NCBI GenBank assembly: GCA_963665775.2
Contig: CAXXTF010000002.1
Location: forward strand, 896,001-960,000
Origin: Dehalococcoidia bacterium
GTDB taxonomy: Bacteria > Chloroflexota > Dehalococcoidia > SM23-28-2 > RBG-16-64-32
Length of the DNA stretch: 64,000 bases
Direction of reading: 5' to 3'
Shown here piece by piece: positions 1 to 64,000 of the stretch. Position 1 is the stretch's first letter. The number at the start of each line of letters is the position of its first letter. The translations under genes were made by a program, and so were the position numbers. A model generated the notes under the pieces. The model had not been told where the DNA came from, made no database searches, and saw only the letters and a program-made list of their open reading frames with translations.

Positions 1-2
1 CC

Positions 3-986
3 AGCGAGGAGCCGGACGAGCGGGTCCTGACCAGCTTCATCGAGCAGTTCTACCAGTCGGCGGCCTACGTCCCACCCCGAGTCCTCCTCCCCTTCGCCGT
101 CACCGAGCAGCCCCTCATCGAGCAGTGGCTGTCGGAGCGGCGGGGGAAGCGGGCGACGCTCCTGGTGCCGCAGCGAGGCGAAAAGCGGGCGCTGGTGCGG
201 ATGGCGGCGGATAACGCCCGCGAGGCGCTCCACTTAGCGCGCGCCAAGTGGCTGGCGGATACGGGCAAGAAGCGGCAGGCCCTGGAGGAGATCCAGGAGG
301 AGCTGAACTTGCCGGGCCTGCCCCAGCGCATCGAGTGTTACGACATATCGAATATCATGGGCACCTCGGCGGTCGGCTCCATGGTCGTCTTCCTGGACGG
401 GCAGCCGCGGCCGCCGGAGTACCGGCGCTTTCGCATCAAGACCGTAACTGGGGCCAACGACTTCGCCATGATGCAGGAGGTTATCGAGCGTCGCTTCGCC
501 CGGGCCGAGAAGGGTGCGAAGGCGGGCGAGAAGCCGGTGGAGTACGACGAGTCGTTCGGAGCGATGCCGGACCTGGTGATCGTCGATGGCGGTAAAGGGC
601 AGGTCTCCACCGCCCACGACGCCATGCGCAACCTCGCGGTGGGCCACATACCGCTGGTCGGGCTGGCCAAGCGGCTGGAGGAGCTGTTCGTGAAGGACGT
701 ATCGGAGCCCATCGTCCTGCCCCGAACGTCGCAGGCGCTCTACCTGGTGCAGCGCATCCGGGACGAGGCGCACCGTTTCGCCATAACGTACCACCGCGGC
801 CTGCGAAAGAAGGCAGGCATGCGATCCGCCCTGGACGGCGTGCCCGGCGTCGGCCCCAAGCGGAAGAGGGCGCTGCTGCGGAAGTTCGGCTCCCTGAAGG
901 CGGTCCGGGCAGCAACGGTGGAGGATATCGCGGCCACGCCAGGCTTCACGCGCTCCCTGGCGGAGAAAGTGCTGGCGGGGCTGTGA
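3..986 (+). CDS. uvrC: Excinuclease ABC subunit C, 3' part (runs in from before the window)
   Basis: RIECYDISN, YRRFRIK, DFAMMQEV, PDLVIVDGGKGQ, RIRDEAHRFA and a C-terminal HhH (GVGPKR); the frame is open from position 3. Confidence 0.97.
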   Translation, partial: SEEPDERVLTSFIEQFYQSAAYVPPRVLLPFAVTEQPLIEQWLSERRGKRATLLVPQRGEKRALVRMAADNAREALHLARAKWLADTGKKRQALEEIQEELNLPGLPQRIECYDISNIMGTSAVGSMVVFLDGQPRPPEYRRFRIKTVTGANDFAMMQEVIERRFARAEKGAKAGEKPVEYDESFGAMPDLVIVDGGKGQVSTAHDAMRNLAVGHIPLVGLAKRLEELFVKDVSEPIVLPRTSQALYLVQRIRDEAHRFAITYHRGLRKKAGMRSALDGVPGVGPKRKRALLRKFGSLKAVRAATVEDIAATPGFTRSLAEKVLAGL

Positions 987-1216
987 TGCCCCTGTACTCA
1001 GCAGATGAACTCCAATCGCTGCTGCCCGGCTGTGAGGTGCTCGAAATCGCTGGCTCGAATGTCACAGCGTCGCAGTGGTCACCGTCATTGGACGAGCTGT
1101 CCAAAGACGCCGAGGCGTGGGCTACTACCATCGAGGTCAAGCGGGCTCTTAACAACGTACCAGGACTTCTGGACAGCGGGAGCCACATCATTATGGCCGC
1201 ACGGCGGAAGATATGA
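983..1216 (+). pseudogene. Probable C-terminal fragment of a SAM-dependent methyltransferase
   Basis: Ends in GLLDSGSHIIMAARR, resembling class I methyltransferase C-termini; no SAM-binding motif; begins at the uvrC stop. Confidence 0.45.
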
Positions 1217-1244
1217 CTGGTGTCCAATTGGAGGAACCTGCTCG

Positions 1245-1808
1245 ATGACGCTAAGAGTTGAACTGCAGACGGATAGGCTTCTACTTCGGCCGTTCGAGCT
1301 GAGCGATGTGGAGGATGTCCTGGCATACGCCTCGGACGAAGACTGGTCTCGCTACCTGCAACGGGTACCTTACCCATACGCGCGCCAAGACGCGGAGGAG
1401 TTCATTGCTCGTTCCATTCTGAGAGACTGGAAGACACATGCGGAGTTCGCCATCGTTCTGGACGGGAAGGTCCTGGGTTTCGTCAGCCTCCGGATAGAGG
1501 CAGGCAGGGAGATTGCTGAACTTGCGTTTGGGGTTACCCGCGAGCACTGGGGACGGGGCCTGATGCCGGAAGCGGCAAGGGCAATCATTGACTGGGCATT
1601 CCAGACCTACAGCCTATCGAAGATCTTTGCGCTTACCGACACCCGTAACCGACAATCATGGCGAGTGATGGAAAAGCTAGGCATGAAGCGCGAAGGTGTC
1701 CTGCGGAGCAATCGGATGCTTCGAGGGGAGAGGTGCGACGATGCTGTGTACGGACTACTCCGTGACGAATGGGAATCCCGTAAGGCGGGCCATTACGGTC
1801 CGTCCTGA
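1245..1808 (+). CDS. GNAT N-acetyltransferase, RimJ/RimL type
   Basis: LQTDRLLLRPF, HWGRGLMPEA, NRQSWRVMEKLGMKREG; GGAGGA RBS at 1230-1235 before ATG 1245. Confidence 0.92.
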   Translation: MTLRVELQTDRLLLRPFELSDVEDVLAYASDEDWSRYLQRVPYPYARQDAEEFIARSILRDWKTHAEFAIVLDGKVLGFVSLRIEAGREIAELAFGVTREHWGRGLMPEAARAIIDWAFQTYSLSKIFALTDTRNRQSWRVMEKLGMKREGVLRSNRMLRGERCDDAVYGLLRDEWESRKAGHYGPS

Positions 1809-1826
1809 GACAATCGACTACTAGCC

Positions 1827-2493
1827 ATGATAGAGGCCGTCTTCTTCGATCTGGACGACACGCTATGCGATACTGTCAGCTCACGACCGCAGCGGGCCCG
1901 CAAGGCTCTCGATGCCTTCTCCAGCTATCACCCCGATCACGACTTGGAGGATCTCTTGCGCAAGGCCCTAGAACCGCACGCAACCCTTGAGCGCGAGACC
2001 AGGGGGCTGCGCAGCGTCTTCGCTGAACTCGGCCTGGAAGAGAGCCTGGGCGCCCGCGCCGCGTACGCTTGTTACGCTCAGTATTTCGACCCCCTTCACC
2101 TGATTGAAGGTGTCACCGCGACGCTGGAGCACCTCATGCAGGGCTACAGGCTCGGCATCATCACCAATGGCCACGAGGCTGTGCAGCAGGGCAAGCTCGA
2201 GTACTTCGACCTGGGACGCTATATCCGCTGGGTGGTTATCAGCGAGTCGGTAGGACTTCCCAAGCCGGACCCCCGCATCTTCAGCCACGCCCTCTCGCTG
2301 GCGGGTGTGGAGCACAACGAGGCCGTCTTCGTCGGCGACCGGCTGGATATAGACGTCGGTGGCGCGAAAGCGGCCGGGATGCGAACGGTCTGGTTCAACC
2401 ACTGGGGCGGCAACCTGGACGGCGACTCGCCCTCAGCCGGACGCCGTCATCAAGCGGTTCGCCGAGCTGCCAGACGCTCTGGCGAGGTTCTAG
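1827..2493 (+). pseudogene. HAD-family hydrolase with a frameshift near 2430 (or a sequencing error)
   Basis: FDLDDTL, IITNG, KPDPRIF, VGDRLDIDVGGAKAAGM; the normal C-terminus PQPDAVIKRFAELPDALARF* lies in a shifted frame ending at TAG 2491-2493. Confidence 0.8.
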
Positions 2494-2497
2494 CCCC

Positions 2498-2962
2498 CTA
2501 CTGCACGATCAGGGTGCCCACCATCAGGGTGGGGTGGACATCGCAGCGGAAGAAGTACTCGCCGGGATCCAATGGTCCAAAGGTCACCTCACCAGTGCAG
2601 GGGGCGGCGCAGATGTTCTCGTTATCGCCGGCGATAGCCTCAGATGCGCTGTCATCGGTGTAGACAGCCCAGTTGTGAAGCTGGCCGGTATCCTGATTGT
2701 CGAACGAGACCGTGACTTCGGTCCCAGCTGGAACAGCGATCTCGTCCACATTGAAAGAGATAACGGGTATCATCAGCACCTCGAAGACGTCCCCGGCCGG
2801 TGGCGTCGGGCTCGCGCCGGGCGTGGGGGAAGCCACTACCAGATCGCCACCGTCCCTGTCTTCGAGATCGATGAAGGCGGCCGCGAAGGTCACGACAAGG
2901 GCGACGAAGACAAACCCGATGACCATACCGCCGATCGGCAACTTAGTGAGGTCCAAATTCAT
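2498..2962 (-). CDS. Membrane-anchored cupredoxin-domain protein
   Basis: N-terminal TM helix; HNW and C-D-V-H-P-x-x-M type-1 copper ligand pattern (YFFRCDVHPTLM). Confidence 0.88.
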   Translation of the reverse strand: MNLDLTKLPIGGMVIGFVFVALVVTFAAAFIDLEDRDGGDLVVASPTPGASPTPPAGDVFEVLMIPVISFNVDEIAVPAGTEVTVSFDNQDTGQLHNWAVYTDDSASEAIAGDNENICAAPCTGEVTFGPLDPGEYFFRCDVHPTLMVGTLIVQ

Positions 2963-3049
2963 ATGTTCACTCCCCCCGCTCGCCTATACACTAGCGGAGG
3001 CGGCGCTTAAGCACCAGCCAGGCGATGACCGGAGACGCCGGGTGCAGAC

Positions 3050-3775
3050 CTATCCCGATGAGTCCAGCCATTCCTTCTCCTCGTCGCTGAGCTGGACTCC
3101 GGCCAGCAGGTCGGGCCGGCGCTGGGCGGTCAGCAAGAGGTTGCGCCGGCGCTGCCAGCGGGCCACCTCCTGATGGTTGCCGGAAAGCAGAACCTCCGGC
3201 ACCGGCCAGTCGCGAAACCGCGGCGGCCGCGTGTACGGGGGCACCTCCAGCAGCCCCTGAGCGAAGGACTCCTCCTGCGCCGACTGCGGGCAGCCCAGCG
3301 CCCCAGGCAACTGGCGCACCACCGCGTCCACCACGACCATGGCCGCCAGCTCACCCCCCGAAAGGACGTAGTCGCCGATGCTAATCTCGTCCGTGGCCAA
3401 CTGCTCGTGCACCCGCGCGTCGAAGCCCTCATAGTGCCCGCAAAGCAGAATCAGCCGCTGCTCCCGGGCCAGCTTCACGGCCACCTGGTGATCGAAGCGC
3501 CGCCCGGCGGGCGTTAGCAGGACGATGGGCCCCAGCTCCGGGACCATCTCGAGCACGGCCTCCGTCGCGGCGAAGGCCGACTCCGGCTTCAGGACCATGC
3601 CCGGCCCGCCGCCGTAAGGATAATCGTCGACCACCTTATGGCGGCCCCTCGCCCACTGACGGATGTCGTGCAGCTGAATGGAGACGATATCTGCCTCGAC
3701 GGCCCGTTTGATGATTGACTCGCCAAAGGGGCCGCCGAACATATTAGGGAAGAGAGTCAGTATATCTATCCGCAT
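3050..3775 (-). CDS. trmD: tRNA (guanine37-N1)-methyltransferase
   Basis: MRIDILTLFP, VDDYPYGGGPGMVLK, CGHYEGFDAR, SIGDYVLSGGE, VLLSGNH. Confidence 0.97.
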   Translation of the reverse strand: MRIDILTLFPNMFGGPFGESIIKRAVEADIVSIQLHDIRQWARGRHKVVDDYPYGGGPGMVLKPESAFAATEAVLEMVPELGPIVLLTPAGRRFDHQVAVKLAREQRLILLCGHYEGFDARVHEQLATDEISIGDYVLSGGELAAMVVVDAVVRQLPGALGCPQSAQEESFAQGLLEVPPYTRPPRFRDWPVPEVLLSGNHQEVARWQRRRNLLLTAQRRPDLLAGVQLSDEEKEWLDSSG

Positions 3776-3937
3776 GGCCACCTCATCATTAGGTACGACA
3801 CTCGGCGATCGATTCCATCCTAGCCTGTCAGGCCGCGCCCGGAGTCGCCGTCTGCCGCCAGGGGACTGGGCGCTTCCCGCTCCCCATTTCCCCCCACAGC
3901 TCTAGTGCCTGATTGCGGTAATTCGCGTACCAGGTCA

Positions 3938-4043
3938 GATTCTTCGGGGAGTTTATCCCTTCACTATGTTCAGGACAGGCTCTGAGCGGGCCTCGATTCT
4001 TCGCTGTGCTCAGAATGACAGAACGTGAAGGGGTCAGAATAGC
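3938..4043. repeat. Nested REP/MITE-like palindromic element
   Basis: GATTCTTCG at 3938 and 3995; complete unit GATTCTTCGCTGTGCTCAGAATGACA at 3995-4020; second TCAGAAT at about 4034; intergenic. Confidence 0.6.
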
Positions 4044-4140
4044 GCTGCGTTGTACTGTCACCTTGAGCGCCCGGACGGGCCTATCTGGGCAGCGAAGGGT
4101 CTCTTATGTAGTTCATGAAACCGCGGATTCTTGCAATAAA

Positions 4141-4209
4141 GCACTAGGCTGGCAAGCACTAGGCTGGCAAGCACTAGGCTCGCAAGCACTAGGCTGGCAA
4201 GCACTAGGC
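4141..4209 (+). repeat. 15-bp tandem repeat GCACTAGGCTGGCAA, 4 full copies plus a partial copy
   Basis: Units start at 4141, 4156, 4171 (one G>C change), 4186 and 4201; the last overlaps the mog stop codon. Confidence 0.95.
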
Positions 4210-4695
4210 CGGGTGCTCCGAGGCCTCGCCCCGCAGTAGCTCCAGGGCATGGGGCAGGACGGGCAGGATCACAGCCAGGTTCTCGCGGACGCCGCGGGGA
4301 CTGCCGGGCAGGTTCACGATCAGCGTACGGCCCCTGACCCCAGCCAGGGCCCGACTCAGCATCGCCATGGAGGTATGCTTCAGCCCCTCCAGCCGCATCG
4401 CCTCCGCCAGGCCGGGCGCCTCGTAATCGAGGACCTCCCGAGTGGCCTGGGGGGTGACATCACGCGGACCAAACCCGGTCCCGCCCGTGGTCAGGACGAG
4501 ATCGAGGCCGGCTTCATCGGCCCAGGAGCGCAAGCGGTCGGAGATGACGGGGATCTCGTCCGGTATCACCTCGTAGCGTTCGACAGAGCCGCCTATCGTG
4601 GCGACCAGCTCGCGGATGGCGGCGCCGGAGGTGTCCTCGCGCTCGCCACGGGCGCCCATATCGGAGACAGTGAGTATTCCGGCTTGGAATGGCAT
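4204..4695 (-). CDS. mog: Molybdopterin adenylyltransferase (MogA/MoaB family)
   Basis: ILTVSD, DTSG, LTTGGTGFGPRDVTP, SRALAG, NLPGSP. Confidence 0.92.
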   Translation of the reverse strand: MPFQAGILTVSDMGARGEREDTSGAAIRELVATIGGSVERYEVIPDEIPVISDRLRSWADEAGLDLVLTTGGTGFGPRDVTPQATREVLDYEAPGLAEAMRLEGLKHTSMAMLSRALAGVRGRTLIVNLPGSPRGVRENLAVILPVLPHALELLRGEASEHPA

Positions 4696-4746
4696 AGGTG
4701 GGGAGGTGAAATTCGTAAAGGTTCCAGAAATTTACTGCATAAGCGC

Positions 4747-4800
4747 TTGACAAGAGGGTGGGGAGTGGTACGATTACCCACAAAGTGGGGAGGAGTGGGG
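4747..4800 (+). promoter_or_regulatory. Sigma70-type dcw promoter with MraZ-type GTGGG boxes
   Basis: TTGACA 4747-4752, 16-nt spacer, TG-N-TACGAT with the -10 at 4769-4774; GTGGG at 4758, 4785 and 4795 (last two 10 bp apart). Confidence 0.75.
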
Positions 4801-4893
4801 GCTTCTCCCATCTCTTTGTGGTACGTGCCCGTCCTCCAGGGCAGGCTGATACTACCATATTCGTCCCCCCGTTTGAAGAGGGTGCGGTCGGTC

Positions 4894-5313
4894 ATGGCCT
4901 TCAGGGGCACTTACGAACACACGGTGGATGATCGGGGCAGGATCGCCCTCCCCGCCCGCTACCGGCACGAGTTCGCGGAAGGCGTGGTCCTCACCGTGGG
5001 GCCGGAGGACTGCATCGAGGTTTACACCCCCACCGGCTTTGCTGAGATGTCAGACCTGGTGGCAGCGGAGCCCGCCACGACCCCTGACGGTCGACGGTCG
5101 CGGCGGCGCTTCGATTCCCAATCCTGGGACACCGAGCTGGACCGTCAGGGTCGCATCCTAATCCCCGCCAAGTTCCGCGAGGCGGCGGGATTGCAAGGAC
5201 CCGTAATCATCGCTGGGCGCCGCGAGTGTTTGGAGATCTGGGGCCCAGAGGGGTGGCGACGGGAGTTGCAGGCCGCAACGTCCTCCTCAGCGGGACAGGA
5301 GCTTCGGGGGTAG
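4894..5313 (+). CDS. mraZ: Division/cell-wall transcriptional regulator MraZ
   Basis: FRGTYEHTVDDRGRIALP and a second DRQGRILIP motif; first gene of the dcw cluster. Confidence 0.95.
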   Translation: MAFRGTYEHTVDDRGRIALPARYRHEFAEGVVLTVGPEDCIEVYTPTGFAEMSDLVAAEPATTPDGRRSRRRFDSQSWDTELDRQGRILIPAKFREAAGLQGPVIIAGRRECLEIWGPEGWRRELQAATSSSAGQELRG

Positions 5314-5319
5314 GCCAAG

Positions 5320-6276
5320 GTGGTTGCAATCTTGTCCCTCAACAAGCCCCTCGACCACACCCCTGTCCTGACCGAGGAGGTCATCCGACTGCTGGCGGTC
5401 CAACCCGGTGGCCGTTACCTGGACTGCACCGTAGGCGGCGGCGGTCACGCCGCAGCCATCCTAGAAGCGGCCTCGCCCGGCGGCCTCCTCCTGGGCCTCG
5501 ACGCCGACCCTATTGCCCTGGAGATCGCCGCCCAGCGGCTGCTCCCCTTCGGCGACTCCGTGAAACTCGTCGAGGCCAACTTTCGCGACCTGGCCCAGAT
5601 CTGCCAGCAGCGAAACTTCCTCCCCACCCACGGCGTCCTGTTCGACCTGGGGGTCTCCTCCTTCCAGCTGGCGGACAGCGAACGGGGCTTCGGCATTCAG
5701 GTTGAGGCCCCCCTGGATATGCGATTCAACCCCGGTCAGACCCTCACCGCAACCGATATCGTCAACGATTATCCGGAGGGGAGCCTGGCCGACCTCATCT
5801 GGCGATTCGGGGAAGAGCCGGCCAGCCGCCGCATCGCCCGCGCTATCCTGCAGGCGCGGCCCCTGAGCACTACGACGGAGCTGGCAGCCGCCGTCGCCAG
5901 GGCCGCCCGGGGCCCGCGCCGACGCATCCATCCCGCCACCCGCACCTTCCAGGCCCTGCGCATAGCCGTCAACGATGAGCTGGCGGCCCTGACGGCTGCC
6001 CTCGACCAAGCAGGCCAGCTTCTGGGCCGGGACGGGCGGCTGGTGGTCATCGCCTTCCATTCGTTGGAAGACCGTATCGTGAAGCAGTTCCTGCAGCGAG
6101 AGTCCAGGGACTGCATCTGCCCACCGGAGGCCATGCGCTGTACCTGCGGCCACCGGGCCAGCATGAAGATCCTTACCAAGCGGACCGTGCGGCCGACTCC
6201 GTCGGAAGTGGCCGCCAACCCTCGCAGCCGCAGCGCCCGCCTACGTGCCGCCCAGAAGCTGCCGGAGGGAGAGTAG
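5320..6276 (+). CDS. rsmH: 16S rRNA m4C1402 methyltransferase
   Basis: HTPVL, DCTVGGGGHA, DLGVSSFQL, PLDMR, HPATRTFQALRIAVNDEL, FHSLEDR, NPRSRSARLR. Confidence 0.97.
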   Translation: MVAILSLNKPLDHTPVLTEEVIRLLAVQPGGRYLDCTVGGGGHAAAILEAASPGGLLLGLDADPIALEIAAQRLLPFGDSVKLVEANFRDLAQICQQRNFLPTHGVLFDLGVSSFQLADSERGFGIQVEAPLDMRFNPGQTLTATDIVNDYPEGSLADLIWRFGEEPASRRIARAILQARPLSTTTELAAAVARAARGPRRRIHPATRTFQALRIAVNDELAALTAALDQAGQLLGRDGRLVVIAFHSLEDRIVKQFLQRESRDCICPPEAMRCTCGHRASMKILTKRTVRPTPSEVAANPRSRSARLRAAQKLPEGE

Positions 6277-6711
6277 ATGGCGACCGCCCCAAACAGTGAA
6301 GAAGCCCTCGCCCCGTCAGAGCTCCTGCGCTCGCCCAGTCTGCCCCTGCTCCTGACGGCCGCAGCATTAGCCATCGGCCTGGCTGCGCTCCTGCCGCTGG
6401 TCCAATCCAGCAGCGCCACCTTCATCAACGGCAACATCCAGCGACTCGAGCAGGAGAAGGGCGACTGGCAGGCGCGGCTGCGCGAGATCGAACTGGAGGT
6501 GGCAGGTCTGAGCAGCCTGAATCGCATTGAGCAAGAGGCGAGAGATCGGCTGGGGATGGTGCCGCCTGAGGAGATCCGCTACATCACGGTACCGGGACCG
6601 GCGCCCGAGGCCTGGAGGCCGCCCAGCCGCTTCCTGCCGGCACCGACCGAACAACAGGAGTCCGGCTCTTCATTATGGGATAAGGCCTTCGGGTGGGTAC
6701 CCCTACCCTAG
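6277..6711 (+). CDS. ftsL: FtsL-like cell division protein
   Basis: Single TM helix, coiled coil, RIEQEARDRLGM; lies between rsmH and ftsI. Confidence 0.75.
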   Translation: MATAPNSEEALAPSELLRSPSLPLLLTAAALAIGLAALLPLVQSSSATFINGNIQRLEQEKGDWQARLREIELEVAGLSSLNRIEQEARDRLGMVPPEEIRYITVPGPAPEAWRPPSRFLPAPTEQQESGSSLWDKAFGWVPLP

Positions 6712-6723
6712 GGGAGGATAAGC

Positions 6724-8466
6724 TTGGTCGAACGACGGCGTAGTGGCAGATGGCGCCTGTGGGCCGTGGCCGCCGCTATCTCGCTGGCCACCCTCATACT
6801 AGTCGCGCGGCTGGCACAGCTCCAGCTCGTTGACCACGAGCAGTACGATGCTCAGGCCAGGCTCACACAGGTGAGCCAGGAAACCCTCTCCAGCCGTCGA
6901 GGCGCCCTCCTGGACCGCAACGGCTATCCCCTGGCCGCCAGCGAAGACACCTACAACGTGATGGTGGAGCGACGGGCCTGGGATGACCCAGCAGCCGCAT
7001 CGCGGGCGGCGACGGCCATCAGCGCCGTGACCGCCGTGCCCCCCGAAGAGATGCTCGCCATCGTGTCTGAAACGGACGTGTTCGAGGTGCCCGTGGCCCT
7101 CAGCCTCAACTACGAGCAGGCGACCCAAGTGCGCGAGTTGGGGCTGAACGGTGTGCGCCTGCTTCAGGGCAGCCGCCGGGTCTACCCGGAGGGGAACATA
7201 GCGGCCCAGCTCCTGGGCTTCGTGGGCCGGGACAACGTGGGCCTGACCGGGCTGGAGGCGGACATCGAGCAGATTCTCGGCGGCGCTAAAGGGTCGGTCA
7301 CGTATGAACGCGACGGCCTGGGGAATCAGATCGCTCTGGGCGACCGCCAGGAAGTGCCCGCTCAGCCTGGAGCAGATGTAGTCCTGACCATCGACCGCTA
7401 CATCCAGCGGCTGGCCGAAAGGGAGCTGGAGAAGGCGATCGAGGAGCACGGAGCGACGGGCGGCAGCATCATCGTCGTTCAGGTCAAGACGGGCGAAATC
7501 CTGGCCATGGCCAGCCGCCCAGCGTTCAACCTGACGCAACTAGACCTGAGCGACGAGACGAAGCTAGCCCTCTTCCGTAACCGCGCCATTACCGACCAGT
7601 ACGAGCCGGGCTCCGTTTTCAAGCTGGTCACGGCCGGCGCCGCCCTGGACCTAGGTCTGGTGGGACCAGAGACCCTCTGGTACGACACCGGGGTCGTCAA
7701 CATCTCTGAGTGGAGCATCTTCAACTGGGACTACAGCGCCAACGGCTACCAAACCGTGACCGACATCCTCTCCAAGAGCCTGAACACCGGCGCCGCCTGG
7801 CTGGCCGAGCAGCTCGGCCCCGACCGCTTCTACGAGTACGTGGCCCGCTTTGGCTTCGGCGAGACGAGCGGTATCGGTCTCAGCGGCGAGGTGACAGGCC
7901 AGGTGCGCACCCCCGAGAACGACCCCGCCAACTGGCGGCCCGTGGACATGGCCACCAACAGCTTCGGCCAGGGGATCACGGCCACGCCCCTGCAGATGGC
8001 GATGGCCCTGGCCACCATCGCCAACGACGGTCTGGCCATGCAGCCCCACATAGTGCGCGAGGTGATCTCCGCCACCGGCCACCAGGTGATCGAACCTGAG
8101 CCTCTGGGGCAGGTTCTGTCGCCGGAGACGGCCCACATCTTACAGCAGATGATGGGCGTTGTAGTGGACAGGATCCCCACTTATCTCCTAGACGTGCAGG
8201 GATATCGGGTGGGCGGCAAGACGGGCACGGCCAGTATCGTGACGGCGAACGGTGGCTACAAGGACGAGGCTTACATCTCCTCATTCGCCGGGATCGCTCC
8301 CCTAGAGGATCCGGTCCTGGCCATCCTGGTCAAGCTCGACGAACCGAAGGGTGTACCCTGGGGTACCGTCGTAGCGGCGCCGGCCTTCGGGAACATCATG
8401 CAGGCCGTGCTGGCTTACATGAAGGTTCCGCCCCAGGAGCCAGCGCTCGTCTCGGACACTCAATAA
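6724..8466 (+). CDS. ftsI: Class B penicillin-binding protein (FtsI-like transpeptidase)
   Basis: RGALLDRNG, RVYPEG, GLE, SxxK (EPGSVFK), SxN (SLN), KTGT. Confidence 0.93.
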   Translation: MVERRRSGRWRLWAVAAAISLATLILVARLAQLQLVDHEQYDAQARLTQVSQETLSSRRGALLDRNGYPLAASEDTYNVMVERRAWDDPAAASRAATAISAVTAVPPEEMLAIVSETDVFEVPVALSLNYEQATQVRELGLNGVRLLQGSRRVYPEGNIAAQLLGFVGRDNVGLTGLEADIEQILGGAKGSVTYERDGLGNQIALGDRQEVPAQPGADVVLTIDRYIQRLAERELEKAIEEHGATGGSIIVVQVKTGEILAMASRPAFNLTQLDLSDETKLALFRNRAITDQYEPGSVFKLVTAGAALDLGLVGPETLWYDTGVVNISEWSIFNWDYSANGYQTVTDILSKSLNTGAAWLAEQLGPDRFYEYVARFGFGETSGIGLSGEVTGQVRTPENDPANWRPVDMATNSFGQGITATPLQMAMALATIANDGLAMQPHIVREVISATGHQVIEPEPLGQVLSPETAHILQQMMGVVVDRIPTYLLDVQGYRVGGKTGTASIVTANGGYKDEAYISSFAGIAPLEDPVLAILVKLDEPKGVPWGTVVAAPAFGNIMQAVLAYMKVPPQEPALVSDTQ

Positions 8467-8485
8467 TCGGTTAAGATAGGGAGCG

Positions 8486-9847
8486 ATGTTAACGGTGGCA
8501 GACATCCGGAACGGGACGGCAGGGGTGCTGGTCGACAGCAGCGGACCCACGCAGGCCACCTTCGGTCGGGCGGTCATCGACTCCCGACAGGCTCGTCCGG
8601 GCGACCTCTTTTTCGCCCTGCCTGGCGAACACCGGGACGGACACGACTTCGTGGCTCAGGCGCTGACCGCCGGCGCCGCCGGGGCCGTGGTGGAAAGGCC
8701 GATCGACGTCCCGGCGGACGCCGCCCTGTTCCAGGTCGGCGATTCCCTGGAGGCGCTCCAGCGTCTGGCCGCCTACTGGCGTCGCCGCCATGACCTGCGG
8801 GTCATCGCCGTGACCGGCAGCGTCGGCAAGACCACTTGCAAGGAGCTGATCGCCGCCGTGCTGGCCCGCCGCTACCGCCTGCTGAAGAGCGAGGCGAACC
8901 TGAACACGGAGATCGGCGTCCCCCTGACCCTGCTCCAACTCACCGCCGAGCACGAGCGGGCCGTCCTGGAGTTCGCCATGTACGGCCCCGGCGAGATCGA
9001 CCTCCTGTGTCAGATAGCGGCACCGCAGGTCGGCATCGTCACCAACGTCGGGCCCGTTCACCTGGAGCGGCTGGGCTCGATGGACGCCATCGTCGCCGCC
9101 AAGGCGGAGCTGCTGGAATCGCTGCCCAGGGACGGCGTCGCCATACTGAACGGGGACGACCCTGCCGTGGCCGCCATGGCCACTCGCACGCGGGCCCGCA
9201 CCGTCCTCTACGGCCAAGCTTCCCAATGCCAGATACGCGGCAGCGATCTCGTGGGCCGCGGCCTGGACGGCATCTCCTTCCGCCTGACCTGCGGCGAGAC
9301 TTCGGTCGCGGTCTCCTGCCCGCTGCCCGGAAAGCACCACATATACCCCTGCTTGGCCACCGCCGCCGTCGCCCTGGAGGAAGGGATGAGCCTGAGCGAG
9401 ATCGCGGCTGCCCTGGCCGAGGCGAGGCCGGACCTGCGGCTACGGGTCCTATCCGGGCCCAACGGCTCCACCATACTGGACGACAGCTACAACGCCAGCC
9501 CAGCCTCCATGCTGGCCGCCCTGGAGCTCCTGTCGGAGCTGCCCGGCCGCCGCATCGCCCTGCTGGGCGAGATGCGCGAGCTGGGGGCGGCGGAGGAGGA
9601 GGGCCACCGCCAGGTGGGCGAGCGCGCCGCGTCGGCCTGCGACCTGCTCCTCGTGCTGGGCCAGAGGGCACGGCCCCTGGCCCAAGCGGCCCAGACCGCC
9701 GGGCTCACGGACGTGCGCCTGCTGGAGTCCGGCGAGGCGGCAGCGGCGATGTTGCGATCGGAGCTGCGTAGCGGCGACCATCTGCTGATCAAAGCCTCGC
9801 GGGCGCTGGCCCTGGAAACGGTTGTTGACGCCCTGGTGGCGCCATGA
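8486..9847 (+). CDS. murF: UDP-MurNAc-tripeptide:D-Ala-D-Ala ligase
   Basis: DSR, DGHDF, AVTGSVGKTT, DDSYNASP, GEMRELG, KASR. Confidence 0.96.
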   Translation: MLTVADIRNGTAGVLVDSSGPTQATFGRAVIDSRQARPGDLFFALPGEHRDGHDFVAQALTAGAAGAVVERPIDVPADAALFQVGDSLEALQRLAAYWRRRHDLRVIAVTGSVGKTTCKELIAAVLARRYRLLKSEANLNTEIGVPLTLLQLTAEHERAVLEFAMYGPGEIDLLCQIAAPQVGIVTNVGPVHLERLGSMDAIVAAKAELLESLPRDGVAILNGDDPAVAAMATRTRARTVLYGQASQCQIRGSDLVGRGLDGISFRLTCGETSVAVSCPLPGKHHIYPCLATAAVALEEGMSLSEIAAALAEARPDLRLRVLSGPNGSTILDDSYNASPASMLAALELLSELPGRRIALLGEMRELGAAEEEGHRQVGERAASACDLLLVLGQRARPLAQAAQTAGLTDVRLLESGEAAAAMLRSELRSGDHLLIKASRALALETVVDALVAP

Positions 9848-10803
9848 TCTATGCCCTGAGCCTAGGAGGGATGACGCTGATAGCGACAGCGATAGCGGGA
9901 GTGCCGTTCGTGGCGTTCCTGCGCCGTTTCAAAGTGGGGAAGGAGATCAGCGAGTGGGGCCCCGAAAGCCACCAGATAAAGGCCGGCACCCCCACTATGG
10001 GCGGCCTCCTCATCCTGACCGCCCTCGTCGGCTTCACGGTGGCGGCCAACCTGATCGGTCGCTACTCCATCGGCCTGCCTCTGGCGGCGATGTGCGCCCT
10101 GGCTGCCCTGGGCACCCTGGACGACCTCGGCTCGCTGCAGGGGCGGCCCCAGAGGACGCTCAGCAAGCGGGTCAAGCTGGTGGGCTTTGTGGCCATCGGG
10201 CTGGCGGCGGCCTTCGGCCTGTACGAGGGGCTGGAGCTGAGCGCCATCAACATCCCGTACGAAGGCTCACACGACCTGGGAGCCTGGTACATACCGATCG
10301 CCGTGGGCGTGGTCGTTCTCTCCGCCGGCGGCGTGGCCGTCAGCGATGGACTGGACGGGCTGGCCGCAGGCACCACAGCCATCGCCTTTGGCGCTTACGG
10401 GGTGGTCGCCCTCATGCAGGAGCAGACCTTCCTGGGCGCTTTCTGTTTCACCGTGGCGGGGGCGGTCCTGGGCTTCCTATGGCACAACTCCTACCCTGCC
10501 AAGCTGTTCATGGGCGATACGGGGGCCCTGGCCCTGGGCGGAGGTTTGGCCGTCGTCGCCTTCATGACCGGCCATTGGCTGTTACTCCCCATCGTCGGCA
10601 TCATCTTCGTCGCCGAAGGACTGTCGACCTACCTTCAGATCGGCTACTACCGGCTGAGCGGGGGCAAACGGATCTTCCGCATGGCTCCCTTGCACCACCA
10701 CTTCGAGCAGTTGGGGTGGAACGAGGTGCAGGTGGTGCAGCGGTTCTGGCTCCTGGGCGGGCTGGGCGCAGTTGTGGGCGTGATCCTGGCCAGTGAGGTG
10801 TAG
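9844..10803 (+). CDS. mraY: Phospho-MurNAc-pentapeptide transferase
   Basis: KAGTPTMGG, DGLDGL, FMGDTG, MAPLHHHFE; multiple TM helices. Confidence 0.97.
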   Translation: MIYALSLGGMTLIATAIAGVPFVAFLRRFKVGKEISEWGPESHQIKAGTPTMGGLLILTALVGFTVAANLIGRYSIGLPLAAMCALAALGTLDDLGSLQGRPQRTLSKRVKLVGFVAIGLAAAFGLYEGLELSAINIPYEGSHDLGAWYIPIAVGVVVLSAGGVAVSDGLDGLAAGTTAIAFGAYGVVALMQEQTFLGAFCFTVAGAVLGFLWHNSYPAKLFMGDTGALALGGGLAVVAFMTGHWLLLPIVGIIFVAEGLSTYLQIGYYRLSGGKRIFRMAPLHHHFEQLGWNEVQVVQRFWLLGGLGAVVGVILASEV

Positions 10804-10804
10804 C

Positions 10805-12214
10805 ATGAGCATCGACCGCTTTGGCGACCTGGACTTCCGCGACAAGCGGGTGACGGTAGTGGGGCTGGGCATCGAGGGCGTGGACGTTGCGCGCTACCTG
10901 GCCTCTCACGGGGCCTTCGTGACGGTCTCCGACGCCAAGCCCGCCGAAGCGCTAGCCGACCGCATCGAGGCGGTGGCCAACCTGCCGGTGCGCCTCTCCC
11001 TGGGCGCCAACGACCCCGAGGAGATGGCGGCAGCGGACGCCATCTTCGTCTCCCAGGGGGTGCCCCTGGACCTGCCCGGCCTCGCGGACGCCCGCCGGCG
11101 GGGGATACCTATCCACTCCATGCTCACTCTGTTCATGGAGATCTGCCCCGGCCCCATCGTCGGCATCACCGGCTCCAGCGGAAAGACCACCACCGCCGCC
11201 TTACTGGGAGAGATGTTCGAGGCCGACGAGCGACCGGTGTTCGTCGGCGGCAACATGGGCGTGGGCCTCCTGGGTCACCTGCCGGCCGTGCGCGCCTACA
11301 CCTGGTCCGTGCTGGAGATGAGCCACACGCAGCTTCAGTTGGTGGCGGCGAGCCCCCACGTAGCGGCCGTCCTCAACGTGACACCCAACCATCTAGACCG
11401 CTTCTCCTGGGACGAGTACCGCCGCCTTAAGGCGAACCTGCTTCGCTTCCAGGGAGCGGGCGATACCGCCGTCCTGGGCCTTGACGACCCCGAGGCCAGA
11501 GCGCTGGCCAGCGCCGTCAAGGGTCACCGACTCTGGTTCAGCCTTGGGCCAGACATTCCGGACGACGGCGTCTTCGTCCGCGAGAGATGGGCCGTCCTAC
11601 GCCGCGGACGGCTTGAGGAGCGGCTGTTCCCCCTGGAGGAGCTGCCCCTGCGGGGCCGCCATAACCATGCCAACGCCCTGGCCGCCGCCGCTCTGGCCGC
11701 CGCCTGCGGCGTCTCGCCGGAGGCGATGGCTTGCGCCGTCGCCTCCTTCAGGGGCGTACCTCACCGGCTGGAGCTCGTGGCCGAGGCCGGCGGCGCCCGC
11801 TACTACAACGACAGCATCGCCACCACCCCAGAGCGGACCCTGGCCGGCATCCGCGCCTTCCCTGAGCCGCTGGTGCTCCTCCTGGGCGGTCGGGACAAGC
11901 ATCTCCCGCTGGAGGAGCTGGCTAACGAGGCTATCCGGCGCTGTCGCGCCATCGTCCTTTTCGGGGAGTCCGCCGGCAAGCTGGAGGAGGCCCTGCGAAA
12001 GCGACCGGCCAGGCGACGGCCACCGCTGATCAGAGTGGCCGACCTCCCCCAGGCCGTTGAAGCGGCCCGCGGTGCTGCCCGGCGGGGCGATGTCGTGCTC
12101 CTATCGCCGGCCTGCACCAGCTTCGACGCCTACGATAACTTCGAGCGCCGGGGCGAGCACTTCCGGACACTGGTAGGAGAGTTCGTCAAGGAGGTCGAGC
12201 CATCGCTGCCGTAG
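10805..12214 (+). CDS. murD: UDP-MurNAc-L-Ala:D-Glu ligase
   Basis: GITGSSGKTTT, GGNMG, PNHLDR, HRLE, NDSIATTP, LSPACTSFD. Confidence 0.96.
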   Translation: MSIDRFGDLDFRDKRVTVVGLGIEGVDVARYLASHGAFVTVSDAKPAEALADRIEAVANLPVRLSLGANDPEEMAAADAIFVSQGVPLDLPGLADARRRGIPIHSMLTLFMEICPGPIVGITGSSGKTTTAALLGEMFEADERPVFVGGNMGVGLLGHLPAVRAYTWSVLEMSHTQLQLVAASPHVAAVLNVTPNHLDRFSWDEYRRLKANLLRFQGAGDTAVLGLDDPEARALASAVKGHRLWFSLGPDIPDDGVFVRERWAVLRRGRLEERLFPLEELPLRGRHNHANALAAAALAAACGVSPEAMACAVASFRGVPHRLELVAEAGGARYYNDSIATTPERTLAGIRAFPEPLVLLLGGRDKHLPLEELANEAIRRCRAIVLFGESAGKLEEALRKRPARRRPPLIRVADLPQAVEAARGAARRGDVVLLSPACTSFDAYDNFERRGEHFRTLVGEFVKEVEPSLP

Positions 12215-12279
12215 ACAGCGCCCCTGGATACCGCCAGGCAGGAGCCCTGCAACCGGGACCGCCGGATCACCTGCTGCTG

Positions 12280-13425
12280 GTGGCCACGGCGATGCTTCTG
12301 ATCGTGGGGCTGCTCGCCGTCTACAGCGCCAGCTTCGCCGTGGGCTACCTGGAGTTCGGCGACACGAACTATTTCGTGACCCGGCAGGCGATCTTCGCCC
12401 TGATTGGCGTGGGCGTTCTCGTCCTCTTCATGCGCCTCGACTACCGGCGGCTGCGGGCCCTCAGCGTGCCGATGATGCTGCTAGCGCTGGCGGGGCTGCT
12501 GGCCGTTCTTATCCCCGGCCTGGGCGTAGAGCGAAACGGCGCTTCGCGCTGGCTCGAGCTGGGGCCGCTGTCTGTGCAGCCCAGCGAGTTCGCCAAGCTG
12601 GCGCTAATCGTCTACATTTCGGCCTGGCTGGCCAGCCGGGGCAGTCAGATCAGCAACTTCTCTCTGGGCTTCATCCCCTTTGTGCTGATGGTGGGCCTGG
12701 TGGGCGGCCTGATCATCTCCGAGCCCGACATGGGGACAACGATCATCATTCTGCTAACCGCCGGTACGCTGTTCTTCGTGGCGGGCGCTCCCTTGACCCA
12801 CCTGGGCCTGCTGATGGCGGCGGGCGGTGTCATCAGCTGGGCGATAATCGTCAGCAAAGAGTACCAGCTGGATCGGCTGACCAGCTTCGTGTCACCGGAA
12901 GCGGACCCGCAGGGGGTCGGCTTCCAGATCATCCAGCTGCTTATCGCTCTGGGTAGCGGCGGAGCGGCGGGTCTGGGCTGGGGCGCCAGCCGTCAGAAGT
13001 TCTACTACGTCCCCGCCGCCCACACGGACGGCGTGTTCGCCATCCTGGGCGAGGAGTTGGGGTTCATTGGCCTCCTCGCCATCCTGAGCCTGTTCGCCTT
13101 CCTCCTCTATAGGGCCCTGCGCGTGACCATGCGCTCCCGCGACCAGTTCGCCCAGCTGCTGGCCATCGGCATCGTCAGCTGGATCGCTTACCAGACCCTC
13201 ATCAACATCGGCGGTATCACTCGCACGATACCACTCACCGGCGTGCCGCTACCCTTCCTGAGCTACGGCGGCTCGTCCCTCATCTCCCTCATGGCCGCCG
13301 TGGGCATTCTCCTAAATCTCTCCCGCTTCACCAACGACACCGCCTACCTGGAGCGGCAACGCTCGCGACCACAGCCCCGTCAAGGCTCGGGCCGGATCCC
13401 CTTCCTGCGGAGGGAGTCGGTATGA
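12280..13425 (+). CDS. ftsW: SEDS peptidoglycan polymerase FtsW (start approximate)
   Basis: GASRW, QPSEFAK, PDMGT, AHTDGVFAILGEELG, PLTGVPLPFLSYGGSS. Confidence 0.95.
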   Translation: MATAMLLIVGLLAVYSASFAVGYLEFGDTNYFVTRQAIFALIGVGVLVLFMRLDYRRLRALSVPMMLLALAGLLAVLIPGLGVERNGASRWLELGPLSVQPSEFAKLALIVYISAWLASRGSQISNFSLGFIPFVLMVGLVGGLIISEPDMGTTIIILLTAGTLFFVAGAPLTHLGLLMAAGGVISWAIIVSKEYQLDRLTSFVSPEADPQGVGFQIIQLLIALGSGGAAGLGWGASRQKFYYVPAAHTDGVFAILGEELGFIGLLAILSLFAFLLYRALRVTMRSRDQFAQLLAIGIVSWIAYQTLINIGGITRTIPLTGVPLPFLSYGGSSLISLMAAVGILLNLSRFTNDTAYLERQRSRPQPRQGSGRIPFLRRESV

Positions 13426-14531
13426 GGCTGGCCCTGAGCGGCGGCGGCACCGGCGGCCACGTCTACCCGGCCCTCACTATCAGCGAGGCCCTGGAGCGCG
13501 AGCTGCCGCCCTCGGAGACGTTGGAGCTGCTCTTCCTCGGCTCCAGCAGCGGCGCCGAGGCCGAACTGGTGCAGCGGGCGGGAGCGCCCTTCTGGCCCAT
13601 CTCCTCTGGACCCATAAGAGGGCGCAGGCCCTGGAAGATGGCCGGCAACGCCGTCAAGCTGGGCAGGGGCACGATCCAGGCCCGCACCGCCCTCCGCAGT
13701 TTCGCGCCTCAGGTCGTTCTCTCCACAGGGGGCTACGCCAGCTTTCCCGTGGCCCTGGCCGCCCGCAGCCGCAAGATACCGCTGGCCGTCTACCTACCAG
13801 ACCTCTACCCCGGCTGGGCCGTCCGCAGCATCGCCCGCCTGGCCCAGCGGATCGCCGTTTCGGCGGACGAGAGCCTGGAGCGGCTCCCCGACGGCAAGGG
13901 AGTGCTCACAGGCTACCCCGTCCGGGAGGGCTTCTGGCGGGCTAACCGACTGGACGGGCGCCGGCGCCTTGGTCTGGACAGCGAGGAGAAGGTGCTGTTC
14001 GTGGCGGGCGCATCCCAGGGGGCTCACACTATCAATCTGGCGATCGCCGGTCAGCTCCGCGGCCTACTAGAGTTATGTGAAGTAATTCACCTCTGCGGCA
14101 ACGCTGATGAGCCCTGGCTGATGGGGCTCCGCGACGAACTGCCGGAGGCGCTGCGTGATCGCTACCACCTCTTCGGCTACATGCATGACGAGATCCCCGG
14201 GGCCATGGCGGCCGCCGACCTGGCTCTCTGCCGCTCCGGCGCCTCCGTCCTGGGCGAGCTTCCCGCTGTGGGCCTGCCGGCGATTCTCGTCCCTTACCCC
14301 TACGCCGGCGGCCATCAGCGGCTTAACGCCCGCTACCTGGCCGATCGCGGCGCCGCCGTCGTCCTGGAGGAGCGCGAGCTGACGTCCATGCTCCCCCTGG
14401 TAGGCCAGCTCCTGCACAATGAGGCTCGACTGCGGTCGATGAGCGACTCCGCTCGCGGCCTGGCCCGGCCCGACGCCGCTGACCGTATCGCCCGCCTTCT
14501 CCTGGAGTTATCCCAAGAGGCGAAGGGATGA
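13422..14531 (+). CDS. murG: Lipid II GlcNAc transferase
   Basis: GGGTGGHVYP, GGYASFP, GASQGA, RSGAS, HQRLNA. Confidence 0.97.
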   Translation: MRLALSGGGTGGHVYPALTISEALERELPPSETLELLFLGSSSGAEAELVQRAGAPFWPISSGPIRGRRPWKMAGNAVKLGRGTIQARTALRSFAPQVVLSTGGYASFPVALAARSRKIPLAVYLPDLYPGWAVRSIARLAQRIAVSADESLERLPDGKGVLTGYPVREGFWRANRLDGRRRLGLDSEEKVLFVAGASQGAHTINLAIAGQLRGLLELCEVIHLCGNADEPWLMGLRDELPEALRDRYHLFGYMHDEIPGAMAAADLALCRSGASVLGELPAVGLPAILVPYPYAGGHQRLNARYLADRGAAVVLEERELTSMLPLVGQLLHNEARLRSMSDSARGLARPDAADRIARLLLELSQEAKG

Positions 14532-15937
14532 ACAACACCCTGACCGGAGCCATCCCTCAACGGATCCACCTCGTTGGGGTGGGCGGCATCCATATGTCGG
14601 GCATCGCTCAGATCCTGCGCGCGCGCGGCCATATCGTCTCCGGCTCGGACCTTCAGAGCTCGCCCCTGACGGATCGGTTGGAGGGGCTGGGCGTCACGAT
14701 CCACAGCGGCCACCAGGCCGACTACGTGGGACAGGCGGAGCTGGTGGTGTACACCTCCGCCGCTTACGAGGACAACCCGGAGCTGGTGGAGGCCCGGCAC
14801 CGCCGCATACCGACGCTTAAGAGAGGCCAGATGGTGGCCCGGCTCATGGAGGGGAAGCAGATCATCGCGGTGGCCGGAAGCCACGGCAAGACCACCACCT
14901 CCTCCCTCATCGCCTACATGCTATGGCGGGCCAACGTCTCGCCGACCTTCATGGTGGGCGGTGAGCTGATCGACCTGGGCAGCAACGCCATGCCCGGCGA
15001 TGGCCCCCACTTCGTGGTGGAGGCCGACGAGTTCGACGCCGCCTTTCTGAACTACCGGCCGGATATCGCCCTGGTCACCAACGTGGAGGCTGACCACCTC
15101 GACTACTACGGCTCCTTCGAGAAGGTGACCGAGGCCTTCCGCCAGTTCCTCTCCCAGGTCCAACCCAACGGCTATATCCTGGCCTGCGGCGACAACCCAA
15201 CGCTGCAGGCCATTCTTTCTCAGACTGCGGGAGACGACGTGAATTTCCCCGTCCACGTCATCTCCTACAGTCTGCACCAACCTGAGGCGGAATGGACCGC
15301 CGAAAATATTTCGCAAAAGCGTGTAGACGGGTCATCTTTTATGGTAAGATTCCGTCAGGAAGTTTGGGGAGTCGTAGAGACTCGCCTGGCCGGGGTTCAT
15401 AACGTGAGCAACGTCCTGGGGGCCATCGCCACGGGCCATACGCTCGGCCTGCCTGCGGAGGATATCCGCGGCGCCGTTGCCGAGTTCAGAGGCGTCCGCC
15501 GCCGGTTCGAACCGGTAGGCGAGGCCGCCAACGTCACCATCTTCGACGACTACGCCCACCACCCCACGGAGGTTCGCGCCACCCTGGCCGCCGCCCGCGC
15601 CCATTTCCCCGACCGCCGTCTGGTCTGCCTCTTCCAACCCCACACCTACAGCCGCTCCCGCTACCTGCTGGAGGGATTCCGCACCTGCTTCCGGGATTGC
15701 GACCTGCTGCTCATCGCCGAGACTTACGCCGCCCGCGAGGAGCCCTCGGCGGGCATGACGGCGGCGGAGTTGGCCCCTGAGATCCAGCGCCCGCCGGCCC
15801 GCTACACCGGCGGCCTGGTAGAATCCGCGGCGGCTGTCGCTACCCTCCTGGAGCCCGGCGATCTCTTCTTCACCATCGGTGCCGGTACTGTGAACAGGGT
15901 AGGACCCATCGTCCTGGAGGCGCTGAAACAGCGATGA
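14528..15937 (+). CDS. murC: UDP-MurNAc:L-Ala ligase
   Basis: GVGGIHMSGIA, AGSHGKTTT, EADEFD, DHLDYY, DDYAHHPTE, FQPHTYSR. Confidence 0.97.
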   Translation: MNNTLTGAIPQRIHLVGVGGIHMSGIAQILRARGHIVSGSDLQSSPLTDRLEGLGVTIHSGHQADYVGQAELVVYTSAAYEDNPELVEARHRRIPTLKRGQMVARLMEGKQIIAVAGSHGKTTTSSLIAYMLWRANVSPTFMVGGELIDLGSNAMPGDGPHFVVEADEFDAAFLNYRPDIALVTNVEADHLDYYGSFEKVTEAFRQFLSQVQPNGYILACGDNPTLQAILSQTAGDDVNFPVHVISYSLHQPEAEWTAENISQKRVDGSSFMVRFRQEVWGVVETRLAGVHNVSNVLGAIATGHTLGLPAEDIRGAVAEFRGVRRRFEPVGEAANVTIFDDYAHHPTEVRATLAAARAHFPDRRLVCLFQPHTYSRSRYLLEGFRTCFRDCDLLLIAETYAAREEPSAGMTAAELAPEIQRPPARYTGGLVESAAAVATLLEPGDLFFTIGAGTVNRVGPIVLEALKQR

Positions 15938-16854
15938 ACGAAGATGTCCTGGAAAGGCTGCGGCAGGTGGCGCCGCTGCGACTGGACGAGCCGTTGTCCC
16001 GCCACACCACTTTCGGCGTGGGCGGCCCCGCCGACGCCTATCTTGCTATCGATACCGAAGAGCAGCTGCAATCCGCCTTCACCATCGCACACAGCGACCG
16101 CCTGCCCGTCTTCATCCTGGGCTCGGGCTCCAACATCCTGATCGGCGACGGCGGCATCCGCGGGCTGGTGATCGAAAACCGCACGAGCCAGATCGAAGGG
16201 CCATCGCCCAACGGTGCCGGATTCAAGGTGCGGGTAGCCAGCGGCGTCAGCTTCGCTACTGTGGCCCGACGCCTCTGCTTCGCCGGTTACGCCGGCCTGG
16301 ACTGGGCCATCGGTATCCCCGGCACCCTGGGCGGCGCCGTAGTCTCCAACGCCGGCGCCTACGGCGGCTGCCTCCAAGACATCCTCAAGAGCGTCCGTCT
16401 GGTCGACAGGCAGGGAAACGTAGCCCAGATGCGCCCGGAGGAGCTGGCCCTGACCTACCGGGGCAGCGCCTTCACCAGCAGCAGGCTGCACGACCGAGTC
16501 GTCCTCTCCGTCGACCTCTCCGTTCAGGCCGGAGACGCCGAGGCGTTGACCCGGCGCGTCCACGAGCTGGACGCCCAGCGGCGGGGTGCTCAGCCGTCAG
16601 GGCGCAACTGCGGTTCCATGTTCAAGAACCCGGCGGAACACCCCGCCTGGTGGCTAATCGATCAGGTGGGGCTGCGCGGGCACCGCACCGGCAACGCCCA
16701 GATCTCGGAGCAGCATACCAACTTCACCCTAAACCTGGGCGGCGCCACTGCCGCCAACGTCATCGCCCTCATGGATCTGGCCCGCCGCCGCGTCCGCCAG
16801 CGGTTCGGCATCGAGCTGGAGCCGGAGGTAGCCATGGTGGGGGAGTTCACATGA
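15934..16854 (+). CDS. murB: UDP-N-acetylenolpyruvoylglucosamine reductase
   Basis: HTTFGVGGPAD, GSGSN, IPGTLGGA, NAGAYG, GSMFKNP, LEPEV. Confidence 0.96.
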   Translation: MNEDVLERLRQVAPLRLDEPLSRHTTFGVGGPADAYLAIDTEEQLQSAFTIAHSDRLPVFILGSGSNILIGDGGIRGLVIENRTSQIEGPSPNGAGFKVRVASGVSFATVARRLCFAGYAGLDWAIGIPGTLGGAVVSNAGAYGGCLQDILKSVRLVDRQGNVAQMRPEELALTYRGSAFTSSRLHDRVVLSVDLSVQAGDAEALTRRVHELDAQRRGAQPSGRNCGSMFKNPAEHPAWWLIDQVGLRGHRTGNAQISEQHTNFTLNLGGATAANVIALMDLARRRVRQRFGIELEPEVAMVGEFT

Positions 16855-17936
16855 TCGAGACCCGCCCCGGGAAGAGGCTCAGGGTGGGCATCGTGTTCGG
16901 CGGCCGTTCCGCTGAGCACGAGGTTTCCATCGTCTCCGCCCTGGGAGTGATCGGCGCCCTGGACCAGGACCGCTTCCAGAGCGTGCCTATCGGCGTCACG
17001 AAGCAGGGCACCTGGCTCACCCCCAGGCAGACGGAGCAGGCCCTGGCCGCCATCCGCTCGGAGCGTCTTCAGGCCCTGGAAGAGCCCCTGGGCGACGGCA
17101 TCCTCTACCGGACGCAGGCCCTGACCGCCCTGCGAAGGCTGGACGTCGCCTTCCCGCTGATCCACGGCAGCAGCGGCGAGGACGGAACCCTCCAGGGCTT
17201 CCTGGAGCTGGCTGGTATCCCTTACGTGGGAGCCGGCGTGGCCGCCAGCGCCCTGGGCATGGACAAGGCCCTCCAGAAGACGCTCTTCCGCCAGCACGGC
17301 CTCCCCCTACCGGACGACCTCATCATTCTGGCCAACCGCTGGCAGACCGACGCGACGGCAGTGGTCCGAGAGGTGGAAGCCGCCATCGCCTACCCGTGCT
17401 TCGTCAAGCCGGTCAACGGCGGCTCCAGCATCGGCACCTCCAGGGCCCGCTCCCGCGAGGAGATGGACGAGGCCCTGGCAGAGGCCTTCCGATACGACCG
17501 CAGGGCGCTGGTGGAGGAAGCCGTGGAGGGTCGCCAGGTGGAGGTGGCCGTCCTGGGCAACGACGATCCGGAAGCCTCCCCCGTGGGCGAGATAACCTTC
17601 GCCGGCGAGTTCTACGACTACCACGCCAAGTATCAGGACCCGAGCACCAAGCTCCACATCCCGGCCGACATCCCGGCCCACATCGCCGAGCGCATCCGGG
17701 AGATGGCGCTGACCGCCTACAGGGCGATCGACTGTGCCGGGCTGGCCCGGGTCGACTTCTTCCTGACGCCGGACGGACGCCCGATCCTCAACGAGGTGAA
17801 CACCATCCCCGGCTTCACCCCCATGAGCATGTACCCCAAGCTGTGGGAACAGGCCGGCCTCTCCTACCGAGAGCTTATAACCCGCCTCATACAGCTAGCC
17901 TTTGAACGCCACGGGGAGAAACGCCGTGTCCGTTAA
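16851..17936 (+). CDS. ddl: D-alanine-D-alanine ligase
   Basis: GGRSAEHEVS, HGSSGEDG, MDK, GSSIG, FYDYHAKY (Tyr variant, D-Ala-D-Ala type), NEVNTIPG. Confidence 0.96.
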   Translation: MIETRPGKRLRVGIVFGGRSAEHEVSIVSALGVIGALDQDRFQSVPIGVTKQGTWLTPRQTEQALAAIRSERLQALEEPLGDGILYRTQALTALRRLDVAFPLIHGSSGEDGTLQGFLELAGIPYVGAGVAASALGMDKALQKTLFRQHGLPLPDDLIILANRWQTDATAVVREVEAAIAYPCFVKPVNGGSSIGTSRARSREEMDEALAEAFRYDRRALVEEAVEGRQVEVAVLGNDDPEASPVGEITFAGEFYDYHAKYQDPSTKLHIPADIPAHIAERIREMALTAYRAIDCAGLARVDFFLTPDGRPILNEVNTIPGFTPMSMYPKLWEQAGLSYRELITRLIQLAFERHGEKRRVR

Positions 17937-18735
17937 CCACCGACGGACGGCCTCCTCGACTGGCAGCCGTCGCCAGCGGCCCATCAAGGGCCATATCGTC
18001 CCGGACGACCGGCTGGAGCGACGCCTCCGTCGCATCCGCTGGCGACGCAGCGCAGTTGCCCTGGCGATCGTGGGGGCGATCATCGGGATGGTGGCCATGT
18101 ACTGGTCACCTCTCGTGCGGGTCCAGGAGATCCAGATTGCGGGGACAGACAACCTCGATGCCTTCCAGACAGCCCAGCTAGCGGCCCTGGGCGGTCAGAG
18201 CATGCTCCTCCGGCTGGACCTCGAGAGGGCCGAGGCCAGCATCGAAGCCCTACCGCTGGTGAAATCTGTCGAAGCGACCAAGCGCTGGCCCCACACGGTC
18301 CACATCCAGATCACGGAGCGCCCTCCCTGGGGCTACTGGCAAGTCGGCGACGCAACCTACGTCATCGACGTCGAAGGGGTCGTCCTCCCGGACCTGCCGG
18401 ACGTTCGGCCGGCTGAAGGCGCGCCCGTCATCGAAGACCTGAGCAGCGCTATCGTTCTCCGGCCCGGCGACCGCGTCGACTCGGACATCGTCGCCCTGGT
18501 CCTAGCCACCCTCGAGCGGGCGCCCGAGGCGCTGGGTATCAGCAATCTGGAGTATAGCCCGGAGGTCGGGCTCTCCCTCACCACCGAGAGCGGCTATCGC
18601 GTAGTCCTGGGCGATAGCCAGAACGTGGACTATAAGCTGGCCGTTTGGCAAGCCCTGGGGCAGGAGCTGGGACCGGATGCGATGGTCGGCCGTACCCTAG
18701 ACCTGCGTTTCCAGGACCGCCCTTCCTTACAGTGA
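17926..18735 (+). CDS. ftsQ: Cell division protein FtsQ/DivIB
   Basis: TM helix, POTRA-like region (PLVKSVEATKRWPHTVHIQITER), terminal DLRF; between ddl and ftsA. Confidence 0.88.
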   Translation: MSVNHRRTASSTGSRRQRPIKGHIVPDDRLERRLRRIRWRRSAVALAIVGAIIGMVAMYWSPLVRVQEIQIAGTDNLDAFQTAQLAALGGQSMLLRLDLERAEASIEALPLVKSVEATKRWPHTVHIQITERPPWGYWQVGDATYVIDVEGVVLPDLPDVRPAEGAPVIEDLSSAIVLRPGDRVDSDIVALVLATLERAPEALGISNLEYSPEVGLSLTTESGYRVVLGDSQNVDYKLAVWQALGQELGPDAMVGRTLDLRFQDRPSLQ

Positions 18736-18756
18736 GCTAGTGGAGGCGATATCGCG

Positions 18757-20007
18757 TTGAAAGAGAGTATCCTGGCCGCGATAGATGTCGGTAGCAGCAA
18801 GGTCTGCACACTGGTAGCGGAGGTCACTCCGGACGCGGACCTGCGCATCCTGGGGGTGGGCATCACGCCCGCGCAAGGCATCAGGAAGGGGATGGTCGAC
18901 AACATCCATGAGGCTACCGAGGCTATCGTCAACTCCGTGGAGCGGGCCGAACGTTCCAGCGGCAGCCGCATCATGTCCGCGCACGTAAGCATCGGCGGCA
19001 ACCACACTACCTCCCTGAACAACCGCGGCATCGCCACCATCCCGGGCAGACAACGACCGATCACTAATGAAGATATTGACCGGGCTATGGAAGGGGCCCA
19101 ATCGTTGAGCCTGCCCACCAATCGCGAGGTGCTGCACGCCGTTCCCCGCTTCTTCATCGTGGACGGCCAGGAACAGGTCACCGACCCCGTAGGCATGTTC
19201 GGCCAGCGGCTGGACATGGATACCCACATCGTCACCGGCTCCGTGACGGCCATTCAGAACCTCACCCAGTGCGTAGAGGGCGCCGGCGTCCAGGTGGAGG
19301 CGCTCGTCTTCGCCCCCATGGCCGCAGCGGAGGCCGTGTTAGAGGACGAGGAGAAGCAGCAGGGGGTGATCCTGGCGGACATCGGCGGCGGCACCACGGA
19401 CTTGGCGGTGTTTGTGGAGGGCGGCATCCTCCACACCTCTGTGCTGCCGGTGGGCGGCTATCATCTGACGCGCGACCTGGTCGCCGGGCTGCGCGCCCCC
19501 TTCTCCCACGTGGAGGAGGCGAAGCTGAACTTCGGCTCCGCCCTGCCCAGCCAGATCGACGCCGAGGAGACCGTGGAGCTGGAGGCGTTCGGGGGGCAAC
19601 GGGTCAAGGAGGTCTCCCGCCGACGCATCGCCGAGATACTGCAGGCGCGGGTGGAGGAGGTGCTGGAGATGATCTACATCGACGTCAAGCGGGCCGGCTT
19701 CGACGATATGATCGCCGCCGGGCTGGTCCTCAGCGGCGGCACGGCCGGCCTGCACGGCATCGCTGAGCTCGCCGAGCTCGTGCTCCGCATACCGGTGCGG
19801 ACCGGCGTGCCCCAGGGCATCCACGGCCTGGCGGATTCCCTCAACAGCCCGGCCTACGCCACCAGCGTGGGCCTGCTCCACTGGGCGATGCGCGCGAACG
19901 GGCACAACGGCCACGCCCCCCGGCGCCAGCTACGTTTGCCCGACCTACAGCCTAGGGGCCTTCTGGAAGCCATGCGCAAGTGGTTCAAAGCGCTCATACC
20001 GTCATAG
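18757..20007 (+). CDS. ftsA: Cell division protein FtsA
   Basis: IDVGSSKV, GIRKGMV, DIGGGTTD, VLSGGTA, YATSVGLL. Confidence 0.97.
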   Translation: MKESILAAIDVGSSKVCTLVAEVTPDADLRILGVGITPAQGIRKGMVDNIHEATEAIVNSVERAERSSGSRIMSAHVSIGGNHTTSLNNRGIATIPGRQRPITNEDIDRAMEGAQSLSLPTNREVLHAVPRFFIVDGQEQVTDPVGMFGQRLDMDTHIVTGSVTAIQNLTQCVEGAGVQVEALVFAPMAAAEAVLEDEEKQQGVILADIGGGTTDLAVFVEGGILHTSVLPVGGYHLTRDLVAGLRAPFSHVEEAKLNFGSALPSQIDAEETVELEAFGGQRVKEVSRRRIAEILQARVEEVLEMIYIDVKRAGFDDMIAAGLVLSGGTAGLHGIAELAELVLRIPVRTGVPQGIHGLADSLNSPAYATSVGLLHWAMRANGHNGHAPRRQLRLPDLQPRGLLEAMRKWFKALIPS

Positions 20008-20057
20008 AATATCGACAGATTCAAGCGATAGCTGAGAAAGAGAAAAGGAGGCAGGCA

Positions 20058-21128
20058 GTGGCAACAAGAGCGAACCTAGACGGCCTTCCGCCTATAACGG
20101 TGGTCGGCATAGGGGGCGGCGGTTGCAACGCCGTTAACCGCATGGTCCAGGAGCGGATCGGCGGCGTCGAGTTTGTGGGGATCAACACCGACGCCCAGGC
20201 CCTGATGCGCTGCGAGGCCGAGACTCGCATGCGCATCGGCGACCGGATCACGAGGGGGCTCGGTGTAGGGGGCGATCCCGAGCGAGGCCGGGACGCCGCC
20301 GAGGAGTCGCGCGATGAGCTGAAGGACGCCATCAAGGGCGCGGACATGGTGTTCATCACCGCCGGCATGGGCGGCGGCACCGGTACCGGCGCTGCCCCCT
20401 TGGTAGCTCAGGTGGCCAAGGACGCCGGCGCCCTCACCATCGCCATCGTCAGCAAGCCCTTCTCCTTCGAGGGCGCTCACCGGCGGCAGATCGCCGAGCA
20501 GGGGATCGCCCAGCTACGGAAGGAGGTCGATACCCTCATCGTCATCCCCAACGACCGCCTGTTGGCCATCTGCGACCAGAAGGCCACCGTGGCAGAGTCC
20601 TTCCTGATGGCCGACGACGTTTTGCGCCAGGGCATTCAGGGGATATCCGAGCTCATTACCGTGCCGGGGGAGATCAACCTGGATTTCGCCGATGTCCGCC
20701 GCATCATGTCCGAAGCCGGCCCCGCCATCATGGCCATCGGCCGCGCCGGGGGCGAAAACCGAGCCGTACAGGCGGCGCAGGCGGCCATCTCCAGCCCCCT
20801 GCTGGACGTCAGCATCCACGGCGCCAGCGGCATCCTGTTCAACGTCACCAGCTCCGGCGATATTGGGTTGCACGAACTGAACATGGCCGCCCAGGTCATC
20901 GCCGAGGTGGTCGATCCGGAGGCGGAGATCATCTTCGGTACCGCCACTGACCCCGATCTGGGCGATGAGGTGAAGATTACCCTTATCGCCGTCGGTTTCG
21001 CCCTCCCCGAGGTGTTCGAATCGCAGGCCGACGACGAGGAGTTCCACCGAATACGGGCTGACGCCCTGGATAATACCGGGGATACCGACCTGCCAACGTT
21101 TCTTCGCCGGCCCGTCTCAATACGTTAA
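20058..21128 (+). CDS. ftsZ: Cell division protein FtsZ
   Basis: GGGGCNAVNRM, NTDAQAL, GMGGGTGTG, NLDFADV, C-terminal DLPTFLRR; AAGGAGG RBS before GTG 20058. Confidence 0.98.
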   Translation: MATRANLDGLPPITVVGIGGGGCNAVNRMVQERIGGVEFVGINTDAQALMRCEAETRMRIGDRITRGLGVGGDPERGRDAAEESRDELKDAIKGADMVFITAGMGGGTGTGAAPLVAQVAKDAGALTIAIVSKPFSFEGAHRRQIAEQGIAQLRKEVDTLIVIPNDRLLAICDQKATVAESFLMADDVLRQGIQGISELITVPGEINLDFADVRRIMSEAGPAIMAIGRAGGENRAVQAAQAAISSPLLDVSIHGASGILFNVTSSGDIGLHELNMAAQVIAEVVDPEAEIIFGTATDPDLGDEVKITLIAVGFALPEVFESQADDEEFHRIRADALDNTGDTDLPTFLRRPVSIR

Positions 21129-21229
21129 CTAACGCCGGATCACGCCGCCAGCGTGGCTTCGGCGCTAGGATTCCGCAAGCGTCTAGGGAAAGGAGGTTTT
21201 ATAGAGCGGGACAAAAGTTGACCGACCGC

Positions 21230-21333
21230 TAGCACGACCGTCCCGGCATCGGTCGGGACAAGGCGCCGCAGGGCTGTTTGCCTCCCCAGACGTCCCTGCG
21301 GCGTCGCCTTTCCCCGCCACTGGCGAGATGCCA
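21230..21333. repeat. Palindromic ~100-bp element, copy 1 (related copies at 22771-22823, 29241-29335, 30092-30144)
   Basis: Arms GGCATC..AAGGCG..CCGCAGGG / CCCTGCGG..CGCCTT..GATGCC; the right arm recurs three more times. Confidence 0.7.
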
Positions 21334-21429
21334 CACGAAGCTTGGCGTCAGGAACAAAGTTGCGCTGGTGGACGTTTTGTACAAGCTAGGCTCGCAATGA
21401 ACTTTCCCAAAACTCACCAAAACGGATGA

Positions 21430-21470
21430 TTGACAATGTTACCCACGTAGAATATTAAGGTAGTACATTG
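21430..21470 (+). promoter_or_regulatory. Putative sigma70 promoter with an overlapping imperfect inverted repeat
   Basis: TTGACA 21430-21435, 17-nt spacer, TATTAA; CAATGTTACC ... GGTAGTACATTG. Confidence 0.45.
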
Positions 21471-21499
21471 CGATCTGTGAATTGCACGGAGGATACGAA

Positions 21500-22336
21500 A
21501 TGAAAATGGCTGGAGCGCCCAGAGCCCTTGTAGTGCTACTTCCGGTCCTGGCCATTGCCGGCGCGGTCCTAGCTTTCCTCTTGGTGGACAGGTCATCCGG
21601 CACTCCCGATGCGGCAGCCGTGCTTGCCCGCGCTCAAGCTGCTGAAGAGGAAGTCCTCAGCCAATTAACTGAGGGCAAAGTCCTACACGTTCAGGACAGG
21701 ATATATAAGAGGCATGGCCCGGCCGCCGAAACCATCAAGGATCGGTCGTCCGAATGGTACCTGCCGGAAACGCGTGTCACGGACACCTGGGCCGAGGTGG
21801 GGACGGGGGGCGAAATTGTGCGTATATGGGGCTTAGTTAAGGATGAGAGGACCGGCTCGCTCTTGCAGAGAACCGTAACGACCGGGAGTGAGATAGTCAT
21901 CCAAGACGTAGCCACAGGGGAAGAGAAACAAATACCGTTTGCTGTCTCTGTGCAGGATTTGTTAACTCGCCTGAATGAGGCGATAGAGGCGAGGGCGGAG
22001 CAGAGCCAGAGCGGTTCTGAGGTTAGCGGCGAGGAGATGATAGGCAACCGGACAGTGATCGTACTGGACGGGCCAGCTAGTCCATACCTATCGGCGGCGG
22101 CGGAACAGGAGAGCACTTTTGCGGGAGGCGGCTACTCCCTGCCGTATGTGGTGGACCTTGAGCCGGTAAGTATCTTCCGCCGGGTCACCGTAGACAAGGA
22201 GTCATTCGTGCCGCTACGGTGGTCCTTCGTGGTCGTCGATGCCGCTGGCAACGAGTACATCATAGAAGAGAGGCAGCGGCTTGTGTTTGAGGCGGTAGAC
22301 GTCAGCCAGGTTCCGATCATCCTTGGAGCGAGGTAG
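21500..22336 (+). CDS. Membrane-anchored exported hypothetical protein (possibly LolA-like fold)
   Basis: GGAGG RBS, N-terminal TM helix followed by VLARAQAA, beta-rich body. Confidence 0.75.
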   Translation: MKMAGAPRALVVLLPVLAIAGAVLAFLLVDRSSGTPDAAAVLARAQAAEEEVLSQLTEGKVLHVQDRIYKRHGPAAETIKDRSSEWYLPETRVTDTWAEVGTGGEIVRIWGLVKDERTGSLLQRTVTTGSEIVIQDVATGEEKQIPFAVSVQDLLTRLNEAIEARAEQSQSGSEVSGEEMIGNRTVIVLDGPASPYLSAAAEQESTFAGGGYSLPYVVDLEPVSIFRRVTVDKESFVPLRWSFVVVDAAGNEYIIEERQRLVFEAVDVSQVPIILGAR

Positions 22337-22357
22337 CTGTTATATCATTAGGGTGAA

Positions 22358-22828
22358 GTGCTCTACCTGGCTTCCGTTGCATACCTCTTTCTTGCTTACC
22401 CGGCCTACATCTTGTTCGTGGCTCTAGCGCTGCGCCGAGGCTGGTCGGCTCACCTGACCGGTGCGCATATGGTCTGGCCAATCACAATGGTTGTGTTGCC
22501 TGCTGTGCTGGCAGGAACGTTCTATCTCCTCCTAGTAAATGACGCGGCCTCTAACGAATCGCATGACGGCGGCATCCTACGCTGGATTCTTCTTGGATAC
22601 GTCTTAGGTGCATCGCTATTCATCGTCGGCTCGGCACTCGGGTTGAGAGAGCGGGACTCAGGGCTTCCCTATCGCACTCTAGGCTGGAGCATTATGGCCG
22701 GAATAACGTTGATCCCGAGCTATATCTTGATCTTGTTCGTTCCTTTGGCTGGCCTGGTCGCGTTCTGGGTGCCTCCTCGGAAGTCCCCACGGGGTCGCTT
22801 CCTCCGCCACCGGCGAGATGCCAGCTAG
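22358..22828 (+). CDS. Hypothetical integral membrane protein, copy 1
   Basis: Several TM segments; near-identical to 29703-30149. Confidence 0.7.
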   Translation: MLYLASVAYLFLAYPAYILFVALALRRGWSAHLTGAHMVWPITMVVLPAVLAGTFYLLLVNDAASNESHDGGILRWILLGYVLGASLFIVGSALGLRERDSGLPYRTLGWSIMAGITLIPSYILILFVPLAGLVAFWVPPRKSPRGRFLRHRRDAS

Positions 22829-22948
22829 GTCGCGGAGGAAACCGGCAGAGGAGGACCACGGTGACACTAACAGGTCATAGCGTTCAGTCGAGACGGGGAA
22901 AAGCATTCCGCGATTGCAAGCCGCCCATTACCTCCCAGAACAGAACTG

Positions 22949-24154
22949 TCAGCCGCCGCTCCTGACGATACCGTCCTGCTCAAGCTGCCGGATTTCGTCC
23001 TCGCCGTAACCTGCCTCTCGGAGGAGCTCCCGAGTGTGTTGGCCCAGGACCGGGGCGAAGCTCTGAAAGGTTGCAGGGGTCCGCGAGAAACGGGTGGGAG
23101 AGCCCAACTGCCGCACTCGGCCCTCCGTAGGGTGCTCCAGTTCCCAGGCCATGCCGATGTGGCGCACCTGCGGGTCTTCCAAGGCTTCGGAGACGTCATT
23201 CACCGGTGCGGCACAGGTGTCCGCCTCCCAGAGGATCTTGAGCCACTCGTCCCGATCCTTGGTGAGGAAGATCTCCTGAACCTCCCTGATCATCTGGTCA
23301 TACTCAGGGCTTGCCGCCCGCTGCAGAGAAATGAACTCCTCCCGTCCGATGGCCCGACAGAAGTTCTCAAAGAAATAAGTCTCGGCGTTGCCGGTGCTTA
23401 AGTACCTACCGTCCTTGCATCTCAAGAAACTGAGGCTGGAGCCAGCCCTCCTACCAGGGTCAGCAGCTGAAATTCCTTGCAGCTGTGCCGATAGCGTGGG
23501 AAGAGCGAAGGCCATAACGCTCCCAAGCATGGAGACATCAATATACTGTCCTTCTCCGGTCTGCTCCCGTTCCAAAAGAGCAGCAAGGATGGCGATGGCG
23601 GCGAATAGGCTGCTCGTGCAGTCAGCGCTGGGGAGGCCGTGGCTGCTAGGCTCCCCTTCGCTGTTCAGCGTGGCAGAGAGGGTGCCGGCAAAGGCGGCGA
23701 TCTGGGGATAGTGGGCTGGGAGCTTGACGTAGGGCCCGCTCTGGCCGAAGGCGGACAGGCTGCAGTAGATAATCCTCGGATTGTGTTGCCGTAAGGTCTC
23801 GTAGTCCACCCCCATCCAGTTCACCACCGCTGGCCGGTACCCCTCCAGTACCACGTCAACTGCACGGACCAGCTTGTAAAACACCTCCTGGGCCTGGGGG
23901 CGCTTCTCCGGATCCAGGAGGTTCAGGGCGATGCTTTTCTTGTTGCGTGCCAGACTGTTGTGAGCCGCCGATCTGACCTCCTCGTCAGGGGTCGGATCGG
24001 GAGGCGTGAAGATGTCACGGCCCATGCCGTAGCGTGGCAGGGGCTCCTCCACCTTGATCACCTCAACGCCCATGTCGGCCAGAATGTGGGAGGCGAAAGG
24101 CCCTTGCAGCAACCGGGACAGGTCGAGCATCCGATAGTTCCGTAGCGACGCCAT
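22949..24154 (-). CDS. Family III CoA-transferase (CaiB/BaiF)
   Basis: LDLSRLLQGP, ADMGVEVIKVE, RNKKSIALNL, NPRIIYCSLSAFGQSGPY, APVLGQHT. Confidence 0.95.
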   Translation of the reverse strand: MASLRNYRMLDLSRLLQGPFASHILADMGVEVIKVEEPLPRYGMGRDIFTPPDPTPDEEVRSAAHNSLARNKKSIALNLLDPEKRPQAQEVFYKLVRAVDVVLEGYRPAVVNWMGVDYETLRQHNPRIIYCSLSAFGQSGPYVKLPAHYPQIAAFAGTLSATLNSEGEPSSHGLPSADCTSSLFAAIAILAALLEREQTGEGQYIDVSMLGSVMAFALPTLSAQLQGISAADPGRRAGSSLSFLRCKDGRYLSTGNAETYFFENFCRAIGREEFISLQRAASPEYDQMIREVQEIFLTKDRDEWLKILWEADTCAAPVNDVSEALEDPQVRHIGMAWELEHPTEGRVRQLGSPTRFSRTPATFQSFAPVLGQHTRELLREAGYGEDEIRQLEQDGIVRSGG

Positions 24155-24400
24155 CCTTGTGTCCTCCTTGCCTTTTATCCGGAATTCCCCATATCAAGCT
24201 GTCTGGGCCGCGAGTAAGGTGCCGTCTGGACGGCGCAGCCTCTTCCAAGATTCGCCGCACGCTCCACTATCGCCGACTCGATTATCCCAGCGAACGCCCC
24301 TGTTTCAGGCCAGCCTAATGCAGCGAGCAATCGGCTGGAAGCCCGGGCGAGGATCGTAGCACTATTGCGCCTTAGTGTGACGGAACGTCTCCCAGCGAGC

Positions 24401-24727
24401 TTATTGCATCGGCGAGAATGGAGTGGGCCTCAAGATCTCGTTCGTGGTCCGTTGAATGAGGGGCCCGTCCTTTTCAGACTCGACAAATATCCGCTGTCTT
24501 TCGGGATCTGCTACGAATTCCGAGAATGCTTTCTCCCGATGCTCCATATCATCGTAGGCCAGCATGTAGATGAGGCGATCGCTCGAGTCGCCTATGACAG
24601 TCGTCCAGAATCCGACGACCGTGATTCCGTGCTGCTCGAACAGCCGAATGGTGTGATCCGCGAATCTGTCCTGCAAGGCCTGCATCTTGCCTGGATACGA
24701 CTCGTAAGTCCGCAGTTCATATATCAA
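24401..24727 (-). CDS. NIPSNAP-family protein
   Basis: IYELRTY, PGKM, RF..HT..LF..HGI, LRPTPFSP. Confidence 0.93.
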   Translation of the reverse strand: MIYELRTYESYPGKMQALQDRFADHTIRLFEQHGITVVGFWTTVIGDSSDRLIYMLAYDDMEHREKAFSEFVADPERQRIFVESEKDGPLIQRTTNEILRPTPFSPMQ

Positions 24728-24744
24728 TGTAGTCCTTTCTGAAT

Positions 24745-24895
24745 CAGCGAGCTGCTTGGCGTCCTTGGGCGTTCAAGGCTCTGAGGTACAGGTTACTCTC
24801 GTTCCACAGATTCGTCAGGTTGAACTTGCGGATCTTCCAGCCCTGCTCAGTCCGGATCAGCTTGCTGTTGTAGTACCCCACGATGGTCCACCGGC
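24745..24895 (-). pseudogene. C-terminal fragment of a SnoaL/NTF2-like protein
   Basis: Manual translation of the minus strand: RWTIVGYYNSKLIRTEQGWKIRKFNLTNLWNE...*; no N-terminus. Confidence 0.7.
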
Positions 24896-24967
24896 TGGCA
24901 CGGAGTCCCGCACTATGCGAAACGTCATGCCGCGTGACTACTCCGATGAACCAAAGAGCTCCCAGGA

Positions 24968-25078
24968 TGGTCTTTCTCCAGACGAGGCAGAATCTGCGAG
25001 ACCTCAGTCAGGCGTCGGATGCCATAGGAGACGCCGTCCTTGCGGACTACCTCGGCAGGAGGCGGGTCGTTCTCCATG
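24968..25078 (-). pseudogene. N-terminal fragment of a paralog of the 26830-27739 gene
   Basis: MENDPPPAEVVRKDGVSYGIRRLTEVSQILPRLEKD versus MENDPPPVEVVTKDGVTYRIRQLTEVSQVLPRLERD. Confidence 0.85.
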
Positions 25079-25109
25079 CGGTTATTTCTATAGACGTGAT
25101 GAACATCGG

Positions 25110-26030
25110 TCAGCCCGTGACCGGCATGTTGGCGGTCGCCCAGGCGTCGAACTTCGTGAACGGCTTTGTGGTGACGGTTTTGGCGAGGGCGATTTTGCTA
25201 GAGGCGTCGGGGCCAAAGTAGGTATGGGCCTCGAAATAGGAGAACATCTCGCGCACGGCGGGGGCCCACGGGGATTGAGCATCCCAGTCCCTGGCCGACA
25301 CCTCCTCGAAGGCGATGTCGTGGCCTTGGCGGCGGAGCACGGTGATGATGTCATCCCAGCTAAGCAGGTCTCCCGCGAGGGATAGGTGCTGCCCGGCGCC
25401 AACCTGTTCGGGCTTCTCGAACGCGCCCACGACGAGGTGCCCGAGCTCGCTGATGTCTCCCATGTGAATGCCACGAGCGTCTCGCCGCATGGGCTGGCTC
25501 CAGGTGGGTGTGCCGTCGCGACCGGGCTGCTTGGGGTACATGGGCGAAGTCAGGTTCTGGAAGTAGAAGGGCGGCTCAACGAAGGTGAAATAGTCGAAGC
25601 CCGCGGCCTCCACAGCGCCATCGACCCGGGCCTTATTGGTGAAGTGGGGCACCTGGAAATTGCCGTCAGAGATTTCCGCCACGCTCGGCAGCGTCGACCA
25701 AATGAAATGCGTCACACCCGCTGTCTTTGCGGCGTCGACCATCGCTTTGCCCTGGGCAATCTCGTCGGTGTCGGGTCCGGCGAACGAGTTGGTATTTGCA
25801 AACACGCCGTAGACCCCTTCGAACGCCTGACGTAGCGTGTCTGGCGCGTCGAAATCGGCCTCAACCACTTCGTCGGCGAGCCCGGCGGCCTTGGCGGGGT
25901 TGCGAGTCAAGGCGCGCACGACATAGCCACCGTGCGCTTGCAGGGCACGAACGACCGCTCCCCCCTGCGTCCCGGTGGCTCCGGCAACTGCGATGATTCT
26001 CTTCTTTGATTCGGACATGTCTGCCTCCAT
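25110..26030 (-). CDS. NmrA/HSCARG-family NAD(P)-binding protein (start 26030 or 26018)
   Basis: VAGATGTQGGAV, VRALTRNP, QGKAMVDAA, HFIWSTL, PHFTNK. Confidence 0.93.
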   Translation of the reverse strand: MEADMSESKKRIIAVAGATGTQGGAVVRALQAHGGYVVRALTRNPAKAAGLADEVVEADFDAPDTLRQAFEGVYGVFANTNSFAGPDTDEIAQGKAMVDAAKTAGVTHFIWSTLPSVAEISDGNFQVPHFTNKARVDGAVEAAGFDYFTFVEPPFYFQNLTSPMYPKQPGRDGTPTWSQPMRRDARGIHMGDISELGHLVVGAFEKPEQVGAGQHLSLAGDLLSWDDIITVLRRQGHDIAFEEVSARDWDAQSPWAPAVREMFSYFEAHTYFGPDASSKIALAKTVTTKPFTKFDAWATANMPVTG

Positions 26031-26107
26031 GCCGCTGATTGTACACCCGATAGATGCGGCTTTTAGGGCGTGCGTGTGTGCGTGCGGTAACGGTCCTAGG
26101 CGATCGC

Positions 26108-26575
26108 TCAGTCACCCGGATGCTGCTGTGGCCCTGCGCGACGCCCTTCTTCAGAAAAGGCGAAGGCAGTTAGTAAGGTGGCAAGGCCGAACGTGAGAAC
26201 GCCCACAGGCACGTGGATCGCTAAGAGGTCTCTATTGTCCCGTCCTGCATAACCAAGGCTGGATTGAGCGATCACGAGAGTCGCTAGTAGGACCGTGAGG
26301 ACCAGAACGCGCCGAGACCATCTAGTCCTCGTGACAAACACTAGGACGACGTGAACGATCACGAAAACGGTGAGGGCACTTGCGACCATCTCGTGGATAT
26401 CTACAGCCTCGCGATCGACAAAGAGAAAACGTCCGGCCAGTACGGCCTGCGTGAAGATCAGGAGCGTGACCAGGAGCGCCAGCCAACGATACAGGCCGGT
26501 CATCATCGGGGACGTTTCATGTGATTCCCACTCCATTACTCCAGGCAGTCGCCTGGGCTGAACTTTTGAAGTCAT
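26108..26575 (-). CDS. Four-TM membrane protein with His residues in the helices (DUF6220-like)
   Basis: QAVLAG, DIHE, QSSLG, AIHVPVG. Confidence 0.7.
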   Translation of the reverse strand: MTSKVQPRRLPGVMEWESHETSPMMTGLYRWLALLVTLLIFTQAVLAGRFLFVDREAVDIHEMVASALTVFVIVHVVLVFVTRTRWSRRVLVLTVLLATLVIAQSSLGYAGRDNRDLLAIHVPVGVLTFGLATLLTAFAFSEEGRRAGPQQHPGD

Positions 26576-26829
26576 TCTAGCATGCAGGAAACCCCTTTTG
26601 CCCTGCTACTGCAGATAGAGAGGGACCCCCTTTTCGCTTCTCTGATAATAGCCGGCAGGCTCTATACGTACGGTTAGAGCGGCCCGGTTGCCTTCCCGTC
26701 CTCGTGGCCCCTCAGCCGCGAGCGCTACCGAGTACCAGGGAACGGCACCGACAGCGACGAAAACATGGCGCTCTGCGCTCGCGATTTCCTCATGCACTAT
26801 AGTGCTTATGTAAAGTATGGGAGTGCCAG

Positions 26830-27739
26830 TCAGGCGCCGTTCTTGCCCCTGCATCGTGCCAGAACCCGCCGAACGAGGCTGGCCATGCCAACCGGGTCGC
26901 GACGGTAGGCCCTTGTCGACAACGCATAAGTAGGCTGAGACGCCACAAGGAAACCGGGGCGAATTGCCTCTGTAATCCGGGCTCCTGCTTCACTTCGCAC
27001 AGTCAACACGGTGAGGTACTTAGACAATGCGTATCGACACTTCACACTGACCAACGCCCGAGATAATCCTCGACCCCGGCACTTGGAAGGTGTGAACGAT
27101 GGACCCGAAAATGCGACACCGTATGTCGGAGAAAATGCCAGAGTGATGGACACCGACGCAAGTCGACCATCAACATACGCGCCGTACCAGATTCCTCTGT
27201 CGATTGACCGCCCCCGGGTAGATGCTCGGAGATCTCATAGACCAAATTAGGCGGTTGACCTGGCCGACATCAGTGCCGGTCAGTATCCTGGCATTGCAAT
27301 CAAAGGACAGCAGGCCTTCATCTGTCACACCATATGCTGGGGCTGGGGCACCCCGCTGCAAATAGTAGTGACGCTTAAGTATTGGCCTATGTTCCGGGCG
27401 GGCCCACAGATACACGAAGCGCGGGCCAGGGTGCAAGGACAGTATGACGCCAAGCGCCTCTGGGTCGCCCATGCAGAAGAGGTCGGCCCCGAAACCGTAA
27501 AATTCGCTCCTCAGACTGTCTGTGCCGCTCATCACCAGCGCCTCGCCGGTTTCGCCTTCCGCCACGTACCACCTCGTGTACGGGAAGCGCTCCGGCTCCA
27601 GTTGGCAGATGGCATAGACTGCGAACACTCGGTCTCGCTCCAGACGAGGCAGGACTTGCGAGACCTCGGTTAGCTGTCGGATGCGGTAGGTGACACCGTC
27701 CTTGGTCACCACTTCAACAGGAGGCGGGTCATTCTCCAT
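26830..27739 (-). pseudogene. Frameshifted GNAT-like acetyltransferase
   Basis: N-terminal ORF 27170-27739; continuation YGAYVDGRLASVS...FTPSKCRGRGLSRAL (acetyl-CoA motif RGRG) in another frame. Confidence 0.65.
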
Positions 27740-27845
27740 GCCGTCGATTCTACCACCCGGTAGCGCCTGGGCGTTTTAGGGATCGAGAGCGAGCGGGCGT
27801 CTAAGCGAGTTACAGCCACGCCTCACAGTCAGCGGTAGCGCGGCG

Positions 27846-28397
27846 TCACGCCAGCGACCCGAGCCAATCTTCCACCTCACGCGATGAGCGTAGTTCGATA
27901 ACGGTGGCGTGATGCGGGGTGCCTGCAAATGCCATTCGGGTGCTTCTCGCGTGTGCCCGCCAGCGAATGATTCCCCGAAGCAGTATCGGGTGCCTGCTGA
28001 GGAATGCTCTCCGGAACGATTCGCGATTCGTCCCCCAGAGCAGCTCCTTGCTCCAGGACCTAGTTATTGTCCGCTTGAGGAGCCGCCAGTACGCAACTCG
28101 AAAGGGAGGGCGAAGCCATACAACCGTGTCGGCCATCGGAAGAATTGAGTCTATTACATTGCGGTAGTCACCGTCGCACACCCAGCCCTCGTCGTGCTGA
28201 GCGAGTGCTTCGACGACGTTAGCCCGGAACTCTTCAGTTGGAGTCTCCTGCCAGTTTGGCCGGTGAAAGAAGGCGTCCATCTCAACCACAGGGAGGCTTA
28301 GGGATATCCCTATCTGGCGGGCGACGGTGGTCTTCCCTGACCCCGTCGCCCCGTAAACGACTATGCGCGACCGGACGCGTGCGGACTTTCCTGCCAC
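27846..28397 (-). CDS. P-loop kinase, adenylate kinase / FlaR-like
   Basis: GATGSGKTT, MDAFFHRPNW, WVCDGDY, ADTVVWL, NRESFR. Confidence 0.88.
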   Translation of the reverse strand: MAGKSARVRSRIVVYGATGSGKTTVARQIGISLSLPVVEMDAFFHRPNWQETPTEEFRANVVEALAQHDEGWVCDGDYRNVIDSILPMADTVVWLRPPFRVAYWRLLKRTITRSWSKELLWGTNRESFRRAFLSRHPILLRGIIRWRAHARSTRMAFAGTPHHATVIELRSSREVEDWLGSLA

Positions 28398-28411
28398 TGC
28401 AACGCTCAGCT

Positions 28412-28945
28412 TTATTCGGGTGCCCCATAGTCGCCCGGCTCTGGCAGTGCTGGCAGCGGGTCGGTCACGACTGTCGCTTCACCGTCGATGTACTCGACGT
28501 GGCTGCGAGATGATAACTCTATCATCTCGCAGATGAGTGCTATCCGTTCCGAGCCTTGACGGCCCTTAAGGGCTAGTTCCGCACGCTTCAGTATCTTGTC
28601 TACTGGGGTATTGGTGCCGGCGTTCACTGCCAGCGTCTCCTGGACTGTTAGTCCTTCAGCCTTGGCCTTCTCCTGCCAGTGTCCGAACTGCGTCTCCATG
28701 ATGTCGTAGCCCATCAAGGCGATACGGCGTTGAGCCTGGGTTATGGCCTCGTCTTCTTTCGCGGCCAATTCCGGCGAGTCTTGGCGCCATTGGCGTACTG
28801 TGCGTTGGGGTAATCCGGTCTCCTTCTCGATGCGTGTGCTGGAGTAGCCCATTAGTAGGAGGGCACGGACCTCGGCGCGCTTCTCGTTGTCGTAGGTCTG
28901 GACTACGCGGGTAGTCGCTCGTTCCGGGTCTTCTGAACGTCTCAT
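28412..28945 (-). CDS. Hypothetical protein with N-terminal HTH, small-terminase-like layout
   Basis: GYSSTRIEKETGLPQRTVRQW HTH, helical middle, IDGEATVV tail; extended -10 directly before the ATG. Confidence 0.6.
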   Translation of the reverse strand: MRRSEDPERATTRVVQTYDNEKRAEVRALLLMGYSSTRIEKETGLPQRTVRQWRQDSPELAAKEDEAITQAQRRIALMGYDIMETQFGHWQEKAKAEGLTVQETLAVNAGTNTPVDKILKRAELALKGRQGSERIALICEMIELSSRSHVEYIDGEATVVTDPLPALPEPGDYGAPE

Positions 28946-29000
28946 GAGCCTAGTGTAGCACGGCGGTTCTGTTAAGGTGCCTCGGGCATCTGGGATGGGG

Positions 29001-29219
29001 TCAGTTTGGCCGGCGGGTTAGCTTTTGCCACATGTAGATGATTGCGCGTACGACGAGTGTCCAGAAGAGGATAGCTATCACAAGGGAAAGGAAATCCGCC
29101 ACGTCTGTGGGTAAACCAGCATCTATGTATCCTCGAATGGGCAGAACTACACCTATTCCGATGCTCCATGCTTCTGACTTTCCAAACTTCACTAGACAGT
29201 CCTTATCGCGTCGTGTCAC
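29001..29219 (-). CDS. Small two-TM hypothetical protein or fragment
   Basis: Two hydrophobic stretches and a basic tail. Confidence 0.35.
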   Translation of the reverse strand: MTRRDKDCLVKFGKSEAWSIGIGVVLPIRGYIDAGLPTDVADFLSLVIAILFWTLVVRAIIYMWQKLTRRPN

Positions 29220-29331
29220 AAGCGTTTCACCGCCCTAGGGTAGCACGCGTAGCCCCGGCAGCGATTCTCCCCGCGTAGAGCCTCAGGCGGCGGGCAAGTC
29301 CTGCGGCGTCGCCTTTCCCCGCGACTGGCGA

Positions 29332-29607
29332 GATGGCGACACTGACGCAGTGGACGCCCTGAAGGTGCTGCGACAGGTGGCTGGTCTGCCCGTTACTCAG
29401 GAGGAGCCCTGCCCGAACATCGGCAGCGACGTGGAGGTCACGGAGGACGACACCACCACGATTAGGCTGTGGGGTGACGCCGACTGCGACGGCGACGTCG
29501 ATTCGATCGATTCCCTGAAGAAGCTCATAGCGGTTGCAGGCTTGCCGGTGATCCAAGAGGAGCCCTGTCCGGATATTGGTAGCCCTGTGCGGGTACTGGC
29601 TATTTAG
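29332..29607 (+). pseudogene. C-terminal dockerin-like (duplicated DxDxDG) fragment
   Basis: DGDTDAVDALKVLR...PCPNIG and GDADCDGDVDSIDSLK...PCPDIG; no N-terminal part or start signal. Confidence 0.75.
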
Positions 29608-29702
29608 ACCCGAATCCACTATGCCCTCCGCTCCATCCGCACACCAGGCTGTATCCGTAGAGCACACCGAATCACTACCAGCTGCTATATCATTAGGATG
29701 CA

Positions 29703-30149
29703 GTGCTCTATCTTGCTTACTTGGCCTACATCTTGTTCGTGGCTCTAGCGCTGCGCCGAGGCTGGTCGGCTCACCTGACCGGTGCGCATATGGTCTGGCC
29801 AATCGCAATGGTTGTGTTGCCTGCTGTGCTGGCAGGAACGTTCTATCTCCTCCTGGTAAATGACGCGGCCTCTAACGAATCGCATGATGGCGGCATCCTA
29901 CACTGGATTCTTCTTGGATATGTTCTAGGTGCATCGCTATTCATCGTCGGCTCGGCACTCGGGTTGAGAGAGCGGGACTCAGGGCTTCCCTATCGCACTC
30001 TAGGCTGGAGCATTATGGCCGGAATAACGTTGATCCCGAGCTATATCTTGTTCTTGTTCGTTCCTTTGGCTGGCCTGGTCGCGTTCTGGGTGCCTCCTCG
30101 GAAGTCCCCACGGGGTCGCCTCCTCCGCCATCGGCGAGATGCCAGCTAG
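29703..30149 (+). CDS. Hypothetical integral membrane protein, copy 2 (24 nt shorter near the 5' end)
   Basis: Near-identical to 22358-22828. Confidence 0.7.
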   Translation: MLYLAYLAYILFVALALRRGWSAHLTGAHMVWPIAMVVLPAVLAGTFYLLLVNDAASNESHDGGILHWILLGYVLGASLFIVGSALGLRERDSGLPYRTLGWSIMAGITLIPSYILFLFVPLAGLVAFWVPPRKSPRGRLLRHRRDAS

Positions 30150-31436
30150 GTCGCGGACGAAACCGGCAGCTCTACCGTCACACTGGTCCCCTCTTGCGGC
30201 ACGCTCTCAACGCGGATCGTCCCCCTGTGGCTATCGACGATCCACTTAGCGATACTCAGCCCCAGGCCGGCCCCACCAAGCTCCCGGGAACGGGACTTAT
30301 CCACCCGGTAGAAGCGATCGAAGATGTGGGGCAGCGCCTCCGACGGGATCCCCCGTCCCCTTTCGGATATCTGGATCTGAGCCCTGCCGGCGAGGGGCTG
30401 GAGGCGGACCTGTACGGAAGTACCGGAATCGCTGTACTTGATGGCGTTATCCAGCAGGATCACCAGAAGCTCTCGTAGACGGTCCGGGTCTCCCCGCACG
30501 TTCAGGGAGCCGTCGGCCTGGAGGTCGATATCGATCTCCCTGGGCTCGGCCAGCAGGCTCATCTGCCGCACGGCGTCGGCGGTCAGCTCGCCCAGCTCCA
30601 CATCGCTGAGCGAGAGCGCCGCTTGGCCGGCATCGGCGCGGGCCAGCGTCAGCATCTGGCCCACGATGCCGCTCAGGCGATCCGTCTCCCCCACGATATC
30701 ATCCAGGGAGGCCATATTGCTCTCCACGGTCTTGGCCGGGTGACGCTTGAGGAGCTCCGCGCTGGCCCGGATGAGGGAGAGCGGCGTACGCAGCTCGTGG
30801 GAGGCATCGGCCACGAAGGCCCGCTGACGGCCCATGGCGGTCTGGATAGGCGCCAGGGCACGACCAGCCAGAAGGAATCCGCCCGCCATCGCCAGGACGA
30901 AGGCGACGCCTCCTCCGATCCCCAGTATGAACAGCAGCCGCTCCAGGGCCTGCCTCTCTGACTCTGTGCTTCGACCGACCTCCAGGAACAGGGTCAGCCC
31001 ACGAGCCGCCGGGAGGGGCCGGACCAACACCCGCAGGTCGTCCCCATCCGAGGACTCCGTGTCCACGAAGCTGTGACCATCCGCTAAGGCCTGCGTCAAG
31101 GGCACCCGTGTCGGCCAGCCCGTACGGGTCGACATTTGGCGTGTTGGCCATGACTACGCCGTCTTCATCGACGAGGGCGTAGAAGTAGCCGCCCGCCGTG
31201 AAGGTAGGACCGATGGCGATGCTCGCCTGGCCACCGCCGCCTCCCCGCTCCAGCAAGGAGCGGGTCAGCCTCGGCACCTCCAGTCTCGACCGGGCCCGGA
31301 GGTCGTCGTTCACCTGGTCGAAGAGGGCGGTACGGGCGCTGAAGAAGACGGCGCCGCCGATGACGACCAGGATCAGAGCCAGTGCCGCAGCGAACCAGAG
31401 AGTGAGACGCCAGCGGGCTCTACTGAACACGGTCAA
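30146..31436 (-). pseudogene. Sensor histidine kinase (OmpR partner), frameshifted near 31100
   Basis: FVADASHELRTPL, LLDNAIKY, IFDRFYRVD, GAGLGLSIA in 30146-31135; first TM and sensor region in another frame from 31436. Confidence 0.88.
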
Positions 31437-31965
31437 TCCCCCAGGGCGTAGCCGACGCCCCGAACCGTCCTGATCAACTTACTGAGGTGATGGCGATCAA
31501 TCTTGCTGCGCAGATAGGAAACGTATACGTCCACCAGGTTGGAGTCTGTGGCGAAGTCGTATCCCCACAGGTGATCCAGTATCTGAGTCCGGGTCACCAC
31601 ACAACCCTCGTTCCGCATCAGGAATTCCAGCAGGCTGAACTCCTTGGGGCTGAGCTCTATGGCCCGCCCGGCCCGTTCGGCGCGCCGGCGTCCAGACCCC
31701 TGACCCGGTCCTGAACGCTGTCCAGGGCGGTGAGCAGAAGGACGGGCGTATCGATCCGGTTCCGACGAAGGCTCTGGCAGAGCTCGATCCCGTCCATCCC
31801 CGGCAAAAGGACATCCAGGACCAGTACGTCGTGCGAACCCTCCATCGCCATCACCAGCCCGTCCTCGCCGTCGTGGGCGGTATCTACGGTATGCCCCTCC
31901 TCCTCCAGTACCCGACGGATGACCTGGGCCAATCGCCGCTCATCTTCGACCATGAGAATGTACAT
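31433..31965 (-). pseudogene. OmpR-family response regulator with an internal deletion
   Basis: MYILMVEDE...DVLLPGMDG...GLDAGA jumps to AERAGRAIELSPKEFSLLEFLMRN...VRGVGY in another frame; the DDYxxKPF segment is missing. Confidence 0.9.
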
Positions 31966-32002
31966 GAGCCACCCTCCAAACCGATATGATAGACGCCCTT
32001 CA

Positions 32003-32061
32003 TTAAAGAAACGTTAAAGAACTGGGCTCGATACCTTAAGAAGCTCTAACCCCTCTCTAAC
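32003..32061. promoter_or_regulatory. OmpR-type direct-repeat boxes in a divergent promoter region
   Basis: TTAAAGAA at 32003 and 32014; CTCTAAC at 32044 and 32055 (both with 11-bp period). Confidence 0.55.
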
Positions 32062-32129
32062 GGCCGTTTAAGGCCTCCGCCATACGATGTCACCAGGAGC
32101 AAAGCCAAATTCCACGAGGAGGTGTTGTG

Positions 32130-32780
32130 ATGAAGAAGCTCCTGATCCTAGCAGCGGCGGTGGTGACCCTGAGCCTTACCGCCGTGGCCGCCACAGGGGC
32201 GGCTGCCGATGGGGAGGATGGCCCCTTCGGAAACTTTCTGACCAGGGTCGCCGACAAGCTCGGCATCAGCGAGGAGCAGCTGGAGACGGCCATCCAGGAT
32301 GCCCGGCTGGAGACGATAGACGAGGCGCTGGCCGAGGGTCGTATCACGGAGGAGCAGGCGGCCAAGATGAGGGAGCGCGTGCAGGAAGGCGCCAGCCTCT
32401 TCCCGAAGCGGCCGCACCATCGCCCTGGGGCCGGAGTGATAGTGGGCTCGGCAGCACAGGTGCTGGACATGGAGAAGGCCGGCCTGGTCGAACAGCTGAA
32501 GGACGGCAGCAGCCTGGCCGAGGTCGCCGAAGCGCAGGGGATGAGCGTGGAGGTTTTTACAGCCGCGCTGCTGAGCCAGACCGAGGCTCAGATCGACGAG
32601 ATGGTGGATGAGGGTAAGCTGACCGCCGAGAAGGCCGAGCGTATCTCCCAGACCATCGAGGAGAACATCGACCGCATCGTGAACGGCCATCACGAGCCCG
32701 GACGCCACCGCGGCCACTGGCACAGGGGCGGCGAGGGATCGCCCGCGCCATCCCAGACCTTCACCGAGGTAACCCTGTAG
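32130..32780 (+). CDS. Secreted helical-repeat hypothetical protein
   Basis: GAGGAGG RBS, signal peptide, VADKLGISEEQL, EGRITEEQA / EGKLTAEKA, SLAEVAEAQG. Confidence 0.85.
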   Translation: MKKLLILAAAVVTLSLTAVAATGAAADGEDGPFGNFLTRVADKLGISEEQLETAIQDARLETIDEALAEGRITEEQAAKMRERVQEGASLFPKRPHHRPGAGVIVGSAAQVLDMEKAGLVEQLKDGSSLAEVAEAQGMSVEVFTAALLSQTEAQIDEMVDEGKLTAEKAERISQTIEENIDRIVNGHHEPGRHRGHWHRGGEGSPAPSQTFTEVTL

Positions 32781-32793
32781 GCGGGCGCTGGGT

Positions 32794-32835
32794 AAGCTCG
32801 GAGAGGCCGGGGCACCCCTCGGCCTCCCCGAGCTT
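32794..32835 (+). terminator. Hairpin, probable terminator
   Basis: AAGCTCGG.GAGGCCG.GG / CCTCGGCCTC.CCGAGCTT just after the stop; no clear U-tract. Confidence 0.6.
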
Positions 32836-32889
32836 GCATGAGCTTTCCCATCGGGTCTGGCTTATTCCTTCAGCCAGAGCCCCCAACGG

Positions 32890-32926
32890 TTGACACTAGG
32901 AGCTATGAGACTAAACTGGTCTCATA
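32890..32926 (+). promoter_or_regulatory. Sigma70 promoter with a perfect palindromic operator over the -10
   Basis: TTGACA 32890-32895, TAAACT 32912-32917; TATGAGAC-N7-GTCTCATA at 32904-32926. Confidence 0.7.
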
Positions 32927-32928
32927 CT

Positions 32929-33001
32929 GCCCCAGAGTTCCAGCCAGCGAGGGCAATCCCTCTAAGAATGGGACTCAACGTCGGGCGCTCGATTTAGCGC
33001 C
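32929..33001 (+). ncRNA. Candidate structured 5' leader RNA, family not recognised
   Basis: GCCC/GGGC, GAGT(T)CCCA/TGGGACTC, GAGGG-CAAT-CCCTC, internal loop GCCAGC/TAAGAA, then GGCGCT/AGCGCC. Confidence 0.45.
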
Positions 33002-33029
33002 TGGAAGACGGGCACGAAGGCGGCACCAT

Positions 33030-34145
33030 ATGGCCGCAAGATCAATCGCAGGGATAGCTGTCGGGCTATTCGTTATGGCGATCATGGCCGCCGCGGGGAC
33101 ATTTCTGGCACGGCCGGCGCTCGCGGGCAACTTAAATGGCGATGTTACAGTAGAGGCGACTCCCCTTACCGCCATAAATCCGGTGGGCACCGTCCATGAG
33201 ATCTGGGTCACCGTAAAGATGGACGGGTCGCCATATCCTGGCGCGCCGGTGAACTGGGAAGTGACCTTCGGGCCGAATCAAGGGGAATCTGGTAGCGGAA
33301 GCACCGATTCAAACGGCGACTACCACTTTATGTACACGGGCGACAGCGGTACCGGGACCGATACCATCGTGATAACAGTGCCCGATTATAGTGCTTCTAT
33401 CGAAGTCATGAAGACCTGGGTGCCCGTAACATCAACGTCCACGCCCACGCCTACTTCGACCAGCACACCCACACCCAGCTCAACGAGTACACCCACGCCT
33501 ACTTCCACATCTCCGCCCACGTCCACACCCACACCCACGCCTACTTCGACCTCAACACCCACACCGACCTCAACGTCTATTCCGACACCGACATCTACTC
33601 CGCCGGACGGAACGCCCGATGGAACTCCGGACGGAACGCCGCCGACTTCAATAACCATCACGATGGGACCGGCAGAGGGCCCGGGCGGTGGCGGCGAGCA
33701 GACCGGCACCGTCACCCTGACGGCCGTGAACGGCCAGACTGAGGTCGTGGTCGACATCATTCCGGGCGATCCCGCGGACGAACCGCAGCCCCTACACATC
33801 CACGAAGGCTCGTGCCCCGGTGTAGGGAGTGTAGCTTTCGACCTCACCGACGGCGGTGCCGCGGGCGTGGTCGGGGGTAGTTTTACGGCAATAGTCGATG
33901 TCTCCCTCACCTCCCTCCTGGCGGGTGACTTCTCAATCAACGTCCACAAATCCACCCCAGAGATTAGCGTTTACGTCTCCTGTGGCGATATCACCGCTCC
34001 AACACCAACACCGGGTGAGCTGCCTCCCACCGGTGGACCGGCCGGCGGAAGCTCCGGGGTCCCCTGGGAACTGCTAACCGCGCTGGTCGTCGGCGGAGTG
34101 GCCCTGGCAGGCGGCGCGGTAGCGCTGAGGCGGGGCCTGCGTTAG
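33030..34145 (+). CDS. Secreted surface protein: Ig-like domain, Thr/Pro linker, CHRD/SOD-like His domain, LPxTG-type anchor
   Basis: Signal peptide; (TPTPTS)n; QPLHIHEGSC...INVHKS...VSCGDI; LPPTGG + TM + RRGLR. Confidence 0.85.
   Translation: MAARSIAGIAVGLFVMAIMAAAGTFLARPALAGNLNGDVTVEATPLTAINPVGTVHEIWVTVKMDGSPYPGAPVNWEVTFGPNQGESGSGSTDSNGDYHFMYTGDSGTGTDTIVITVPDYSASIEVMKTWVPVTSTSTPTPTSTSTPTPSSTSTPTPTSTSPPTSTPTPTPTSTSTPTPTSTSIPTPTSTPPDGTPDGTPDGTPPTSITITMGPAEGPGGGGEQTGTVTLTAVNGQTEVVVDIIPGDPADEPQPLHIHEGSCPGVGSVAFDLTDGGAAGVVGGSFTAIVDVSLTSLLAGDFSINVHKSTPEISVYVSCGDITAPTPTPGELPPTGGPAGGSSGVPWELLTALVVGGVALAGGAVALRRGLR
33420..33650 (+). repeat. Low-complexity coding repeat (Thr/Pro/Ser linker and 3x PDGT)
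   Basis: Degenerate ACACCCACGCCTACTTC units. Confidence 0.85.
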
Positions 34146-34154
34146 AACACCGCC

Positions 34155-35087
34155 TTGCGTCACAGTGAATGGGGTGGCCTGCTCATTGTGCCCCTCGCCC
34201 TGCTGCTCGCCATCATCGCCGCAGCTTGTAGCGGCGATGACGAGCGTCACCTCCAGATCCTGTTCGACTCCGAGCGAAGTGGCAACCAAGACATATTCGT
34301 GATGCGGGACGACGGCAAGGAGGTGCGGCAGCTCACGGACGCACCGGGCCGCGACTACGAGCCGAACGCCAGCGACGACGGTTCGATGATAGTGTTCGTG
34401 TCGGACCGCGCCGGCGGAGAGGGAGCGCAGCTCTACCTGATGAGGTCCGACGGCTCGGAAGTGCGGCGGCTCACCTTCAGCCAAGGGGAAAGCGACACCG
34501 TGGTGGACGATTACGCACACTGGTCGCCAGACGGAAGAACGATTGTGTTCCAGCGCACGATCATCTCCGAGATAGCCCGAGGGCGGGATGCGGACATCTG
34601 GCTCATCGACATCGAGACGGGCGAAGAGAGGCAGCTCACCGATACGCCCGATGCCTGGGACAGTACGCCCAGCTTCTCAGCGGACGGACGATCTATTCTG
34701 TTCGAGAGCAACCGCGATGGTGACTTCGACCTGTACCGACTGGACCTGGCGACATCCCGAGTTGTGAACCTGACGAACGCCGGCGGAACGGATTTGGAGT
34801 CCAGCCAGTCACCGGACGGGAGCCGGATCGCGTTCGGGTCCAACAGGGACGGGGATTTCGAGATCTACGTGATGGACGCCGACGGCAGCAACGTACGGCA
34901 GCTGACGGACAACGCAGAGCTGGACCGGTGCCCGCACTGGTCGCCGGACGGCAAGCTCATCGCGTTCTACTCGGACCGAAACGGGGACCGAGAGATCTAC
35001 GTAATGAACGCCGACGGTAGCGGCGTCCGCCAGGTCACCGACGCCCCCGGTAACGATGAGGTCCCCAACTGGTTGGTGAAGCCCTAG
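34155..35087 (+). CDS. TolB-like PD40-repeat beta-propeller lipoprotein
   Basis: Lipobox-like AAAC; repeated SPDG..IAF.S.RDGD.EIYVM..DGS.VRQLT. Confidence 0.92.
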   Translation: MRHSEWGGLLIVPLALLLAIIAAACSGDDERHLQILFDSERSGNQDIFVMRDDGKEVRQLTDAPGRDYEPNASDDGSMIVFVSDRAGGEGAQLYLMRSDGSEVRRLTFSQGESDTVVDDYAHWSPDGRTIVFQRTIISEIARGRDADIWLIDIETGEERQLTDTPDAWDSTPSFSADGRSILFESNRDGDFDLYRLDLATSRVVNLTNAGGTDLESSQSPDGSRIAFGSNRDGDFEIYVMDADGSNVRQLTDNAELDRCPHWSPDGKLIAFYSDRNGDREIYVMNADGSGVRQVTDAPGNDEVPNWLVKP

Positions 35088-35448
35088 GGGCCAAGGGGCA
35101 ACTCAGCCGTCGGTCGGGGTGGCAATCTGGCTGACAGCACCGGCACCACGATAGTTGTAAACGTTGTATACTTATGTGCGGTTTATACCATCGCTAGCTG
35201 GAGGAGCGACGTGACGCTCCTTTCTCGCGTCGCAGGGTAGACAAACAGTCCAGAGGCCAGCCTGGGGGCAGGTTGGCCTATCCGATACTCTACCCGCTGA
35301 CTCGCGGCGGGCCGCGCGGTGAAGGGGGTGATCGCTTACTGCGAGAGTCCAATGCATCCAGAGCGTCATACTTAGCTAGTGGAAAACGCGGCTCGCCCCC
35401 CAGAGTGTTCCCCGGCTGGGAGCCAGACAGTTACAGAAGGAGGATCCG

Positions 35449-36285
35449 ATGACCCAATATCACAACTCCTCGGCACTGGTGGAAACGGATTGGCTCGCCT
35501 CTAACCTCGACGACTCCGGCACCCGAGTTATCGAGGTGGACGAGGACAACGCCGCCTATGACACCACCCATATCCCCGGCGCCATCGCCTGGCACTGGCA
35601 GGATGATCTCCACGACCCCCTCAGGAGAGACATCATCGACGCCGCTGGCCTGCAGGCGCTCCTTTCGCGCTCCGGGGTCGGCGCCAACACTACGGTTATC
35701 CTCTACGGAGGCAACAACAACTGGTTCGCCGCTTACGCCTACTGGTTTCTCAAGTACCGGGGCTTCGACAACGTCAAGCTCCTCAACGGCGGACGCAAGA
35801 AGTGGGAGGGCGAAAATAGGACTATGACGGCAGACCGCCCCAGCGTAGCATCCGCTCAGCCCCCGCAGCTGGCCGGCGTTCGTCCCGAGATCCGCGCCAC
35901 CAGGGACGAAGTGCTCTCGAAGCAGGGTACCAACCAGGCCGTCTTCATCGATGTCCGCTCCCCGCAGGAGTTCAGCGGCGAGCTCTTGGCCCCACCCCAC
36001 CTGCCCCAGGAGCAGGCACAGGTACCCGGTCACATCCCGGGAGCCAAGAACATCACCTGGAGCAAGGCCGCCGCCGAGGACGGGACGTTCAGGTCACTTT
36101 CCGAGCTGCAGGAGCTATACGGCCCCGCCAGCGGCACTGAGCAGATCGCCTACTGCCGTATCGGTGAGCGCTCTTCCCACACCTGGTTCGTCCTCCACGA
36201 GCTGCTCGGCTACCAGAACGTCAAGAACTACGACGGCTCCTGGACGGAGTACGGCAGCCTGGTGGGCGTCCCCGTCGCGCGCTAG
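35449..36285 (+). CDS. Two-domain rhodanese / thiosulfate sulfurtransferase
   Basis: LVETDWL, HIPGA twice, LNGGRKKW, active-site YCRIGERS, YDGSWTEY; AAGGAGG RBS. Confidence 0.96.
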   Translation: MTQYHNSSALVETDWLASNLDDSGTRVIEVDEDNAAYDTTHIPGAIAWHWQDDLHDPLRRDIIDAAGLQALLSRSGVGANTTVILYGGNNNWFAAYAYWFLKYRGFDNVKLLNGGRKKWEGENRTMTADRPSVASAQPPQLAGVRPEIRATRDEVLSKQGTNQAVFIDVRSPQEFSGELLAPPHLPQEQAQVPGHIPGAKNITWSKAAAEDGTFRSLSELQELYGPASGTEQIAYCRIGERSSHTWFVLHELLGYQNVKNYDGSWTEYGSLVGVPVAR

Positions 36286-36289
36286 CCGC

Positions 36290-36333
36290 TACGGCACCCG
36301 TTGCCAGGCAGTTGGTTGGCGATGGGTGCCGTA
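36290..36333 (+). terminator. Strong hairpin after the sulfurtransferase
   Basis: TACGGCACCCGTTGCCA / TGGCGATGGGTGCCGTA. Confidence 0.6.
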
Positions 36334-36468
36334 CCTCGCTAGAGCCTTGCCGGGATCCTGCCCAGGCAGAACTCCAGCCTGATCTGGGAAGGGGTTGACC
36401 CAAAGAGTTCGGTGGGCCAGCGTTGAGGCTGTGGGGCAGCGCGACGCCCCCGGAGAAGGTATGCTTTT

Positions 36469-37362
36469 TTGAAGACACAAACAGCGGCCGATACGTCCAA
36501 GACCAGCCAGGAAAAGCTAAATAGTCTGAAGGCCAACCTCCGGGAGATGGGCTCGGTCATTGTGGCCTACTCCGGCGGCGCTGACAGCGCCTTTCTGGCC
36601 GCCGTCGCCAGCGAGGCGCTGGGGCAGCGGGCGCTGGCTGTCACCGCCGCGTCGCCTAGCCTCGCGCCGTCCGAGCTGCGGGAGGCGGTGTCTCTCGCCG
36701 AGCGCCTGGGGCTGAACCACCGCGTCATCGAGACCAAAGAGGTCGAGCGCGCCGATTATCTGGCCAACAATCCCAACCGATGCTTCTTCTGCAAGGACGA
36801 GCTGTACACCCACCTGACCCGTTTCGCTGCCGAGGAAGGCTTCGCGCGAGTCGCCAACGGCACCAACGTAGACGACCTGGGAGATTTCCGGCCCGGCCTG
36901 GAGGCGGCCAAGCGGTACGGCGTGTGCAGCCCCTTAGTTGAGGCTGAACTTACGAAGGCGGAGATTCGTTCCCTGTCCAAGGATATGGGTCTTCCCACCT
37001 GGGATAAGCCGGCCCAGGCCTGCTTGGCCTCGCGTATTCCTTACGGCACCAGCGTCTCAGTGGAGGCGCTCACCCGCATCGCAAAGGCTGAGGAGTTCCT
37101 GCACGATCTGGGCATCAAGCAGCTCCGCGTCAGGCATCACGACGCTATCGCCCGAATTGAAGTGGAGCCGCAAGATTTTCCGCGCATCTTGGATGAGGGC
37201 ACCCGGAAGCGAGTCAGCGAGTACTTCCGTTCCATAGGCTACGCCTACGTCACGCTGGATCTGGAGGGCTTCCGTTCTGGCAGCCTTAACGAGGTTCTCC
37301 CATCGCTGGGGGAGAAAGGGGGCGCTATGGCTGAGGACGTAATACCGTTACACGCCAGTTAG
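36469..37362 (+). CDS. larE: ATP-dependent sulfur insertase LarE
   Basis: PP-loop AYSGGADS, RCFFCK, GTNVDDLGDFRPG, ACLASRIPYG, LRVRHH, GFRSGS. Confidence 0.93.
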   Translation: MKTQTAADTSKTSQEKLNSLKANLREMGSVIVAYSGGADSAFLAAVASEALGQRALAVTAASPSLAPSELREAVSLAERLGLNHRVIETKEVERADYLANNPNRCFFCKDELYTHLTRFAAEEGFARVANGTNVDDLGDFRPGLEAAKRYGVCSPLVEAELTKAEIRSLSKDMGLPTWDKPAQACLASRIPYGTSVSVEALTRIAKAEEFLHDLGIKQLRVRHHDAIARIEVEPQDFPRILDEGTRKRVSEYFRSIGYAYVTLDLEGFRSGSLNEVLPSLGEKGGAMAEDVIPLHAS

Positions 37363-37410
37363 GACATGGAACGGCCACCAATCATCATAAAACACAAGGG
37401 GCGCAATAAG

Positions 37411-38136
37411 ATGTACGATCTCAAGACCATCACACCGGCGCAGACGACGGAGCTTGGGAACGCTCTCAGCGGGCTGGGCTCAGGGGCCCAAAGCATGGAA
37501 GAAGCGGCCAACAGGATTGTTCGCCACCTTCAGGAAAATCTGATTGACGCGCAGAGTGGCCAGAAGTCGTGCGCGCTGGTCCGTTTCTACAAGTCGCACC
37601 CGTACGTAGAACTGGATGAGGGCCTTCAGGAGTTCGCCCGTGGGGTGCTGGGCGCGACCCCCGAGTCACCAGACATGAAGTGCCTGACCCTACTGGCAAC
37701 AGTCGGAGATCAACCACAGTGGAACTCGAGGGCGAACTCACAAGGACACAAGGCCATCCCGCTGGCCAGCGAGCAGGTGATCGCATCGATACCGATGATT
37801 TCACGACTCGTCAGTCAGTTTGGACTAGATGTGAGCGCTGTGGTGAAGCCAGAGCCCGGTCTCATTGGCGACCTCGCGCAGAAGACGTATAACACTTTCT
37901 ATATAGAGTAAGCGGCGGGAAGTCAATACATACCGGCCCAAGACGAGTTCGTGATTCCGTTCGGCATACAGTCGGCGCTTGGCTTCGGCGGCATACTGAC
38001 CTCCGGGGAGCTCTTCGCGGTCATCATGTTCTCCAAGACTCCCATCCCTGCGGCGACCGCTGAGAACCTCAAGGCTCTAGCGCCAAAGGTAAAGGAGGCG
38101 GTGCTGTCGTTCGTGGGCGCAAAGGTTTTCGCCTGA
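37411..38136 (+). pseudogene. Conserved GAF-like sensor-type domain protein split by an in-frame TAA at 37909-37911
   Basis: ...YNTFYIE*AAGSQYIPAQDEFVIPFGIQSALGFGG... continues in the same frame. Confidence 0.8.
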
Positions 38137-38446
38137 GCCGAGCACTCTCCTCCGGATGAGCAAATGTCGCAGGGCGAACCGGACCACGCGGGTAGTCACT
38201 ACCTAGGGGCGACCCGGCGCGCCCTCGCTGTCCCCAGGCTTCACCTGGAGACTGTTGGCACGACAGGGAGGAGCTTCGCCCCCTGCTTTGCATGCTAGCC
38301 CTTAGTTGGTATCATTGAGCGGAAGCGGGCCAGAGTTGGCCTCCAACCAGGCAGGCTCATGACCACTTCGACCGTGCGCAGCTGGCATGACTAGTCCATC
38401 CAGGACGGGTCTCGAGTTCGAGTTCCATTTCTCGTGCCGTACTTCT

Positions 38447-38535
38447 GCCGAAGTGGCGGAATTGGCAGACGCGGCAGACTCAAAATCTGCTGAGGGGTAA
38501 CCTTCGTGCCGGTTCGAGTCCGGCCTTCGGCACCA
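38447..38535 (+). tRNA. tRNA-Leu (CAA)
   Basis: GCCGAAG/CTTCGGC acceptor stem, anticodon loop CTCAAAA, long variable arm, GTTCGAGTC, encoded CCA. Confidence 0.97.
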
Positions 38536-38560
38536 CACAACTGCATAGCACCCAGTCCAG

Positions 38561-38634
38561 TGCGGAGTGGTGTAACGGTAGCACACGGGACTTTGGATCC
38601 CATAGTCCAGGTTCGAATCCTGGCTCCGCAGCCA
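38561..38634 (+). tRNA. tRNA-Gln (TTG)
   Basis: TGCGGAG/CTCCGCA, loop CTTTGGA, GTTCGAATCC, CCA. Confidence 0.97.
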
Positions 38635-38654
38635 GATGACTTGGGTCAACGCGC

Positions 38655-38729
38655 TCCCCGGTAGCTCAACGGTAGAGCGGGCGGCTGTTAACCGCTAGGT
38701 TGTAGGTTCGAATCCTGCCCGGGGAGCCA
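38655..38729 (+). tRNA. tRNA-Asn (GTT)
   Basis: TCCCCGG/CCGGGGA, loop CTGTTAA, GTTCGAATCC, CCA. Confidence 0.97.
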
Positions 38730-39119
38730 GTTCACCAGCCAGGAGTTTACCCAGGTCCTTCAGGACCGCGGTGTGAAGATCAGCATGAACGGGAAGGGAA
38801 GGTATGCGGACAACATCTTCGTGGAGCGGCTGTGGCGCACGGTGAAGTACGAGGAGGTGTACCTGAAAGCCTACGCCAGCGCGGGGGAGGCCCGGAGGGA
38901 ACTGGGAGCTTACTTCCGGTTCTATAATGACCAGAGGCTCCATCAGGCCCTGGGATACCGGACCCCAGGCGAGGTGTTCAGCGAGGCCACGGCCCTCCGG
39001 GAGGAAGAGTCGAAGAAGAGGAGGTGTTCACCGGAACCAGTGGTGGTATCATCGGCAGAAGTGGCGGGACTCTCACTTAACTCCGCCCCAATTCTGTCCA
39101 ACTGACTGGGTCCACCTCA
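38722..39119 (+). mobile_element. IS3-family remnant: 3' part of the transposase and right end
   Basis: GSQFTSQEF...ISMNGKGRYADNIFVERLWRTVKYE...YNDQRLHQALGYRTP; terminal CTGTCCAACTGACTGGGTCCACCTCA. Confidence 0.9.
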
Positions 39120-39331
39120 CTTTCCAAACAGCCTGGTGTCCTGCGGGTGCGGGAGATCACCTCGCCGCAGCCGGACGGGACGGCGGCCGGCAGGTCGCCC
39201 GCCTGCGACGGCAACAGGACCAGTGGAGGACAGGCGCCGTCCCGATAGGCGCCCGCACCGCTGAGGTCAAGCGAGGCCACGCGACCGGCCATGCACTGAG
39301 AAGACCACTCCCCCACAGGAAGAAGACACAG

Positions 39332-42300
39332 ATGATTCAAGGAAGGCTGTTCAGGGCGTCGGCTGTTGCCTTCGCGATGGTAGCCGTCACGTTCTTCGCG
39401 GTGTTCGGCTCCGGGGCGTCCGCCGATGAGGAGGAGGTCAAGACTCGGGACCAGGGTCAGGACGAGGCTGTGACGCTCCCGGAGAACCAGGCTCCGGCCA
39501 TCCCAGAGAAGCAAGGACAAAGATACCCCAACCTCGGCTCCCACTTGGACCGACTGGTGATCCAGGTCGAGGCGGGAGAAGCCTCCGTTCAAGACGCCGC
39601 CGAAGGCGCTGCGATGCCCGGGGGAGGAACGGTGGCAGTGACCATCCACCTCTCCGGCAACGTGGATGAGGTCGTTAGGTTCCTGGAGGACAACGGGGGC
39701 GACCCGCGCAACGTGGGTGAGGACTACATCGAGTCATACGTGCCGGTTACCTTGTTGAGACGGGTCTCGCAGCAGGCGGGCGTCATACGTGTGCGGGAAA
39801 TCGTCGTGGCGGAGCCGGACCAGAGTCCCTCGCGGGTGGCCGGGCACGGCCCGCCCGTGCACGGCTCCGCGGCCTGGAACAAGGTCGGATACGCCGGGCA
39901 GGGCGTCAAGGTAGGGATAATCGACGGTGACTTCAGGGGCCTGAGCAGCCTCATGGGAACCGACCTGCCGACGACGGTGGTCGCCCGCTGCTACACGGAT
40001 GTCGGCGTGTTCTCCAAGAATCTCGCCGACTGCGAGGCGGTCAGTGACGAGACTGTTTACCTCCCGTTCCCGGAATGTGGCGAAGCTGTTCAGCGCAGCA
40101 GCGTCCGCGATGCCGGTCATGGCACGATAGTTTCCGAGGCGATCATTGACATAGCTCCGGAGGTGTCACTGTACATCGCCAACCCACAATCAAAGGCAGA
40201 CATGCAAGATGTCGTTGAGTGGATGGCATCTGAAGGTGTAGCGGTTATCAACCAATCACAGAATTGGTTCCTTGATGGTCCCGGCGATGGCACTTCGCCA
40301 CGCAGCAACAGTCCGCTACGGACCGTGGATCTGGCCGTGGCCCGCGACATCACTTGGGTCAACTCAACTGGCAATACTGCTCGGAATACCTGGTTTGGGG
40401 GCTACGAGGACCCGGACGGCGATAGGATCATCAGCTTCGCGAGCGGCCTGAATGGCGAATTTCTCGATATCCCTGTCGGGGAGTGCAGGAGGTATACCGT
40501 TCAGCTGCGGTGGGAAGACACCTGGAACGGAACGAGTACGGATCTCGACCTATATCTTTACGACAAGCGATCTGGCGAACTCATTCCAGCAATGTCCAGC
40601 CGGGATGAACAATCGGGAGAAAGTGGTCATGAACCATTTGAATGGTTGCGATTCTGGTCCAGGACTGACAGCGATGATCTTAGTCTAGTAGTATACCACC
40701 ACGGTGGCGACGCGCCCGACTGGATTCAGTTGATGGTATGGGGAACCGCGTCTATCGAGCACTACACCAAAAGCGGCAGCATTGGGAACCCGTCGGAGAG
40801 CGCGAATCCCGGTTTGTTGGCGGTGGGCGCAGCCCATTGGGACGACGTTCGCGCCATCGAACCCTATAGCAGCCGCGGTCCAACCCCCGACGGGAGGGTT
40901 AAGCCCGACGTCGTCGGAGCGGACTGCGGAGCAACGGCGCTGGAACCTCTGAATGAGTACAACCAAGGATTCTGCGGCACCAGCCAGGCGGCGCCCCACG
41001 TGGCCGGTATGGCGGCCCTTGTACGCCAGCGGTTCCCAGGTTACACCCCTGCCCAAGTGGCCGGGTACCTGAAAGACACTGCCCAGCAGCGCCAGAGCCC
41101 CGACCCCAATAACACCTGGGGGCACGGATTCGCCAAGCTCCCGGCGCCCGACGGGTCAGTGTCCACGGTGCCGACGCCGTCCAATGCCTTTACCCGGAAT
41201 CTTGCGGCGGAATTCGACACATTGACCGGCGCTTTCAATTGGACGCCACAGGGCATCTGGTCCGACGGGACGACGATGTGGGTGGCGGACTGGCTCGACG
41301 CTAAGCTCTACGCATACCACGCGGTGACCAAAGCGCGGGTCCCCGGCAGGGACTTCGATACGCTGGCGGCCGCCGGCAACACTTGGCCGAGTGGCATCTG
41401 GTCCGACGGGACGACGATGTGGGTGGCGGACTGGCTTGACCAAGAGATTTACGCCTACGACATCGCGTCCAAGGCGCGGGTCCCCGGAAAGGAGTTCAAC
41501 ACCCTGGAAGCTGCCGGCAACGCTTGGCCGCAGGGAATCTGGTCCGATGGGACGACGATGTACGTCGCGGACTTCGCCGACGAGAAGATCTACGCCTACG
41601 ACATGGAGACGAGGGCGAGGGTTCCCGGCAAGGACTACGATACCTTGAGGGCCGCTAGAAACAGGTCTCCGCGTGGCATCTGGTCTGACGGGACGACGAT
41701 GTGGGTGGCGGACTCGGATAAGGAGAAGGTCTACGCCTACGACGTGGCGACGCGGGCACGGGTTTCCGGCAGGGAGTTCAATACCCTGGAAGCTGCCGGT
41801 AACTGGGGACCGCGAGGCATCTGGTCCGACGGGACGACGATGTGGGTGGCGGACTTCACGGGCACTGAAGAGACGATATACGCCTACTCCATGCTGAAAG
41901 AATCTGCCGCGGACAAGGGAGAGCTGATTGCCTTCTACAACGCCACCGGCGGCACTGGCTGGACGAACAACGCCAACTGGCTGACGAGCTCACCAATGGG
42001 CCACTGGCACGGCGTAACCATCGACGACGATGGCCGCGTCACTCGACTGGATCTCCACAATAACCAACTGAGCGGGAATATACCGTCGGAGTTGGGCAAC
42101 CTCTCCAATCTAAGAGAGCTGGTACTGAGCGAAAATCAGTTGACCGGGTCTGTCCCAACGTGGCTGGGGAACCTCGCCAACTTGACGGTGCTGAGCTTGG
42201 GGGGCAATCAACTGACGGGGGAGATACCGACTGAGTTGGGGAGCCTCTCCAACTTGACGGTGCTGAGCCTCTCAGACAACCAGTTGACCGGGTGTATCCC

Positions 42301-43147
42301 GGTCGGCATCGCGGGCGTGGCGAACAATGACCTCGATCAGATTGGCCTACCGTTCTGTGGGGGTTCGCAAGGGGCTCCAAGCATAAACTCGATCACTACT
42401 GGAGCTAATTTCCTCACCGTCACCTGGACTGCGCCGGGCGTCTCCGGTGGATCGGCGATCATCGCCTATGACCTGCGGTATATCCAAAGCGACGCCACCG
42501 ATAAGTCCGACGCCCGCTGGGCCGTTGTGGATAATGCGTGGACTACCGGCTCCGGCCCTCTGAGTTACCAACTATCGGGTCTCACCACCATTACCCAATA
42601 CGACTTGCAGATACGGGCAGTCACCGCCACCGGTGATGGCCCCTGGTCTTCCACTGCCACCGGAACGCCGACCCCGCCCACGGGCGCGAGCGCCACCCGG
42701 TCCTTCTCCGCAGCCTGGGTAGCGCCGGGCGGGACGTTGACGGTGACCATCACGGCGGACAACTACGGGAGTCTGGGCAGGATCGTCGAGGACGTTCCTG
42801 CCGGGTTCACCACCGAGGACGGCAGCCAGACGGTCATCATCAGGCTGCTGGCCGCAGGACCTCAGACCAGCACCTACACCGTTACCGCCTCCGACGTGGA
42901 GGGTTCCTATACTTTCTCCGGCACCCTGCGGGATGATGAAAGGAACAATCATGCGGTTGGTGGCGATACCACGGTGACGGTGTCCTCTGGGGACCCGCTG
43001 GTTGCGAGGTACGACGCCAACAACAACGGGACGATTGAAAAGAACGAGGTCATAACGGCCATAAACGACTATCTGTTTGGTGTGGGCGACGCCGCCATCA
43101 GCAAGGCAGACGTGATAGAGGTCATCAACCTCTACCTATTCGGTTGA
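39332..43147 (+). CDS. Large secreted S8 (subtilisin-like) protease with propeller repeats, LRR, FN3, Ig/cohesin-like and EF-hand/dockerin-like domains
   Basis: Signal peptide; triad GIIDG / GHGT / GTSQAAPHVAG; 5x GIWSDGTTM(W/Y)VAD; LRR NQLxGxIP; FN3 LTVTWTAP; YDANNNGTIEKNEV. Confidence 0.92.
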   Translation: MIQGRLFRASAVAFAMVAVTFFAVFGSGASADEEEVKTRDQGQDEAVTLPENQAPAIPEKQGQRYPNLGSHLDRLVIQVEAGEASVQDAAEGAAMPGGGTVAVTIHLSGNVDEVVRFLEDNGGDPRNVGEDYIESYVPVTLLRRVSQQAGVIRVREIVVAEPDQSPSRVAGHGPPVHGSAAWNKVGYAGQGVKVGIIDGDFRGLSSLMGTDLPTTVVARCYTDVGVFSKNLADCEAVSDETVYLPFPECGEAVQRSSVRDAGHGTIVSEAIIDIAPEVSLYIANPQSKADMQDVVEWMASEGVAVINQSQNWFLDGPGDGTSPRSNSPLRTVDLAVARDITWVNSTGNTARNTWFGGYEDPDGDRIISFASGLNGEFLDIPVGECRRYTVQLRWEDTWNGTSTDLDLYLYDKRSGELIPAMSSRDEQSGESGHEPFEWLRFWSRTDSDDLSLVVYHHGGDAPDWIQLMVWGTASIEHYTKSGSIGNPSESANPGLLAVGAAHWDDVRAIEPYSSRGPTPDGRVKPDVVGADCGATALEPLNEYNQGFCGTSQAAPHVAGMAALVRQRFPGYTPAQVAGYLKDTAQQRQSPDPNNTWGHGFAKLPAPDGSVSTVPTPSNAFTRNLAAEFDTLTGAFNWTPQGIWSDGTTMWVADWLDAKLYAYHAVTKARVPGRDFDTLAAAGNTWPSGIWSDGTTMWVADWLDQEIYAYDIASKARVPGKEFNTLEAAGNAWPQGIWSDGTTMYVADFADEKIYAYDMETRARVPGKDYDTLRAARNRSPRGIWSDGTTMWVADSDKEKVYAYDVATRARVSGREFNTLEAAGNWGPRGIWSDGTTMWVADFTGTEETIYAYSMLKESAADKGELIAFYNATGGTGWTNNANWLTSSPMGHWHGVTIDDDGRVTRLDLHNNQLSGNIPSELGNLSNLRELVLSENQLTGSVPTWLGNLANLTVLSLGGNQLTGEIPTELGSLSNLTVLSLSDNQLTGCIPVGIAGVANNDLDQIGLPFCGGSQGAPSINSITTGANFLTVTWTAPGVSGGSAIIAYDLRYIQSDATDKSDARWAVVDNAWTTGSGPLSYQLSGLTTITQYDLQIRAVTATGDGPWSSTATGTPTPPTGASATRSFSAAWVAPGGTLTVTITADNYGSLGRIVEDVPAGFTTEDGSQTVIIRLLAAGPQTSTYTVTASDVEGSYTFSGTLRDDERNNHAVGGDTTVTVSSGDPLVARYDANNNGTIEKNEVITAINDYLFGVGDAAISKADVIEVINLYLFG
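41205..41890 (+). repeat. Five ~141-bp coding repeats (47-aa GIWSDGTTMWVAD units)
   Basis: ATCTGGTC(C/T)GA(C/T)GGGACGACGATG recurs at 141-bp spacing. Confidence 0.9.
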
Positions 43148-43167
43148 TTCGGGTCCAGTCAGGTATC

Positions 43168-43201
43168 GGGAGGGGGTTCCTCCGTCACGGATCCCCCTCC
43201 C
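43168..43201 (+). terminator. Hairpin after the protease gene
   Basis: GGGAGGGGG.TCC / GGATCCCCCTCCC. Confidence 0.6.
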
Positions 43202-43218
43202 AGAACGTCACCTAACAA

Positions 43219-43455
43219 ATGAGGAAGAACTTGGTATTGAGAATCGCGTGGGCGGCAATGATGGTCACGGTCACAGCGGGCATGGTGGCCGTGGTGAGCA
43301 TCTTGTCCGCGGCCGCGCAGTCGGCTTCCGGCGCCAGCCGGAGCTTCGATTCGGCGTCGGTCGACCCCAGCGGAGAGGTGGCGGTGATGGTCACCACCAC
43401 CTACTACGGCTAGGCCAGAGGCGTCACCGAGACCCTGCCCGCGGGCTTCGCATGA
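43219..43455 (+). pseudogene. N-terminal remnant of a secreted protein carrying the same ATRSF-type domain as the protease
   Basis: Signal peptide + ASRSFDSASVDPSGEVAVMVTTTYYG*ARGVTETLPAGFA*. Confidence 0.75.
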
Positions 43456-43748
43456 TGCGGTAGAACTGGGACTAACTACAGGTACAGCACCAGGGTCAAG
43501 GTGAAAGTTCTTGATTTTATCAAGTTTGGTGGGCCTAAGTGTACTGAAGCTAGCACCGTCTTCGAGCTTTGGCTGGGCGGGTTGGGCGGCCGTGCCGGAC
43601 GATAGGCTGTACCAACTTCTTGATGTGGCGGGCCGGACTGTGAGCGAACATTCGCAGTTCACAAAAGACACGAATCGCTCAGGTACTGGTGGGTAGTGGA
43701 CTTGAAGTACTACATGGCACGCGTGGCAGGCCCGCAACAAAATGGGGC

Positions 43749-45410
43749 TCAGAGGCGTACTCCGCCGGTCTTCTGAATTCTGAATGCGTGGGACGACACG
43801 TGCCCAACAAACAGCCCGCTCTTGTCCTCACCCCTGGCTAATTCGGCCACCCTCGCAAGGTCCGAGTCTGAAGTACGCACTCCGCCGTAGATTTCCTTGA
43901 TGGCCTCCGGCGGAACATCGACCACTTTGATCGGCCAGCCGTTGTCATCTTTCTGCCCAGTATCTCGCGCCTCCTGCAGATCCACCAGCAGTCTGCCCTC
44001 TCTTTCGTATTCCCACGATGGACCCTTTACGAACAGTAGCCGGCACAGGGCTTGCCAGTCTGCTCCTAGCTGCGTGAGCTCCACAGTTCCTAGAATCGGT
44101 GTTCCATTTCGAGTTCTGCCCGCCCTGGTGTCCTGGTCCATTCGCTCACGATCAGCAAAACGTAACTGAATGACATCGCCCTTTGTCGGCTCGTACACAG
44201 GGGCAATCTCCGTGTAACTCACCTGTCTCAATTCAAAGCCGAGGCTCCTCAAGACTTCCGTATCGTAGCCAACGACTATCCCTGTGTTGAGGGCATAGTG
44301 CGTCCACATCGTCGGGACCGATACGTCCGTGCTCAAGGAGACGACCCCCACAAGAGGATTCAGGGATTCCTGAATGAAGGTCGATAGTCTCAGGTCACCG
44401 AAACGGAGCGCCCGTTCCATGAGCTCCTCTTCCGCCACCTCCACTCCCAGACATTCCTTCAATCTTGACTGCACCCGGGCGATGAAATCGAGAGCATCCA
44501 TCTTCTGGCCGCGCATCGTTATGACATTGCATTCCATGTCGTCGTTCAGGGCCAGCAGTTGGGTTGCCCGCAGGCTGTTCGGCGCCCCTCTGCCAATGTT
44601 CTTCTTGGGTATGTACTTGTACAGGACGCCTGGAACGTCAGCCCTGCCCTCTGCCAGCCTATCCGCGCACTCTTGGAACTGGAACGTTTGGAGCCAGTGG
44701 ACCATGAGACCACGCAAGTTTGACTGCACCCACATGCGGCCCCTTTCGCTCCGAGAGGCTAGCGAACGCCAGGTTGAGGCTGCGTTAGCCGCCGCTCTCA
44801 ACCTGACCGGTTCGCTAAAGGCGTGGTAGCGTCCGTCGACCTGGCAGTAGAATCCTTCTTGCTCAGATGGTTCTATAAGAGCTTCGACGCCTGCGTCTCC
44901 GTTTGCCCTCGGAGCATTCTGTGAATTGGCCAACCTCTGGCGCAGTCGCTGGACGTAATCCTGGTGTCTGACGTTTGGAGACTTGCTTGCCCGGCTGGCC
45001 GTCTCGCCTTGCAAGCCGAAGTCAGAACAGAACACGGCGTAGTCTTGACCCTTCGATCCGCGGCAGTCGCAGTCGTCAGACAAGGTCTCGCACCACGGGT
45101 AAGGACCCTGAGCCAACCGAAACTCGTGGTCGTCCCAACCCTTTGGGAAGCTGTCCTGAATGGATTCCCAGTTCTCGATGTTGTGGACACGCTCGGACAG
45201 CTTAGTAGATATCTCAAAAGAGAAAAGGCGCGGGCGTATCGGCACCGGTGAGTCGGGATTCTCTCCGCCAAGTCGACTTTGGAAGAAAGTCTTGGCCTGC
45301 TCCAGCGACCACCCCGACGCCTGGAGCTTAATCCACATCTGATTACTTTCAAGGGCTATTTCGTAGAGGTGATGCTTCATTGGTTCCCATCCACGAACGA
45401 GGTTCCGCAT
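43749..45410 (-). CDS. DUF2971-like protein with a long Cys-containing N-terminal extension
   Basis: LYKY, LNDDMEC, GVVSLST..VPTMWTHYA..TGIVVGYD, KGPSWEYEREGR. Confidence 0.75.
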   Translation of the reverse strand: MRNLVRGWEPMKHHLYEIALESNQMWIKLQASGWSLEQAKTFFQSRLGGENPDSPVPIRPRLFSFEISTKLSERVHNIENWESIQDSFPKGWDDHEFRLAQGPYPWCETLSDDCDCRGSKGQDYAVFCSDFGLQGETASRASKSPNVRHQDYVQRLRQRLANSQNAPRANGDAGVEALIEPSEQEGFYCQVDGRYHAFSEPVRLRAAANAASTWRSLASRSERGRMWVQSNLRGLMVHWLQTFQFQECADRLAEGRADVPGVLYKYIPKKNIGRGAPNSLRATQLLALNDDMECNVITMRGQKMDALDFIARVQSRLKECLGVEVAEEELMERALRFGDLRLSTFIQESLNPLVGVVSLSTDVSVPTMWTHYALNTGIVVGYDTEVLRSLGFELRQVSYTEIAPVYEPTKGDVIQLRFADRERMDQDTRAGRTRNGTPILGTVELTQLGADWQALCRLLFVKGPSWEYEREGRLLVDLQEARDTGQKDDNGWPIKVVDVPPEAIKEIYGGVRTSDSDLARVAELARGEDKSGLFVGHVSSHAFRIQKTGGVRL

Positions 45411-45700
45411 ATGGGTCTGTCCGGTACAGTCCCAGACTCATCGCGGTGGTTGGTCTAGGGTCAGCATCGCTTTGGCACCGGTTAAGAGTCAACCGATGCG
45501 CGTCCTCCAGCGGGCCGTCCCTTCCAGCTCGGGGCACGATTTCCTGTTTCTTCGCAACCACCAACGTGTACGGTAGACAGGGCTATCTTCGAGATATGGC
45601 TGGGTGGCCTTGAGGATTCCCATACCGCCCTATAACCGTTTGGTGCAGGCGTCACTCGATATGACAGTAGAATCCCTGCCTGGCTAACTGTTCGACTAGG

Positions 45701-46708
45701 TCAATCATTAGAGTTGTGTTCCTTCTCCCCCTGCTCCTCCCCCTTCGCCATGCGGTAGCCGACCCTTGGCTCGGCGAAGAAGTAGGTGGGGTTGCTGGCA
45801 TCCTCGCCCAGCTTGCTGCGGAGCCGCTTCAGGTGCGTGCGGAGCGCCCCCAGATCGTCCGGCCTCTTGGCCCCCCAGAGCCTTCGTAGCAGCTCATCGT
45901 GGGTCAAGACCCGCCCGGCGTTGACCGACAGCTCGTAAAGGAGCTGATACTCCTTGGCCCTCAACGCCACCGGGCGGCCTGCAAGCGTGACCCGGCGCTC
46001 GGCGTAGTCGATGATGAGGTCGCCCAGCACGTAGGGCTCCGGCGGCTCGGATTGGGGATGGCCTCCACTCCGTCGCAGGGCCGCCCTCACCCTGGCCACC
46101 AGCTCGGTCGGCGAGAAAGGCTTGACGATGTAGTCCGAGGCTCCGGCCTCGAAGGCCCGCGCCACCACCCGGTCCCGGCCGTAGGCGGAGAGGAAGATCA
46201 CCGGCACGTCTGAAACGCCAAGGATGTCCCTCATCAGCTCGATGCCGTCGGAGCCGGGCAGCATCAGGTCAAGCAGGACGAGGTGCGGCCGGTTCTCCTC
46301 CATGAGCGGCAGGGCCTCCACCGGGTCGGCGGTCACTATCGCCCTGTAGCCCGCCTCGGACAGCGCCTTCCTCACGTACCGCAGCGTTTCGGGATCGTCG
46401 TCCACCACTAGGATCGACTCCGCCTCCGACTTCTCCTGTCGAGGGCCCTTGGCCGGCCGGTTGCGCTCCACGGCGGCCTCGTCGACCGCCGGTACAGTGA
46501 AGGTAAACCGCGCCCCCAGCCCCGGCCCGTCGCTCTCGGCCCGGATGCGCCCTCCGTAGGCCTCGACTATCCCCTTGCAGATGGCCAGGCCCAGGCCGGT
46601 GTCCCCTCCCGGGTCGTCGTCCTCGCGCTGGGAGAACTTGCGGAACAGGTGTGGCAGATGCTCGGTGGGTATGCCCCTGCCTTCGTCGGCAACCGAGACC
46701 GTGGCCAA
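45701..46708 (-). pseudogene. 5'-truncated hybrid protein: HATPase C-terminus fused to an OmpR-type receiver and wHTH
   Basis: Starts mid-HATPase (VSVADEGRGI, GLGLAICK); ILVVDDD, DLMLPGSDG, DYIVKPF, EPRVGYRM. Confidence 0.85.
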
Positions 46709-46832
46709 GGTGGGTGCCAGCCTGTCGATGGTCGGGAGGCCAACACCAGGCTCGCCTGTCTCATCGAGGGTCCCTGTCGTAAGTGGCTCGGTGGTGGGGG
46801 AATCAGGAAGTCCCGTGGAGTCCTTCGACCGC

Positions 46833-47672
46833 CTACTCCCGCATCATCTCGACGAAACGGTTGCCTATCTGCTCCGCGCCCCGTTGGTAGGAGACCGGCA
46901 CCCACCCCTCCGGGTCCTCGCGGATGCGCCCTGCCGTCTCGGGGTTTTCTTGCACATCCTCCCAAACGAGGGCCCAGCGCCTTTCTGTGGGGAAGAGGCT
47001 CTGTGGCGAGTCCGACGCTCCGCCGTCGTCCGCCGTCATGTCTTCTATCATCGGCCGGTCGTACTCAGAGACCTGCCGAACCGCCACGTTGGCATAGCCC
47101 TCCAAGAAGTCCAGCTCCAGGGCGCGGCTCTCCTCTATGGCATAGCGGTGTATTGCTTTCAGCTCTGCCGCCATCTCCCGGACGCGCCTCACGTGGGCCT
47201 CCCACGCCTCGATCACCCGCTCGTTGAGTTGCACGCCGCTCTCCTTGCCCACGGGCAAGCGCTGCTTTCCCCATACCCCCCAAACGTATTCTCGCCAGAG
47301 TTGCGCGGAGAGTTAAGGGCTTGCCCGGCCTTAGGTAGGAGTTTTCGATGAGCAGGGGGCGTGCGGCCTCATTGAAGACTATCGCCTCCTCTACCTCCAC
47401 CAGCGCCCGCTCGAACCATAGGATACGGTCCCGCATTAGGAGTTCCCTTTCCATGCCGTTTACCAGATGAGTGAGCGTCTCCAAGTTGGACTTTAGGATT
47501 TCGTAGCGGCTTACGATGGCGAGAGCGCCGGTTGCTCCCGGAACAAGTTCTCGATGACCAGGCGGGCCTTTTCCTCCGGCCATCCCGAAAGGGCTTCGAC
47601 TATGTCCTCCAAGCGCTTTTCCGGGGAAAGGGCTTCGACTATGTCCTCCAAGCGCTTTTCCAGTGATCCCAT
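46833..47672 (-). pseudogene. Helical hypothetical gene with multiple frameshifts
   Basis: Three successive plausible reading segments (MGSLEKRLEDIV..., AIVSRYEILKS..., VIEAWEAHVRRV...). Confidence 0.5.
47587..47661. repeat. Tandem duplication, 36-bp unit with 39-bp period
   Basis: GAAAGGGCTTCGACTATGTCCTCCAAGCGCTTTTCC at 47587 and 47626. Confidence 0.95.
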
Positions 47673-47875
47673 AACACCCCCCATCGGCAGCCTCATCGAC
47701 GGCCTCTGACCCTCGCGCACGGGCGCTCGTCGATGCTCATGAATAGACCCCCACGAGACCGAGCTGCTCAAATGCCCGCTCCACCCCTTCCCTTTGCGAG
47801 CGCAGGACCAGGATAGCCCTCTGTCTGGCTGTGAGGCCGTGACTGACCTTCTGGAGGCGGGTTGCAATCGACACG

Positions 47876-48274
47876 CTAGCGTCGCCTCCCTTGCTTGACC
47901 AGGCGCGGCCCCAGCGCCCCTTCCATGGCCGCCAGCCGGCTCTCGAGCTCTCCCTTCTCCAGAAGGTTGACCGCGACCTGCGCCAGATAGGCGAGGGTGC
48001 GGCTGCGGGCGACGCTGTTCTCCAGGCTGAGAGTATCGAGGATCGCCACTTCGAGTAGCCGCCTGATCCGGAGGATGCTTCCCAGCCCCTCGAAGTCGTA
48101 GGCGCCGGAGACCGCCTTCTCCTTGCGGCGCCGCAGCCCGCCCAGGCGCCTGGCCTCGGCCACCTCCTCGGCGTGCTCGGGCGAGTGCATTAGACAGAGT
48201 TCGGCATCGTGGAGCGGAGGTGCCCGGCAAGGGCTGCCGTCCCCTTTGAGGGTGTTGCAGGCCTGAGATGCCAC
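47876..48274 (-). CDS. Mobile-element hypothetical protein with an N-terminal C-C-C-H motif
   Basis: CNTLKGDGSPCRAPP...CLMH, ARRLGGLRR; partial paralog near 55118-55230. Confidence 0.75.
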   Translation of the reverse strand: MASQACNTLKGDGSPCRAPPLHDAELCLMHSPEHAEEVAEARRLGGLRRRKEKAVSGAYDFEGLGSILRIRRLLEVAILDTLSLENSVARSRTLAYLAQVAVNLLEKGELESRLAAMEGALGPRLVKQGRRR

Positions 48275-48364
48275 TATTTGCCACCTCTGCTGACAAGGGG
48301 TGATGGTGGCCTGGAATGAGGCCCAAACGAGTAGGCAGACCCCTGGCGGGGCCTGCCCCTGACG

Positions 48365-48778
48365 CTATTCGGCGGCCGCTGCCAAGCCGTCCGCCCGGTG
48401 CCCGCGGGGGCACTCCGCCGGCGCCCGGTCGTCCGCCACCTCGAAGGCCTCCCCGCAGGCGCTGCAGAAGTATCCGCCGTCCTCCAGACGGCTGACCAAC
48501 CCGTTGCCCGGGTTGGCCTTCCCCTTGCCAGACTTCTTTACCGCCCTCTTCGACTTGGCCTCCTCGTTGCCCGAAACGCTCCAGAACCGCCAGCCGTTGC
48601 AGGCCGTGCCGCCCATCACGGCGCTGCCGGCGGCCGAGGGGCTCTTGAACTCCCGGCCGTCCTCCAGACGGTAGCGTGTGCTCCCATCCCCCTGGACCAG
48701 CTCGGCGGTGTATTCCCGGCCCTTGTAGCGGGCCGCCAGACGCGTGCCCGACCTGAGGTTCCGGTCCGTGATGCTCAT
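48365..48778 (-). CDS. RAMA/DUF2924-like DNA-binding domain with a C-terminal Zn ribbon
   Basis: LAARYKG, FKSPSAAG...NGWRFW; CSAC...CPRGH; GAGGAGGTG RBS. Confidence 0.8.
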   Translation of the reverse strand: MSITDRNLRSGTRLAARYKGREYTAELVQGDGSTRYRLEDGREFKSPSAAGSAVMGGTACNGWRFWSVSGNEEAKSKRAVKKSGKGKANPGNGLVSRLEDGGYFCSACGEAFEVADDRAPAECPRGHRADGLAAAAE

Positions 48779-48913
48779 GCAACACCTCCTCTTGAATTTG
48801 TGCTGTACTACTCACTCTCGTCGGCGCGGAAGTCAACGGGTCGGGGCGCTCACCCCGGCGGTTTCTCGCAACTCCAGGGGTGAGCCACTCACTAACCGGC
48901 GTTAGTGTCGGGT

Positions 48914-49546
48914 TCACTCCGGCCGCTCCTTCTCCGCCCTCTCGCCCGTGAACGCCTCCCAACGGACGATCGCCACCCGGCAGTAGCGGGGGTCCAGCTC
49001 CATCCCGTAGCACCTGCGCCCCGTCCTCTCGGCGGCGATCAAGGCCGTCCCCGAGCCTAGGAACGGCTCCGCCGCGATGTCGTTGGGCTTGCTGCCGTTC
49101 TCCATCGCCCGCACGTAGAGGGAGACCGGCTTCATCGTGGGATGCTGGGGGGAGGACTGGGGCCGGTCTTCCTGCCACACCGAGTCCTCCTTGCGGGAGC
49201 CCTGCCAGCTGCTCTTGCCCTTCCAGCCGTAGAAGATGTGCTCGTGGCGGTAGTGGTAGTGGGAGCGCCCCAGCACCAGCCTGTCCTTCACCCAGATCAA
49301 CCACTGGCGGTGCTCGATGCCGGCGGCCGCGATGGAGGCGCAGAGGGTAGAAATAAGAGGCCCCGGCGGGCAGAACACGTAGGCGTCGCCTTCCAAGGGC
49401 CAGGCGGAAAAGACCTGCGTCCAGAATTCGGCCTGGTCCTGGCCCAGGTCGTCGTTGGCGATGGGACGCCTCCGCTTCCGGCCCCCCGGCTCGTAGGCCA
49501 CGCCGTAGGGCGGGTCCGTCACCAAAAGCGTCGCCGTCTCACCCCC
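48914..49546 (-). pseudogene. 3' half of a beta-class N6A/N4C DNA methyltransferase (ParB part lost)
   Basis: TDPPY, HPTMKPV, EPFLGSGT, GMELDPRYC; paralog of 52217-53257. Confidence 0.9.
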
Positions 49547-49559
49547 TCAAGATTGAGCC

Positions 49560-50164
49560 TCGATTGGCGGCGCCACGGCGATTCTTTTCCACAGAGCACG
49601 ACCACGATCAGGCTGGCTCCCAAAGCGCATGGGACCGCAAGGCAAGTTCGAGGGCGATTCTTTGAGTGGCGTAAGAGGGCTGGCCTGGCGGCCGGAGTCT
49701 ATGACCTCCAGGCCTTCATAGCGGATGGGCAGCCGCGCTCGTTCATCCTGCTGGCCGTCCCCAATGAAGAGGCCGTCAAGGTCTCGTCCGGCCAGGCTTT
49801 CGAGGTTGAGTTCCTCGCCTCAGGTCAGGGCCCGGACGAAGTTCTGGCGTGGCTCCAATCCTGTTATCTGGACGAGGCTGCTTCCTGGCAAACATCAGAC
49901 GAGTTGCTGGCGCTCCTAGCGGAGACCAGCGGCCGGCGTCGCTTCCAGGGCTTTGGTAGCGCATATCAGAGGCCTGACCAGGAAGCCACCGATCCTGAAT
50001 CCCAGCCGTTGGGCCGGGTCTCTGGCGGGTCGGGGAGAGTGAAGCAGGCGGAGATGAGCTGTCCTTTCTGTGGGGGCCGGGTCGAGTTTATCGGCGTCTC
50101 GGTCGGACTCGATTCCACCGAGAAAGCCCAGAAGGGCTATCTATGGCGAGGGCTGCCCCGATGA
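49560..50164 (+). pseudogene. 5'-truncated hypothetical protein with a C-terminal CPFCGG motif (possibly a Rep-like C-terminus)
   Basis: GRRRFQGFG and CPFCGG; stop overlaps the next start; no own start after the junction near 49548. Confidence 0.5.
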
Positions 50165-50367
50165 GGGAAGTGCTAGGCCAACCCGTTGACGGCCCAGGCA
50201 GCGAGGAGCGAATCAAGGGGGTTATCGCCATCCTCGCCGCCGGCCTCGAACGGCTGATGGCCCAGAGGATAACGTCTTCAAATAAGCCGACGGCCGAACT
50301 TGACTTCGGGGATGAGTTAGCGGTTACTACGCACTGCCAGCGGAACGCCGACCGAGAGGAGTGTTAG
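50161..50367 (+). CDS. Small protein upstream of the recombinase (candidate directionality factor)
   Basis: ATGA overlap with the upstream ORF; stop lies 4 nt before the recombinase start. Confidence 0.55.
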   Translation: MREVLGQPVDGPGSEERIKGVIAILAAGLERLMAQRITSSNKPTAELDFGDELAVTTHCQRNADREEC

Positions 50368-50371
50368 AGAG

Positions 50372-52183
50372 TTGGTCTCGGAGGCCCCTACCAGGATACG
50401 CCAGAACGAGGGTAAGCCGCAGCCGGCCCGACGCGTCGGCCTGGTGATGCGGGTTAGCACCGACCGCCAAGCGCTTAACGAGGAGGGCTCGCTCAAGAAC
50501 CAGCTCCAGCGCCTTCGCCAACACGTCGACTACAAACGGGCGGTCGCCGGCGAGGAATGGACAGAGGCAGAGATCTACGAACTCAGAGCCATCTCAGGCA
50601 AGGACTCCCTCCGCAGCCCTGAATTCCAGCGACTGTTCGCTGATATCCGCTCCGATCGCATCAACACCGTCCTCTGCACAGCCCTCGACCGCGTATCCCG
50701 CTCCGTGAAGGACTTCCTTCACTTCTTCGAGTTCATCAACGAGCACAACGTCGAGTTCGTCTGCCTGAAGCAGAACTACGATACGACGACCCCACAGGGC
50801 AGGCTGTTCGTAACGGTCATGATCGCCCTGGCCGAGTTCGAGCGGGAACAAACCTCCGAGCGCACCAGCGAGGCGGCGGCAGCCAGGGCGGAGCGGGGGC
50901 TGTGGAACGGTGGCCGTCTCCTTGGCTATGACCTGGACCCGGACAAGAAAGGGTCCTTGGTCCCGAACCCGGAAGAGGCGCTGCTGGTCAGTTTCGCCCT
51001 CGACGCCTACCTGGAGTGCGGCTCACTCAAGAATACCGCTCAGGCCCTCAACCGGCGTGGCTATCGGACAAAGGCGTATACGTCACGCCGCGACAGACAC
51101 CACCCAGGCAAGGAATTCACCCTTACGTCCGTCCAGTATCTCCTTAAGAACCCCGCTTACATCGGGATGAAGGAGCTTAATAAGAAACGCGGCCAAAGGG
51201 ATTCCAGCTACCGTCTGGTGGACGCCGTCTGGCCCCCCATCGTCGACGAGGCGAAATTCGAGCAGGTCCAGCGTCTTATGAGGGCCAACGGGCAATCCAA
51301 CCACAACGGCTCTCAGCCCGCCCGGCATTCATACGTCCTCAGCGGCCTCCTTCACTGCGGCCGTTGTCACTCCTTGATGGAGGGCAGGTGCGGGACCGGG
51401 CGGCTCGGCTCTCGATATTACTACTACGTGTGTCGCAATAGAGACTGCGGCCTGCGTGTCAGCGCTGACGAGATCGAGGGGGCAACCCTTGGCCGCATTC
51501 GCGAGCTGGCGAGCTCGCCGGACATCCTTGAGCGTCTTGTTAACGAGACCAACGGCAGGATTGCCGGCGAACGGCCCAAGCTGATTGCTCGGCGGGATGA
51601 CCTCGGGAAGAAGCTGCACGATCTCAAGAATCAGGCAGACAAGGTCCTCGTTGAATGGTCGGCTCTCGAAGAGCAGGCGGGAAGAGCCTTCCTCACAGAG
51701 AAGTTGGGGAATTTAGCTCCGCGCCGAAGCGACCTGGAGCGCGGCATCGCCGAAGTCGAAGAAGCCCTGGCGGCTATGGACAGGGAACGGGTGACGGTGG
51801 AGGTGGTTCGGACCGCCCTCGGCGACTTCGGCCGGCTCTACGCCTGCCTCACCCCGTTTGAGCGAAAGGAGCTAATCAAGCTGATACTTCGCCGGGCGGA
51901 AGTCGGCGTCCGCCAGATCGCGCTGGAGCTGTATCCAATTCCATCAACGGAGATGGCGGCGCAGGGCCGTGTACGCTTTGAGGCACCAAACTGGCTCCCC
52001 GAGTCGCTGCCGCAAAGCGTACTGCGCGACGCCTTTGCTATCCGCCTTCCCAGTATAACTGGCTGGGTTCGAAGGGCACGACGCCGATTCGATAGAGCCT
52101 CCAGATCCCAACGGCGTAATGACCCCAGCCTCTGTAGGGCATCTTCTCCTCCTAGGATTACTGTGCCTAAGTTGGGGGGTTAA
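50372..52183 (+). CDS. Large serine recombinase (integrase), complete
   Basis: MRVST catalytic motif, ISGK..R.PEF, LDRVSRS, AEFERE, recombinase domain (LLKNPAYIG), Zn ribbon CGRC...YYVC...C, coiled coil. Confidence 0.96.
   Translation: MVSEAPTRIRQNEGKPQPARRVGLVMRVSTDRQALNEEGSLKNQLQRLRQHVDYKRAVAGEEWTEAEIYELRAISGKDSLRSPEFQRLFADIRSDRINTVLCTALDRVSRSVKDFLHFFEFINEHNVEFVCLKQNYDTTTPQGRLFVTVMIALAEFEREQTSERTSEAAAARAERGLWNGGRLLGYDLDPDKKGSLVPNPEEALLVSFALDAYLECGSLKNTAQALNRRGYRTKAYTSRRDRHHPGKEFTLTSVQYLLKNPAYIGMKELNKKRGQRDSSYRLVDAVWPPIVDEAKFEQVQRLMRANGQSNHNGSQPARHSYVLSGLLHCGRCHSLMEGRCGTGRLGSRYYYYVCRNRDCGLRVSADEIEGATLGRIRELASSPDILERLVNETNGRIAGERPKLIARRDDLGKKLHDLKNQADKVLVEWSALEEQAGRAFLTEKLGNLAPRRSDLERGIAEVEEALAAMDRERVTVEVVRTALGDFGRLYACLTPFERKELIKLILRRAEVGVRQIALELYPIPSTEMAAQGRVRFEAPNWLPESLPQSVLRDAFAIRLPSITGWVRRARRRFDRASRSQRRNDPSLCRASSPPRITVPKLGG
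51989..52001 (-). other. att-like core matching the tRNA-Asn 3' end and flank
   Basis: AACTGGCTCCCCG is the reverse complement of 38720-38732. Confidence 0.75.
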
Positions 52184-52216
52184 GGGTTGCGGATTCAGCA
52201 AGGCGGAGGCGGACGG

Positions 52217-53665
52217 GTGGCGGTGGAAGGCGAGGACGACAACAGAACACATCTCACTATCGAACATGTGGAGCTCGACCGGCTTAAGCCCGACCCCTTC
52301 AACCCTCGACGGATCGCAGAGCAGGATCTCGACGCCCTAACCAGGAGCATCCAAGAATTTGGATTCGTTGACCCCATCATCGCCCGGCGGGAGGACCGCG
52401 CCGTCATCGGCGGCCACCAACGACTGCTGGCGGCAAGGCGTCTGGGCTTGGCCAGCGTCCCTGTCATCTTCGTTGACCTCTCGCCTGAGCAGGCTAAGCT
52501 CCTCAACCTCTCCCTCAACAAAATCAGTGGCGCCTGGGACGAAGAGCTCCTAGCCCGCCTCCTGGCTGAGCTTAACGAGACTCCGAACGTTGACATCACC
52601 TTTTCCGGCTTCGCAGAGGACGAGATCGCCAAGCTGCTCAAGACCTTGGAGCTACGGGAGAAGCGGGAGCGTACCGAGGTGTTCGATTTCGACGCCGCAT
52701 GGGAAGCGGCAACCGCCGATCCCGGCGTTAGGCGGGGAGACATCTGGCTCCTGGGCGACCACCGGCTTATGTGCGGAGACTCGGCCGACAGGGGCGACGT
52801 GTCGCGCCTGATGGCGGGTCAGACGGCGACGCTGATGGTGACGGACCCACCCTACGGCGTGGCCTACGAACCGCAGGGGCGGACGCGCAGGCGTCCCATA
52901 GCCAACGACAACCTAGGCCAGGGCCAGGCCGAGTTCTGGACACGGGCCTTCTCGGGTTGGCCCTTGGAAGGCGACGCCTACGTGTTCAGCCCCGCGGGAC
53001 CGCTTGACCTGACCCTCTGCCGGTCCATCGTGGAAGCGGGCATCGAGCACCACCAGTGGCTGATCTGGGTGAAGGACAGACTCGTGCTCGGGCATTCCCA
53101 CTACCACTACCGCCACGAGCACATCTTCTACGGCTGGAAGGGCAGGACAAGCTGGAACGGCTCCCGCAAGGAGGAGTCGGTGTGGGAAGAAGACCGGCCC
53201 TTAGCTTCCCCGCAGCACCCAACAATGAAGCCGGCCTCCCTCTTCGTTCGGGCCATGGCCATCTTTACCCCTTTCTTTTCACGCCCAAGACTAACATTAC
53301 TCCTGGACCAGTTCTTGGGGGGCAGGTCAATACGAGCCGTGCTTGAAAGCGAGCGTCGGGTCTTCGCAGCGGCTGACATCACTTCCTTCGGAACGATTTG
53401 TGAGAGCGATCCGGTTGAACCTGAGGGTGACTATACCAACGACGAATCTTGTCGCGAGCGGACGTTTGAAGAGTACCTAAATGGGCAGTCTCGCTTGGAA
53501 TTCTACGACGAGAACATGACGGTGATGGATGTGTGGATAGGGGAGACCGGCCTGATCAATAAGATACGCTTTCAGATCCCCCCTGATGAGCATGGAAGGA
53601 TAGAGCAGGTCATCACCTTCGAATATTCAGAGTTTGGTGAGGTAGTGATCGAGCGTCCTGTTTAG
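52217..53665 (+). CDS. ParB-like domain + DNA methyltransferase, truncated near 53257 and fused in frame to an unrelated LppX-like lipoprotein C-terminus
   Basis: NPRRI, FGFVDPII, IGGHQRL, GDHRLMCGDS, TDPPY, HPTMKP; after FVRAM it diverges from the 48914-49546 paralog; ends DVWIG...FEYSEFGEVVIERPV. Confidence 0.85.
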   Translation: MAVEGEDDNRTHLTIEHVELDRLKPDPFNPRRIAEQDLDALTRSIQEFGFVDPIIARREDRAVIGGHQRLLAARRLGLASVPVIFVDLSPEQAKLLNLSLNKISGAWDEELLARLLAELNETPNVDITFSGFAEDEIAKLLKTLELREKRERTEVFDFDAAWEAATADPGVRRGDIWLLGDHRLMCGDSADRGDVSRLMAGQTATLMVTDPPYGVAYEPQGRTRRRPIANDNLGQGQAEFWTRAFSGWPLEGDAYVFSPAGPLDLTLCRSIVEAGIEHHQWLIWVKDRLVLGHSHYHYRHEHIFYGWKGRTSWNGSRKEESVWEEDRPLASPQHPTMKPASLFVRAMAIFTPFFSRPRLTLLLDQFLGGRSIRAVLESERRVFAAADITSFGTICESDPVEPEGDYTNDESCRERTFEEYLNGQSRLEFYDENMTVMDVWIGETGLINKIRFQIPPDEHGRIEQVITFEYSEFGEVVIERPV

Positions 53666-54026
53666 CCCCACCACCCCCACGGCTACAGCTACTGTAGTAC
53701 GAAAGCTGAGGCGAACCGGGAGCTCATTTTCGGCAACGAAGCACCAGAGAATTTAGGCCAACTCATGATTGACCAAGCGATCAAGTGGGCTAGGCTGAAT
53801 GAGTGGCTAATAACAAACTTTCGGGAGATGGTTAGAAGTTCGGTCGAGGGAGAGAAAGATGGCGCACTTGATCACCTGCTCCTGGCGATGCTGTGGGAAT
53901 GGCCTGACTACTCCGTCGAGGAAAATGTCGCATCTCCCCAATCACGGAATCCGGTTTGCAGGTCCTCCGCACATGACGCCCCGCAGGAAGGCCAGACAGA
54001 GCAGGCTGGGGAAGCCAGACGCGGCT

Positions 54027-54659
54027 TCATGCCCCCAGACCCAAAGACGGCTGCCGCGTCATGCCCCAGAGGGGGATACCGTTCGGCAATGTCAACTCCG
54101 CCGTCACCAGGAAGCCGAACCGCTCGTAGTAGCCGAAGTTGTCCGGCGCTGACGTGTCGAGAAATGCGGGCAGGGCGTCGTCATCTATACGCGGAAGCAT
54201 CTGGTTGATGAGGGCGCTTCCCAAACCGGTGCGCTGCGCCGAAGGATCGACACCGATGCCGTTGAGGTACCAGCACGGGCCAGGCGGTTTGAGCGCGGCG
54301 AGCACGGGGGCAAGAGCTTACCGTCGCCGCCAGGCCGGGATGCCGAGCCGGACGGGCGCAGCCCAGAGGCCGGACCGCAACAGCGTCAGAGCACTGTGCT
54401 TGGGTTTTTGGGGTGAACCCCAGATAGCGACGCCCAGCACGGCATCACCGGATCCACCATGGGCGACGTACACGGCTCCGCCGGAGTGGACGCAAGCGCG
54501 GATGGTTGCGCCCCAGACCCAGGGTAGTCTTGCGTGCCGCTGCGCGTCGTTGGGAAGGAGAAACGTGTAGCGGGGAGCATTCGCGAAGGCGTTGGCCATG
54601 ACCCGCGCGGCGGAAGGGATTTGGTTCAGGCGTATCGGGGAGATGAGGGGCCCAGTCAT
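54027..54659 (-). pseudogene. GNAT acetyltransferase interrupted by TAA at 54318-54320
   Basis: AARVMANAF...GVAIW, then in the same frame WYLNGIGVDPSAQRTGLGSAL...LDTS...YERFGF. Confidence 0.85.
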
Positions 54660-54782
54660 GAAAGAATTTTACCTGATCCGTCCCGGGAAGCGGTGTAAGA
54701 GGGCGAGGGTGAGGCGATTGCGATGGAAGCGGCCGGTCGGGGGTCATTGCGCCCCGACATTTGGCTGAGAGGCAATCACCCA

Positions 54783-54977
54783 CTATTCGCCATCCAGCAG
54801 TCCGTTCCGCACGGCCCAGACCGCCATTTCCTGCTTCGAGCCGACGATCAGCTTGCCCTGCATGGCGTAGACGGCGATCCGGATGGTCACCGGCTTGAGT
54901 TCCCTGGGCTCCGCTATCCTGGCGTATGACATGCCCCGGCAGAACGAAGCGAGTATCTCCAGGCCCCTCTCCGTCAC
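54783..54977 (-). pseudogene. LuxR/NarL HTH C-terminal fragment
   Basis: TERGLEIL..FCRGMSYARIAE...TIR...KQEMAVWAVRNGLL. Confidence 0.8.
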
Positions 54978-55117
54978 TCCGCCCAGTCCCTTTTCTCCTC
55001 CCTCCCCGTTCTCCGGGCTCTGCCTCGCCTCCTCCGATTGCAGCCGGTCGGACCGTGGTCAGGAGGACGGGCTACCTCCAGAAGGTGTCGGGGGTGGAGC
55101 GCCGTCCTTGCGTGCCC

Positions 55118-55230
55118 GGCCACCTCCTCGGCGTGCTTGGGCGAGTGCATTAGACAGAGTTCGGCATCGTGGAGCGGAGGTGCCTGGCAAGGGCTGCCGT
55201 CCTCTTCACGAGCTTGCAGACGCGTGGGGT
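55118..55230 (-). pseudogene. Fragment of a paralog of 47876-48274
   Basis: CGGCCACCTCCTCGGCGTGC...GGCAAGGGCTGCCGTCC nearly identical to about 48157-48243. Confidence 0.85.
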
Positions 55231-55442
55231 AACCAACGGCAATCTCTGCTTATCGGGGGCCCTGCTTACCGCGGCCTGGAGCCAAGGCAGACCATGAAGG
55301 TATGGCCCTTCTGCAAGCTCTGGATTGATGGTCTCCTGCGCCGACGTTTGTGGCAGAAGGGCGACCGAGAATGATACATTAGGCTGGTCCTGCAGTAGGG
55401 TCGGCTCCAGCATGTACTCCGGCCTATTTCGAGGGGAAAAGC

Positions 55443-55868
55443 ATGTCCATCCTGATTCGTGCGGCAGCGGCTTATCTGGTTTTGGTGGCAGTAGCGGTAG
55501 CCGTGCTCTTCATTATTACCCCGCTGTACCACCCAGGCGGGGACGCGCCGTTCCCAGAGTGGAAGGTCCTCAACTGGTTCATGGCGGTAGGGATGGTGTT
55601 CACCCTGGTCGCCAGCTACGCAGAAAAGCGGCGTGTCGATGGCGACGGTTCGGCGGACCTGAAGCGCTACTTGGAAGCGAACACGGTTTTCTACGGGACG
55701 GCCGCCGTGTTCATCCTGTTCTTCTGGAACTGGTTCAGCTCTTTGTCTCCCAACAACCAGCCCGACGGACAGCTTTGGATCGTCATCGACACCCTGATGC
55801 CTATCGTAACGGGCGTCACCGGCTGTCGAATGTGGCGCAACGTGGAGGCCTACTTGCCGCGTCCGTAG
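55443..55868 (+). CDS. Four-TM hypothetical membrane protein
   Basis: GAGGGG RBS, four hydrophobic segments. Confidence 0.8.
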   Translation: MSILIRAAAAYLVLVAVAVAVLFIITPLYHPGGDAPFPEWKVLNWFMAVGMVFTLVASYAEKRRVDGDGSADLKRYLEANTVFYGTAAVFILFFWNWFSSLSPNNQPDGQLWIVIDTLMPIVTGVTGCRMWRNVEAYLPRP

Positions 55869-56043
55869 TTGCGAGCTGCACAGCTAGAAAAATGAGCGTT
55901 CGTTGTTATGGGTAGAGGGCTCGCCGCTGACTAACGAAGCCGTACGCCAAGCAGCCTGCTGGACCTCATCGGTTCCTGGATTGAGGCTCTCATTCGTGAC
56001 GACTCATGACAGCCTAAAACACATTCGCTGCTCACGGGAGAAT

Positions 56044-57191
56044 CTATACAGAAGCCGTCTGCAGCGTAGGGTGACCGACGCTCCTGGAACGCCTTCGAGC
56101 CCATCGCTTAAAGGAATGCAGCTCGATCTTGACGACATCCCGAAGTACGCTCTGAGGAACCAGCCCGGGGAGCCAGTCTGGTGGCTCAGAGCGTGAACGG
56201 CTCTGGGCCGCCTCCATTTCTTGGGCCTGAATCGGATACAGCTCCAGCGCGACCTGGCGGACGCCCACTTCCGCCCGGCGAAGTATCAGCTTGATTAGCT
56301 CCTTTCGCTCAAACGGGGTGAGGCAGGCGTAGAGCCAGCCGAAGTCGCCGAGGGCGACCCGAACCACCTCCACCGTCACCCGTTCCCTGTCCATAGCCGC
56401 CAGGGCTTCTTCGACTTCGGCGATGCCGCGCTCCAGGTCGCTTCGGCGCGGAGCTAAATTCCCCAACTTCTCTGTGAGGAAGGCTCTTCCCGCCTGCTCT
56501 TCGAGAGCCGACCATTCAACGAAGACTTTGTCTGCCTGATTCTTGAGCTCGTGCAGCTTCTTCGTAAGGTCATCCCGGCGAGTAACCAGCTTAGGCCGTT
56601 CGCCGGCAATCCTGCCGTTGGTCTCGTTAACAAGGCGTTCAAGGATGTCCGGCGCACATGCAAGCTCCCGGATGCGGCCAAGGGCAGCCCCCTCGATCTC
56701 GTCAGCGCCGACACGCAGGCCGCAGTCTCTATTGCGACACACGTAGTAGTAATATCGCGTGCCGAGCCGCCCCGTCCCGCATCTGCCCTCCATCAAGGAG
56801 TGACAACGGCCGCAGTGAAGGAGGCCGCTGAGGACGTATGAATGCCGGGCGGGCTGAGAGCCGTTGTGGTTGGATTGCCCGTTGGCCCTCATAAGACGCT
56901 GGACCTGCTCGAACTTCGCCTCGTCGACGATGGGGGGCCAGACGGCGTCCACCAGACGGTAGCTGGAATCCCGTTGGCCGCGTTTCTTATTAAGCTCCTT
57001 CATCCCAATGTAAGCGGGGTTCTTGAGGAGATACTGGACGGACGTAAGGGTGAATTCCTTGCCTGGGTGGTGTCTGTCGCGGCGTGACGTATACGTCTTT
57101 GTCCGATAGCCACGCCGGTTGAGGGCCTGAGCGGTATTCTTGAGTGAACCGCACTCCAGGTAGGCGTCGAAGGCGAAACTGACCAGCAGCG
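56044..57191 (-). pseudogene. 5'-truncated inverted paralog of the 50372-52183 recombinase (catalytic domain lost)
   Basis: Near-identical from LLVSFA to LELYPI; homology stops abruptly near 57191. Confidence 0.93.
56163..56177 (+). other. att-like core, 15-bp direct repeat of the tRNA-Asn 3' end and flank
   Basis: GCCCGGGGAGCCAGT identical to 38717-38731. Confidence 0.8.
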
Positions 57192-57975
57192 GTTCTCCTG
57201 GCGATGGGCCGTGCTGCTGGTAGCGCTGGTGGCGGGGGCTTTGGTTTTCGCGGCGTGCGGCGGGTCCGCAGCGCCGACCCCCGATCCCACCGCCGCCCCC
57301 GATCCCACCGCAGCGCCGGCCCCCGATCCCACCGCAGCCCCCGCAATGATGTCTCTGAGCGATATCGACGAGACCACCACGGGGGCCGAACTGATCGCGT
57401 CGCTTTCCGAAGGTGAAGCCGACTGCCTGCGCGCTGCGATAGGGGACGCGAGCTACGAAGCTATGCAGGACCTGACCCTGTCCGAGAGTGCCATGGAATT
57501 CGATACGTTCCCACTGCAATGCCTGGAGCCGGACAACGCCATCGACCTGAGCCTAGCCATGATGTCGCTCCAGGCGGGCGGGCTGTCCGATGATAGCCAG
57601 GCCTGCATCAAGGACGTTTTCGCAGAGCTCGGAGAAGACGAGCTCGGGGTGCCGGGCGAGACGATGAGCGAGACAGACTCCTTGCGCTTCTTTATAACCA
57701 TGCAGCTCTGCCTGACCGACGAAGAAGCGCAAGCCATGTCGGGACCTGTTCCGGAAGAAGACGCATTTCTTTTGCCCTCCCAACTCCGCTGCGTATCCGA
57801 GCAGACGGAACTGGAGAACCTGTTCATCGTCTACCAGGCGTTCGTTGACCTGGAATCGAGCACGGAGCCGTCTACACCATCGCCGGAAATGATGATGGCG
57901 GTGGCCGAGATAATGGCGGCTCAGGAGACCTGCGGCATTCCCACCATCATCCAAGGGGAGGGGTCAACGCCCTAG
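57184..57975 (+). CDS. Cys-rich acidic lipoprotein; native start probably lost at the junction (alternative GTG at 57211)
   Basis: QQRFSWRWAVLLVALVAGALVFAAC lipobox; 3x PDPTAA; repeated Cys-containing helices. Confidence 0.75.
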   Translation, partial: QQRFSWRWAVLLVALVAGALVFAACGGSAAPTPDPTAAPDPTAAPAPDPTAAPAMMSLSDIDETTTGAELIASLSEGEADCLRAAIGDASYEAMQDLTLSESAMEFDTFPLQCLEPDNAIDLSLAMMSLQAGGLSDDSQACIKDVFAELGEDELGVPGETMSETDSLRFFITMQLCLTDEEAQAMSGPVPEEDAFLLPSQLRCVSEQTELENLFIVYQAFVDLESSTEPSTPSPEMMMAVAEIMAAQETCGIPTIIQGEGSTP

Positions 57976-57987
57976 GCGGCGGCTCGG

Positions 57988-58770
57988 GCTGATGCGCCGT
58001 ATCGATGAGCTGCACCTTGAGTATCCGTTTGCAGGCAGTAGGATGATGCGAGGCCTGCTCCGCCAGGAGGGACTCCCCTCCGGGCGGAGACACATCGCCA
58101 CACTGATGCGGCGGATGGGCATCGATGCGCTGTACCGGAAGCCCAACACCAGCCAGCGACGCCCCGGCCATACTGTGTATCCGTACCTGCTGCGCGGGCT
58201 TGAGGTGAGCAGGCCCAACCAGGTGTGGGCAATGGACATCACGTACATTCCGATGGCCAGGGGGTTCGTGTACCTAGCCGCAGTGATGGACTGGCATAGC
58301 CGCAAGGTGCTGGCCTGGCGGGTATCGGTCACAATAGACACAGGCTTCTGCGTGGAGGCGCTCGAAGAATCCCTGGGACGCCACGGCGCGCCGGAGATAT
58401 TCAACACAGATCAGGGAAGCCAGTTCACAAGTGACGCCTTCACCGGCCTGCTGAAAGCCAATGGGATCCAGATCAGCATGGACAGGAAGGGAAGCTGGAA
58501 GGATAATGTGTTCGTCGAACGGCTGTGGAAGAGCGTCAAGTATGAGGAGATGTACCTGAGAGCCTACGAATCGGTCCCGGAAGCCAGAACTGGACTCGGG
58601 CGGTACTTCGAGTTTTACAATGCCGGACGGCCCCATTCGAGCCTTGGGGGAATGACGCCGGACCAGTTCTTTGACAGAGTGCCTGCCGAGTCCGCGGCGG
58701 CCTAACGCACGGCAGCGTGATTCCACTTATCAAACCGGGCAGCGCTGTTCAGACAAACGAGACCACCTCT
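57988..58770 (+). mobile_element. IS3-family remnant: most of OrfB and the right end
   Basis: LMRRIDELHLEYPFAGSR, WAMDITY, NTDQGSQFTS, DNVFVERLWKSVKYE; terminal CTGTTCAGACAAACGAGACCACCTCT. Confidence 0.93.
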
Positions 58771-58818
58771 AAGGATTCCGGCTGCACCTGCCAGAAAAAA
58801 GAGTTCAGGGGGTATGTC

Positions 58819-59499
58819 ATGCCATCGCTTTACTTGAATCGCCTATCCAACCAAGAGCGGGAGCGCTTAGTCAACAGCCTGCACGAATCCCAGAAAGGGA
58901 ATTGTTTCATTTGCGGACAAGACGTTGACTTGGTCCTCCACGCTGGCAGCCTTGATATTGACCACATAGAGCCAATCAGTGCTGGTGGTAAAGATAGGCC
59001 GGAGAACTTCGCTCTAACGCATGACTCCTGCAACCGGTCAAAGCAAGCCAGTGACCTACGGGTGGCCCGAGTGCTGGCCTCTTTCAGTAAACTGGCGCAG
59101 CAAATGTCAGAGGAGAACCGCGCCCCGAATCTCGGAGACGTTTTGGCGGAACACGGAGGCAGTCAATACAAACTTCCAGTAACGGTAAATGAGTCGTTGC
59201 TAAAGACGTCCTTCCCGGACATGGGCTTGAATGAAGTGAAGACTCTCCCAGTGTACAAGGATGAAATATCGGGATTTCGCTCGTCGCTCATGAATATTCC
59301 GATAGAGTATCTACATCACGACGATCACATCAATCCAAGAACAATAGGCAGCAATTTGAGGAAGTTGGTCGTGGAGTTCCATAGGAAACTCCCTCAACTC
59401 CATATTTCGTTGGGATGGATCGACACGTCCGACGGAAATCAGGTAAAGGTCAAAATCTTTGACGGGCAGCACAGCGGCGCATGCGCTTCCGCGGGCTGA
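58819..59499 (+). pseudogene. HNH endonuclease-domain protein truncated at a DGQH motif
   Basis: CFICG, DIDHIEP...GGKD..ENFAL.H..CNRSK; ends KIFDGQH plus a short unrelated tail. Confidence 0.8.
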
Positions 59500-59584
59500 A
59501 GTTTGACTCGGACACTTCTGGCGCAGCGGTAGTATCCGCCTTCGCGAGGTCCGGCGTCGCCCGTCGCAACCAGGGGGTTTGACA

Positions 59585-61315
59585 ATGCGCGCACTAATCA
59601 CAGTAACCCCGATCATCGCTCTTGTCCTGTCAATTGCTGCCTGCCAGGGAGACGCTGGGCCTCCCGGGCCGCAGGGCCCCGCGGGCGCACCCGCCCTCGT
59701 GGACGAGGCCACCGTCGCGTCTCTCATTGAGCAGATGCAGGAGCAGTTGGACACGAGTTATACCACGGCGGCCGTACCTCCCAAGTCGACGCCCGGGGCC
59801 TACACCAAGTTCCTAGTAGAGGACGCCATCAGCAGATACGAATCGGAAGGACTCGATGCCACCGTCGCCTACTACAACACCAAGGAGAGCATCGACGACC
59901 AGTGGTATGTCTTCATCATCGATGAGAACCAGACCATCATCGCTCATGCCCCCAACCCCGACCTGGTAGGCAAGCACGTCTCCCAGGCTCTCGGACCCAA
60001 CTCCTACCCCACGGGGTCCGCCGTCGCCGCCTCCGCCGACCAGGACGGCGCCTGGTTCGACTACACCTACCCCAATCCCGCCTCTGACGTTGTGCAGACC
60101 AAGCACTCCTGGGTGATCATCCACGACGGCATCACCTTCGGCTCCGGCTGGTACGAACGCGGCCCCGGCAAGTCCGATGCCCCCGCCTACACCAAGGCCT
60201 TCGTGCGGCAGGCCATGAACCTCTACGTCGCCCTCGGCCTGGAGGAGACCGTCGCCTACTACAACGCCAGGGAGAGCATCGACGGCCAGTGGTATGTCTT
60301 CATCATCGATGAGAACCAAACCATCATCGCTCATACCCCCGACCCCGACCTCGTGGGCAAGCACGTCTCCCAGGCTCTCGGACCCAACTCCTACCCCACC
60401 GGGTCCGCCGTCGCCGCCTCCGCCGACCAGGACGGCGCCTGGTTCGACTACACCTATGCCAATCCCGCCTCTGGCGTTGTGGAGACCAAGCACTCCTGGG
60501 TGGTCATCCACGACGGCATTACCTTCGGCTCCGGCTGGTACGAACGCGGCCCCGGCAAGTCCGATGCCCCCGCCTACACCAAGGCCTTCGTGCGGCAGGC
60601 CATGAACCTCTACGTCGCCCTCGGCCTGGAGGAGACCGTCGCCTACTACAACGCCAAGGAGAGCATCGACGGCCAGTGGTATGTCTTCATCATCGATGAG
60701 AACCAAACCATCATCGCTCATGCCCCCGACCCCGACCTCGTGGGCAAGCACGTCTCCCAGGCTCTCGGACCCAACTCCTATCCCACCGGGTCCGCCGTCG
60801 CCGCCTCCGCCGACCAGGACGGCGCCTGGTTCGACTACACCTATGCCAATCCAGCCTCTGGCGTTGTGCAGACCAAGCACTCCTGGGTGATCATCCACGA
60901 CGGCATCACCTTCGGCTCCGGCTGGTACGAACGCGGCCCCGGCAAGTCCGACGCCCCCGCCTACACCAAGGCCTTCGTGCAGCAAGCCATGAACCTCTAC
61001 GTCGCCCTCGGCCTGGAGGAGGCCGTCGCCTACTACAACGCCAAGGAGAGTGTTGACGGCCAGTGGTACGTCTTCATCATCGACCAAGACGGCTACACGA
61101 TAGCCCACCATAACCCGCAGTTTCGAGGGCGTGATCCCAGCCTCCGTGTGGACGCCACGGGGTATTTCTATGGCGACGACTTGCTGAGCGCCACTGAGGC
61201 GGGTCATTGGGTCGACTATGTGTTGCTCAACCCGGAATCGGGCGAGAACCGTCAGAAACACACTTGGATTGTGCGGCATGACGGGCTGCTATTTGGCTCG
61301 GGCTGGTATGAGTAG
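59585..61315 (+). CDS. Lipoprotein with a short collagen-like stretch and four tandem single-Cache-like domains
   Basis: LSIAAC, GPPGPQGPAG, 4x WYVFIID...IAH...(F/V)DY...NP...KH(S/T)W..HDG..FGSGWYE. Confidence 0.88.
   Translation: MRALITVTPIIALVLSIAACQGDAGPPGPQGPAGAPALVDEATVASLIEQMQEQLDTSYTTAAVPPKSTPGAYTKFLVEDAISRYESEGLDATVAYYNTKESIDDQWYVFIIDENQTIIAHAPNPDLVGKHVSQALGPNSYPTGSAVAASADQDGAWFDYTYPNPASDVVQTKHSWVIIHDGITFGSGWYERGPGKSDAPAYTKAFVRQAMNLYVALGLEETVAYYNARESIDGQWYVFIIDENQTIIAHTPDPDLVGKHVSQALGPNSYPTGSAVAASADQDGAWFDYTYANPASGVVETKHSWVVIHDGITFGSGWYERGPGKSDAPAYTKAFVRQAMNLYVALGLEETVAYYNAKESIDGQWYVFIIDENQTIIAHAPDPDLVGKHVSQALGPNSYPTGSAVAASADQDGAWFDYTYANPASGVVQTKHSWVIIHDGITFGSGWYERGPGKSDAPAYTKAFVQQAMNLYVALGLEEAVAYYNAKESVDGQWYVFIIDQDGYTIAHHNPQFRGRDPSLRVDATGYFYGDDLLSATEAGHWVDYVLLNPESGENRQKHTWIVRHDGLLFGSGWYE
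59790..61090 (+). repeat. 387-bp near-perfect coding tandem repeat, more than 3 copies
   Basis: GTCGCCTACTACAAC at 59864, 60251, 60638 and 61025. Confidence 0.95.
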
Positions 61316-61374
61316 TAGCAACCCGCCTCGAAACTGGGAAGCGTTCCGGTTTGTTTGGGATTGGCGGCTTTTCC

Positions 61375-61610
61375 GGACTAAGTCTCCTGGCGCCTCGACG
61401 TAGATGCCAGTGAATGCGCCGTACCACCGGCCCGTTTCGACCCGGCATTTCCTTTCGGACTCAAAGATGACCTCCACTAGGCTCTCTGAGATGAGGGCCT
61501 CCTGCCGGGCGTCTTGGCAGTCTCCATCCTCGTCAATCCAGTGGTTCCATTGGGACCGGCTGTACTCCGGGATGTCCGGTGGGATTGGAGCGACGGTGAT
61601 AGCTAGAGTA
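61375..61610 (-). pseudogene. Internal fragment of a DUF1524/HNH-type secreted nuclease
   Basis: Manual translation: EYSRSQWNHWIDEDGDCQDARQEALISES...CRVETGRWYGAFTG...GDL; stops just before the expected DIDH. Confidence 0.7.
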
Positions 61611-61623
61611 GTCGCCGCTTACC

Positions 61624-61905
61624 GTGCAGACAGCAAACCTTCTTAACATTGGACTTCTCCAGTCTAAACAGGTCCAGAAATTCGTCGAAACCATGAGCGG
61701 ATTTGATAGCACTTTCACAGGCAGATTAACGTCTGGCTTCGTCAACGAATATCAGCGGCATAGGCAGGCCGGGCTGGAAGGCGATTCGTTATTTGAGGCT
61801 ATGCGGCTGTTTTCTGCTCAGGGAAGGTCAGACATACGGTATCAATCTGCAGGGTTGGCTGTCTTGGTCTACCTGTTTGAACGGTGTGAGGTGTTCGAAC
61901 AGTGA
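61624..61905 (+). pseudogene. C-terminal fragment of an ABC three-component system protein
   Basis: LEGDSLF...LAVLVYLFERCEVFE; stop overlaps the next GTG. Confidence 0.7.
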
Positions 61906-62040
61906 CGTTGTTGCCTAACAAACATGTACCTACGAGCCGCTCACTGGTCGGGATAGGGGCCCTGCTGCTGGAGCGCCTAGAAGCCGCATCGACTGTAAGC
62001 GGCCTTTGGGAACTGGTCAAAAACGAGAGCGAAGTCGGGA
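61902..62040 (+). pseudogene. N-terminal fragment of an ABC three-component middle component
   Basis: LLPNKHVPTSRSLVGIGALLL..L....TVSGLWE followed by unrelated sequence. Confidence 0.7.
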
Positions 62041-62233
62041 GCTGGCAGAGTGGCGGCAGAGGGAACGACCGAGGGATTGGCTCAGTTGCGCCAAGACCGG
62101 GGCGAGGTAACCGTCGCCGTCGCCCGCCGCGAGATACGGAAATGGCTGCGAGAGTCGAAGGAGGGCAAGGCCGTGGAAAAGGCAGTCGGGAAACTGTTGG
62201 CAAAGAAGGCCAGCAGCTAATATGTGGCCTCCT

Positions 62234-62685
62234 ATGTCAGAGCATCTCACCGTGACCGTCGAGTGGCGTAATGCCCTAACTGCTCAATACTGCATACTCG
62301 ACATCGAAACGGCTGGGCCTATTATACAGCCTCCTGACACGTATGAATTGCTCTTCACTGGGGTCAAAGTTGAGCAGTGCCGTGCGATCTTCCGTTCAAA
62401 CCGTAGTGAGTTGGAGCTTCTCGCTGCCTTCATGGATGACTTTAGGGGCATCGTAGTCACTTTCAATGGCAGCCGCTTTGACCTGCCAATCCTCAGGCAC
62501 GCGCTTCAAGTGGCTACAGGAAGGACCCTACGAGTATCGCATCACTATGACGTTTTGCTCAATATCATGCGTCAGTTGGGTAGGCGCATATCGTTAGATG
62601 CATTGGCCCGCGAGAATCTTGGCATTGGGAAATCATGGTGGGATCACGGGCGCAACCAAGAAGTCTGGCGATCAAGTCCCGATCT
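62234..62685 (+). pseudogene. RNase H-like 3'-5' exonuclease domain, 3'-truncated
   Basis: LDIET, VTFNGSRFDLPIL, HYDVL, ISLDALARENLGIGK; the final catalytic helix is missing. Confidence 0.8.
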
Positions 62686-63620
62686 CCAACGAGGCGTACA
62701 CGGGCACACTGGTCTGGGGCGCAAACGCCAAGGACAACGCCGACCCGGTGCGGGTGGAGAAGGCGTTTCCCGCCATCATCACCAGGGCGCAGTTGCAGCG
62801 CGTCGGGAAGCATCTGAGCTCCCGCGCACCCAATTTCAGCCACCCCCGAAGAGTCGGAAGCTCCTACCTGCTCAGCGGCCTCGCCAAGTGCAAGACGTGC
62901 AACACGCCGCTCATCGGCCGGTTCGCCCAGAGCGGCAAGTACTCCTACTACGTCTGCCAGTCGACCATCAAGCTCGGCAGGGACGCCTGCAAGACTCCCA
63001 CGCTCAACGCCCGCCGCTTCGAGGAGCTGGTGGTCGCCAAGATTCGCTCCAACATCCTCACTGAGGGCAACATCCGAGATCTGGTCAAGGTGGTGGCCGA
63101 GGAGATGGACGGCGTGACCCGAGAGCAGCGCAAGAGGCTGGAGACCATCGAGGATGAGCTTGAGGAAGTGAAGCGGAAGCTGGGCCGCATCTGGCACTTC
63201 ATAGAGACGTCCGACGCCGTTATGACCGACGCCTCAGACCGCATCAGGGAGCACCGAGACCGGCAGGAGCGTCTGGAGTATTTCGCTGAGCAGGCGAGGG
63301 CGGTCCTGGCCCAGCGCCGGAAGGTCCTCGACGATGCGAACACCATCGCGGCCTACGCCAAGGACATGAAGGACTTCCTGAAGGAGAGCGAACTGACCGA
63401 GCGCAGGGCCTTCATTCAGTCCTTTATCAAGGAGATCGTCGTCGTGCCCGGCGACGCCCTGCTCAGATACACAGTCCCTATGCCAGACGACAGCTCGATA
63501 CCTGGGAGAGCCGCCGAAAAGGTGGCCCTGAACGGGTCTGTTCTATCTACTTTACCCGATGGTGGGCCAAAGTATACAAAATCAAGAACCTTCGTGCTCA
63601 GGCTCAGATTGGTGCTGTAG
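62684..63620 (+). pseudogene. 3' half of a third, unrelated large serine recombinase
   Basis: SNEAYTGTLVWG, FPAIIT, YLLSGLAKCKTC, YYVC...C, coiled coil; no catalytic domain. Confidence 0.9.
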
Positions 63621-63664
63621 CTACGCGTCCATCTGATCGGCCCGATAGGGGCGACTACGGTCCG

Positions 63665-64000
63665 TTATTGAGGGCTGGCCGCGCCAGCCCAGCCGTTCAC
63701 TGGTTTCGGTGTTAACGACGGCACGGTCGGAGGATCTGCCTCACTGTTAGCAACCAACACAATCGGGATACTTCGCGACTCCAGAGATGAGGTGCCTGGG
63801 TTAAGGTCTGGTGAGTTGCCTGAGGGCTTGGGGTATTCGACTGAATAGGGCAACTTGCCAGATGCGCCTACGGAAATGGGCCAGTTAACGTAGAGTGGCG
63901 CCCCATGCTGTCCCTCCACCTCCGCTACGGGCCCTTGGCCCATCGTGCCAGCGCCTTCTCCGGCGAGGTTATTCCCTCCACCGAGATGTAGAAGTAGTTC
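63665..64000 (-). CDS. Possible 3' end of a hypothetical protein running in from beyond the window
   Basis: Open frame to the window edge; no recognisable motif. Confidence 0.3.
   Translation of the reverse strand, partial: ELLLHLGGGNNLAGEGAGTMGQGPVAEVEGQHGAPLYVNWPISVGASGKLPYSVEYPKPSGNSPDLNPGTSSLESRSIPIVLVANSEADPPTVPSLTPKPVNGWAGAASPQ

Follow-up and report, generated by a model that had tools for sequence, protein, structure and literature searches.

Four copies of part of a conserved hairpin behind ftsZ of a Dehalococcoidia bacterium, and the possible origin of three of them as rearrangement scars

The window analyzed here is a 64,000-nucleotide stretch of DNA from a Dehalococcoidia bacterium, and all positions are counted from its first letter. 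The locus lies behind ftsZ and contains the following genes and features.

4.2-21.1 kb, the dcw cluster from mraZ to ftsZ, with the dcw genes found upstream of ftsZ
19980..21128, + strand, ftsZ, the last gene of the dcw cluster (Pfam Tubulin and FtsZ_C)
21184..21315, + strand, conserved ftsZ-3' element (model R1; 127.1 bits, E 3.6e-35)
21262..21305, + strand, hairpin P2 of that element, 44 nucleotides with 12+6 pairs, a 6-nucleotide C-rich apical loop (21281-21286), and a short T-run after it
21500..22336, + strand, sec284, an orphan ORF whose N-terminus has a hydrophobic signal or anchor (ATG at 21500, with a GGAGGA ribosome-binding site before it)
22335..22848, + strand, duplication block A (repeat families D1 and D6), composed of the membrane gene memA (22358-22828) and a 23-nucleotide relic of a kinase 3' end
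22849..29297, - strand, 6.45 kb of accessory genes without a recombinase: CoA-transferase III, NIPSNAP, NmrA-like, a DUF6220-like membrane protein, multi-copy family members (27170-27739 and 26830-27153), a P-loop kinase-like protein, and an HTH protein
24969..25090, - strand, an orphan 5' fragment with the first 36 codons of the 27170-27739 gene family (repeat family D2; tblastn 80.6% over 36 aa)
29332..29607, + strand, a 5'-truncated dockerin domain whose first repeat lacks its start
29680..30169, + strand, duplication block B, the source block, composed of memB (29703-30149) and the last 7 codons of an intact-ended kinase
30146..32013, - strand, a two-component system with both genes frameshifted
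30146-31135, - strand, kinase HisKA and HATPase_c, with the N-terminal membrane part at 30699-31478 in another frame
31660-32013, - strand, receiver domain of the OmpR-type regulator, with the DNA-binding domain at 31436-31939 in another frame

The layout given in the original prediction holds. A motif copy, a secreted-type ORF, and a membrane ORF ending in the motif are followed by approximately 6.45 kb of minus-strand genes, and these by a motif copy, a truncated dockerin, and the same membrane ORF, again ending in the motif.

The DNA between the first and last motif copies is approximately 8.9 kb long and is low in GC, lineage-specific, and accessory. Its GC content is 0.55-0.63, including the minus-strand block, compared with 0.62-0.69 for the dcw genes and 0.64-0.68 for the kinase. 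The sec284 ORF has no Pfam, NCBIfam, or PHROG family, and its sole homologue is a 98% identical protein of 278 aa. The region is decaying, as indicated by the orphan gene fragment and the frameshifted kinase and regulator. Over positions 30090-32500, Logan contigs from three runs agree with the window without gaps and with 0-2 differences. Neither a recombinase gene nor a remnant of one was found in 21.3-30.1 kb. In C2:917-926 kb, PF00589 gave no match at E up to 1, and its nearest listed match is at C2:1,067,819. Elsewhere in the genome, PF00589 has 22 matches over the cut-off (tyrosine recombinases), and a large serine recombinase lies 20 kb away (50372-52183).

The motif has four copies, all present where predicted.

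21292..21333, + strand, copy 1, type I, native, composed of the outer 3' arm of P2 and 28 nucleotides of lineage-specific flank
22783..22823, + strand, copy 2, type II, encoding the last 14 residues of memA
29298..29335, + strand, copy 3, type I, a 36-nucleotide copy of copy 1 with 1 mismatch and 1 indel
30104..30144, + strand, copy 4, type II, the tail of memB, whose stop codon overlaps the kinase stop on the opposite strand

With a profile of the four copies, searched against the 2.35-Mb genome, each copy scores 46.3-49.7 bits (E 6.5e-13 to 7.9e-12), and the best score at any other place is 8.8 bits (E 4.9). The genome contains four copies far above chance, all within 9 kb, and the rest is noise. 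The two types alternate along the strand. Core identities are 34/35 between copies 1 and 3 and 32/34 between copies 2 and 4. Between types they are 28/35 (copies 1 and 2), 27/35 (2 and 3), 26/35 (1 and 4), and 25/35 (3 and 4). Similarity among all four ends at a common right-hand position, within 3 nucleotides. The copies were expected to coincide with breakpoints, and they do: at copy 1 the conserved element gives way to lineage-specific low-GC DNA, at copy 3 the truncated dockerin starts, and copy 4 is where the accessory DNA ends, on the kinase stop.

It is highly improbable that the repeat layout is an artefact of assembly. Short-read contigs break inside both membrane-gene copies, and mosaic variants of the membrane protein are present in other assemblies, as such an artefact might produce. 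However, all four motif junctions, with their unique flanks, are covered, with 0-1 differences, by Logan contigs from three runs of two studies; the source sample may be among these runs, which are therefore possibly not independent. In addition, the two membrane-gene copies differ from each other at 13/444 positions and by a 24-nucleotide indel.

The motif had been proposed as an undescribed cassette-boundary site or a MITE. Four same-strand copies at gene boundaries would suit a dispersed mobile or recombination family, and short repeated sites at the ends of small gene units are a feature shared with integron cassettes and MITEs. This origin is nevertheless scarcely credible, and it was rejected on the grounds that the copies are confined to one locus and that matches outside it are chance-like. 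A motif pattern search of 185,579 species genomes (596 Gb) found no real copy. The 58 single pattern matches score 9.4-23.7 bits, and only over the part that the pattern enforces, as chance matches do. Viral contigs gave 0 matches. Unlike MITEs, the four copies have neither dispersed relatives nor terminal inverted repeats or target-site duplications. No inverted partner was found for copy 2, 3, or 4, and the partner arm of copy 1 is part of a conserved hairpin. One copy lies within a vertically conserved element. Unlike integron cassettes, the units here lack IntI, attI, and any imperfect palindrome or fold of the attC type, and they carry their own promoter or two genes.

The conserved ftsZ-3' element is 134 nucleotides in length. 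It consists of two sequence blocks, one SD-like and purine-rich and one invariant, and two hairpins, of which P1 is variable and P2 conserved. This genome has a single copy, which is the only strong match of model R1. The model also matches 30/40 other genomes of the family and 1/150 other genomes of the class. At 30/30 loci the element is on the same strand as ftsZ and 22-215 nucleotides 3' of it, and positions 21184-21315 can be aligned with 9 relatives. RNAalifold predicts 18 pairs in P2. Across 31 sequences, 96.2% of cells are paired and 10/18 pairs have changed on both sides. None of 500 shuffles reaches the observed level, and slid controls reach at most 51.5%. Copy 1 is native sequence on the basis of this alignment, the presence of R1 in the family, its position behind ftsZ, and the covariation of the hairpin. 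The flank 3' of the P2 arm is not conserved in relatives. Copy 1 had been described as the right arm of a hairpin of approximately 90 bp. It does lie in a hairpin, as the outer 3' arm, but that hairpin is 44 nucleotides long. A search of the window with Rfam 15 at gathering score found three tRNAs only and nothing for the ftsZ-3' element; at E up to 1, positions 21100-21500 gave no match. Positions 29150-30250 gave one match, at chance level.

In sequence, P2 resembles an intrinsic terminator that would close the ftsZ transcription unit. Like rho-independent terminators, it is a G+C-rich hairpin of 18 pairs with a short T-run after it, located at the end of the dcw operon. It differs from them in that its T-run is weak and in that its C-rich loop sequence and the upstream 90-nucleotide part of the element (purine block, invariant block, and variable hairpin) are conserved across genera, which a plain terminator would not need. 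Retention of all four copies as working terminators or 3'-end modules of the preceding genes (ftsZ, memA, the minus-strand block, and memB/kinase) is very unlikely. The covarying hairpin and T-run at copy 1 would agree with such a role, as would a possible 9-pair stem in copy 2 across the memA stop codon. However, copies 2, 3, and 4 have no 5' arm, and they fold no better than shuffles (z -0.2, +0.95, and +1.4, compared with -3.2 for copy 1, the only copy in a hairpin). Copies 2 and 4 are coding, copy 3 stands before a gene fragment rather than after a gene, and a consensus terminator scan, in which 5 T in 8 are required, picks up none of these copies or copy 1.

The type II copies are approximately 80% similar to copy 1, with the similarity beginning at the P2 apical loop. 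Copies 1 and 4 are 80% alike over 55 nucleotides. A model built from copies 2 and 4 matches copy 1 at E 1.3e-5 genome-wide, while its matches to the hairpins of relatives have E 0.2 or worse. This preference, together with the lineage-specific flank common to both types, indicates that type II derives from the copy 1 of its own lineage.

Copies 2 and 4 lie within a longer duplication. By blastn, positions 22385-22848 equal positions 29706-30169 at 97.0% over 464 nucleotides. The full duplication is roughly 490-514 nucleotides long and 97% identical, and it runs from approximately 450 nucleotides upstream of the motif to 23 nucleotides beyond it. The 23-nucleotide extension matches at 22/23 positions (z 10.7). 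Both copies had been said to abut the kinase stop. Copy 4 overlaps that stop codon, but copy 2 is followed by the relic of the last seven kinase codons, and the next gene is the CoA-transferase. Those seven codons are coding only in block B, and the direction of duplication is B to A. Ordinary segmental duplication accounts for copies 2 and 4. The membrane protein itself is small and rare. Its gene was found in 0/40 relatives by single-protein search and in 1/400 other genomes of the class by profile. It belongs to a real family, with a conserved core that stops just short of the motif and tails that differ among the homologues.

Copy 3 matches copy 1 at 97.2% (29300-29335 and 21295-21330, blastn), and its flanks on both sides are unrelated to those of copy 1. 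Copies 1 and 3 had been said to share words upstream of the motif. Local alignment of these words gives z 1.4 against shuffles, which is not above chance, and the covariance model of the copy 1 element has no match in the copy 3 region at E up to 10. The left-edge hexamer of copy 3 agrees with type II rather than with copy 1, which gives it a hybrid look. Copy 3 runs directly into the truncated dockerin, as predicted. Homology to the genomic dockerin paralogues begins at 29332 and similarity to copy 1 stops at 29335, an overlap of 4 nucleotides. The dockerin frame is open from 29239 but lacks a signal peptide, as well as any start codon ahead of 29350. Its homologues are proteins of 215-1437 aa (11/25 with PF00404) that align only from approximately residue 32; the fragment lacks the N-terminal part.

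The reading we favor, to which we give about an even chance, is that copies 2, 3, and 4 are scars left by insertion and duplication events at a single hot spot, produced by ordinary, non-programmed rearrangement. The motif would then be no separate element; it would consist of the outer 3' arm of P2 and the 28-nucleotide flank, with copy 1 as the original. Approximately 8.9 kb of accessory DNA is now found directly behind P2, with a diverged, presumably older partial copy of the P2 3' half and flank (type II) at its far end. The open frame of the membrane gene runs into this copy, takes its last codons (approximately 14) from it, and ends on the kinase stop. In a later change, at approximately 3% divergence, the membrane gene, the type II copy, and the 7 kinase codons would have been copied from B to A. 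In another, equally young by the same divergence, a 36-nucleotide piece of copy 1 would have been joined to the 5'-truncated dockerin at an illegitimate junction, giving copy 3. Divergence is alike in the two pairs (1/36 and 1 indel for copies 1 and 3, 13/444 for the membrane genes). The likeliest mechanism would be partial duplication together with recombination, either illegitimate or homologous (Campbell-type or unequal), at an intergenic hot spot that bears a hairpin, within a decaying accessory region and probably with no dedicated recombinase. This history requires at least three events. The original prediction was to fail if the motif were confined to this locus and one old tandem duplication explained it. 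The motif is confined to this locus, but one such duplication is not sufficient.

Several features resemble segmental duplication and gene-remnant formation: the 97% block with one boundary inside a neighboring gene, the orphan fragments, the truncated and frameshifted genes, and the 4-nucleotide overlap junction. Reuse of a short hairpin piece at three separate junctions exceeds what a single duplication would be expected to give. The locus also resembles genomic islands integrated into tRNA or tmRNA genes at their 3' part, which are flanked by direct repeats of that part, sometimes in tandem arrays; the islands at ssrA in Dehalococcoides are an example. Here, the repeats are direct, occur in several same-strand copies, correspond to the 3' portion of a conserved stem-loop, begin at the hairpin loop, and surround low-GC accessory DNA (0.55-0.63 inside and 0.64-0.69 outside). 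Unlike in those islands, the target is a terminator-like hairpin behind ftsZ, the repeats are 80% alike rather than nearly 100%, and two copies fall within a plain segmental duplication of 0.5 kb. No integrase gene was found at the island end or within it, and no reuse of the site was found among 42 relatives, all of which are outside this genus.

A local attachment-site array is a possible, though doubtful, alternative. The site would extend from the P2 apical loop to approximately 55 nucleotides downstream and would hold two or three small, tandem, integrase-less elements, with the recombinase acting in trans. These elements would be sec284 with its membrane gene (1.5 kb), the 6.45-kb block, and the dockerin fragment with its membrane gene (0.8 kb). 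Copies 1 and 4 would be attL and attR, copies 2 and 3 would be hybrid sites, and the membrane gene would be a conserved backbone by the right end of two related elements. The 55-nucleotide direct repeats enclose foreign low-GC DNA, and the 3' part of a conserved hairpin forms one of them. Such an arrangement is a classic footprint of site-specific integration, and random rearrangement takes more steps to give it. An array also predicts the common right edge, the alternation of types, and the start of type II similarity at a hairpin loop. The hairpin is symmetric, and integrases directed at tRNA loops leave the same kind of pattern. The hybrid-looking hexamer of copy 3 and the recombinases elsewhere in the genome agree with an array as well. 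Further points against the scar reading are that one low-depth contig of a related strain breaks at 30109, inside copy 4, and that the units are wholly unlike each other between the type I motif and the membrane gene, so that whole-unit duplication would need an extra replacement or two complementary deletions.

The array is opposed by 8.9 kb without a recombinase gene or remnant, by the low similarity of copies 1 and 4, and by the extension of identity between copies 2 and 4 well past the motif on both sides, as in a plain segmental duplication. The copy 3 "cassette" opens in the middle of a dockerin repeat, without a start codon. No joint between motif copies is present among the 15 contig joints listed, with 43 more outside the listing. 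No other motif copy exists in the genome, and no second copy of the hairpin 3' half was found in the 42 relatives (at most 2 mismatches) or in 4 relatives with approximately 16 kb of downstream sequence.

A more specific proposal is very unlikely: a small cassette system without an integrase of its own would dock at P2, with its recombinase encoded elsewhere in the genome, and units of a variable secreted-protein gene and a conserved membrane gene crossing the site would be inserted and swapped at the hairpin loop. If true, it would mean an integron-like function with an operon terminator as attachment site and a 55-nucleotide half-hairpin as cassette boundary.

On the scar reading, the result is mainly a correction. 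What was supposed to be a recombination site or MITE would be a set of rearrangement scars at one locus, and its palindromic arm comes from an element of the host. In this lineage, the hot spot is the intergenic region just behind the dcw/ftsZ operon; accessory genes have been inserted, duplicated, and left to decay there. Reuse of the half-hairpin at three junctions offers a tractable case for whether terminator hairpins attract insertions. Most genomes of one family have, behind ftsZ, the 134-nucleotide structured element, which is unmatched in Rfam 15. With its covarying 18-pair hairpin, C-rich anti-SD-like loop, and upstream SD-like block, this element is a candidate 3' regulatory or stabilizing RNA element for ftsZ, a central cell-division gene.

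The original prediction named four copies of a motif of about 40 nucleotides, and direct reading of the sequence confirmed them. All are on the plus strand. The copies and the features that they touch are as follows.

21184-21315: ftsZ-3' element, 134 nucleotides in length, located by covariance model R1 (L086-L115 in relatives)
21292-21333, plus strand: motif copy c1
22358-22828: memA, membrane ORF of approximately 150 amino acids, with c2 at its 3' end
22783-22823, plus strand: motif copy c2
29298-29335, plus strand: motif copy c3
29703-30149: memB, membrane ORF of approximately 150 amino acids, with c4 at its 3' end
30104-30144, plus strand: motif copy c4

A profile of the four copies scores them at 46-50 bits, and the runner-up place in the 2.35-Mb genome at 8.8 bits (E 4.9). 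The 17-nucleotide core, allowing two mismatches or fewer, has six places genome-wide, four of which are the motif copies. The copies can be sorted into two types. Type I contains c1 and c3, identical at 34 of 35 core positions, and type II contains c2 and c4, identical at 32 of 34; cores of different types share 25-28 of 35 positions. In genome-wide searches, a model of c2 and c4 finds c1 at E 1.3e-5 over 21274-21333 and c3 weakly, at E 2.4. As a lone query, c1 recovers c3 (E 5.4e-4), c2 (E 0.0023), and c4 (E 0.0073). By blastn, c1 aligns with c2 at 82% over 55 nucleotides (21279-21333), with c4 at 80% over 55, and with c3 at 97% over 36. Given the model scores and cross-searches, the repeat is real and well above chance. 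In these searches, c1 is the hub of the four copies.

The motif is local to this locus. A miniature inverted-repeat transposable element (MITE) or an integron-like cassette boundary had been proposed, and both are rejected, since the motif is confined here and no wider family was found. When 596 Gb of species-representative genomes were scanned with a degenerate pattern fitting each of the four copies, 58 single matches came up, spread over unrelated G+C-rich phyla. Each scores 9.4-23.7 bits, confined to the part enforced by the pattern. The same pattern has no match in viral contigs, and Rfam contains no family matching the motif regions. The locus fails the defining tests for MITEs and for integrons, and shows only two of four hallmarks of an integrase-mediated island.

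Relatives conserve the intergenic stretch that follows ftsZ (21179-21312), and in them too it always follows ftsZ. R1 scores 127 bits at 21184-21315 and has no other strong match in the genome or window. Among the other family genomes, 30 of 40 carry the element, as do 11 of 12 high-quality family genomes (this genome counted) and one of 150 other genomes sampled from the class. At all 30 loci it lies 22-215 nucleotides downstream of ftsZ on the same strand. Its 5' end is a Shine-Dalgarno (SD)-like purine block approximately 90 nucleotides upstream of hairpin P2. This is followed by an invariant block, which contains the TAGCACG of the original prediction, and by a variable hairpin whose arms, as seen in the alignment, change together between genera. 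The last part is P2 (21262-21305), composed of 18 pairs and a C-rich, anti-SD-like loop, then a short T-run. Over 31 sequences, 96.2% of P2 cells are paired, and both sides have changed in 10 of the 18 pairs. None of 500 shuffles was as good, and slid controls reached at most 51.5%. No Rfam family matches the element, and among the papers listed by a literature search none concerned a comparable conserved element behind ftsZ. It may represent a new RNA element at the 3' end of the dcw operon (mraZ to ftsZ), or the operon's terminator.

The motif starts on the 3' side of the P2 inner stem and continues through the outer 3' arm (21294-21305) into a 28-nucleotide flank that is not conserved in any relative. 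Copy c1 is native: it consists of the 3' arm of a conserved, terminator-like hairpin together with the adjoining flank. Because its left half belongs to the family-conserved element, the idea that c1 is left over from the 3' end of the membrane gene was rejected. Type II begins to resemble c1 at 21279, the edge of the apical loop. The lineage-specific flank is common to types I and II, so every copy descends from the c1 region of this lineage itself. Type II matched the hairpins and flanks of relatives at E 0.2 or worse, and no foreign donor was identified there. The motif copies are unlikely to be functional terminator copies.

Copies c2 and c4 are parts of a segmental duplication. The duplicated block (22335-22848 in A, 29680-30169 in B) has 97% identity over 464 nucleotides, with a more diverged 5' part containing a 24-nucleotide indel. 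Its right end is 23 nucleotides beyond the membrane-ORF stop codon. In B, these 23 nucleotides form the last seven codons of a convergent histidine kinase. Their counterpart in A is non-coding, a relic identical at 22 of 23 positions that is followed by the CoA-transferase flank. A was therefore copied from B. Between memA and memB, 13 of 444 aligned positions differ (six synonymous, seven not), too few for judging selection. Two short contigs of other assemblies encode memA/memB mosaics (P0027, P0028), in which the N-terminus of one copy is joined to residues from the other's body or tail, a sign either of gene conversion between memA and memB or of chimeric assembly from short reads.

The membrane protein itself is real but rare. 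With an exhaustive HMMER search, 12 proteins were recovered at E 0.001 or lower, including seven homologues of 108-156 amino acids (P0029 at 53% identity) and four long proteins matched over short stretches only. A word-indexed protein search returned none but the protein itself. As a single query it was found in none of 40 relatives, and its profile matched one of 400 other genomes of the class, where the neighbors are unrelated. The conserved core of the family stops just before the motif and the tails of homologues differ, so the motif is not a feature of the family; the frame simply runs into it in this genome. Six distant homologues from a metagenome scan with alignment A4 all lack the motif (best nhmmer E 0.37).

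Copy c3 duplicates a short piece of c1 and sits at an illegitimate junction. The two have 36 nucleotides in common (21295-21330 in c1, 29300-29335 in c3), and their flanks are unrelated on either side. Comparison of c1 and c3 gave z values of −1.0 for their downstream and 1.4 for their upstream sequences, and the upstream sequences of c1 and c3 gave 1.6 and −1.2 against the membrane gene. A degenerate full ftsZ-3' element at c3 was also considered and rejected, as R1 has no match there at E up to 10 with filters off. Copy c3 continues into an open frame (29239-29607) whose homologues are 215-1437 amino acids in length, 11 of 25 with Pfam Dockerin_1. These align only from approximately residue 32, inside the first calcium-binding repeat. 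The genome has many dockerin paralogues; homology to them begins at 29332 and similarity to c1 stops at 29335. The frame has no start codon before 29350 and no signal peptide. What had been taken for the start of a cassette is instead a junction with about 4 nucleotides of overlap within a dockerin repeat. A reading in which this dockerin fragment and sec284, an orphan secreted-type ORF (21500-22336, plus strand), would be the two parts of a single gene was considered and set aside. The sole homologue found for sec284 is its own 98% identical protein, and a metagenome scan gave no relative. Atlas look-alikes reach scores of at most 0.90 and form no common family.

Upstream of c1 is a complete dcw cluster. 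In nine of ten relatives' loci, the genes 2-5 kb after ftsZ correspond to genes 358 kb further along this contig (C2:1,275.5-1,279.7 kb, orientation kept); the DNA behind the element is therefore lineage-specific. From this gene order, a large synteny break lies directly behind the ftsZ-3' element. Of 22 window proteins other than FtsA and FtsZ, none was found within 16 kb of ftsZ at 12 relatives' loci. The DNA bracketed by c1-c4 is accessory, low in GC, and decaying. Its GC content is 0.55-0.63, compared with 0.62-0.69 for dcw genes, 0.64-0.68 for the kinase, and 0.63 for the whole genome. Between the two units lie 6.45 kb with nine minus-strand ORFs, of which four have a clear Pfam assignment, and with an orphan 5' fragment of 36 codons (24969-25090) from a multi-copy gene family. 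The genes at 27170-27739 and 26830-27153 are a pair from this same family, for which Pfam gives no match. By tblastn, the family occurs at 13 or more genomic places, four of them in tandem; its loci include C1:844.9-845.9 kb, C1:282.9-283.8 kb, and C2:986-990 kb, and two are within 2 kb of tyrosine-recombinase genes. Right of c4, the kinase and an OmpR-type regulator (30146-32013, minus strand) are each split over two frames, with breaks near 31100-31150 and 31660-31940. Short-read contigs of three runs match the window across these breaks without gaps.

The stretch is nearly complete in six public runs. Contigs of three, from two studies that possibly include the source sample, cover all four motif junctions and their unique flanks with 0-1 differences. 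An assembly artefact is an unlikely source of the repeat layout. Contigs break inside both membrane-gene copies, as expected of repeats; 22432-22768 and 29753-30089 lie outside the long contig pieces listed, which is likewise expected for repeats and proves nothing. Among the contig joints listed (15 of 58), none connects motif copies. Because their sides are short (21-37 nucleotides) and placed in conserved genes, these joints are probably from other organisms. In run X1, a related strain is present as pieces 94-98% identical at depth 3-5, with parts of sec284 and the 6.45-kb block. One X1 contig matches from 30109, inside c4, rightwards into the 3' end of the kinase and is unrelated before it, a single low-depth observation. 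Read in reverse complement, its last letters include 10 bases that match the invariant block of the ftsZ-3' element exactly, which may be chance.

The 6.45 kb has no recombinase gene. Tyrosine-recombinase matches over the Pfam cut-off number 22 genome-wide, but the locus and its vicinity have no such match. Several of the 22 are in near-identical pairs (for example, two 495-amino-acid frames), which suggests active or recent mobile elements elsewhere in the genome. A large serine recombinase (domains Resolvase, Recombinase, and zinc ribbon) is 20 kb from the locus, and a ParB-like gene comes after it (50372-53665 region); a tRNA cluster (Leu, Gln, Asn; 38447-38729) lies upstream. This region possibly represents an integrated element that has nothing to do with the motif. 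We regard as the main rival, possible but doubtful, a local att array at the hairpin loop. It would more simply account for the direct repeats around low-GC DNA, the right boundary shared by the four copies, the alternating types, and the hybrid appearance of c3. The lack of a recombinase, the identity of c2 and c4 well past the motif, the c3 junction that cuts a domain, and the finding of nothing similar in 42 relatives favor a non-programmed rearrangement, to which we give an even chance.

Under non-programmed rearrangement, an older event would have placed foreign DNA behind the hairpin, leaving an incomplete second copy of the hairpin's 3' half at the distal end, and the membrane gene's frame would now terminate inside that copy. 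One or two recent events would then have produced the second unit; divergence is approximately 3% in both pairs. The locus resembles, and may be, a decayed island or a duplication scar at a structured intergenic site. The ftsZ-3' element, a by-product of this analysis, is of more interest than the motif locus itself.

Follow-up and report, generated by a model that had tools for sequence, protein, structure and literature searches.

Deletion between short direct repeats is a route by which prophages and islands decay. As regards the enzymes concerned here, serine integrases were not known to target tRNA genes according to a 2014 paper, and a 2017 review states that mobilizable elements with site-specific serine recombinases insert into genes, which they thereby disrupt (PMC5704250). 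Attachment sites inside the recombinase gene itself are described for tyrosine integrases: the integrase of Mx8 carries attP inside its ORF (Tojo et al., PMC4383910), and in the SSV-type 'suicidal' integrases the att site lies within the integrase gene, which is split by integration (PMC8371274, PMC7253208), an arrangement that a 2021 review presents as exclusive to archaea (PMC8371274). No report of a serine integrase with a tRNA-gene target or an internal attP was found in open-access full text. At the locus described here, large serine recombinases (LSRs) carry attP sites within their own genes and target the 3' end of a tRNA-Asn gene, and the island that contains them probably lost its left end by deletion between short repeats, one of which lay in an IS3-family transposase gene. 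The locus lies in a 64,000-nucleotide stretch of DNA from a Dehalococcoidia bacterium, referred to below as the window (Table 1).

Table 1 Features of the tRNA-Asn locus and of the island behind it. Positions are those of the window, except where the prefix C2 marks positions on the contig of this genome (G000).
Feature	Position	Strand	Description
Source stretch	G000:C2:896001-960000		Assembly of 2.35 Mb in two contigs, 91% complete
tRNA-Leu(CAA)	38447-38535	+	ARAGORN; first gene of the conserved three-tRNA cluster
tRNA-Gln(TTG)	38561-38634	+	ARAGORN; second gene of the three-tRNA cluster
tRNA-Asn(GTT)	38655-38729	+	ARAGORN; intact, CCA encoded; corresponds to B arm and core of the former attL
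Joint GGGGAGCCAGTT	38721-38732	+	Overlap of tRNA 3' end/att core (to 38729) and IS3 codons (Q)GSQF
5'-truncated IS3-family element (stub)	38722-39119	+	Pfam rve_3; base alignment to metagenome relatives L076-L086
Composite island	C2:934730-985698		~51 kb; part in the window 38730-64000 (left 25 kb)
LSR1, full-length large serine recombinase	50372-52183	+	Resolvase, Recombinase and Zn_ribbon_recom domains; inverted relative to the other LSRs
attP1	51973-52020	-	Within the LSR1 3' coding region; 17-nt arms, 14/17 complementary, around CTCGGGGAGCCAGT
ParB_N-domain gene	52187-53665	+	Directly after LSR1
LSR2, N-terminally truncated copy	56044-57201	-	Resolvase domain absent; 95% identity with LSR1 across 993 nt
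attP2	56147-56194	+	ACGCTCTGAGGAACCAG-CCCGGGGAGCCAGT-CTGGTGGCTCAGAGCGT; arms 15/17 complementary
Second, unrelated IS3-family copy	57983-58771	+	OrfB 57992-58705; used for comparison only
Third LSR (LSR3)	C2:963090-964871		Just outside the window; two internal stops

The joint lies at the end of a three-tRNA cluster that was present in all 41 genomes searched, this genome counted. The assembly contains 50 tRNA genes, only one of which is for tRNA-Asn; this gene has the same sequence as that of the relative G022 and ends at 38729 with ...CCCGGGGAGCCA. Across 38729/38730 the tRNA end ...TCCTGCCCGGGGAGCCA is followed by GTTCACCAGCCAGGAG. The frame from 38722 translates as GSQFTSQEFTQVLQDRGVKISMNGKGRYADNIFVERLW... 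and runs for 127 codons to a stop at 39103-39105; its translation matches Pfam rve_3, the C-terminal part of IS3-family OrfB, with an E value of 5.4e-15. Alignment with full-length metagenome relatives showed that the IS3 homology spans from 38721/38722 to the right terminus ...CCACCTCA at 39119, and the bases from 38721/38722 to 38729 can be claimed by both the tRNA and the IS3. The following GTT (38730-38732) is part of the IS3 codons and may also have been part of a lost attL arm. These results bear out the preliminary description, which had seen the tRNA-Asn end fused into the middle of an IS3 transposase and had read the last bases of the tRNA plus GTT as codons for GSQF: ARAGORN ends the tRNA where stated above, and translation from the first base of the frame gives GSQFTS…. 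An intact version of the motif, which had been noted near 58412 in the other IS3, is indeed present there: CAGGGAAGCCAGTTCAC (58411-58427), in which the 11-mer has one mismatch, lies within the complete DQGSQFTS motif of that OrfB (58408-58431). The second element is not the same as the stub's (~78% DNA identity over 99 nt, 54-58% protein identity).

The stub is not a complete element, as it starts in the middle of OrfB with the tRNA upstream, while the right terminus has been kept, and it matches the rve (DDE) core only through the C-terminal part of OrfB. The codons upstream of it are tRNA sequence and read …ESCP in place of …NTDQ, so that the Asp of DQGSQF is replaced (…CPGSQF). The catalytic residues of IS3 transposases follow a DD(35)E spacing; the stub is without the first two catalytic Asp residues and is therefore inactive. 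Over 120-127 residues, it shares 54-65% amino-acid identity with the OrfB of many full elements. The DQGSQFTS context was conserved in 76 of 80 IS3 relatives examined, and GGGAGCCAGTT was found at the motif in 9 of the 76 relatives with the motif (80 loci examined), including 8 of the 11 closest ones, and two of these read CAGGGGAGCCAGTTCACCAGC. This indicates that the stretch shared with the tRNA is probably native to the IS3; we infer the nucleotides of the parent IS at the motif from relatives of which the closest share only ~65% amino-acid identity. Neither the missing 5' half nor a second copy of the stub's IS was found anywhere in the assembly, which is 91% complete. A closer parent was likewise not found: relatives in the same genome reached only 56-58% amino-acid identity, the best match in the order 69% over part of the stub, and the best match among metagenome contigs 65%, with no near-identical full copy.

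Two recombinase genes in the window and a third just outside it carry sequences resembling the tRNA end. LSR1 matches the Pfam families PF00239 (4.8e-32), PF07508 (3.7e-18) and PF13408 (1.4e-07), and has distant matches to the structures of the TP901-1 and SPbeta integrases. The 14-mer CCCGGGGAGCCAGT occurs exactly at 56164-56177 on the plus strand and with 13 of 14 positions at 51990-52003 on the minus strand. Both matches are antisense within the 3' coding parts of the LSRs and represent one homologous position in a duplicated gene, where the W-L-P-G/E codons of the LSR are the antisense of the tRNA end CCCGGGGAGCCA. On base composition, 0.0024 exact copies of the 14-mer are expected per window. 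The 11-mer with at most one mismatch is non-significant on its own (4 matches against 1.64 expected, with 4 reached in 13 of 100 shuffles). In all three LSR copies, which lie inside the island with uninterrupted attP, the site comprises 48 bp in which 17-nt arms are complementary at 15, 15 and 14 of 17 positions around a 14-nt centre, compared with 4 of 17 for the attR used as a control; the right arm of attP2 also belongs to a strong hairpin (56180-56212). The symmetry of the arms places the putative crossover dinucleotide GA at 38724-38725.

Comparisons among relatives support these sites. Nineteen tRNA-cluster loci were fetched, of which 17, from relatives in the family or order, could be read past the CCA of tRNA-Asn. 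Unrelated flanks followed the CCA in 14 of the 17, and 12 of these 14 started with A. In the remaining three, which belong to the same family (G008, G009 and G022), antisense-LSR sequence followed immediately. In G008, which retains a whole LSR gene, at least 260 nt directly behind tRNA-Asn aligned to the antisense LSR gene, and an LSR-like open frame of 367 aa, beside a second frame of 303 aa, runs into the antisense tRNA. Only a remnant is left in G009 (~140 nt) and in G022 (~55 nt), which shows that the left ends of such islands decay recurrently. A class-wide search of 301 genomes for LSR1 homologues at E<=1e-60 returned eight genomes besides this one. At seven of these eight loci, the LSR gene converges on a tRNA-Asn(GTT) gene that directly adjoins its 3' end, and the homology to LSR1 ends at residue ~534-545, at the W-L-P-G/E codons. 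The integrated LSR ORFs end in ...WLPGQDSNLQPSG (also given as ...NWLPGQDSNLQPSG) or a close variant before a TAA stop that comes from the antisense anticodon loop. The P' arm follows the CCA in every occupied tRNA-Asn site that was read except that of this genome. The first bases after the CCA are GTT in four, GTC in three and AAC in one of the eight intact junctions, and TTT and GAT in the two remnants of G009 and G022. In the complete genome G125, the attL at tRNA-Asn is accompanied by an attR-type site on the same strand 40 kb further on, and in G031 an attL is found together with an internal attP-type site 34.6 kb away. Hybrid attL/attR sites are thus found for the LSR group in the three relatives, at the seven class-level loci, as a pair in G125 and as the attR of this genome. 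These comparative data show CCCGGGGAGCCAGT to be a true recombination site, and the att-like core of 13-15 nt that the preliminary description had noticed in both recombinase copies belongs to the attP of LSR1 and LSR2.

The far end of the island was located at G000:C2:985690-985698, 25.7 kb past the end of the window. The core GGGGAGCCA occurs 40 times in the genome but only five times in an att context, namely at the tRNA, at three attP-type sites (LSR1, LSR2 and the third LSR) and at one attR-type site with the context ...AACGCTCTGGGACACAAATCC-GGGGAGCCA-ATGTCAAC.... The left side of this attR is the P arm, whose minus strand encodes an LSR tail, HWLPGFVSQSVLRQSF...GVSRARVTQVLGPAQK, up to its stop codon (HWLPGFVSQSVLRQ...). 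This tail is homologous to the tails of other LSRs and adjoins a ParB_N/N6_N4-methylase gene, in keeping with the ParB_N gene that usually follows these LSR genes. To the right of the core, ATGTCAACTATTCC... does not qualify as a P' arm (4/17). An element opened at an attP within a gene should have such a structure at its far end. A direct repeat of 11 nt, CCGGGGAGCCA, lies on the same strand at C2:934719-934729 and at the attR (C2:985688-985698). The island accordingly has an intact tRNA at one end, a repeat of the tRNA 3' end at the other and mobile-element genes between them, whereas of its two attachment sites only the attR is intact, as the P' arm after the CCA is replaced by IS3 sequence in this genome.

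The content of the island is mobile-element-like and mosaic. The pair of LSR and ParB_N genes recurs twice more in the island outside the window, once beside the attR, and an N6_N4 DNA-methylase domain is fused in the ParB_N copy at the attR and in another ParB_N gene of the island. Other genes encode a primase-like protein, an ECF sigma factor and restriction-enzyme fragments, and the cargo includes a subtilase-LRR-fn3 protein. The LSR copies themselves are mosaic around the att site, with a switch within ~150 nt of the core: the bodies of LSR1 and LSR2 are 84-100% identical in 50-nt windows from +100, mostly 92-100%, and LSR1 and LSR3 are 96-100% identical beyond the tail, from -200 to -500. 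Tandem accretion through recombination at or near att sites possibly gave rise to the internal LSR copies.

The flank to the right of the attR had no match in 65 genomes of the order, and in comparisons with the 17 flanks that follow the tRNA in relatives its best score was 11, below the mean of 13.6 for shuffled controls. As a marker of the native flank, the gene behind tRNA-Asn of G002 was tried and rejected, as it maps in this genome to a duplicated pirin-glyoxalase pair at C2:979.8 kb and 354 kb, the copies being paralogues. Four relatives have a gene block 7-12 kb behind tRNA-Asn; its counterpart in this genome is at C2:1,033,094-1,036,466, ~98 kb past the tRNA. The displacement of this synteny block shows a large variable region without a sharp boundary.

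We propose, with a probability of roughly 70%, that tRNA-Asn was fused to the IS3 when the island lost its left end in one deletion between two direct copies of GGGGAGCCA(GTT). An LSR island would have integrated at the 3' end of tRNA-Asn, regenerating the tRNA with the LSR gene antisense directly behind it (attL) and leaving the detached LSR tail at the far end (attR). An IS3 element would then have inserted into the island in direct orientation, and a deletion would have joined the att core at the tRNA end to the (Q)GSQF codons of its transposase, removing in one event the P' arm of attL and the body of the LSR gene there, together with the 5' half of the IS3. The process was most likely enzyme-independent illegitimate recombination between direct repeats of 9-12 nt, by replication slippage or microhomology-mediated joining, and its outcome would be that the tRNA stayed intact, the IS3 was reduced to a dead stub and the island lost attL. 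Such an island presumably can no longer excise through its own sites and is probably fixed in place.

Several observations are consistent with this deletion. The repeat available against the bare tRNA end measures 8-9 nt, and would have measured 11-12 nt if the resident attL began with GTT. Under a simple random-joining model, we estimate that an overlap of at least 8 nt would arise by chance at a random joint with a probability of ~1e-4, which suggests that the shared stretch was causal rather than incidental. The position of the joint exactly at the tRNA 3' end can be explained by the single copy of tRNA-Asn, since only deletions restoring its end would have been viable. The preliminary description had offered the loss of the island's left end by a microhomology deletion as one of two readings, and this reading is strengthened by the attR with an LSR P arm 51 kb downstream and by the missing P' arm of attL, LSR body and 5' half of the IS3. 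The pre-deletion state that we infer, an intact attL together with a full IS3, was found in no genome or metagenome contig searched.

The same deletion could have been catalysed by an LSR that used the IS3 motif as a pseudo-site in recombination with attL, cutting at the putative crossover dinucleotide, and spontaneous and recombinase-catalysed deletion would yield the identical product. A full-length LSR gene (LSR1) is present, the IS3 site shares with attP the inner right half-site GCCAGT(T) as well as the putative dinucleotide, and the pseudo-sites that LSRs are described as using are degenerate, with strict conservation of the core dinucleotide only (PMC5937489). We nevertheless consider catalysis unlikely, because the IS3 sequence past GCCAGT has, by our own count, 5 of 17 positions in common with the P' arm of attP2, no more than chance would give, and is unlike the flank at the attR. 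For PhiBT1, the positions ~11-16 bp away from the core are reported to be the key ones, with no need for long identity in the core (PMC5937489); as an LSR would not need such identity, a perfect repeat of 11-12 nt is what homology-driven joining predicts. Serine integrases are also described as needing a directionality factor for pairings other than attP x attB (PMC3783163, 10.1101/2025.05.02.651858). Finally, the tRNA-IS3 junction does not recur. The preliminary description had suggested related genomes as the place to seek further junctions between tRNA-Asn and IS3 GSQF codons, and none was found: the pattern GGTTCGARTCC-N7-GGAGCCAGTTYAC, representing a tRNA (...GGAGCCA) followed by GTTYAC, had 25 hits in 185,579 species genomes, none of which continued into a transposase when the frames were judged by eye over 70 residues each, and no such junction was seen among the LSR-occupied tRNA-Asn sites that were read.

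It is less probable still that the joint is an assembly chimera, in which an unrelated IS3-bearing contig was attached at the shared 11-12 nt. The region is repeat-rich, and among the public contigs listed none bridges 38729/38730 with at least 31 letters on each side; six runs from three studies contained at least half of the sampled words, in short contigs that break at tRNAs and IS. However, overlaps of 12 nt are far below the word or overlap sizes of assemblers, and the two-contig genome suggests long reads. The flanks at 38300-38475 and 39013-39500 were both found at ~100% identity in runs of three studies, and the sequence downstream of the joint is a fitting island, with LSR copies of the tRNA-Asn-specific group and a correctly oriented attR. 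Least probable, marginally behind the chimera, and contradicted by the structure of the attR is the other reading of the preliminary description, that circular IS3-bearing DNA was captured by an empty tRNA-Asn attB with the IS3 motif as pseudo-attP, for although the motif and the att core share core identity and the use of pseudo-sites by LSRs is documented (PMC5937489), the IS3 site is without P and P' arms, the junction pattern is never followed by a transposase among the hits given above, and the far end, where the 5' half of the IS3 and native flank are predicted, has a genuine P arm with an LSR tail, the reciprocal IS3 half being absent from the 91% complete assembly.

Under the preferred deletion between repeats, the tRNA-IS3 joint itself is an event of an ordinary kind, and what is unusual is the coincidence that supplied the repeat. 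As a single decay event, the joint shows base by base how one attachment site was lost and an island became a fixed part of the chromosome, and how the need for a single-copy tRNA filters the deletions that survive. A group of LSRs specific for the tRNA-Asn 3' end with attP in the coding sequence would widen the target range of serine integrases, if no later report has done so. Serine integrases are valued as tools for genome engineering, for which tRNA-Asn would be a conserved and gene-preserving landing site, and the group would be a natural case in which integration remodels the C-terminus of the enzyme. In the exchange, the C-terminal tail of the LSR gives way to LPGQDSNLQPSG, 12 residues encoded by the antisense tRNA, and the TAA overlaps the anticodon. 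The tails lost by several members have a conserved end, ...GVSRARVTQVLG, a segment that could conceivably be helix-turn-helix-like and in which Pfam finds no family. We tentatively suggest, as an idea that we regard as plausible rather than probable, that these enzymes form a clade of bacterial LSRs that target and regenerate tRNA-Asn and carry attP in their own ORF (W-L-P-G), in which the enzyme switches between an integration-competent form and an integrated one through its own tail swap, as a counterpart among serine recombinases of Mx8 IntP/IntX and of the archaeal SSV-type integrases, and in which the grounding of islands through the IS3 GSQF repeat is a by-product. If so, a ready-made repeat for deletion of attL, and hence for grounding, would come with every insertion of a GSQF(GGGAGCCAGTT)-type IS3 into such an island.

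Comparison with the known systems shows which features are shared and which set this locus apart. Like the LSRs described here, the classical serine integrases (phiC31, Bxb1, PhiBT1, TP901-1 and SPbeta) use a short attP of ~50 bp with imperfect inverted repeats and a central crossover (PMC5937489). They also have the same Resolvase, Recombinase and zinc ribbon order as LSR1 and form hybrid attL/attR sites, as is the case here. In contrast to them, the LSRs target a tRNA gene at its 3' end and regenerate it on integration, and their attP lies within the recombinase ORF, so that the C-terminal ~45-85 residues are exchanged for a short tail. Mx8 IntP, which reportedly targets a tRNA gene, resembles the LSRs in having attP inside its own gene, but is a tyrosine recombinase with another catalysis and att-site logic and an unrelated sequence. 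The SSV-type integrases likewise have the att site inside the integrase gene, but these are archaeal tyrosine recombinases, whereas the LSRs are bacterial serine recombinases from which only the C-terminal tail, and no catalytic part, is detached. The pseudo-attB sites of PhiBT1 in Nocardia show an LSR acting on sites that share little beyond the core dinucleotide (PMC5937489), but there attP recombined with pseudo-attB and left both reciprocal junctions, whereas the present locus has no reciprocal junction and has a true attR at its far end. A parallel in outcome is the decay of prophages and islands by short-repeat deletion, in which, as here, one copy of a 9-12-nt repeat is left, the interval is lost and one att site remains. 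The present case differs from such decay in general in that the repeat arose from the coincidence of the tRNA/att core with the codons of a transposase catalytic motif, and in that the position of the joint was limited by the requirement that the single tRNA-Asn gene survive unharmed.

The three large serine recombinase (LSR) copies of the source genome were found to be mosaic around the att site (window 51800-52200 and 56000-56400; G000:C2:963100-963500, on the same contig). On the gene-body side, the identity between LSR1 and LSR2 was 84-100%, mostly 92-100%, in 50-nt windows, and on the tail/ParB side LSR1 and the third LSR were 96-100% identical. The point at which LSR1 changes partner from LSR2 to the third LSR is no more than ~150 nt from the core, suggesting that the LSR copies exchanged sequence at or near their att sites. 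The third LSR has an attP-type site, and its reading frame is broken by two internal stops. Its neighbours are a further ParB_N gene, genes for a primase-like protein and an ECF sigma factor, and a ParB_N/N6_N4-methylase gene. The homology of LSR2 to LSR1 stops at window 57201, and the segment at window 57208-57988 has 4 further copies elsewhere in the genome with 90-98% identity. The ORF inside this segment had no Pfam match.

Coordinates of recombinase-related and repeated features in the window and on the rest of its contig
Feature	Position	Strand	Description
Third LSR, same family	G000:C2:963090-964913 (L156 3090-4913), outside the window		~70% DNA identity to LSR1
Detached LSR tail at attR	G000:C2:985462-985683 (L157 10462-10683)	minus	separate 73-codon ORF in the source genome
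ORF with PDPTAAP-like repeats	window 57211-57975		inside the repeated segment
Fragment of a different serine recombinase	window 62598-63620		Recombinase domain and zinc ribbon, without catalytic domain
Four tandem 387-nt repeats	window 59579-61315		four sCache_2 domains make up the encoded protein
Four 141-nt repeats	window 41245-41949		within a large subtilase-LRR-fn3 ORF (38927-43147)

The detached LSR tail at attR, the far end of the island, is closed by a conserved C-terminal segment, ...GVSRARVTQVLG, that also closes the tails in the genomes G125 and G031 (L189; L199) and is absent from the shorter tails of LSR1-3. Judged by its sequence, this segment is possibly helix-turn-helix-like; Pfam gave no family for it.

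Directly behind the att core, the P' arm is predicted to form a 13-bp hairpin (window 56180-56212; -29.6 kcal/mol, z -5.1 against shuffles) that has no T-run. The hairpin was also noted at the equivalent position in attL of relatives, such as loci L009, L012 and L017. Located immediately 3' of the tRNA-Asn CCA in the integrated state, it could provide the tRNA operon with a terminator or a processing signal, and would have been lost from the tRNA-Asn site of the source genome through the proposed deletion there.

What the second IS3-family copy (window 57983-58771) has in common with its 5 other genome copies is only ~790 nt, the OrfB region. OrfA and the left end also appear to be missing from this copy, because homology to all 5 others begins at window 57983. 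The listed start of the subtilase-LRR-fn3 ORF overlaps the truncated IS3 stub behind tRNA-Asn, and was probably set too far upstream. The fragment of a different serine recombinase has a copy at C2:109537-110378 with 96% identity, and was matched by neither the LSR1 nor the LSR2 query in a blastn search of the genome.

From attR to the first gene block syntenic with relatives, a further ~47 kb (G000:C2:985699-1033094) contains repeated genes that have paralogues elsewhere in the genome. The variable region behind tRNA-Asn is therefore larger than the LSR island.

Follow-up and report, generated by a model that had tools for sequence, protein, structure and literature searches.

Probable remains of a tandem array of tRNA-Asn-targeting elements with the attachment site inside their serine recombinase gene in a Dehalococcoidia genome

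Background

The large serine integrases of phages such as Bxb1, phiC31, A118/LI and SPbeta act on an attP of 40 to 50 bp, an imperfect dyad with a central dinucleotide, and the identity between attP and attB is short. Serine integrases recombine attP with attB without cofactors, and attL with attR only when a directionality factor is present. To our knowledge, the targets of the phage enzymes are protein-coding or intergenic, and an attP inside the integrase ORF has not been described. Islands of the tyrosine integrases use the 3′ ends of tRNA genes, regenerate the gene, form tandem arrays and carry the integrase gene beside the tRNA. In fuselloviruses of the SSV1 type the tyrosine integrase gene is cut in two at attP, and in the integration-dependent immunity of mycobacteriophages, also based on a tyrosine integrase, attP lies inside the repressor gene, which is cut on integration.

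Tyrosine-integrase islands at tRNA and tmRNA genes (Williams 2002; Islander/TIGER) are cited in the consulted part of PMC12884075. By analogy, the closest precedent for the locus described here is the group of ssrA-specific islands of Dehalococcoides with the serine integrase DsiB (McMurdie et al. 2011, PMC3146451). In the consulted sections of that paper, the authors speculated that the integrase gene is complete only in the circle.

Comparison with described systems

The window, meaning the whole stretch of Dehalococcoidia DNA that was analysed, comprises 64,000 nucleotides (GCA_963665775.2, CAXXTF010000002.1:896001-960000). Very probably, it contains what is left of a tandemly arrayed series of elements that target the tRNA-Asn 3′ end and have attP inside their own serine recombinase gene. 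As in the ssrA islands, so far as the consulted sections of PMC3146451 describe them, a large serine recombinase gene lies at attL with its 3′ end overlapping att and antisense to the 3′ end of the RNA gene, the recombinase stop codon is outside the element, tandem islands follow a single-copy target and can be recognised by direct repeats of the target's 3′ end, and the module includes ParB and DNA-modification genes. Measured against the same sections, the target is tRNA-Asn rather than tmRNA (ssrA), the proposed crossover would fall in the acceptor 3′ strand rather than the T-loop, and the common core is 10 to 15 bp rather than 20 bp. The ssrA-island operon has a second small serine recombinase, DsiA, whereas the upstream ORF here encodes 74 aa, and no resolvase-only gene of the DsiA kind was found among the module genes scanned. 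ParB is fused to an N6/N4 methylase here but lies beside a Mom homolog in the ssrA islands; further differences are a divergent operon with a sigma-like factor and Prim-Pol, and the spread of the tRNA-Asn recombinase family over several phyla. Two genomes of the class carry a recombinase ORF of 559 or 563 aa that overlaps the tmRNA 3′ end by 68 to 80 nt, and their layout and context suggest that these ORFs are DsiB. The recombinase described here is ~24.5% identical to them over 400 to 430 residues, which is not a close sequence relationship to DsiB, the two being taken as DsiB by layout.

With the phage serine integrases the element shares resolvase, recombinase and zinc ribbon domains, an attP dyad of ~50 bp and short att identity, but its attP is coding on both arms and its target is a tRNA. 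It resembles the tyrosine-integrase islands in using a tRNA 3′ end, regenerating the gene, forming tandem arrays and placing the integrase next to the tRNA, and departs from them in the superfamily and mechanism of the enzyme and in its short core. No evidence of arm-type sites was seen at this element, and a tyrosine recombinase catalytic domain is absent, the integrase adjoining the target being a serine recombinase by Pfam. An attP inside coding sequence, as in SSV1 and the mycobacteriophages, means that integration would alter the encoded protein; unlike in those systems, only a C-terminal extension past the catalytic and DNA-binding domains would be exchanged here.

The target and the recombinase copies share a core

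Of the 50 tRNAs identified in the 2.35-Mb assembly, tRNA-Asn(GTT) alone is specific for Asn, and its last 10 to 13 nt form a core common to the recombinase copies (Table 1). According to the first-pass annotation, two recombinase genes, here copies A and B, encode W-L-P in frame from sequence that is reverse-complementary to the 3′ end of tRNA-Asn. Sequence and translation confirmed this, with N/D-W-L-P in frame in both (N540-P543 of 603 aa in copy A) and a common PQSVLRD tail following. The 15-mer GCCCGGGGAGCCAGT at 38717-38731 is repeated at 56163-56177 on the minus strand in copy B, and again exactly at C2:963269-963283 in copy C, a third recombinase copy outside the window (given as 11 kb beyond); copy A matches the core over 13 nt (51989-52001). 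The 15/15 match reported for copy B is exact, but its last two bases, GT at 38730-38731, fall beyond the CCA end, so that only 13 nt of copies B and C, and 10 nt of copy A, are identical to the tRNA proper. As a test of chance, a 71-nt query made of the tRNA 3′ half and its flank was compared with both strands of the entire genome; tRNA-Asn itself aside, it gave exact matches of at least 15 nt only in the two recombinase copies and, twice, in the T-arm of other tRNAs. The chance of one 15-mer in the window, ~0.007, is a rough estimate and was not computed by a tool.

Table 1. Features of the locus, in window coordinates
Feature	Position	Strand	Remarks
tRNA-Asn(GTT)	38655..38729	+	ARAGORN; CCA included; chromosomal target
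IS3-family transposase, 3′ fragment	38730..38990 (end approximate)	+	sequence, translation
Element gene "X", remnant	46833..47583	-	follows CCCH gene; ~300 aa when intact
CCCH-motif protein	47876..48274	-	132 aa; conserved element gene
RAMA-domain protein	48365..48778	-	137 aa; C-terminal zinc-ribbon-like motif
ParB-N6/N4 DNA methyltransferase, 3′ part	48914..49544	-	Pfam N6_N4_Mtase 7.6e-19; ParB part missing
CPxC-motif ORF	49601..50164	+	not a conserved module gene
74-aa ORF	50143..50367	+	directly upstream of recombinase
Large serine recombinase, copy A	50372..52183	+	intact, 603 aa, attP (full-tail) form
attP of copy A	51972..52021	+	50-bp imperfect dyad; predicted central dinucleotide TC at 51996-51997
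ParB-methyltransferase, 5′ part	52187..53258	+	Pfam ParB_N 4.1e-11; phrog_498 methyltransferase 9.4e-96
CCCH gene fragment, 90 nt	55117..55206	-	downstream of copy B tail, same strand
Recombinase copy B	56044..57201	-	truncated; 89% identical to copy A residues 198-571
attP-like site of copy B	56146..56195	-	50-bp dyad; central TC at 56171-56170

Copy A has the Pfam domains Resolvase (PF00239, 4.8e-32, residues 26 to 177), Recombinase (PF07508, 3.7e-18) and Zn_ribbon_recom (PF13408, 1.4e-7) and matches the integrase family phrog_95 over residues 6 to 516 (1.6e-113); R27, S29 and all other invariant columns of a 58-sequence alignment are present. Copy B is without the catalytic N-terminal (Resolvase) domain, its Pfam matches being Recombinase and Zn-ribbon only, and its tail is present but differs beyond PQSVLRD. 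The description of copies near-identical in the body that diverge around att held, since identity between A and B is 95% over 993 nt of the body and 79% over 75 nt around the core, with similarity lost thereafter. Copies A and C are collinear from the recombinase through att into ParB (76% identical in DNA), and copy B is a mosaic, resembling A in the body and C around att, with a tail of its own.

A dyad is centred on the core

The core sits at the centre of a dyad in which 17 of 25 mirrored positions pair in copy A (reached by 1 of 20,000 shuffles) and 18 of 25 in copy B (0 of 20,000), the two differing by two compensatory double changes; for copies A, B and C together, pairing is 17 to 18 of 25, and 0 to 1 of 20,000 shuffles score as high. 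The left arm encodes ...RSEPP(N/D), the centre W-L-P and the right arm ...VPQSV, and the centre is identical to the tRNA-Asn end ...GGGGAGCCA. Two independent attP-like sites from metagenomes (L202 and L207) pair at 18 of 25 positions each, metagenome attR-like sites at only 5 to 9 of 25. At two loci with non-tRNA tails (L024 and L038) the dyad is off-centre and reaches 10 of 25 at most. Judged by its sequence, a dyad centred on the core is what the attP of a large serine recombinase looks like, and this strengthens the attP-like reading that had been proposed for the junctions.

Related recombinase genes end on tRNA-Asn

The decisive point is position and not length of the match: the recombinase genes of relatives meet tRNA-Asn at exactly the W-L-P codon. 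Among 42 assessable loci in genome contigs, 26 have a complete tRNA-Asn facing the recombinase gene from the other strand, its 3′ end coinciding with the W-L-P codons, and 7 more have tRNA 3′-exon-like sequence after W-L-P, which bears out the linkage of homologs to tRNA-Asn. Rfam identified a group I intron beside the 3′-exon-like sequence in four of the five loci tested. Other targets among the 42 loci were tRNA-Arg(GCG) (n = 2) and tRNA-Gln(CTG) (n = 1), and six loci had non-tRNA tails without a clear dyad. At attL of four relatives (G043, G008, G038 and G052), homolog similarity stops at residue 543/544, atop the tRNA-Asn 3′ end. Four further genomes of the class have more distant recombinases (27 to 33% identity) whose genes likewise extend into tRNA-Asn; among more distant relatives the tRNA is read in a different frame. 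No tmRNA adjoined the recombinase at 16 loci scanned with the ARAGORN tmRNA option.

W-L-P also proved to be fixed as DNA sequence. All attP-like junctions listed share TGGCTCCCC apart from L062, which carries TGGCTCGGC; it is present as well in L100, at 35% protein identity, and in all 22 metagenome tail loci. The Leu codon is always CTC among the junctions listed. That W-L-P might be a protein motif resembling the tRNA by chance, the copies being ordinary paralogs without an att site, is scarcely credible. One 15-mer match is, by rough estimate, non-negligible at whole-genome scale, and the three copies are homologous and therefore not independent, but the chance reading is contradicted by relatives' genes that end on the tRNA itself at the W-L-P codon, the invariant CTC, the centred dyad, and attR-like junctions that have core and tail without a body.

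Proposed integration cycle and C-terminal tails

If the core is the attachment site, strand exchange, placed by symmetry alone, would occur at the central TC of TGGC-TC-CCC, equivalent to tRNA G71-A72, and integration would regenerate tRNA-Asn. As the recombination site lies inside the integrase gene, insertion would change the end of the integrase protein. The integrated recombinase gene would be convergent with the tRNA, reading its antisense strand, and its product would end ...WLPGQDSNLQPSG, the stop codon being the complement of the anticodon-loop U35-U36-A37. The original tail (~60 residues here; in many relatives ~80, the last of them HTH-like) would come to lie at the far end, attR, together with the ParB-methylase operon, and excision or a tandem junction would rejoin recombinase body and tail.

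The proposed swap of the C-terminus finds support in the best 120 homologs, 60 of which end in WLPGQDSNLQPSG-type, tRNA-antisense tails while 19 more stop within two residues of W-L-P. Tails fall into an A/C type of 60 aa, an HTH-like type of ~80 aa, whose HTH nature is indicated by sub-threshold matches only, an LLDLFSN type of ~45 aa and the unique tail of copy B; those of this genome are without the HTH-like part. In a comparison of proteins ~50 to 70% identical in the tail, the first ~25 residues and a distal W..LL..G.VKNRA.LAR..GV.RARVTQVLG block are conserved, part of which reaches well past the 25-bp right arm. At 16 of the 22 metagenome tail loci there is neither upstream recombinase similarity nor a dyad, and 21 have an open tail ORF of 73 to 120 codons; ARAGORN found no tRNA in the 12 of these loci scanned. 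Because the conserved tail stands alone at these attR-like junctions on metagenome contigs, integration appears to split the recombinase gene. The tail-less, integrated form retains all canonical recombinase domains and is therefore probably still active; the phrog_95 match spans only residues 6 to 516, which puts W-L-P beyond the canonical fold.

More tentatively, and with the balance of our judgement against it, the element could contain its own sensor of whether or not it is integrated. The full integrase with its conserved tail would be encoded only in the circular form, and only the circle would join the ParB-methylase/RAMA/CCCH operon to the integrase promoter. Integration would remove both, leaving a tail-less enzyme of different directionality or stability and a methylase operon silent until the next excision. 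If true, the same logic may cover a serine-recombinase superfamily at the CCA ends of tRNA-Asn, -Arg, -Gln and tmRNA in several phyla.

Alternatively, the overlap of att and gene may be real but meaningless, with an accidental read-through tail and a tail-less protein that is the working enzyme in both directions, a reading that falls only a little short of an even chance. Conservation of the first ~25 residues and of the distal block, partly far outside the right arm, and an open tail of at least 73 codons in 21 of 22 metagenome tail loci, even without a body, speak against it. It accords with the extent of phrog_95, with tails that vary in length and class, with the missing HTH-like part in this genome and with the other reading frame in more distant relatives. 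The same trivial explanation was raised for dsiB by the authors of the Dehalococcoides paper (PMC3146451, consulted sections).

Gene module

In relatives, a conserved divergent operon comprises a sigma-70-like factor, Prim-Pol, hypotheticals, ParB-methylase, RAMA and CCCH genes. The module reconstructed in the first-pass annotation was right in placing ParB-methylase after att, but it missed the divergent sigma-factor/primase operon and included the CPxC gene, which is not conserved: tblastn matched it in just one of 61 loci, where it does not share the strand of the recombinase, and it has no Pfam or PHROG family match. The order att, tail, ParB-methylase recurs in copies A and C, at the genome's attR and in metagenome loci L201, L206, L210 and L213. 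Next to copy A it starts 4 nt past the recombinase stop in the same frame, with homology ending at ~53258, and the methylase 3′ part on the minus strand is an 85% inverted repeat with 52816-53258. The RAMA match in Pfam (9.5e-11) is above the cut-off, and homologs of this protein occur in 3 of 61 loci.

The CCCH protein has no Pfam family match and is 62 to 65% identical to genes in the elements of G043 and G038; its 90-nt fragment near copy B is a 97% direct repeat of 48157-48246. Gene "X" has no Pfam or PHROG family match, and 46888-47448 shares 67 to 68% DNA identity with C2:961719-962299 and C2:982863-983191. By its position, the 74-aa ORF is a candidate directionality factor or regulator; ORFs 40 to 45% identical hold this position in G043, G047, L095 and copy C, and it has no Pfam or PHROG family match.

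Organization of the array

Copies A and B are read as attP-like junctions within a tandem array that has decayed and is inverted in part; the array extends from tRNA-Asn to an attR ~51 kb downstream. This attR (~C2:985,698) has an 11-nt form of the core in tRNA orientation, in the order flank, core, open tail WLPGFVSQSVLRQSFP..., ParB-methylase, CCCH. The native-flank argument for it rests only on the short common motif CTATTCC(T), and no synteny of the attR flank was demonstrable. Like tandem islands marked by repeats of the target 3′ end, the cores at 56163 (B), C2:963269 (C) and attR have the same orientation as tRNA-Asn; copy A is inverted, which tandem integration cannot give, so that an unexplained inversion must be assumed. 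None of the window's copies amounts to a complete element. On this reading, A, B and C would be rejoined junctions of an array whose true attR is that at C2:985,698 and which was broken by deletions, the IS3 fragment and one inversion (copy A). The public data, which are short assembled contigs only, showed neither an excised circle nor an empty attB nor a recombination joint.

Homologous recombination, IS rearrangement or secondary-site insertion, with an intact attP carried along, could also have produced such junctions. An origin of this kind would account for the inverted copy A, the IS3 copies and fragments flanking the area, the inverted methylase repeats flanking copies A and C and the mosaic copy B, but we regard it as improbable given that the cores of B, C and attR lie in tRNA orientation within 51 kb downstream and that tandem integration gives precisely this intact T-core-I order. 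The pattern is repeated in G043, where an attL is accompanied, at a distance of 34.6 kb and in like orientation, by an attP remnant containing a second core, and tandem islands are known for the ssrA system (PMC3146451, consulted sections).

At the first junction of the proposed array, the IS3 fragment stands where the integrase would be expected and is joined in frame to the tRNA-Asn end as GSQFTSQEF. In six IS3-like copies of the genome, the stretch that encodes DQGSQFT overlaps with the core.

Recombinase copies and the att site

The 2.35-Mb assembly consists of two contigs and carries a single Asn tRNA among the 50 tRNAs found. Three large serine recombinase genes, copies A, B and C (see the table), were compared with this tRNA gene. 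They very probably derive from a family of serine-integrase elements that is specific for tRNA-Asn, with attP located within the integrase gene; what the window holds would be decayed tandem junctions of such elements. The first-pass annotation had read the reverse complement of the tRNA 3′ end in frame as W-L-P in two recombinase copies; this held for all three, at residues 541-543, followed by (L)(V/L)PQSVLRD. The 15-mer at the tRNA end, GCCCGGGGAGCCAGT, is repeated exactly in B and C, and copy A carries 13 nt of it. Since the last two bases of the 15-mer lie past the CCA end, identity to the tRNA proper amounts to 13 nt in B and C and 10 nt in A. Copies A and B had been described as near-identical in the body and sharply divergent around the att, and alignment agreed: they share 95% identity over 993 nt of gene body and 79% over 75 nt around the core (the short sequence common to the tRNA end and the recombinase genes), and are unrelated beyond that.

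The attP of a serine integrase typically takes the form of a 50-bp imperfect dyad. The core forms the exact center of such a dyad, around TGGCT/C, in which mirrored positions are complementary at 17 of 25 in A and 18 of 25 in B and C, a score reached by 0 to 1 of 20,000 shuffles. The dyads of A and B differ at positions 8 and 19 from the center, each time by a compensatory double change. The left arm codes for ...RSEPP(N/D) and the right arm for ...VPQSV; the first residues of what had been called a shared tail are therefore the right half-site. The predicted crossover dinucleotide is TC, which would correspond to G71-A72 of the tRNA. Three independent lines, namely the dyad, the integrated product at tRNA-Asn in relatives and attR (the far end with the tail), identify core and dyad as the att site and bear out its proposed position within the integrase gene. 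Elsewhere in the window, outside the region of this finding, two ORFs carry tandem coding repeats: one of 578 aa has a 387-nt unit three to four times (74 to 96% identity), and one of 1406 aa, starting just past the tRNA, repeats a 141-nt unit.

Locations of features (positions without a prefix are those of the window; C2 is the contig under study, and other prefixes denote genomes, their contigs or loci)
Feature	Location	Strand	Remarks
tRNA-Asn(GTT)	38655-38729		Ends a Leu-Gln-Asn tRNA cluster
IS3 DNA coding for DQGSQFT	38719-38745; 58421-58480		Five more in the assembly
Repeat, 141-nt unit	41245-41949		
CCCH protein gene	47876-48274	minus	
RAMA/zinc-ribbon protein gene	48365-48778	minus	
N6/N4 methylase gene, 3′ part	48914-49544	minus	
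CPxC ORF	49601-50164		
74-aa ORF	50143-50367		Upstream of copy A
Copy A	50372-52183	plus	Intact large serine recombinase, 603 aa; Resolvase, Recombinase and Zn-ribbon domains
attP of copy A	51972-52021		
tRNA-end sequence in A	51989-52001		
Predicted crossover, A	51996-51997		
ParB-methylase gene, 5′ part	52187-53258	plus	
CCCH gene piece	55117-55206		90 nt
Copy B	56044-57201	minus	Recombinase without catalytic domain
tRNA-end sequence in B	56163-56177		
Predicted crossover, B	56171-56170		
Repeat, 387-nt unit	59798-61083		
Copy C	C2:963093-964913		Just beyond the window; 69% identical; two stop codons
Last, nearly whole element	C2:963,283 to 985,698		22.4 kb
Inverted ParB-methylase/CCCH/X copies	C2:968896-971091; C2:982865-985055		
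Duplicated gene with flanks	C2:979560-980313; C2:354050-354760		600 kb apart; the first in the island
Proposed attR	~C2:985,698		
Group I introns (RF00028)	L034:2019-2396; L041:1928-2137; L043:3036-3267; L056:1902-2113	minus	71-81 bits
tRNA-Arg/tRNA-Gln sister loci	L035:3090-3166; L039:3828-3904; L066:11598-11671		Same CCA-end position
IMG/VR recombinase	L100:6805-8480		35% identical
Partial tRNA-Asn 3′ ends	G030:C23:1757-1790; G030:C23:8781-8814; G030:C61:15590-15623; G034:C2:833179-833220; G010:C45:43-77; G033:C11:44065-44099		34-42 nt

attR and the tandem array

Near C2:985,698 a non-recombinase flank is followed by an 11-nt core, an open tail reading WLPGFVSQSVLRQSFP... and, downstream on the same strand, ParB-methylase and CCCH genes; this arrangement is that of an attR. 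No usable synteny could be identified between the flank to its right and the tRNA-Asn flanks of relatives, so that the right boundary is placed by the structure of attR together with a short motif, CTATTCC(T). One gene alone is common to these flanks, and it is duplicated (C2:979.8 kb and 354 kb). Its homolog lies directly downstream of tRNA-Asn in genomes G002 and G017, with ∼73 to 78% amino acid identity (tblastx).

The tRNA, the B core, the C core and attR have the same orientation within ∼51 kb, and the order in B and C is tail-core-integrase, as would arise between two elements on tandem integration. In a relative, G043, an attL (recombinase body/tRNA side) is paralleled by an attP remnant 34.6 kb off in the same orientation. 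In the last element of the array, recombinase C with its two stops comes first. Next are a small ORF, a sigma-like gene in divergent orientation, a gene whose 868-aa product has a DnaG-type zinc finger, and the genes for ParB-methylase, CCCH and X (302 aa). These are followed by cargo (SnoaL/spondin-like, PQQ propeller, Kelch, thiolase, pirin, glyoxalase, alpha/beta hydrolase and T1RH-like), then by another X-CCCH-ParB-methylase block in inverted orientation (81.5% identity across 2.2 kb), and finally by the tail and attR. An inverted methylase gene pair also brackets recombinase copies A and C.

The part of the array that falls within the window is older and more heavily damaged. Copy A has kept its recombinase and tail intact and lost the sigma and primase genes, and its unit is inverted relative to the tRNA, an orientation that would need a later inversion. 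A flip of copy A by nothing more than the 443-nt inverted methylase repeats was considered and dropped, because copy C has the same inverted methylase pair around its recombinase and is not flipped. Copy B is a mosaic: its body resembles that of A, its att region resembles that of C, and its tail end is unique. At the tRNA-adjacent junction an IS3 transposase fragment is fused in frame (GSQFTS...). In IS3-like copies of this genome the DQGSQFT-coding DNA holds GG(A/G)AGCCAGTT, overlapping the core; deletion via core microhomology, or use of a pseudo-site, could plausibly have produced the junction. The att core is present in reverse complement within this IS3 DNA (CAGGGAAGCCAGTTCAC). Twelve public runs cover part of the stretch, all as assembled contigs. 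Those over 46500-58500 are short and fragmentary, with few joints, whose sides are 21 to 56 nt long or match the paralogous copy C, and are uninformative: they showed no circle, empty site or inversion, and speak neither for nor against mobility.

Relatives integrated at tRNA-Asn

Four genomes from the same family or order (G043, G008, G038 and G052) have a homolog whose similarity ends at residue 543/544, directly over the 3′ end of an opposite-strand tRNA-Asn. A single-protein query against contigs of named genomes found no relative; with a 58-sequence alignment as query, named genome records yielded 66 loci. Assessment covered the 43 in which the match extended to query residue 496 or further, and the other 23 (L052, L060, L063, L065, L067-L070 and L072-L086), truncated or <30% identical, were left out; among these, a tRNA-Asn lies near L063 and L070 and a tRNA-Ala 400 nt from L072. 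One assessed locus had too little sequence past the gene, leaving 42. W-L-P meets the 3′ end of a whole tRNA-Asn in 26 of them, which confirms the suspected linkage of homologs to this tRNA. Seven have tRNA 3′ exon-like sequence missed by ARAGORN, two target tRNA-Arg(GCG), one targets tRNA-Gln(CTG), and six have non-tRNA tails. Five exon-like loci were tested with Rfam: a group I intron lies right beside the exon in four, and the contig of the fifth ends too early. The 5′ exon was seen just upstream of the intron in L056. All four introns are directly 5′ of a tRNA-Asn 3′ exon and adjoin recombinase homologs, in records titled Omnitrophota, Planctomycetales and PVC group. Record titles across the scan include Dehalococcoidia/Chloroflexota, Omnitrophota, Planctomycetes, Elusimicrobia, PVC-group bacterium, Thermodesulfovibrionia and others.

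The predicted exchange of the integrase C terminus for tRNA-derived residues was also found among proteins. The protein database gave 440 matches (E ≤ 1e−20) among the candidates scored; WLPGQDSNLQPSG-like tails end 60 of the best 120 of these. A stop follows within two residues of W-L-P in 19 of the best 120, 26 have other tails, and in 15, some truncated or variant, the motif is absent by the pattern used. The common stop codon, read from the sequence, is the complement of anticodon-loop U35-U36-A37.

Sister recombinases directly adjoin other tRNA genes, namely tRNA-Arg(GCG), where identity is 52% and the tail reads VWRPRQDSNL..., and tRNA-Gln(CTG), where identity is 39%; target switching within the family thus seems to occur. 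A search of IMG/VR returned 80 loci, of which six close ones were examined; L095 and L097 abut tRNA-Asn, and L098 runs into tRNA-like sequence where its contig stops. The L100 recombinase has an attP-like junction (AACTGGCTCCCCAAG) and tail (NWLPKFPVLLTAVR) within a 21.8-kb contig with no tRNA, and may represent a free element. Partial tRNA-Asn 3′ ends (T-arm plus acceptor), longer than the core of the recombinase family, also occur in relatives, which suggests that other integrative elements may use tRNA-Asn as well.

The C-terminal tail

The phrog_95 match spans residues 6-516; W-L-P therefore lies ∼25 residues past the canonical fold, and the integrated protein retains all known domains. 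Eight long-tail proteins have in common WLPxLV(S/P)QSV.RD.F...LPSL and a distal block, W..LL..G.VKNRAELARR.GV(T/S)RARVTQVLG, with 44 to 64% identity to the first of the eight over the tail. Sub-threshold matches of the long tail to KORA (E, 0.056 to 0.13), YdaS (0.019), Sigma70_r4 (0.01), the PDB entries MarR-type AdcR (0.77) and LacI (0.94), and NCBIfam mob_myst_A (0.029) only suggest that the distal block could be an HTH.

A metagenome scan with the long-tail alignment gave 28 loci, of which 22 distinct ones were examined; L195, L197 and L198 (L194's flank), L210 (21 nt upstream), and L216 and L218 (without W-L-P) were set aside. In sixteen of the 22 the upstream sequence shows no similarity to the recombinase and the dyad scores only 5 to 9 of 25, so that they look like attR; they represent fewer lineages, as one flank is common to L194, L196 and L201 and another to L212 and L213. 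A recombinase body precedes the tail in L200 and L207, and the dyad reaches 18 of 25 in L202 and L207. No tRNA was found in the 12 tail loci scanned for one. The tail is open over 73 to 120 codons in 21 of the 22, L219 being cut by the contig end. This persistence of an intact tail apart from the body is not a formal selection test but argues that the rejoined full-length gene matters. The tails of A and C are shorter, without the distal block; from W-L-P to the ParB-methylase start there are 195 nt in the genome under study versus 358 nt in L206. The tail may have a function, and a regulatory role of the C-terminal swap is a tentative, somewhat doubtful proposal.

The gene module

In copies A and C, at attR, and in L201, L206, L210 and L213, the gene immediately downstream of att and tail, in the same orientation, is ParB-methylase. 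Copy A and ParB-methylase are separated by 4 nt and in the same frame; the recombinase-att-ParB stretch of A is collinear with that of C, at 76% DNA identity. The CCCH fragment past copy B has the same polarity. The module assembled in the first-pass annotation is therefore real for this lineage in its recombinase-att-ParB-methylase-RAMA-CCCH order; its CPxC member fell away, being matched at one of 61 loci and on the strand opposite the recombinase.

In the integrated elements of relatives and in element C, a divergent operon adjoins the recombinase, consisting of a sigma-70/ECF-like factor, Prim-Pol and conserved hypothetical genes, then ParB-methylase, RAMA and CCCH. Across the 61 loci searched (two possibly one contig; counts limited by 10-kb flanks), the sigma-like factor was matched in 27, ParB-methylase in 13-14, Prim-Pol and two hypothetical genes in 12-13 each, CCCH in four, the 74-aa ORF in three and RAMA in 2-3. 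All operon genes matched are on the strand opposite the recombinase. Searches of Pfam and PHROG assigned no family to the 74-aa, CCCH, CPxC and X ORFs. The 74-aa ORF is a candidate directionality factor, and the ParB-methylase operon may depend on the circular form of the element for transcription from the integrase promoter.

Relation to known serine integrases

Genes for tRNA are classic targets of tyrosine integrases. No published serine recombinase with a tRNA target was found, although supplements and the TIGER/Islander databases may hold some; the accessible main text of a large recombinase survey, in two versions, has 0 occurrences of "trna," and the tmRNA case in Dehalococcoides was the one serine integrase precedent in the literature as far as accessible. 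The elements described here reveal a large serine recombinase clade devoted to the 3′ end of tRNA-Asn, with a conserved backbone of sigma-like factor, primase-polymerase and ParB-methylase and with sister lines at tRNA-Arg and tRNA-Gln. The clade accounts for a class of genomic islands adjoining tRNA-Asn in these genomes and for many annotated recombinases ending ...WLPGQDSNLQPSG. It yields a precise, testable attP and attB with a predicted crossover dinucleotide, and a natural experiment on the effect of a C-terminal extension on a serine integrase, a question that bears on directionality control and on integration tools for uncultivated phyla.

The analogy to Dehalococcoides ssrA islands, drawn from the outset, remains the closest description, the recombinase working like DsiB. 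In those islands, DsiB is a 540-residue serine recombinase whose gene always overlaps attL at its 3′ end, with a stop codon that falls beyond the island; the target is followed downstream by islands in tandem, the module includes ParB and Mom genes, and the authors remark that dsiB is possibly fully functional only on the circle (PMC3146451). However, target, DsiA partner and close similarity all fail for the tRNA-Asn family, which is therefore not DsiB. Both seem to belong, as separate branches, to a broader set of serine recombinases that enter tRNA-like genes at the CCA end. A DsiB-like layout occurs at the tmRNA gene in two small genomes of the same class, each a single contig, where a 559/563-aa ORF, ∼24.5% identical to copy A, overlaps the tmRNA by 68 to 80 nt. 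In the same genomes a different recombinase (24.7% identity by tblastn, 27 to 28% in another comparison) extends into tRNA-Asn by 64 nt, using another frame, and recombinases of G326 and G234 (32 to 33%) likewise run into tRNA-Asn.
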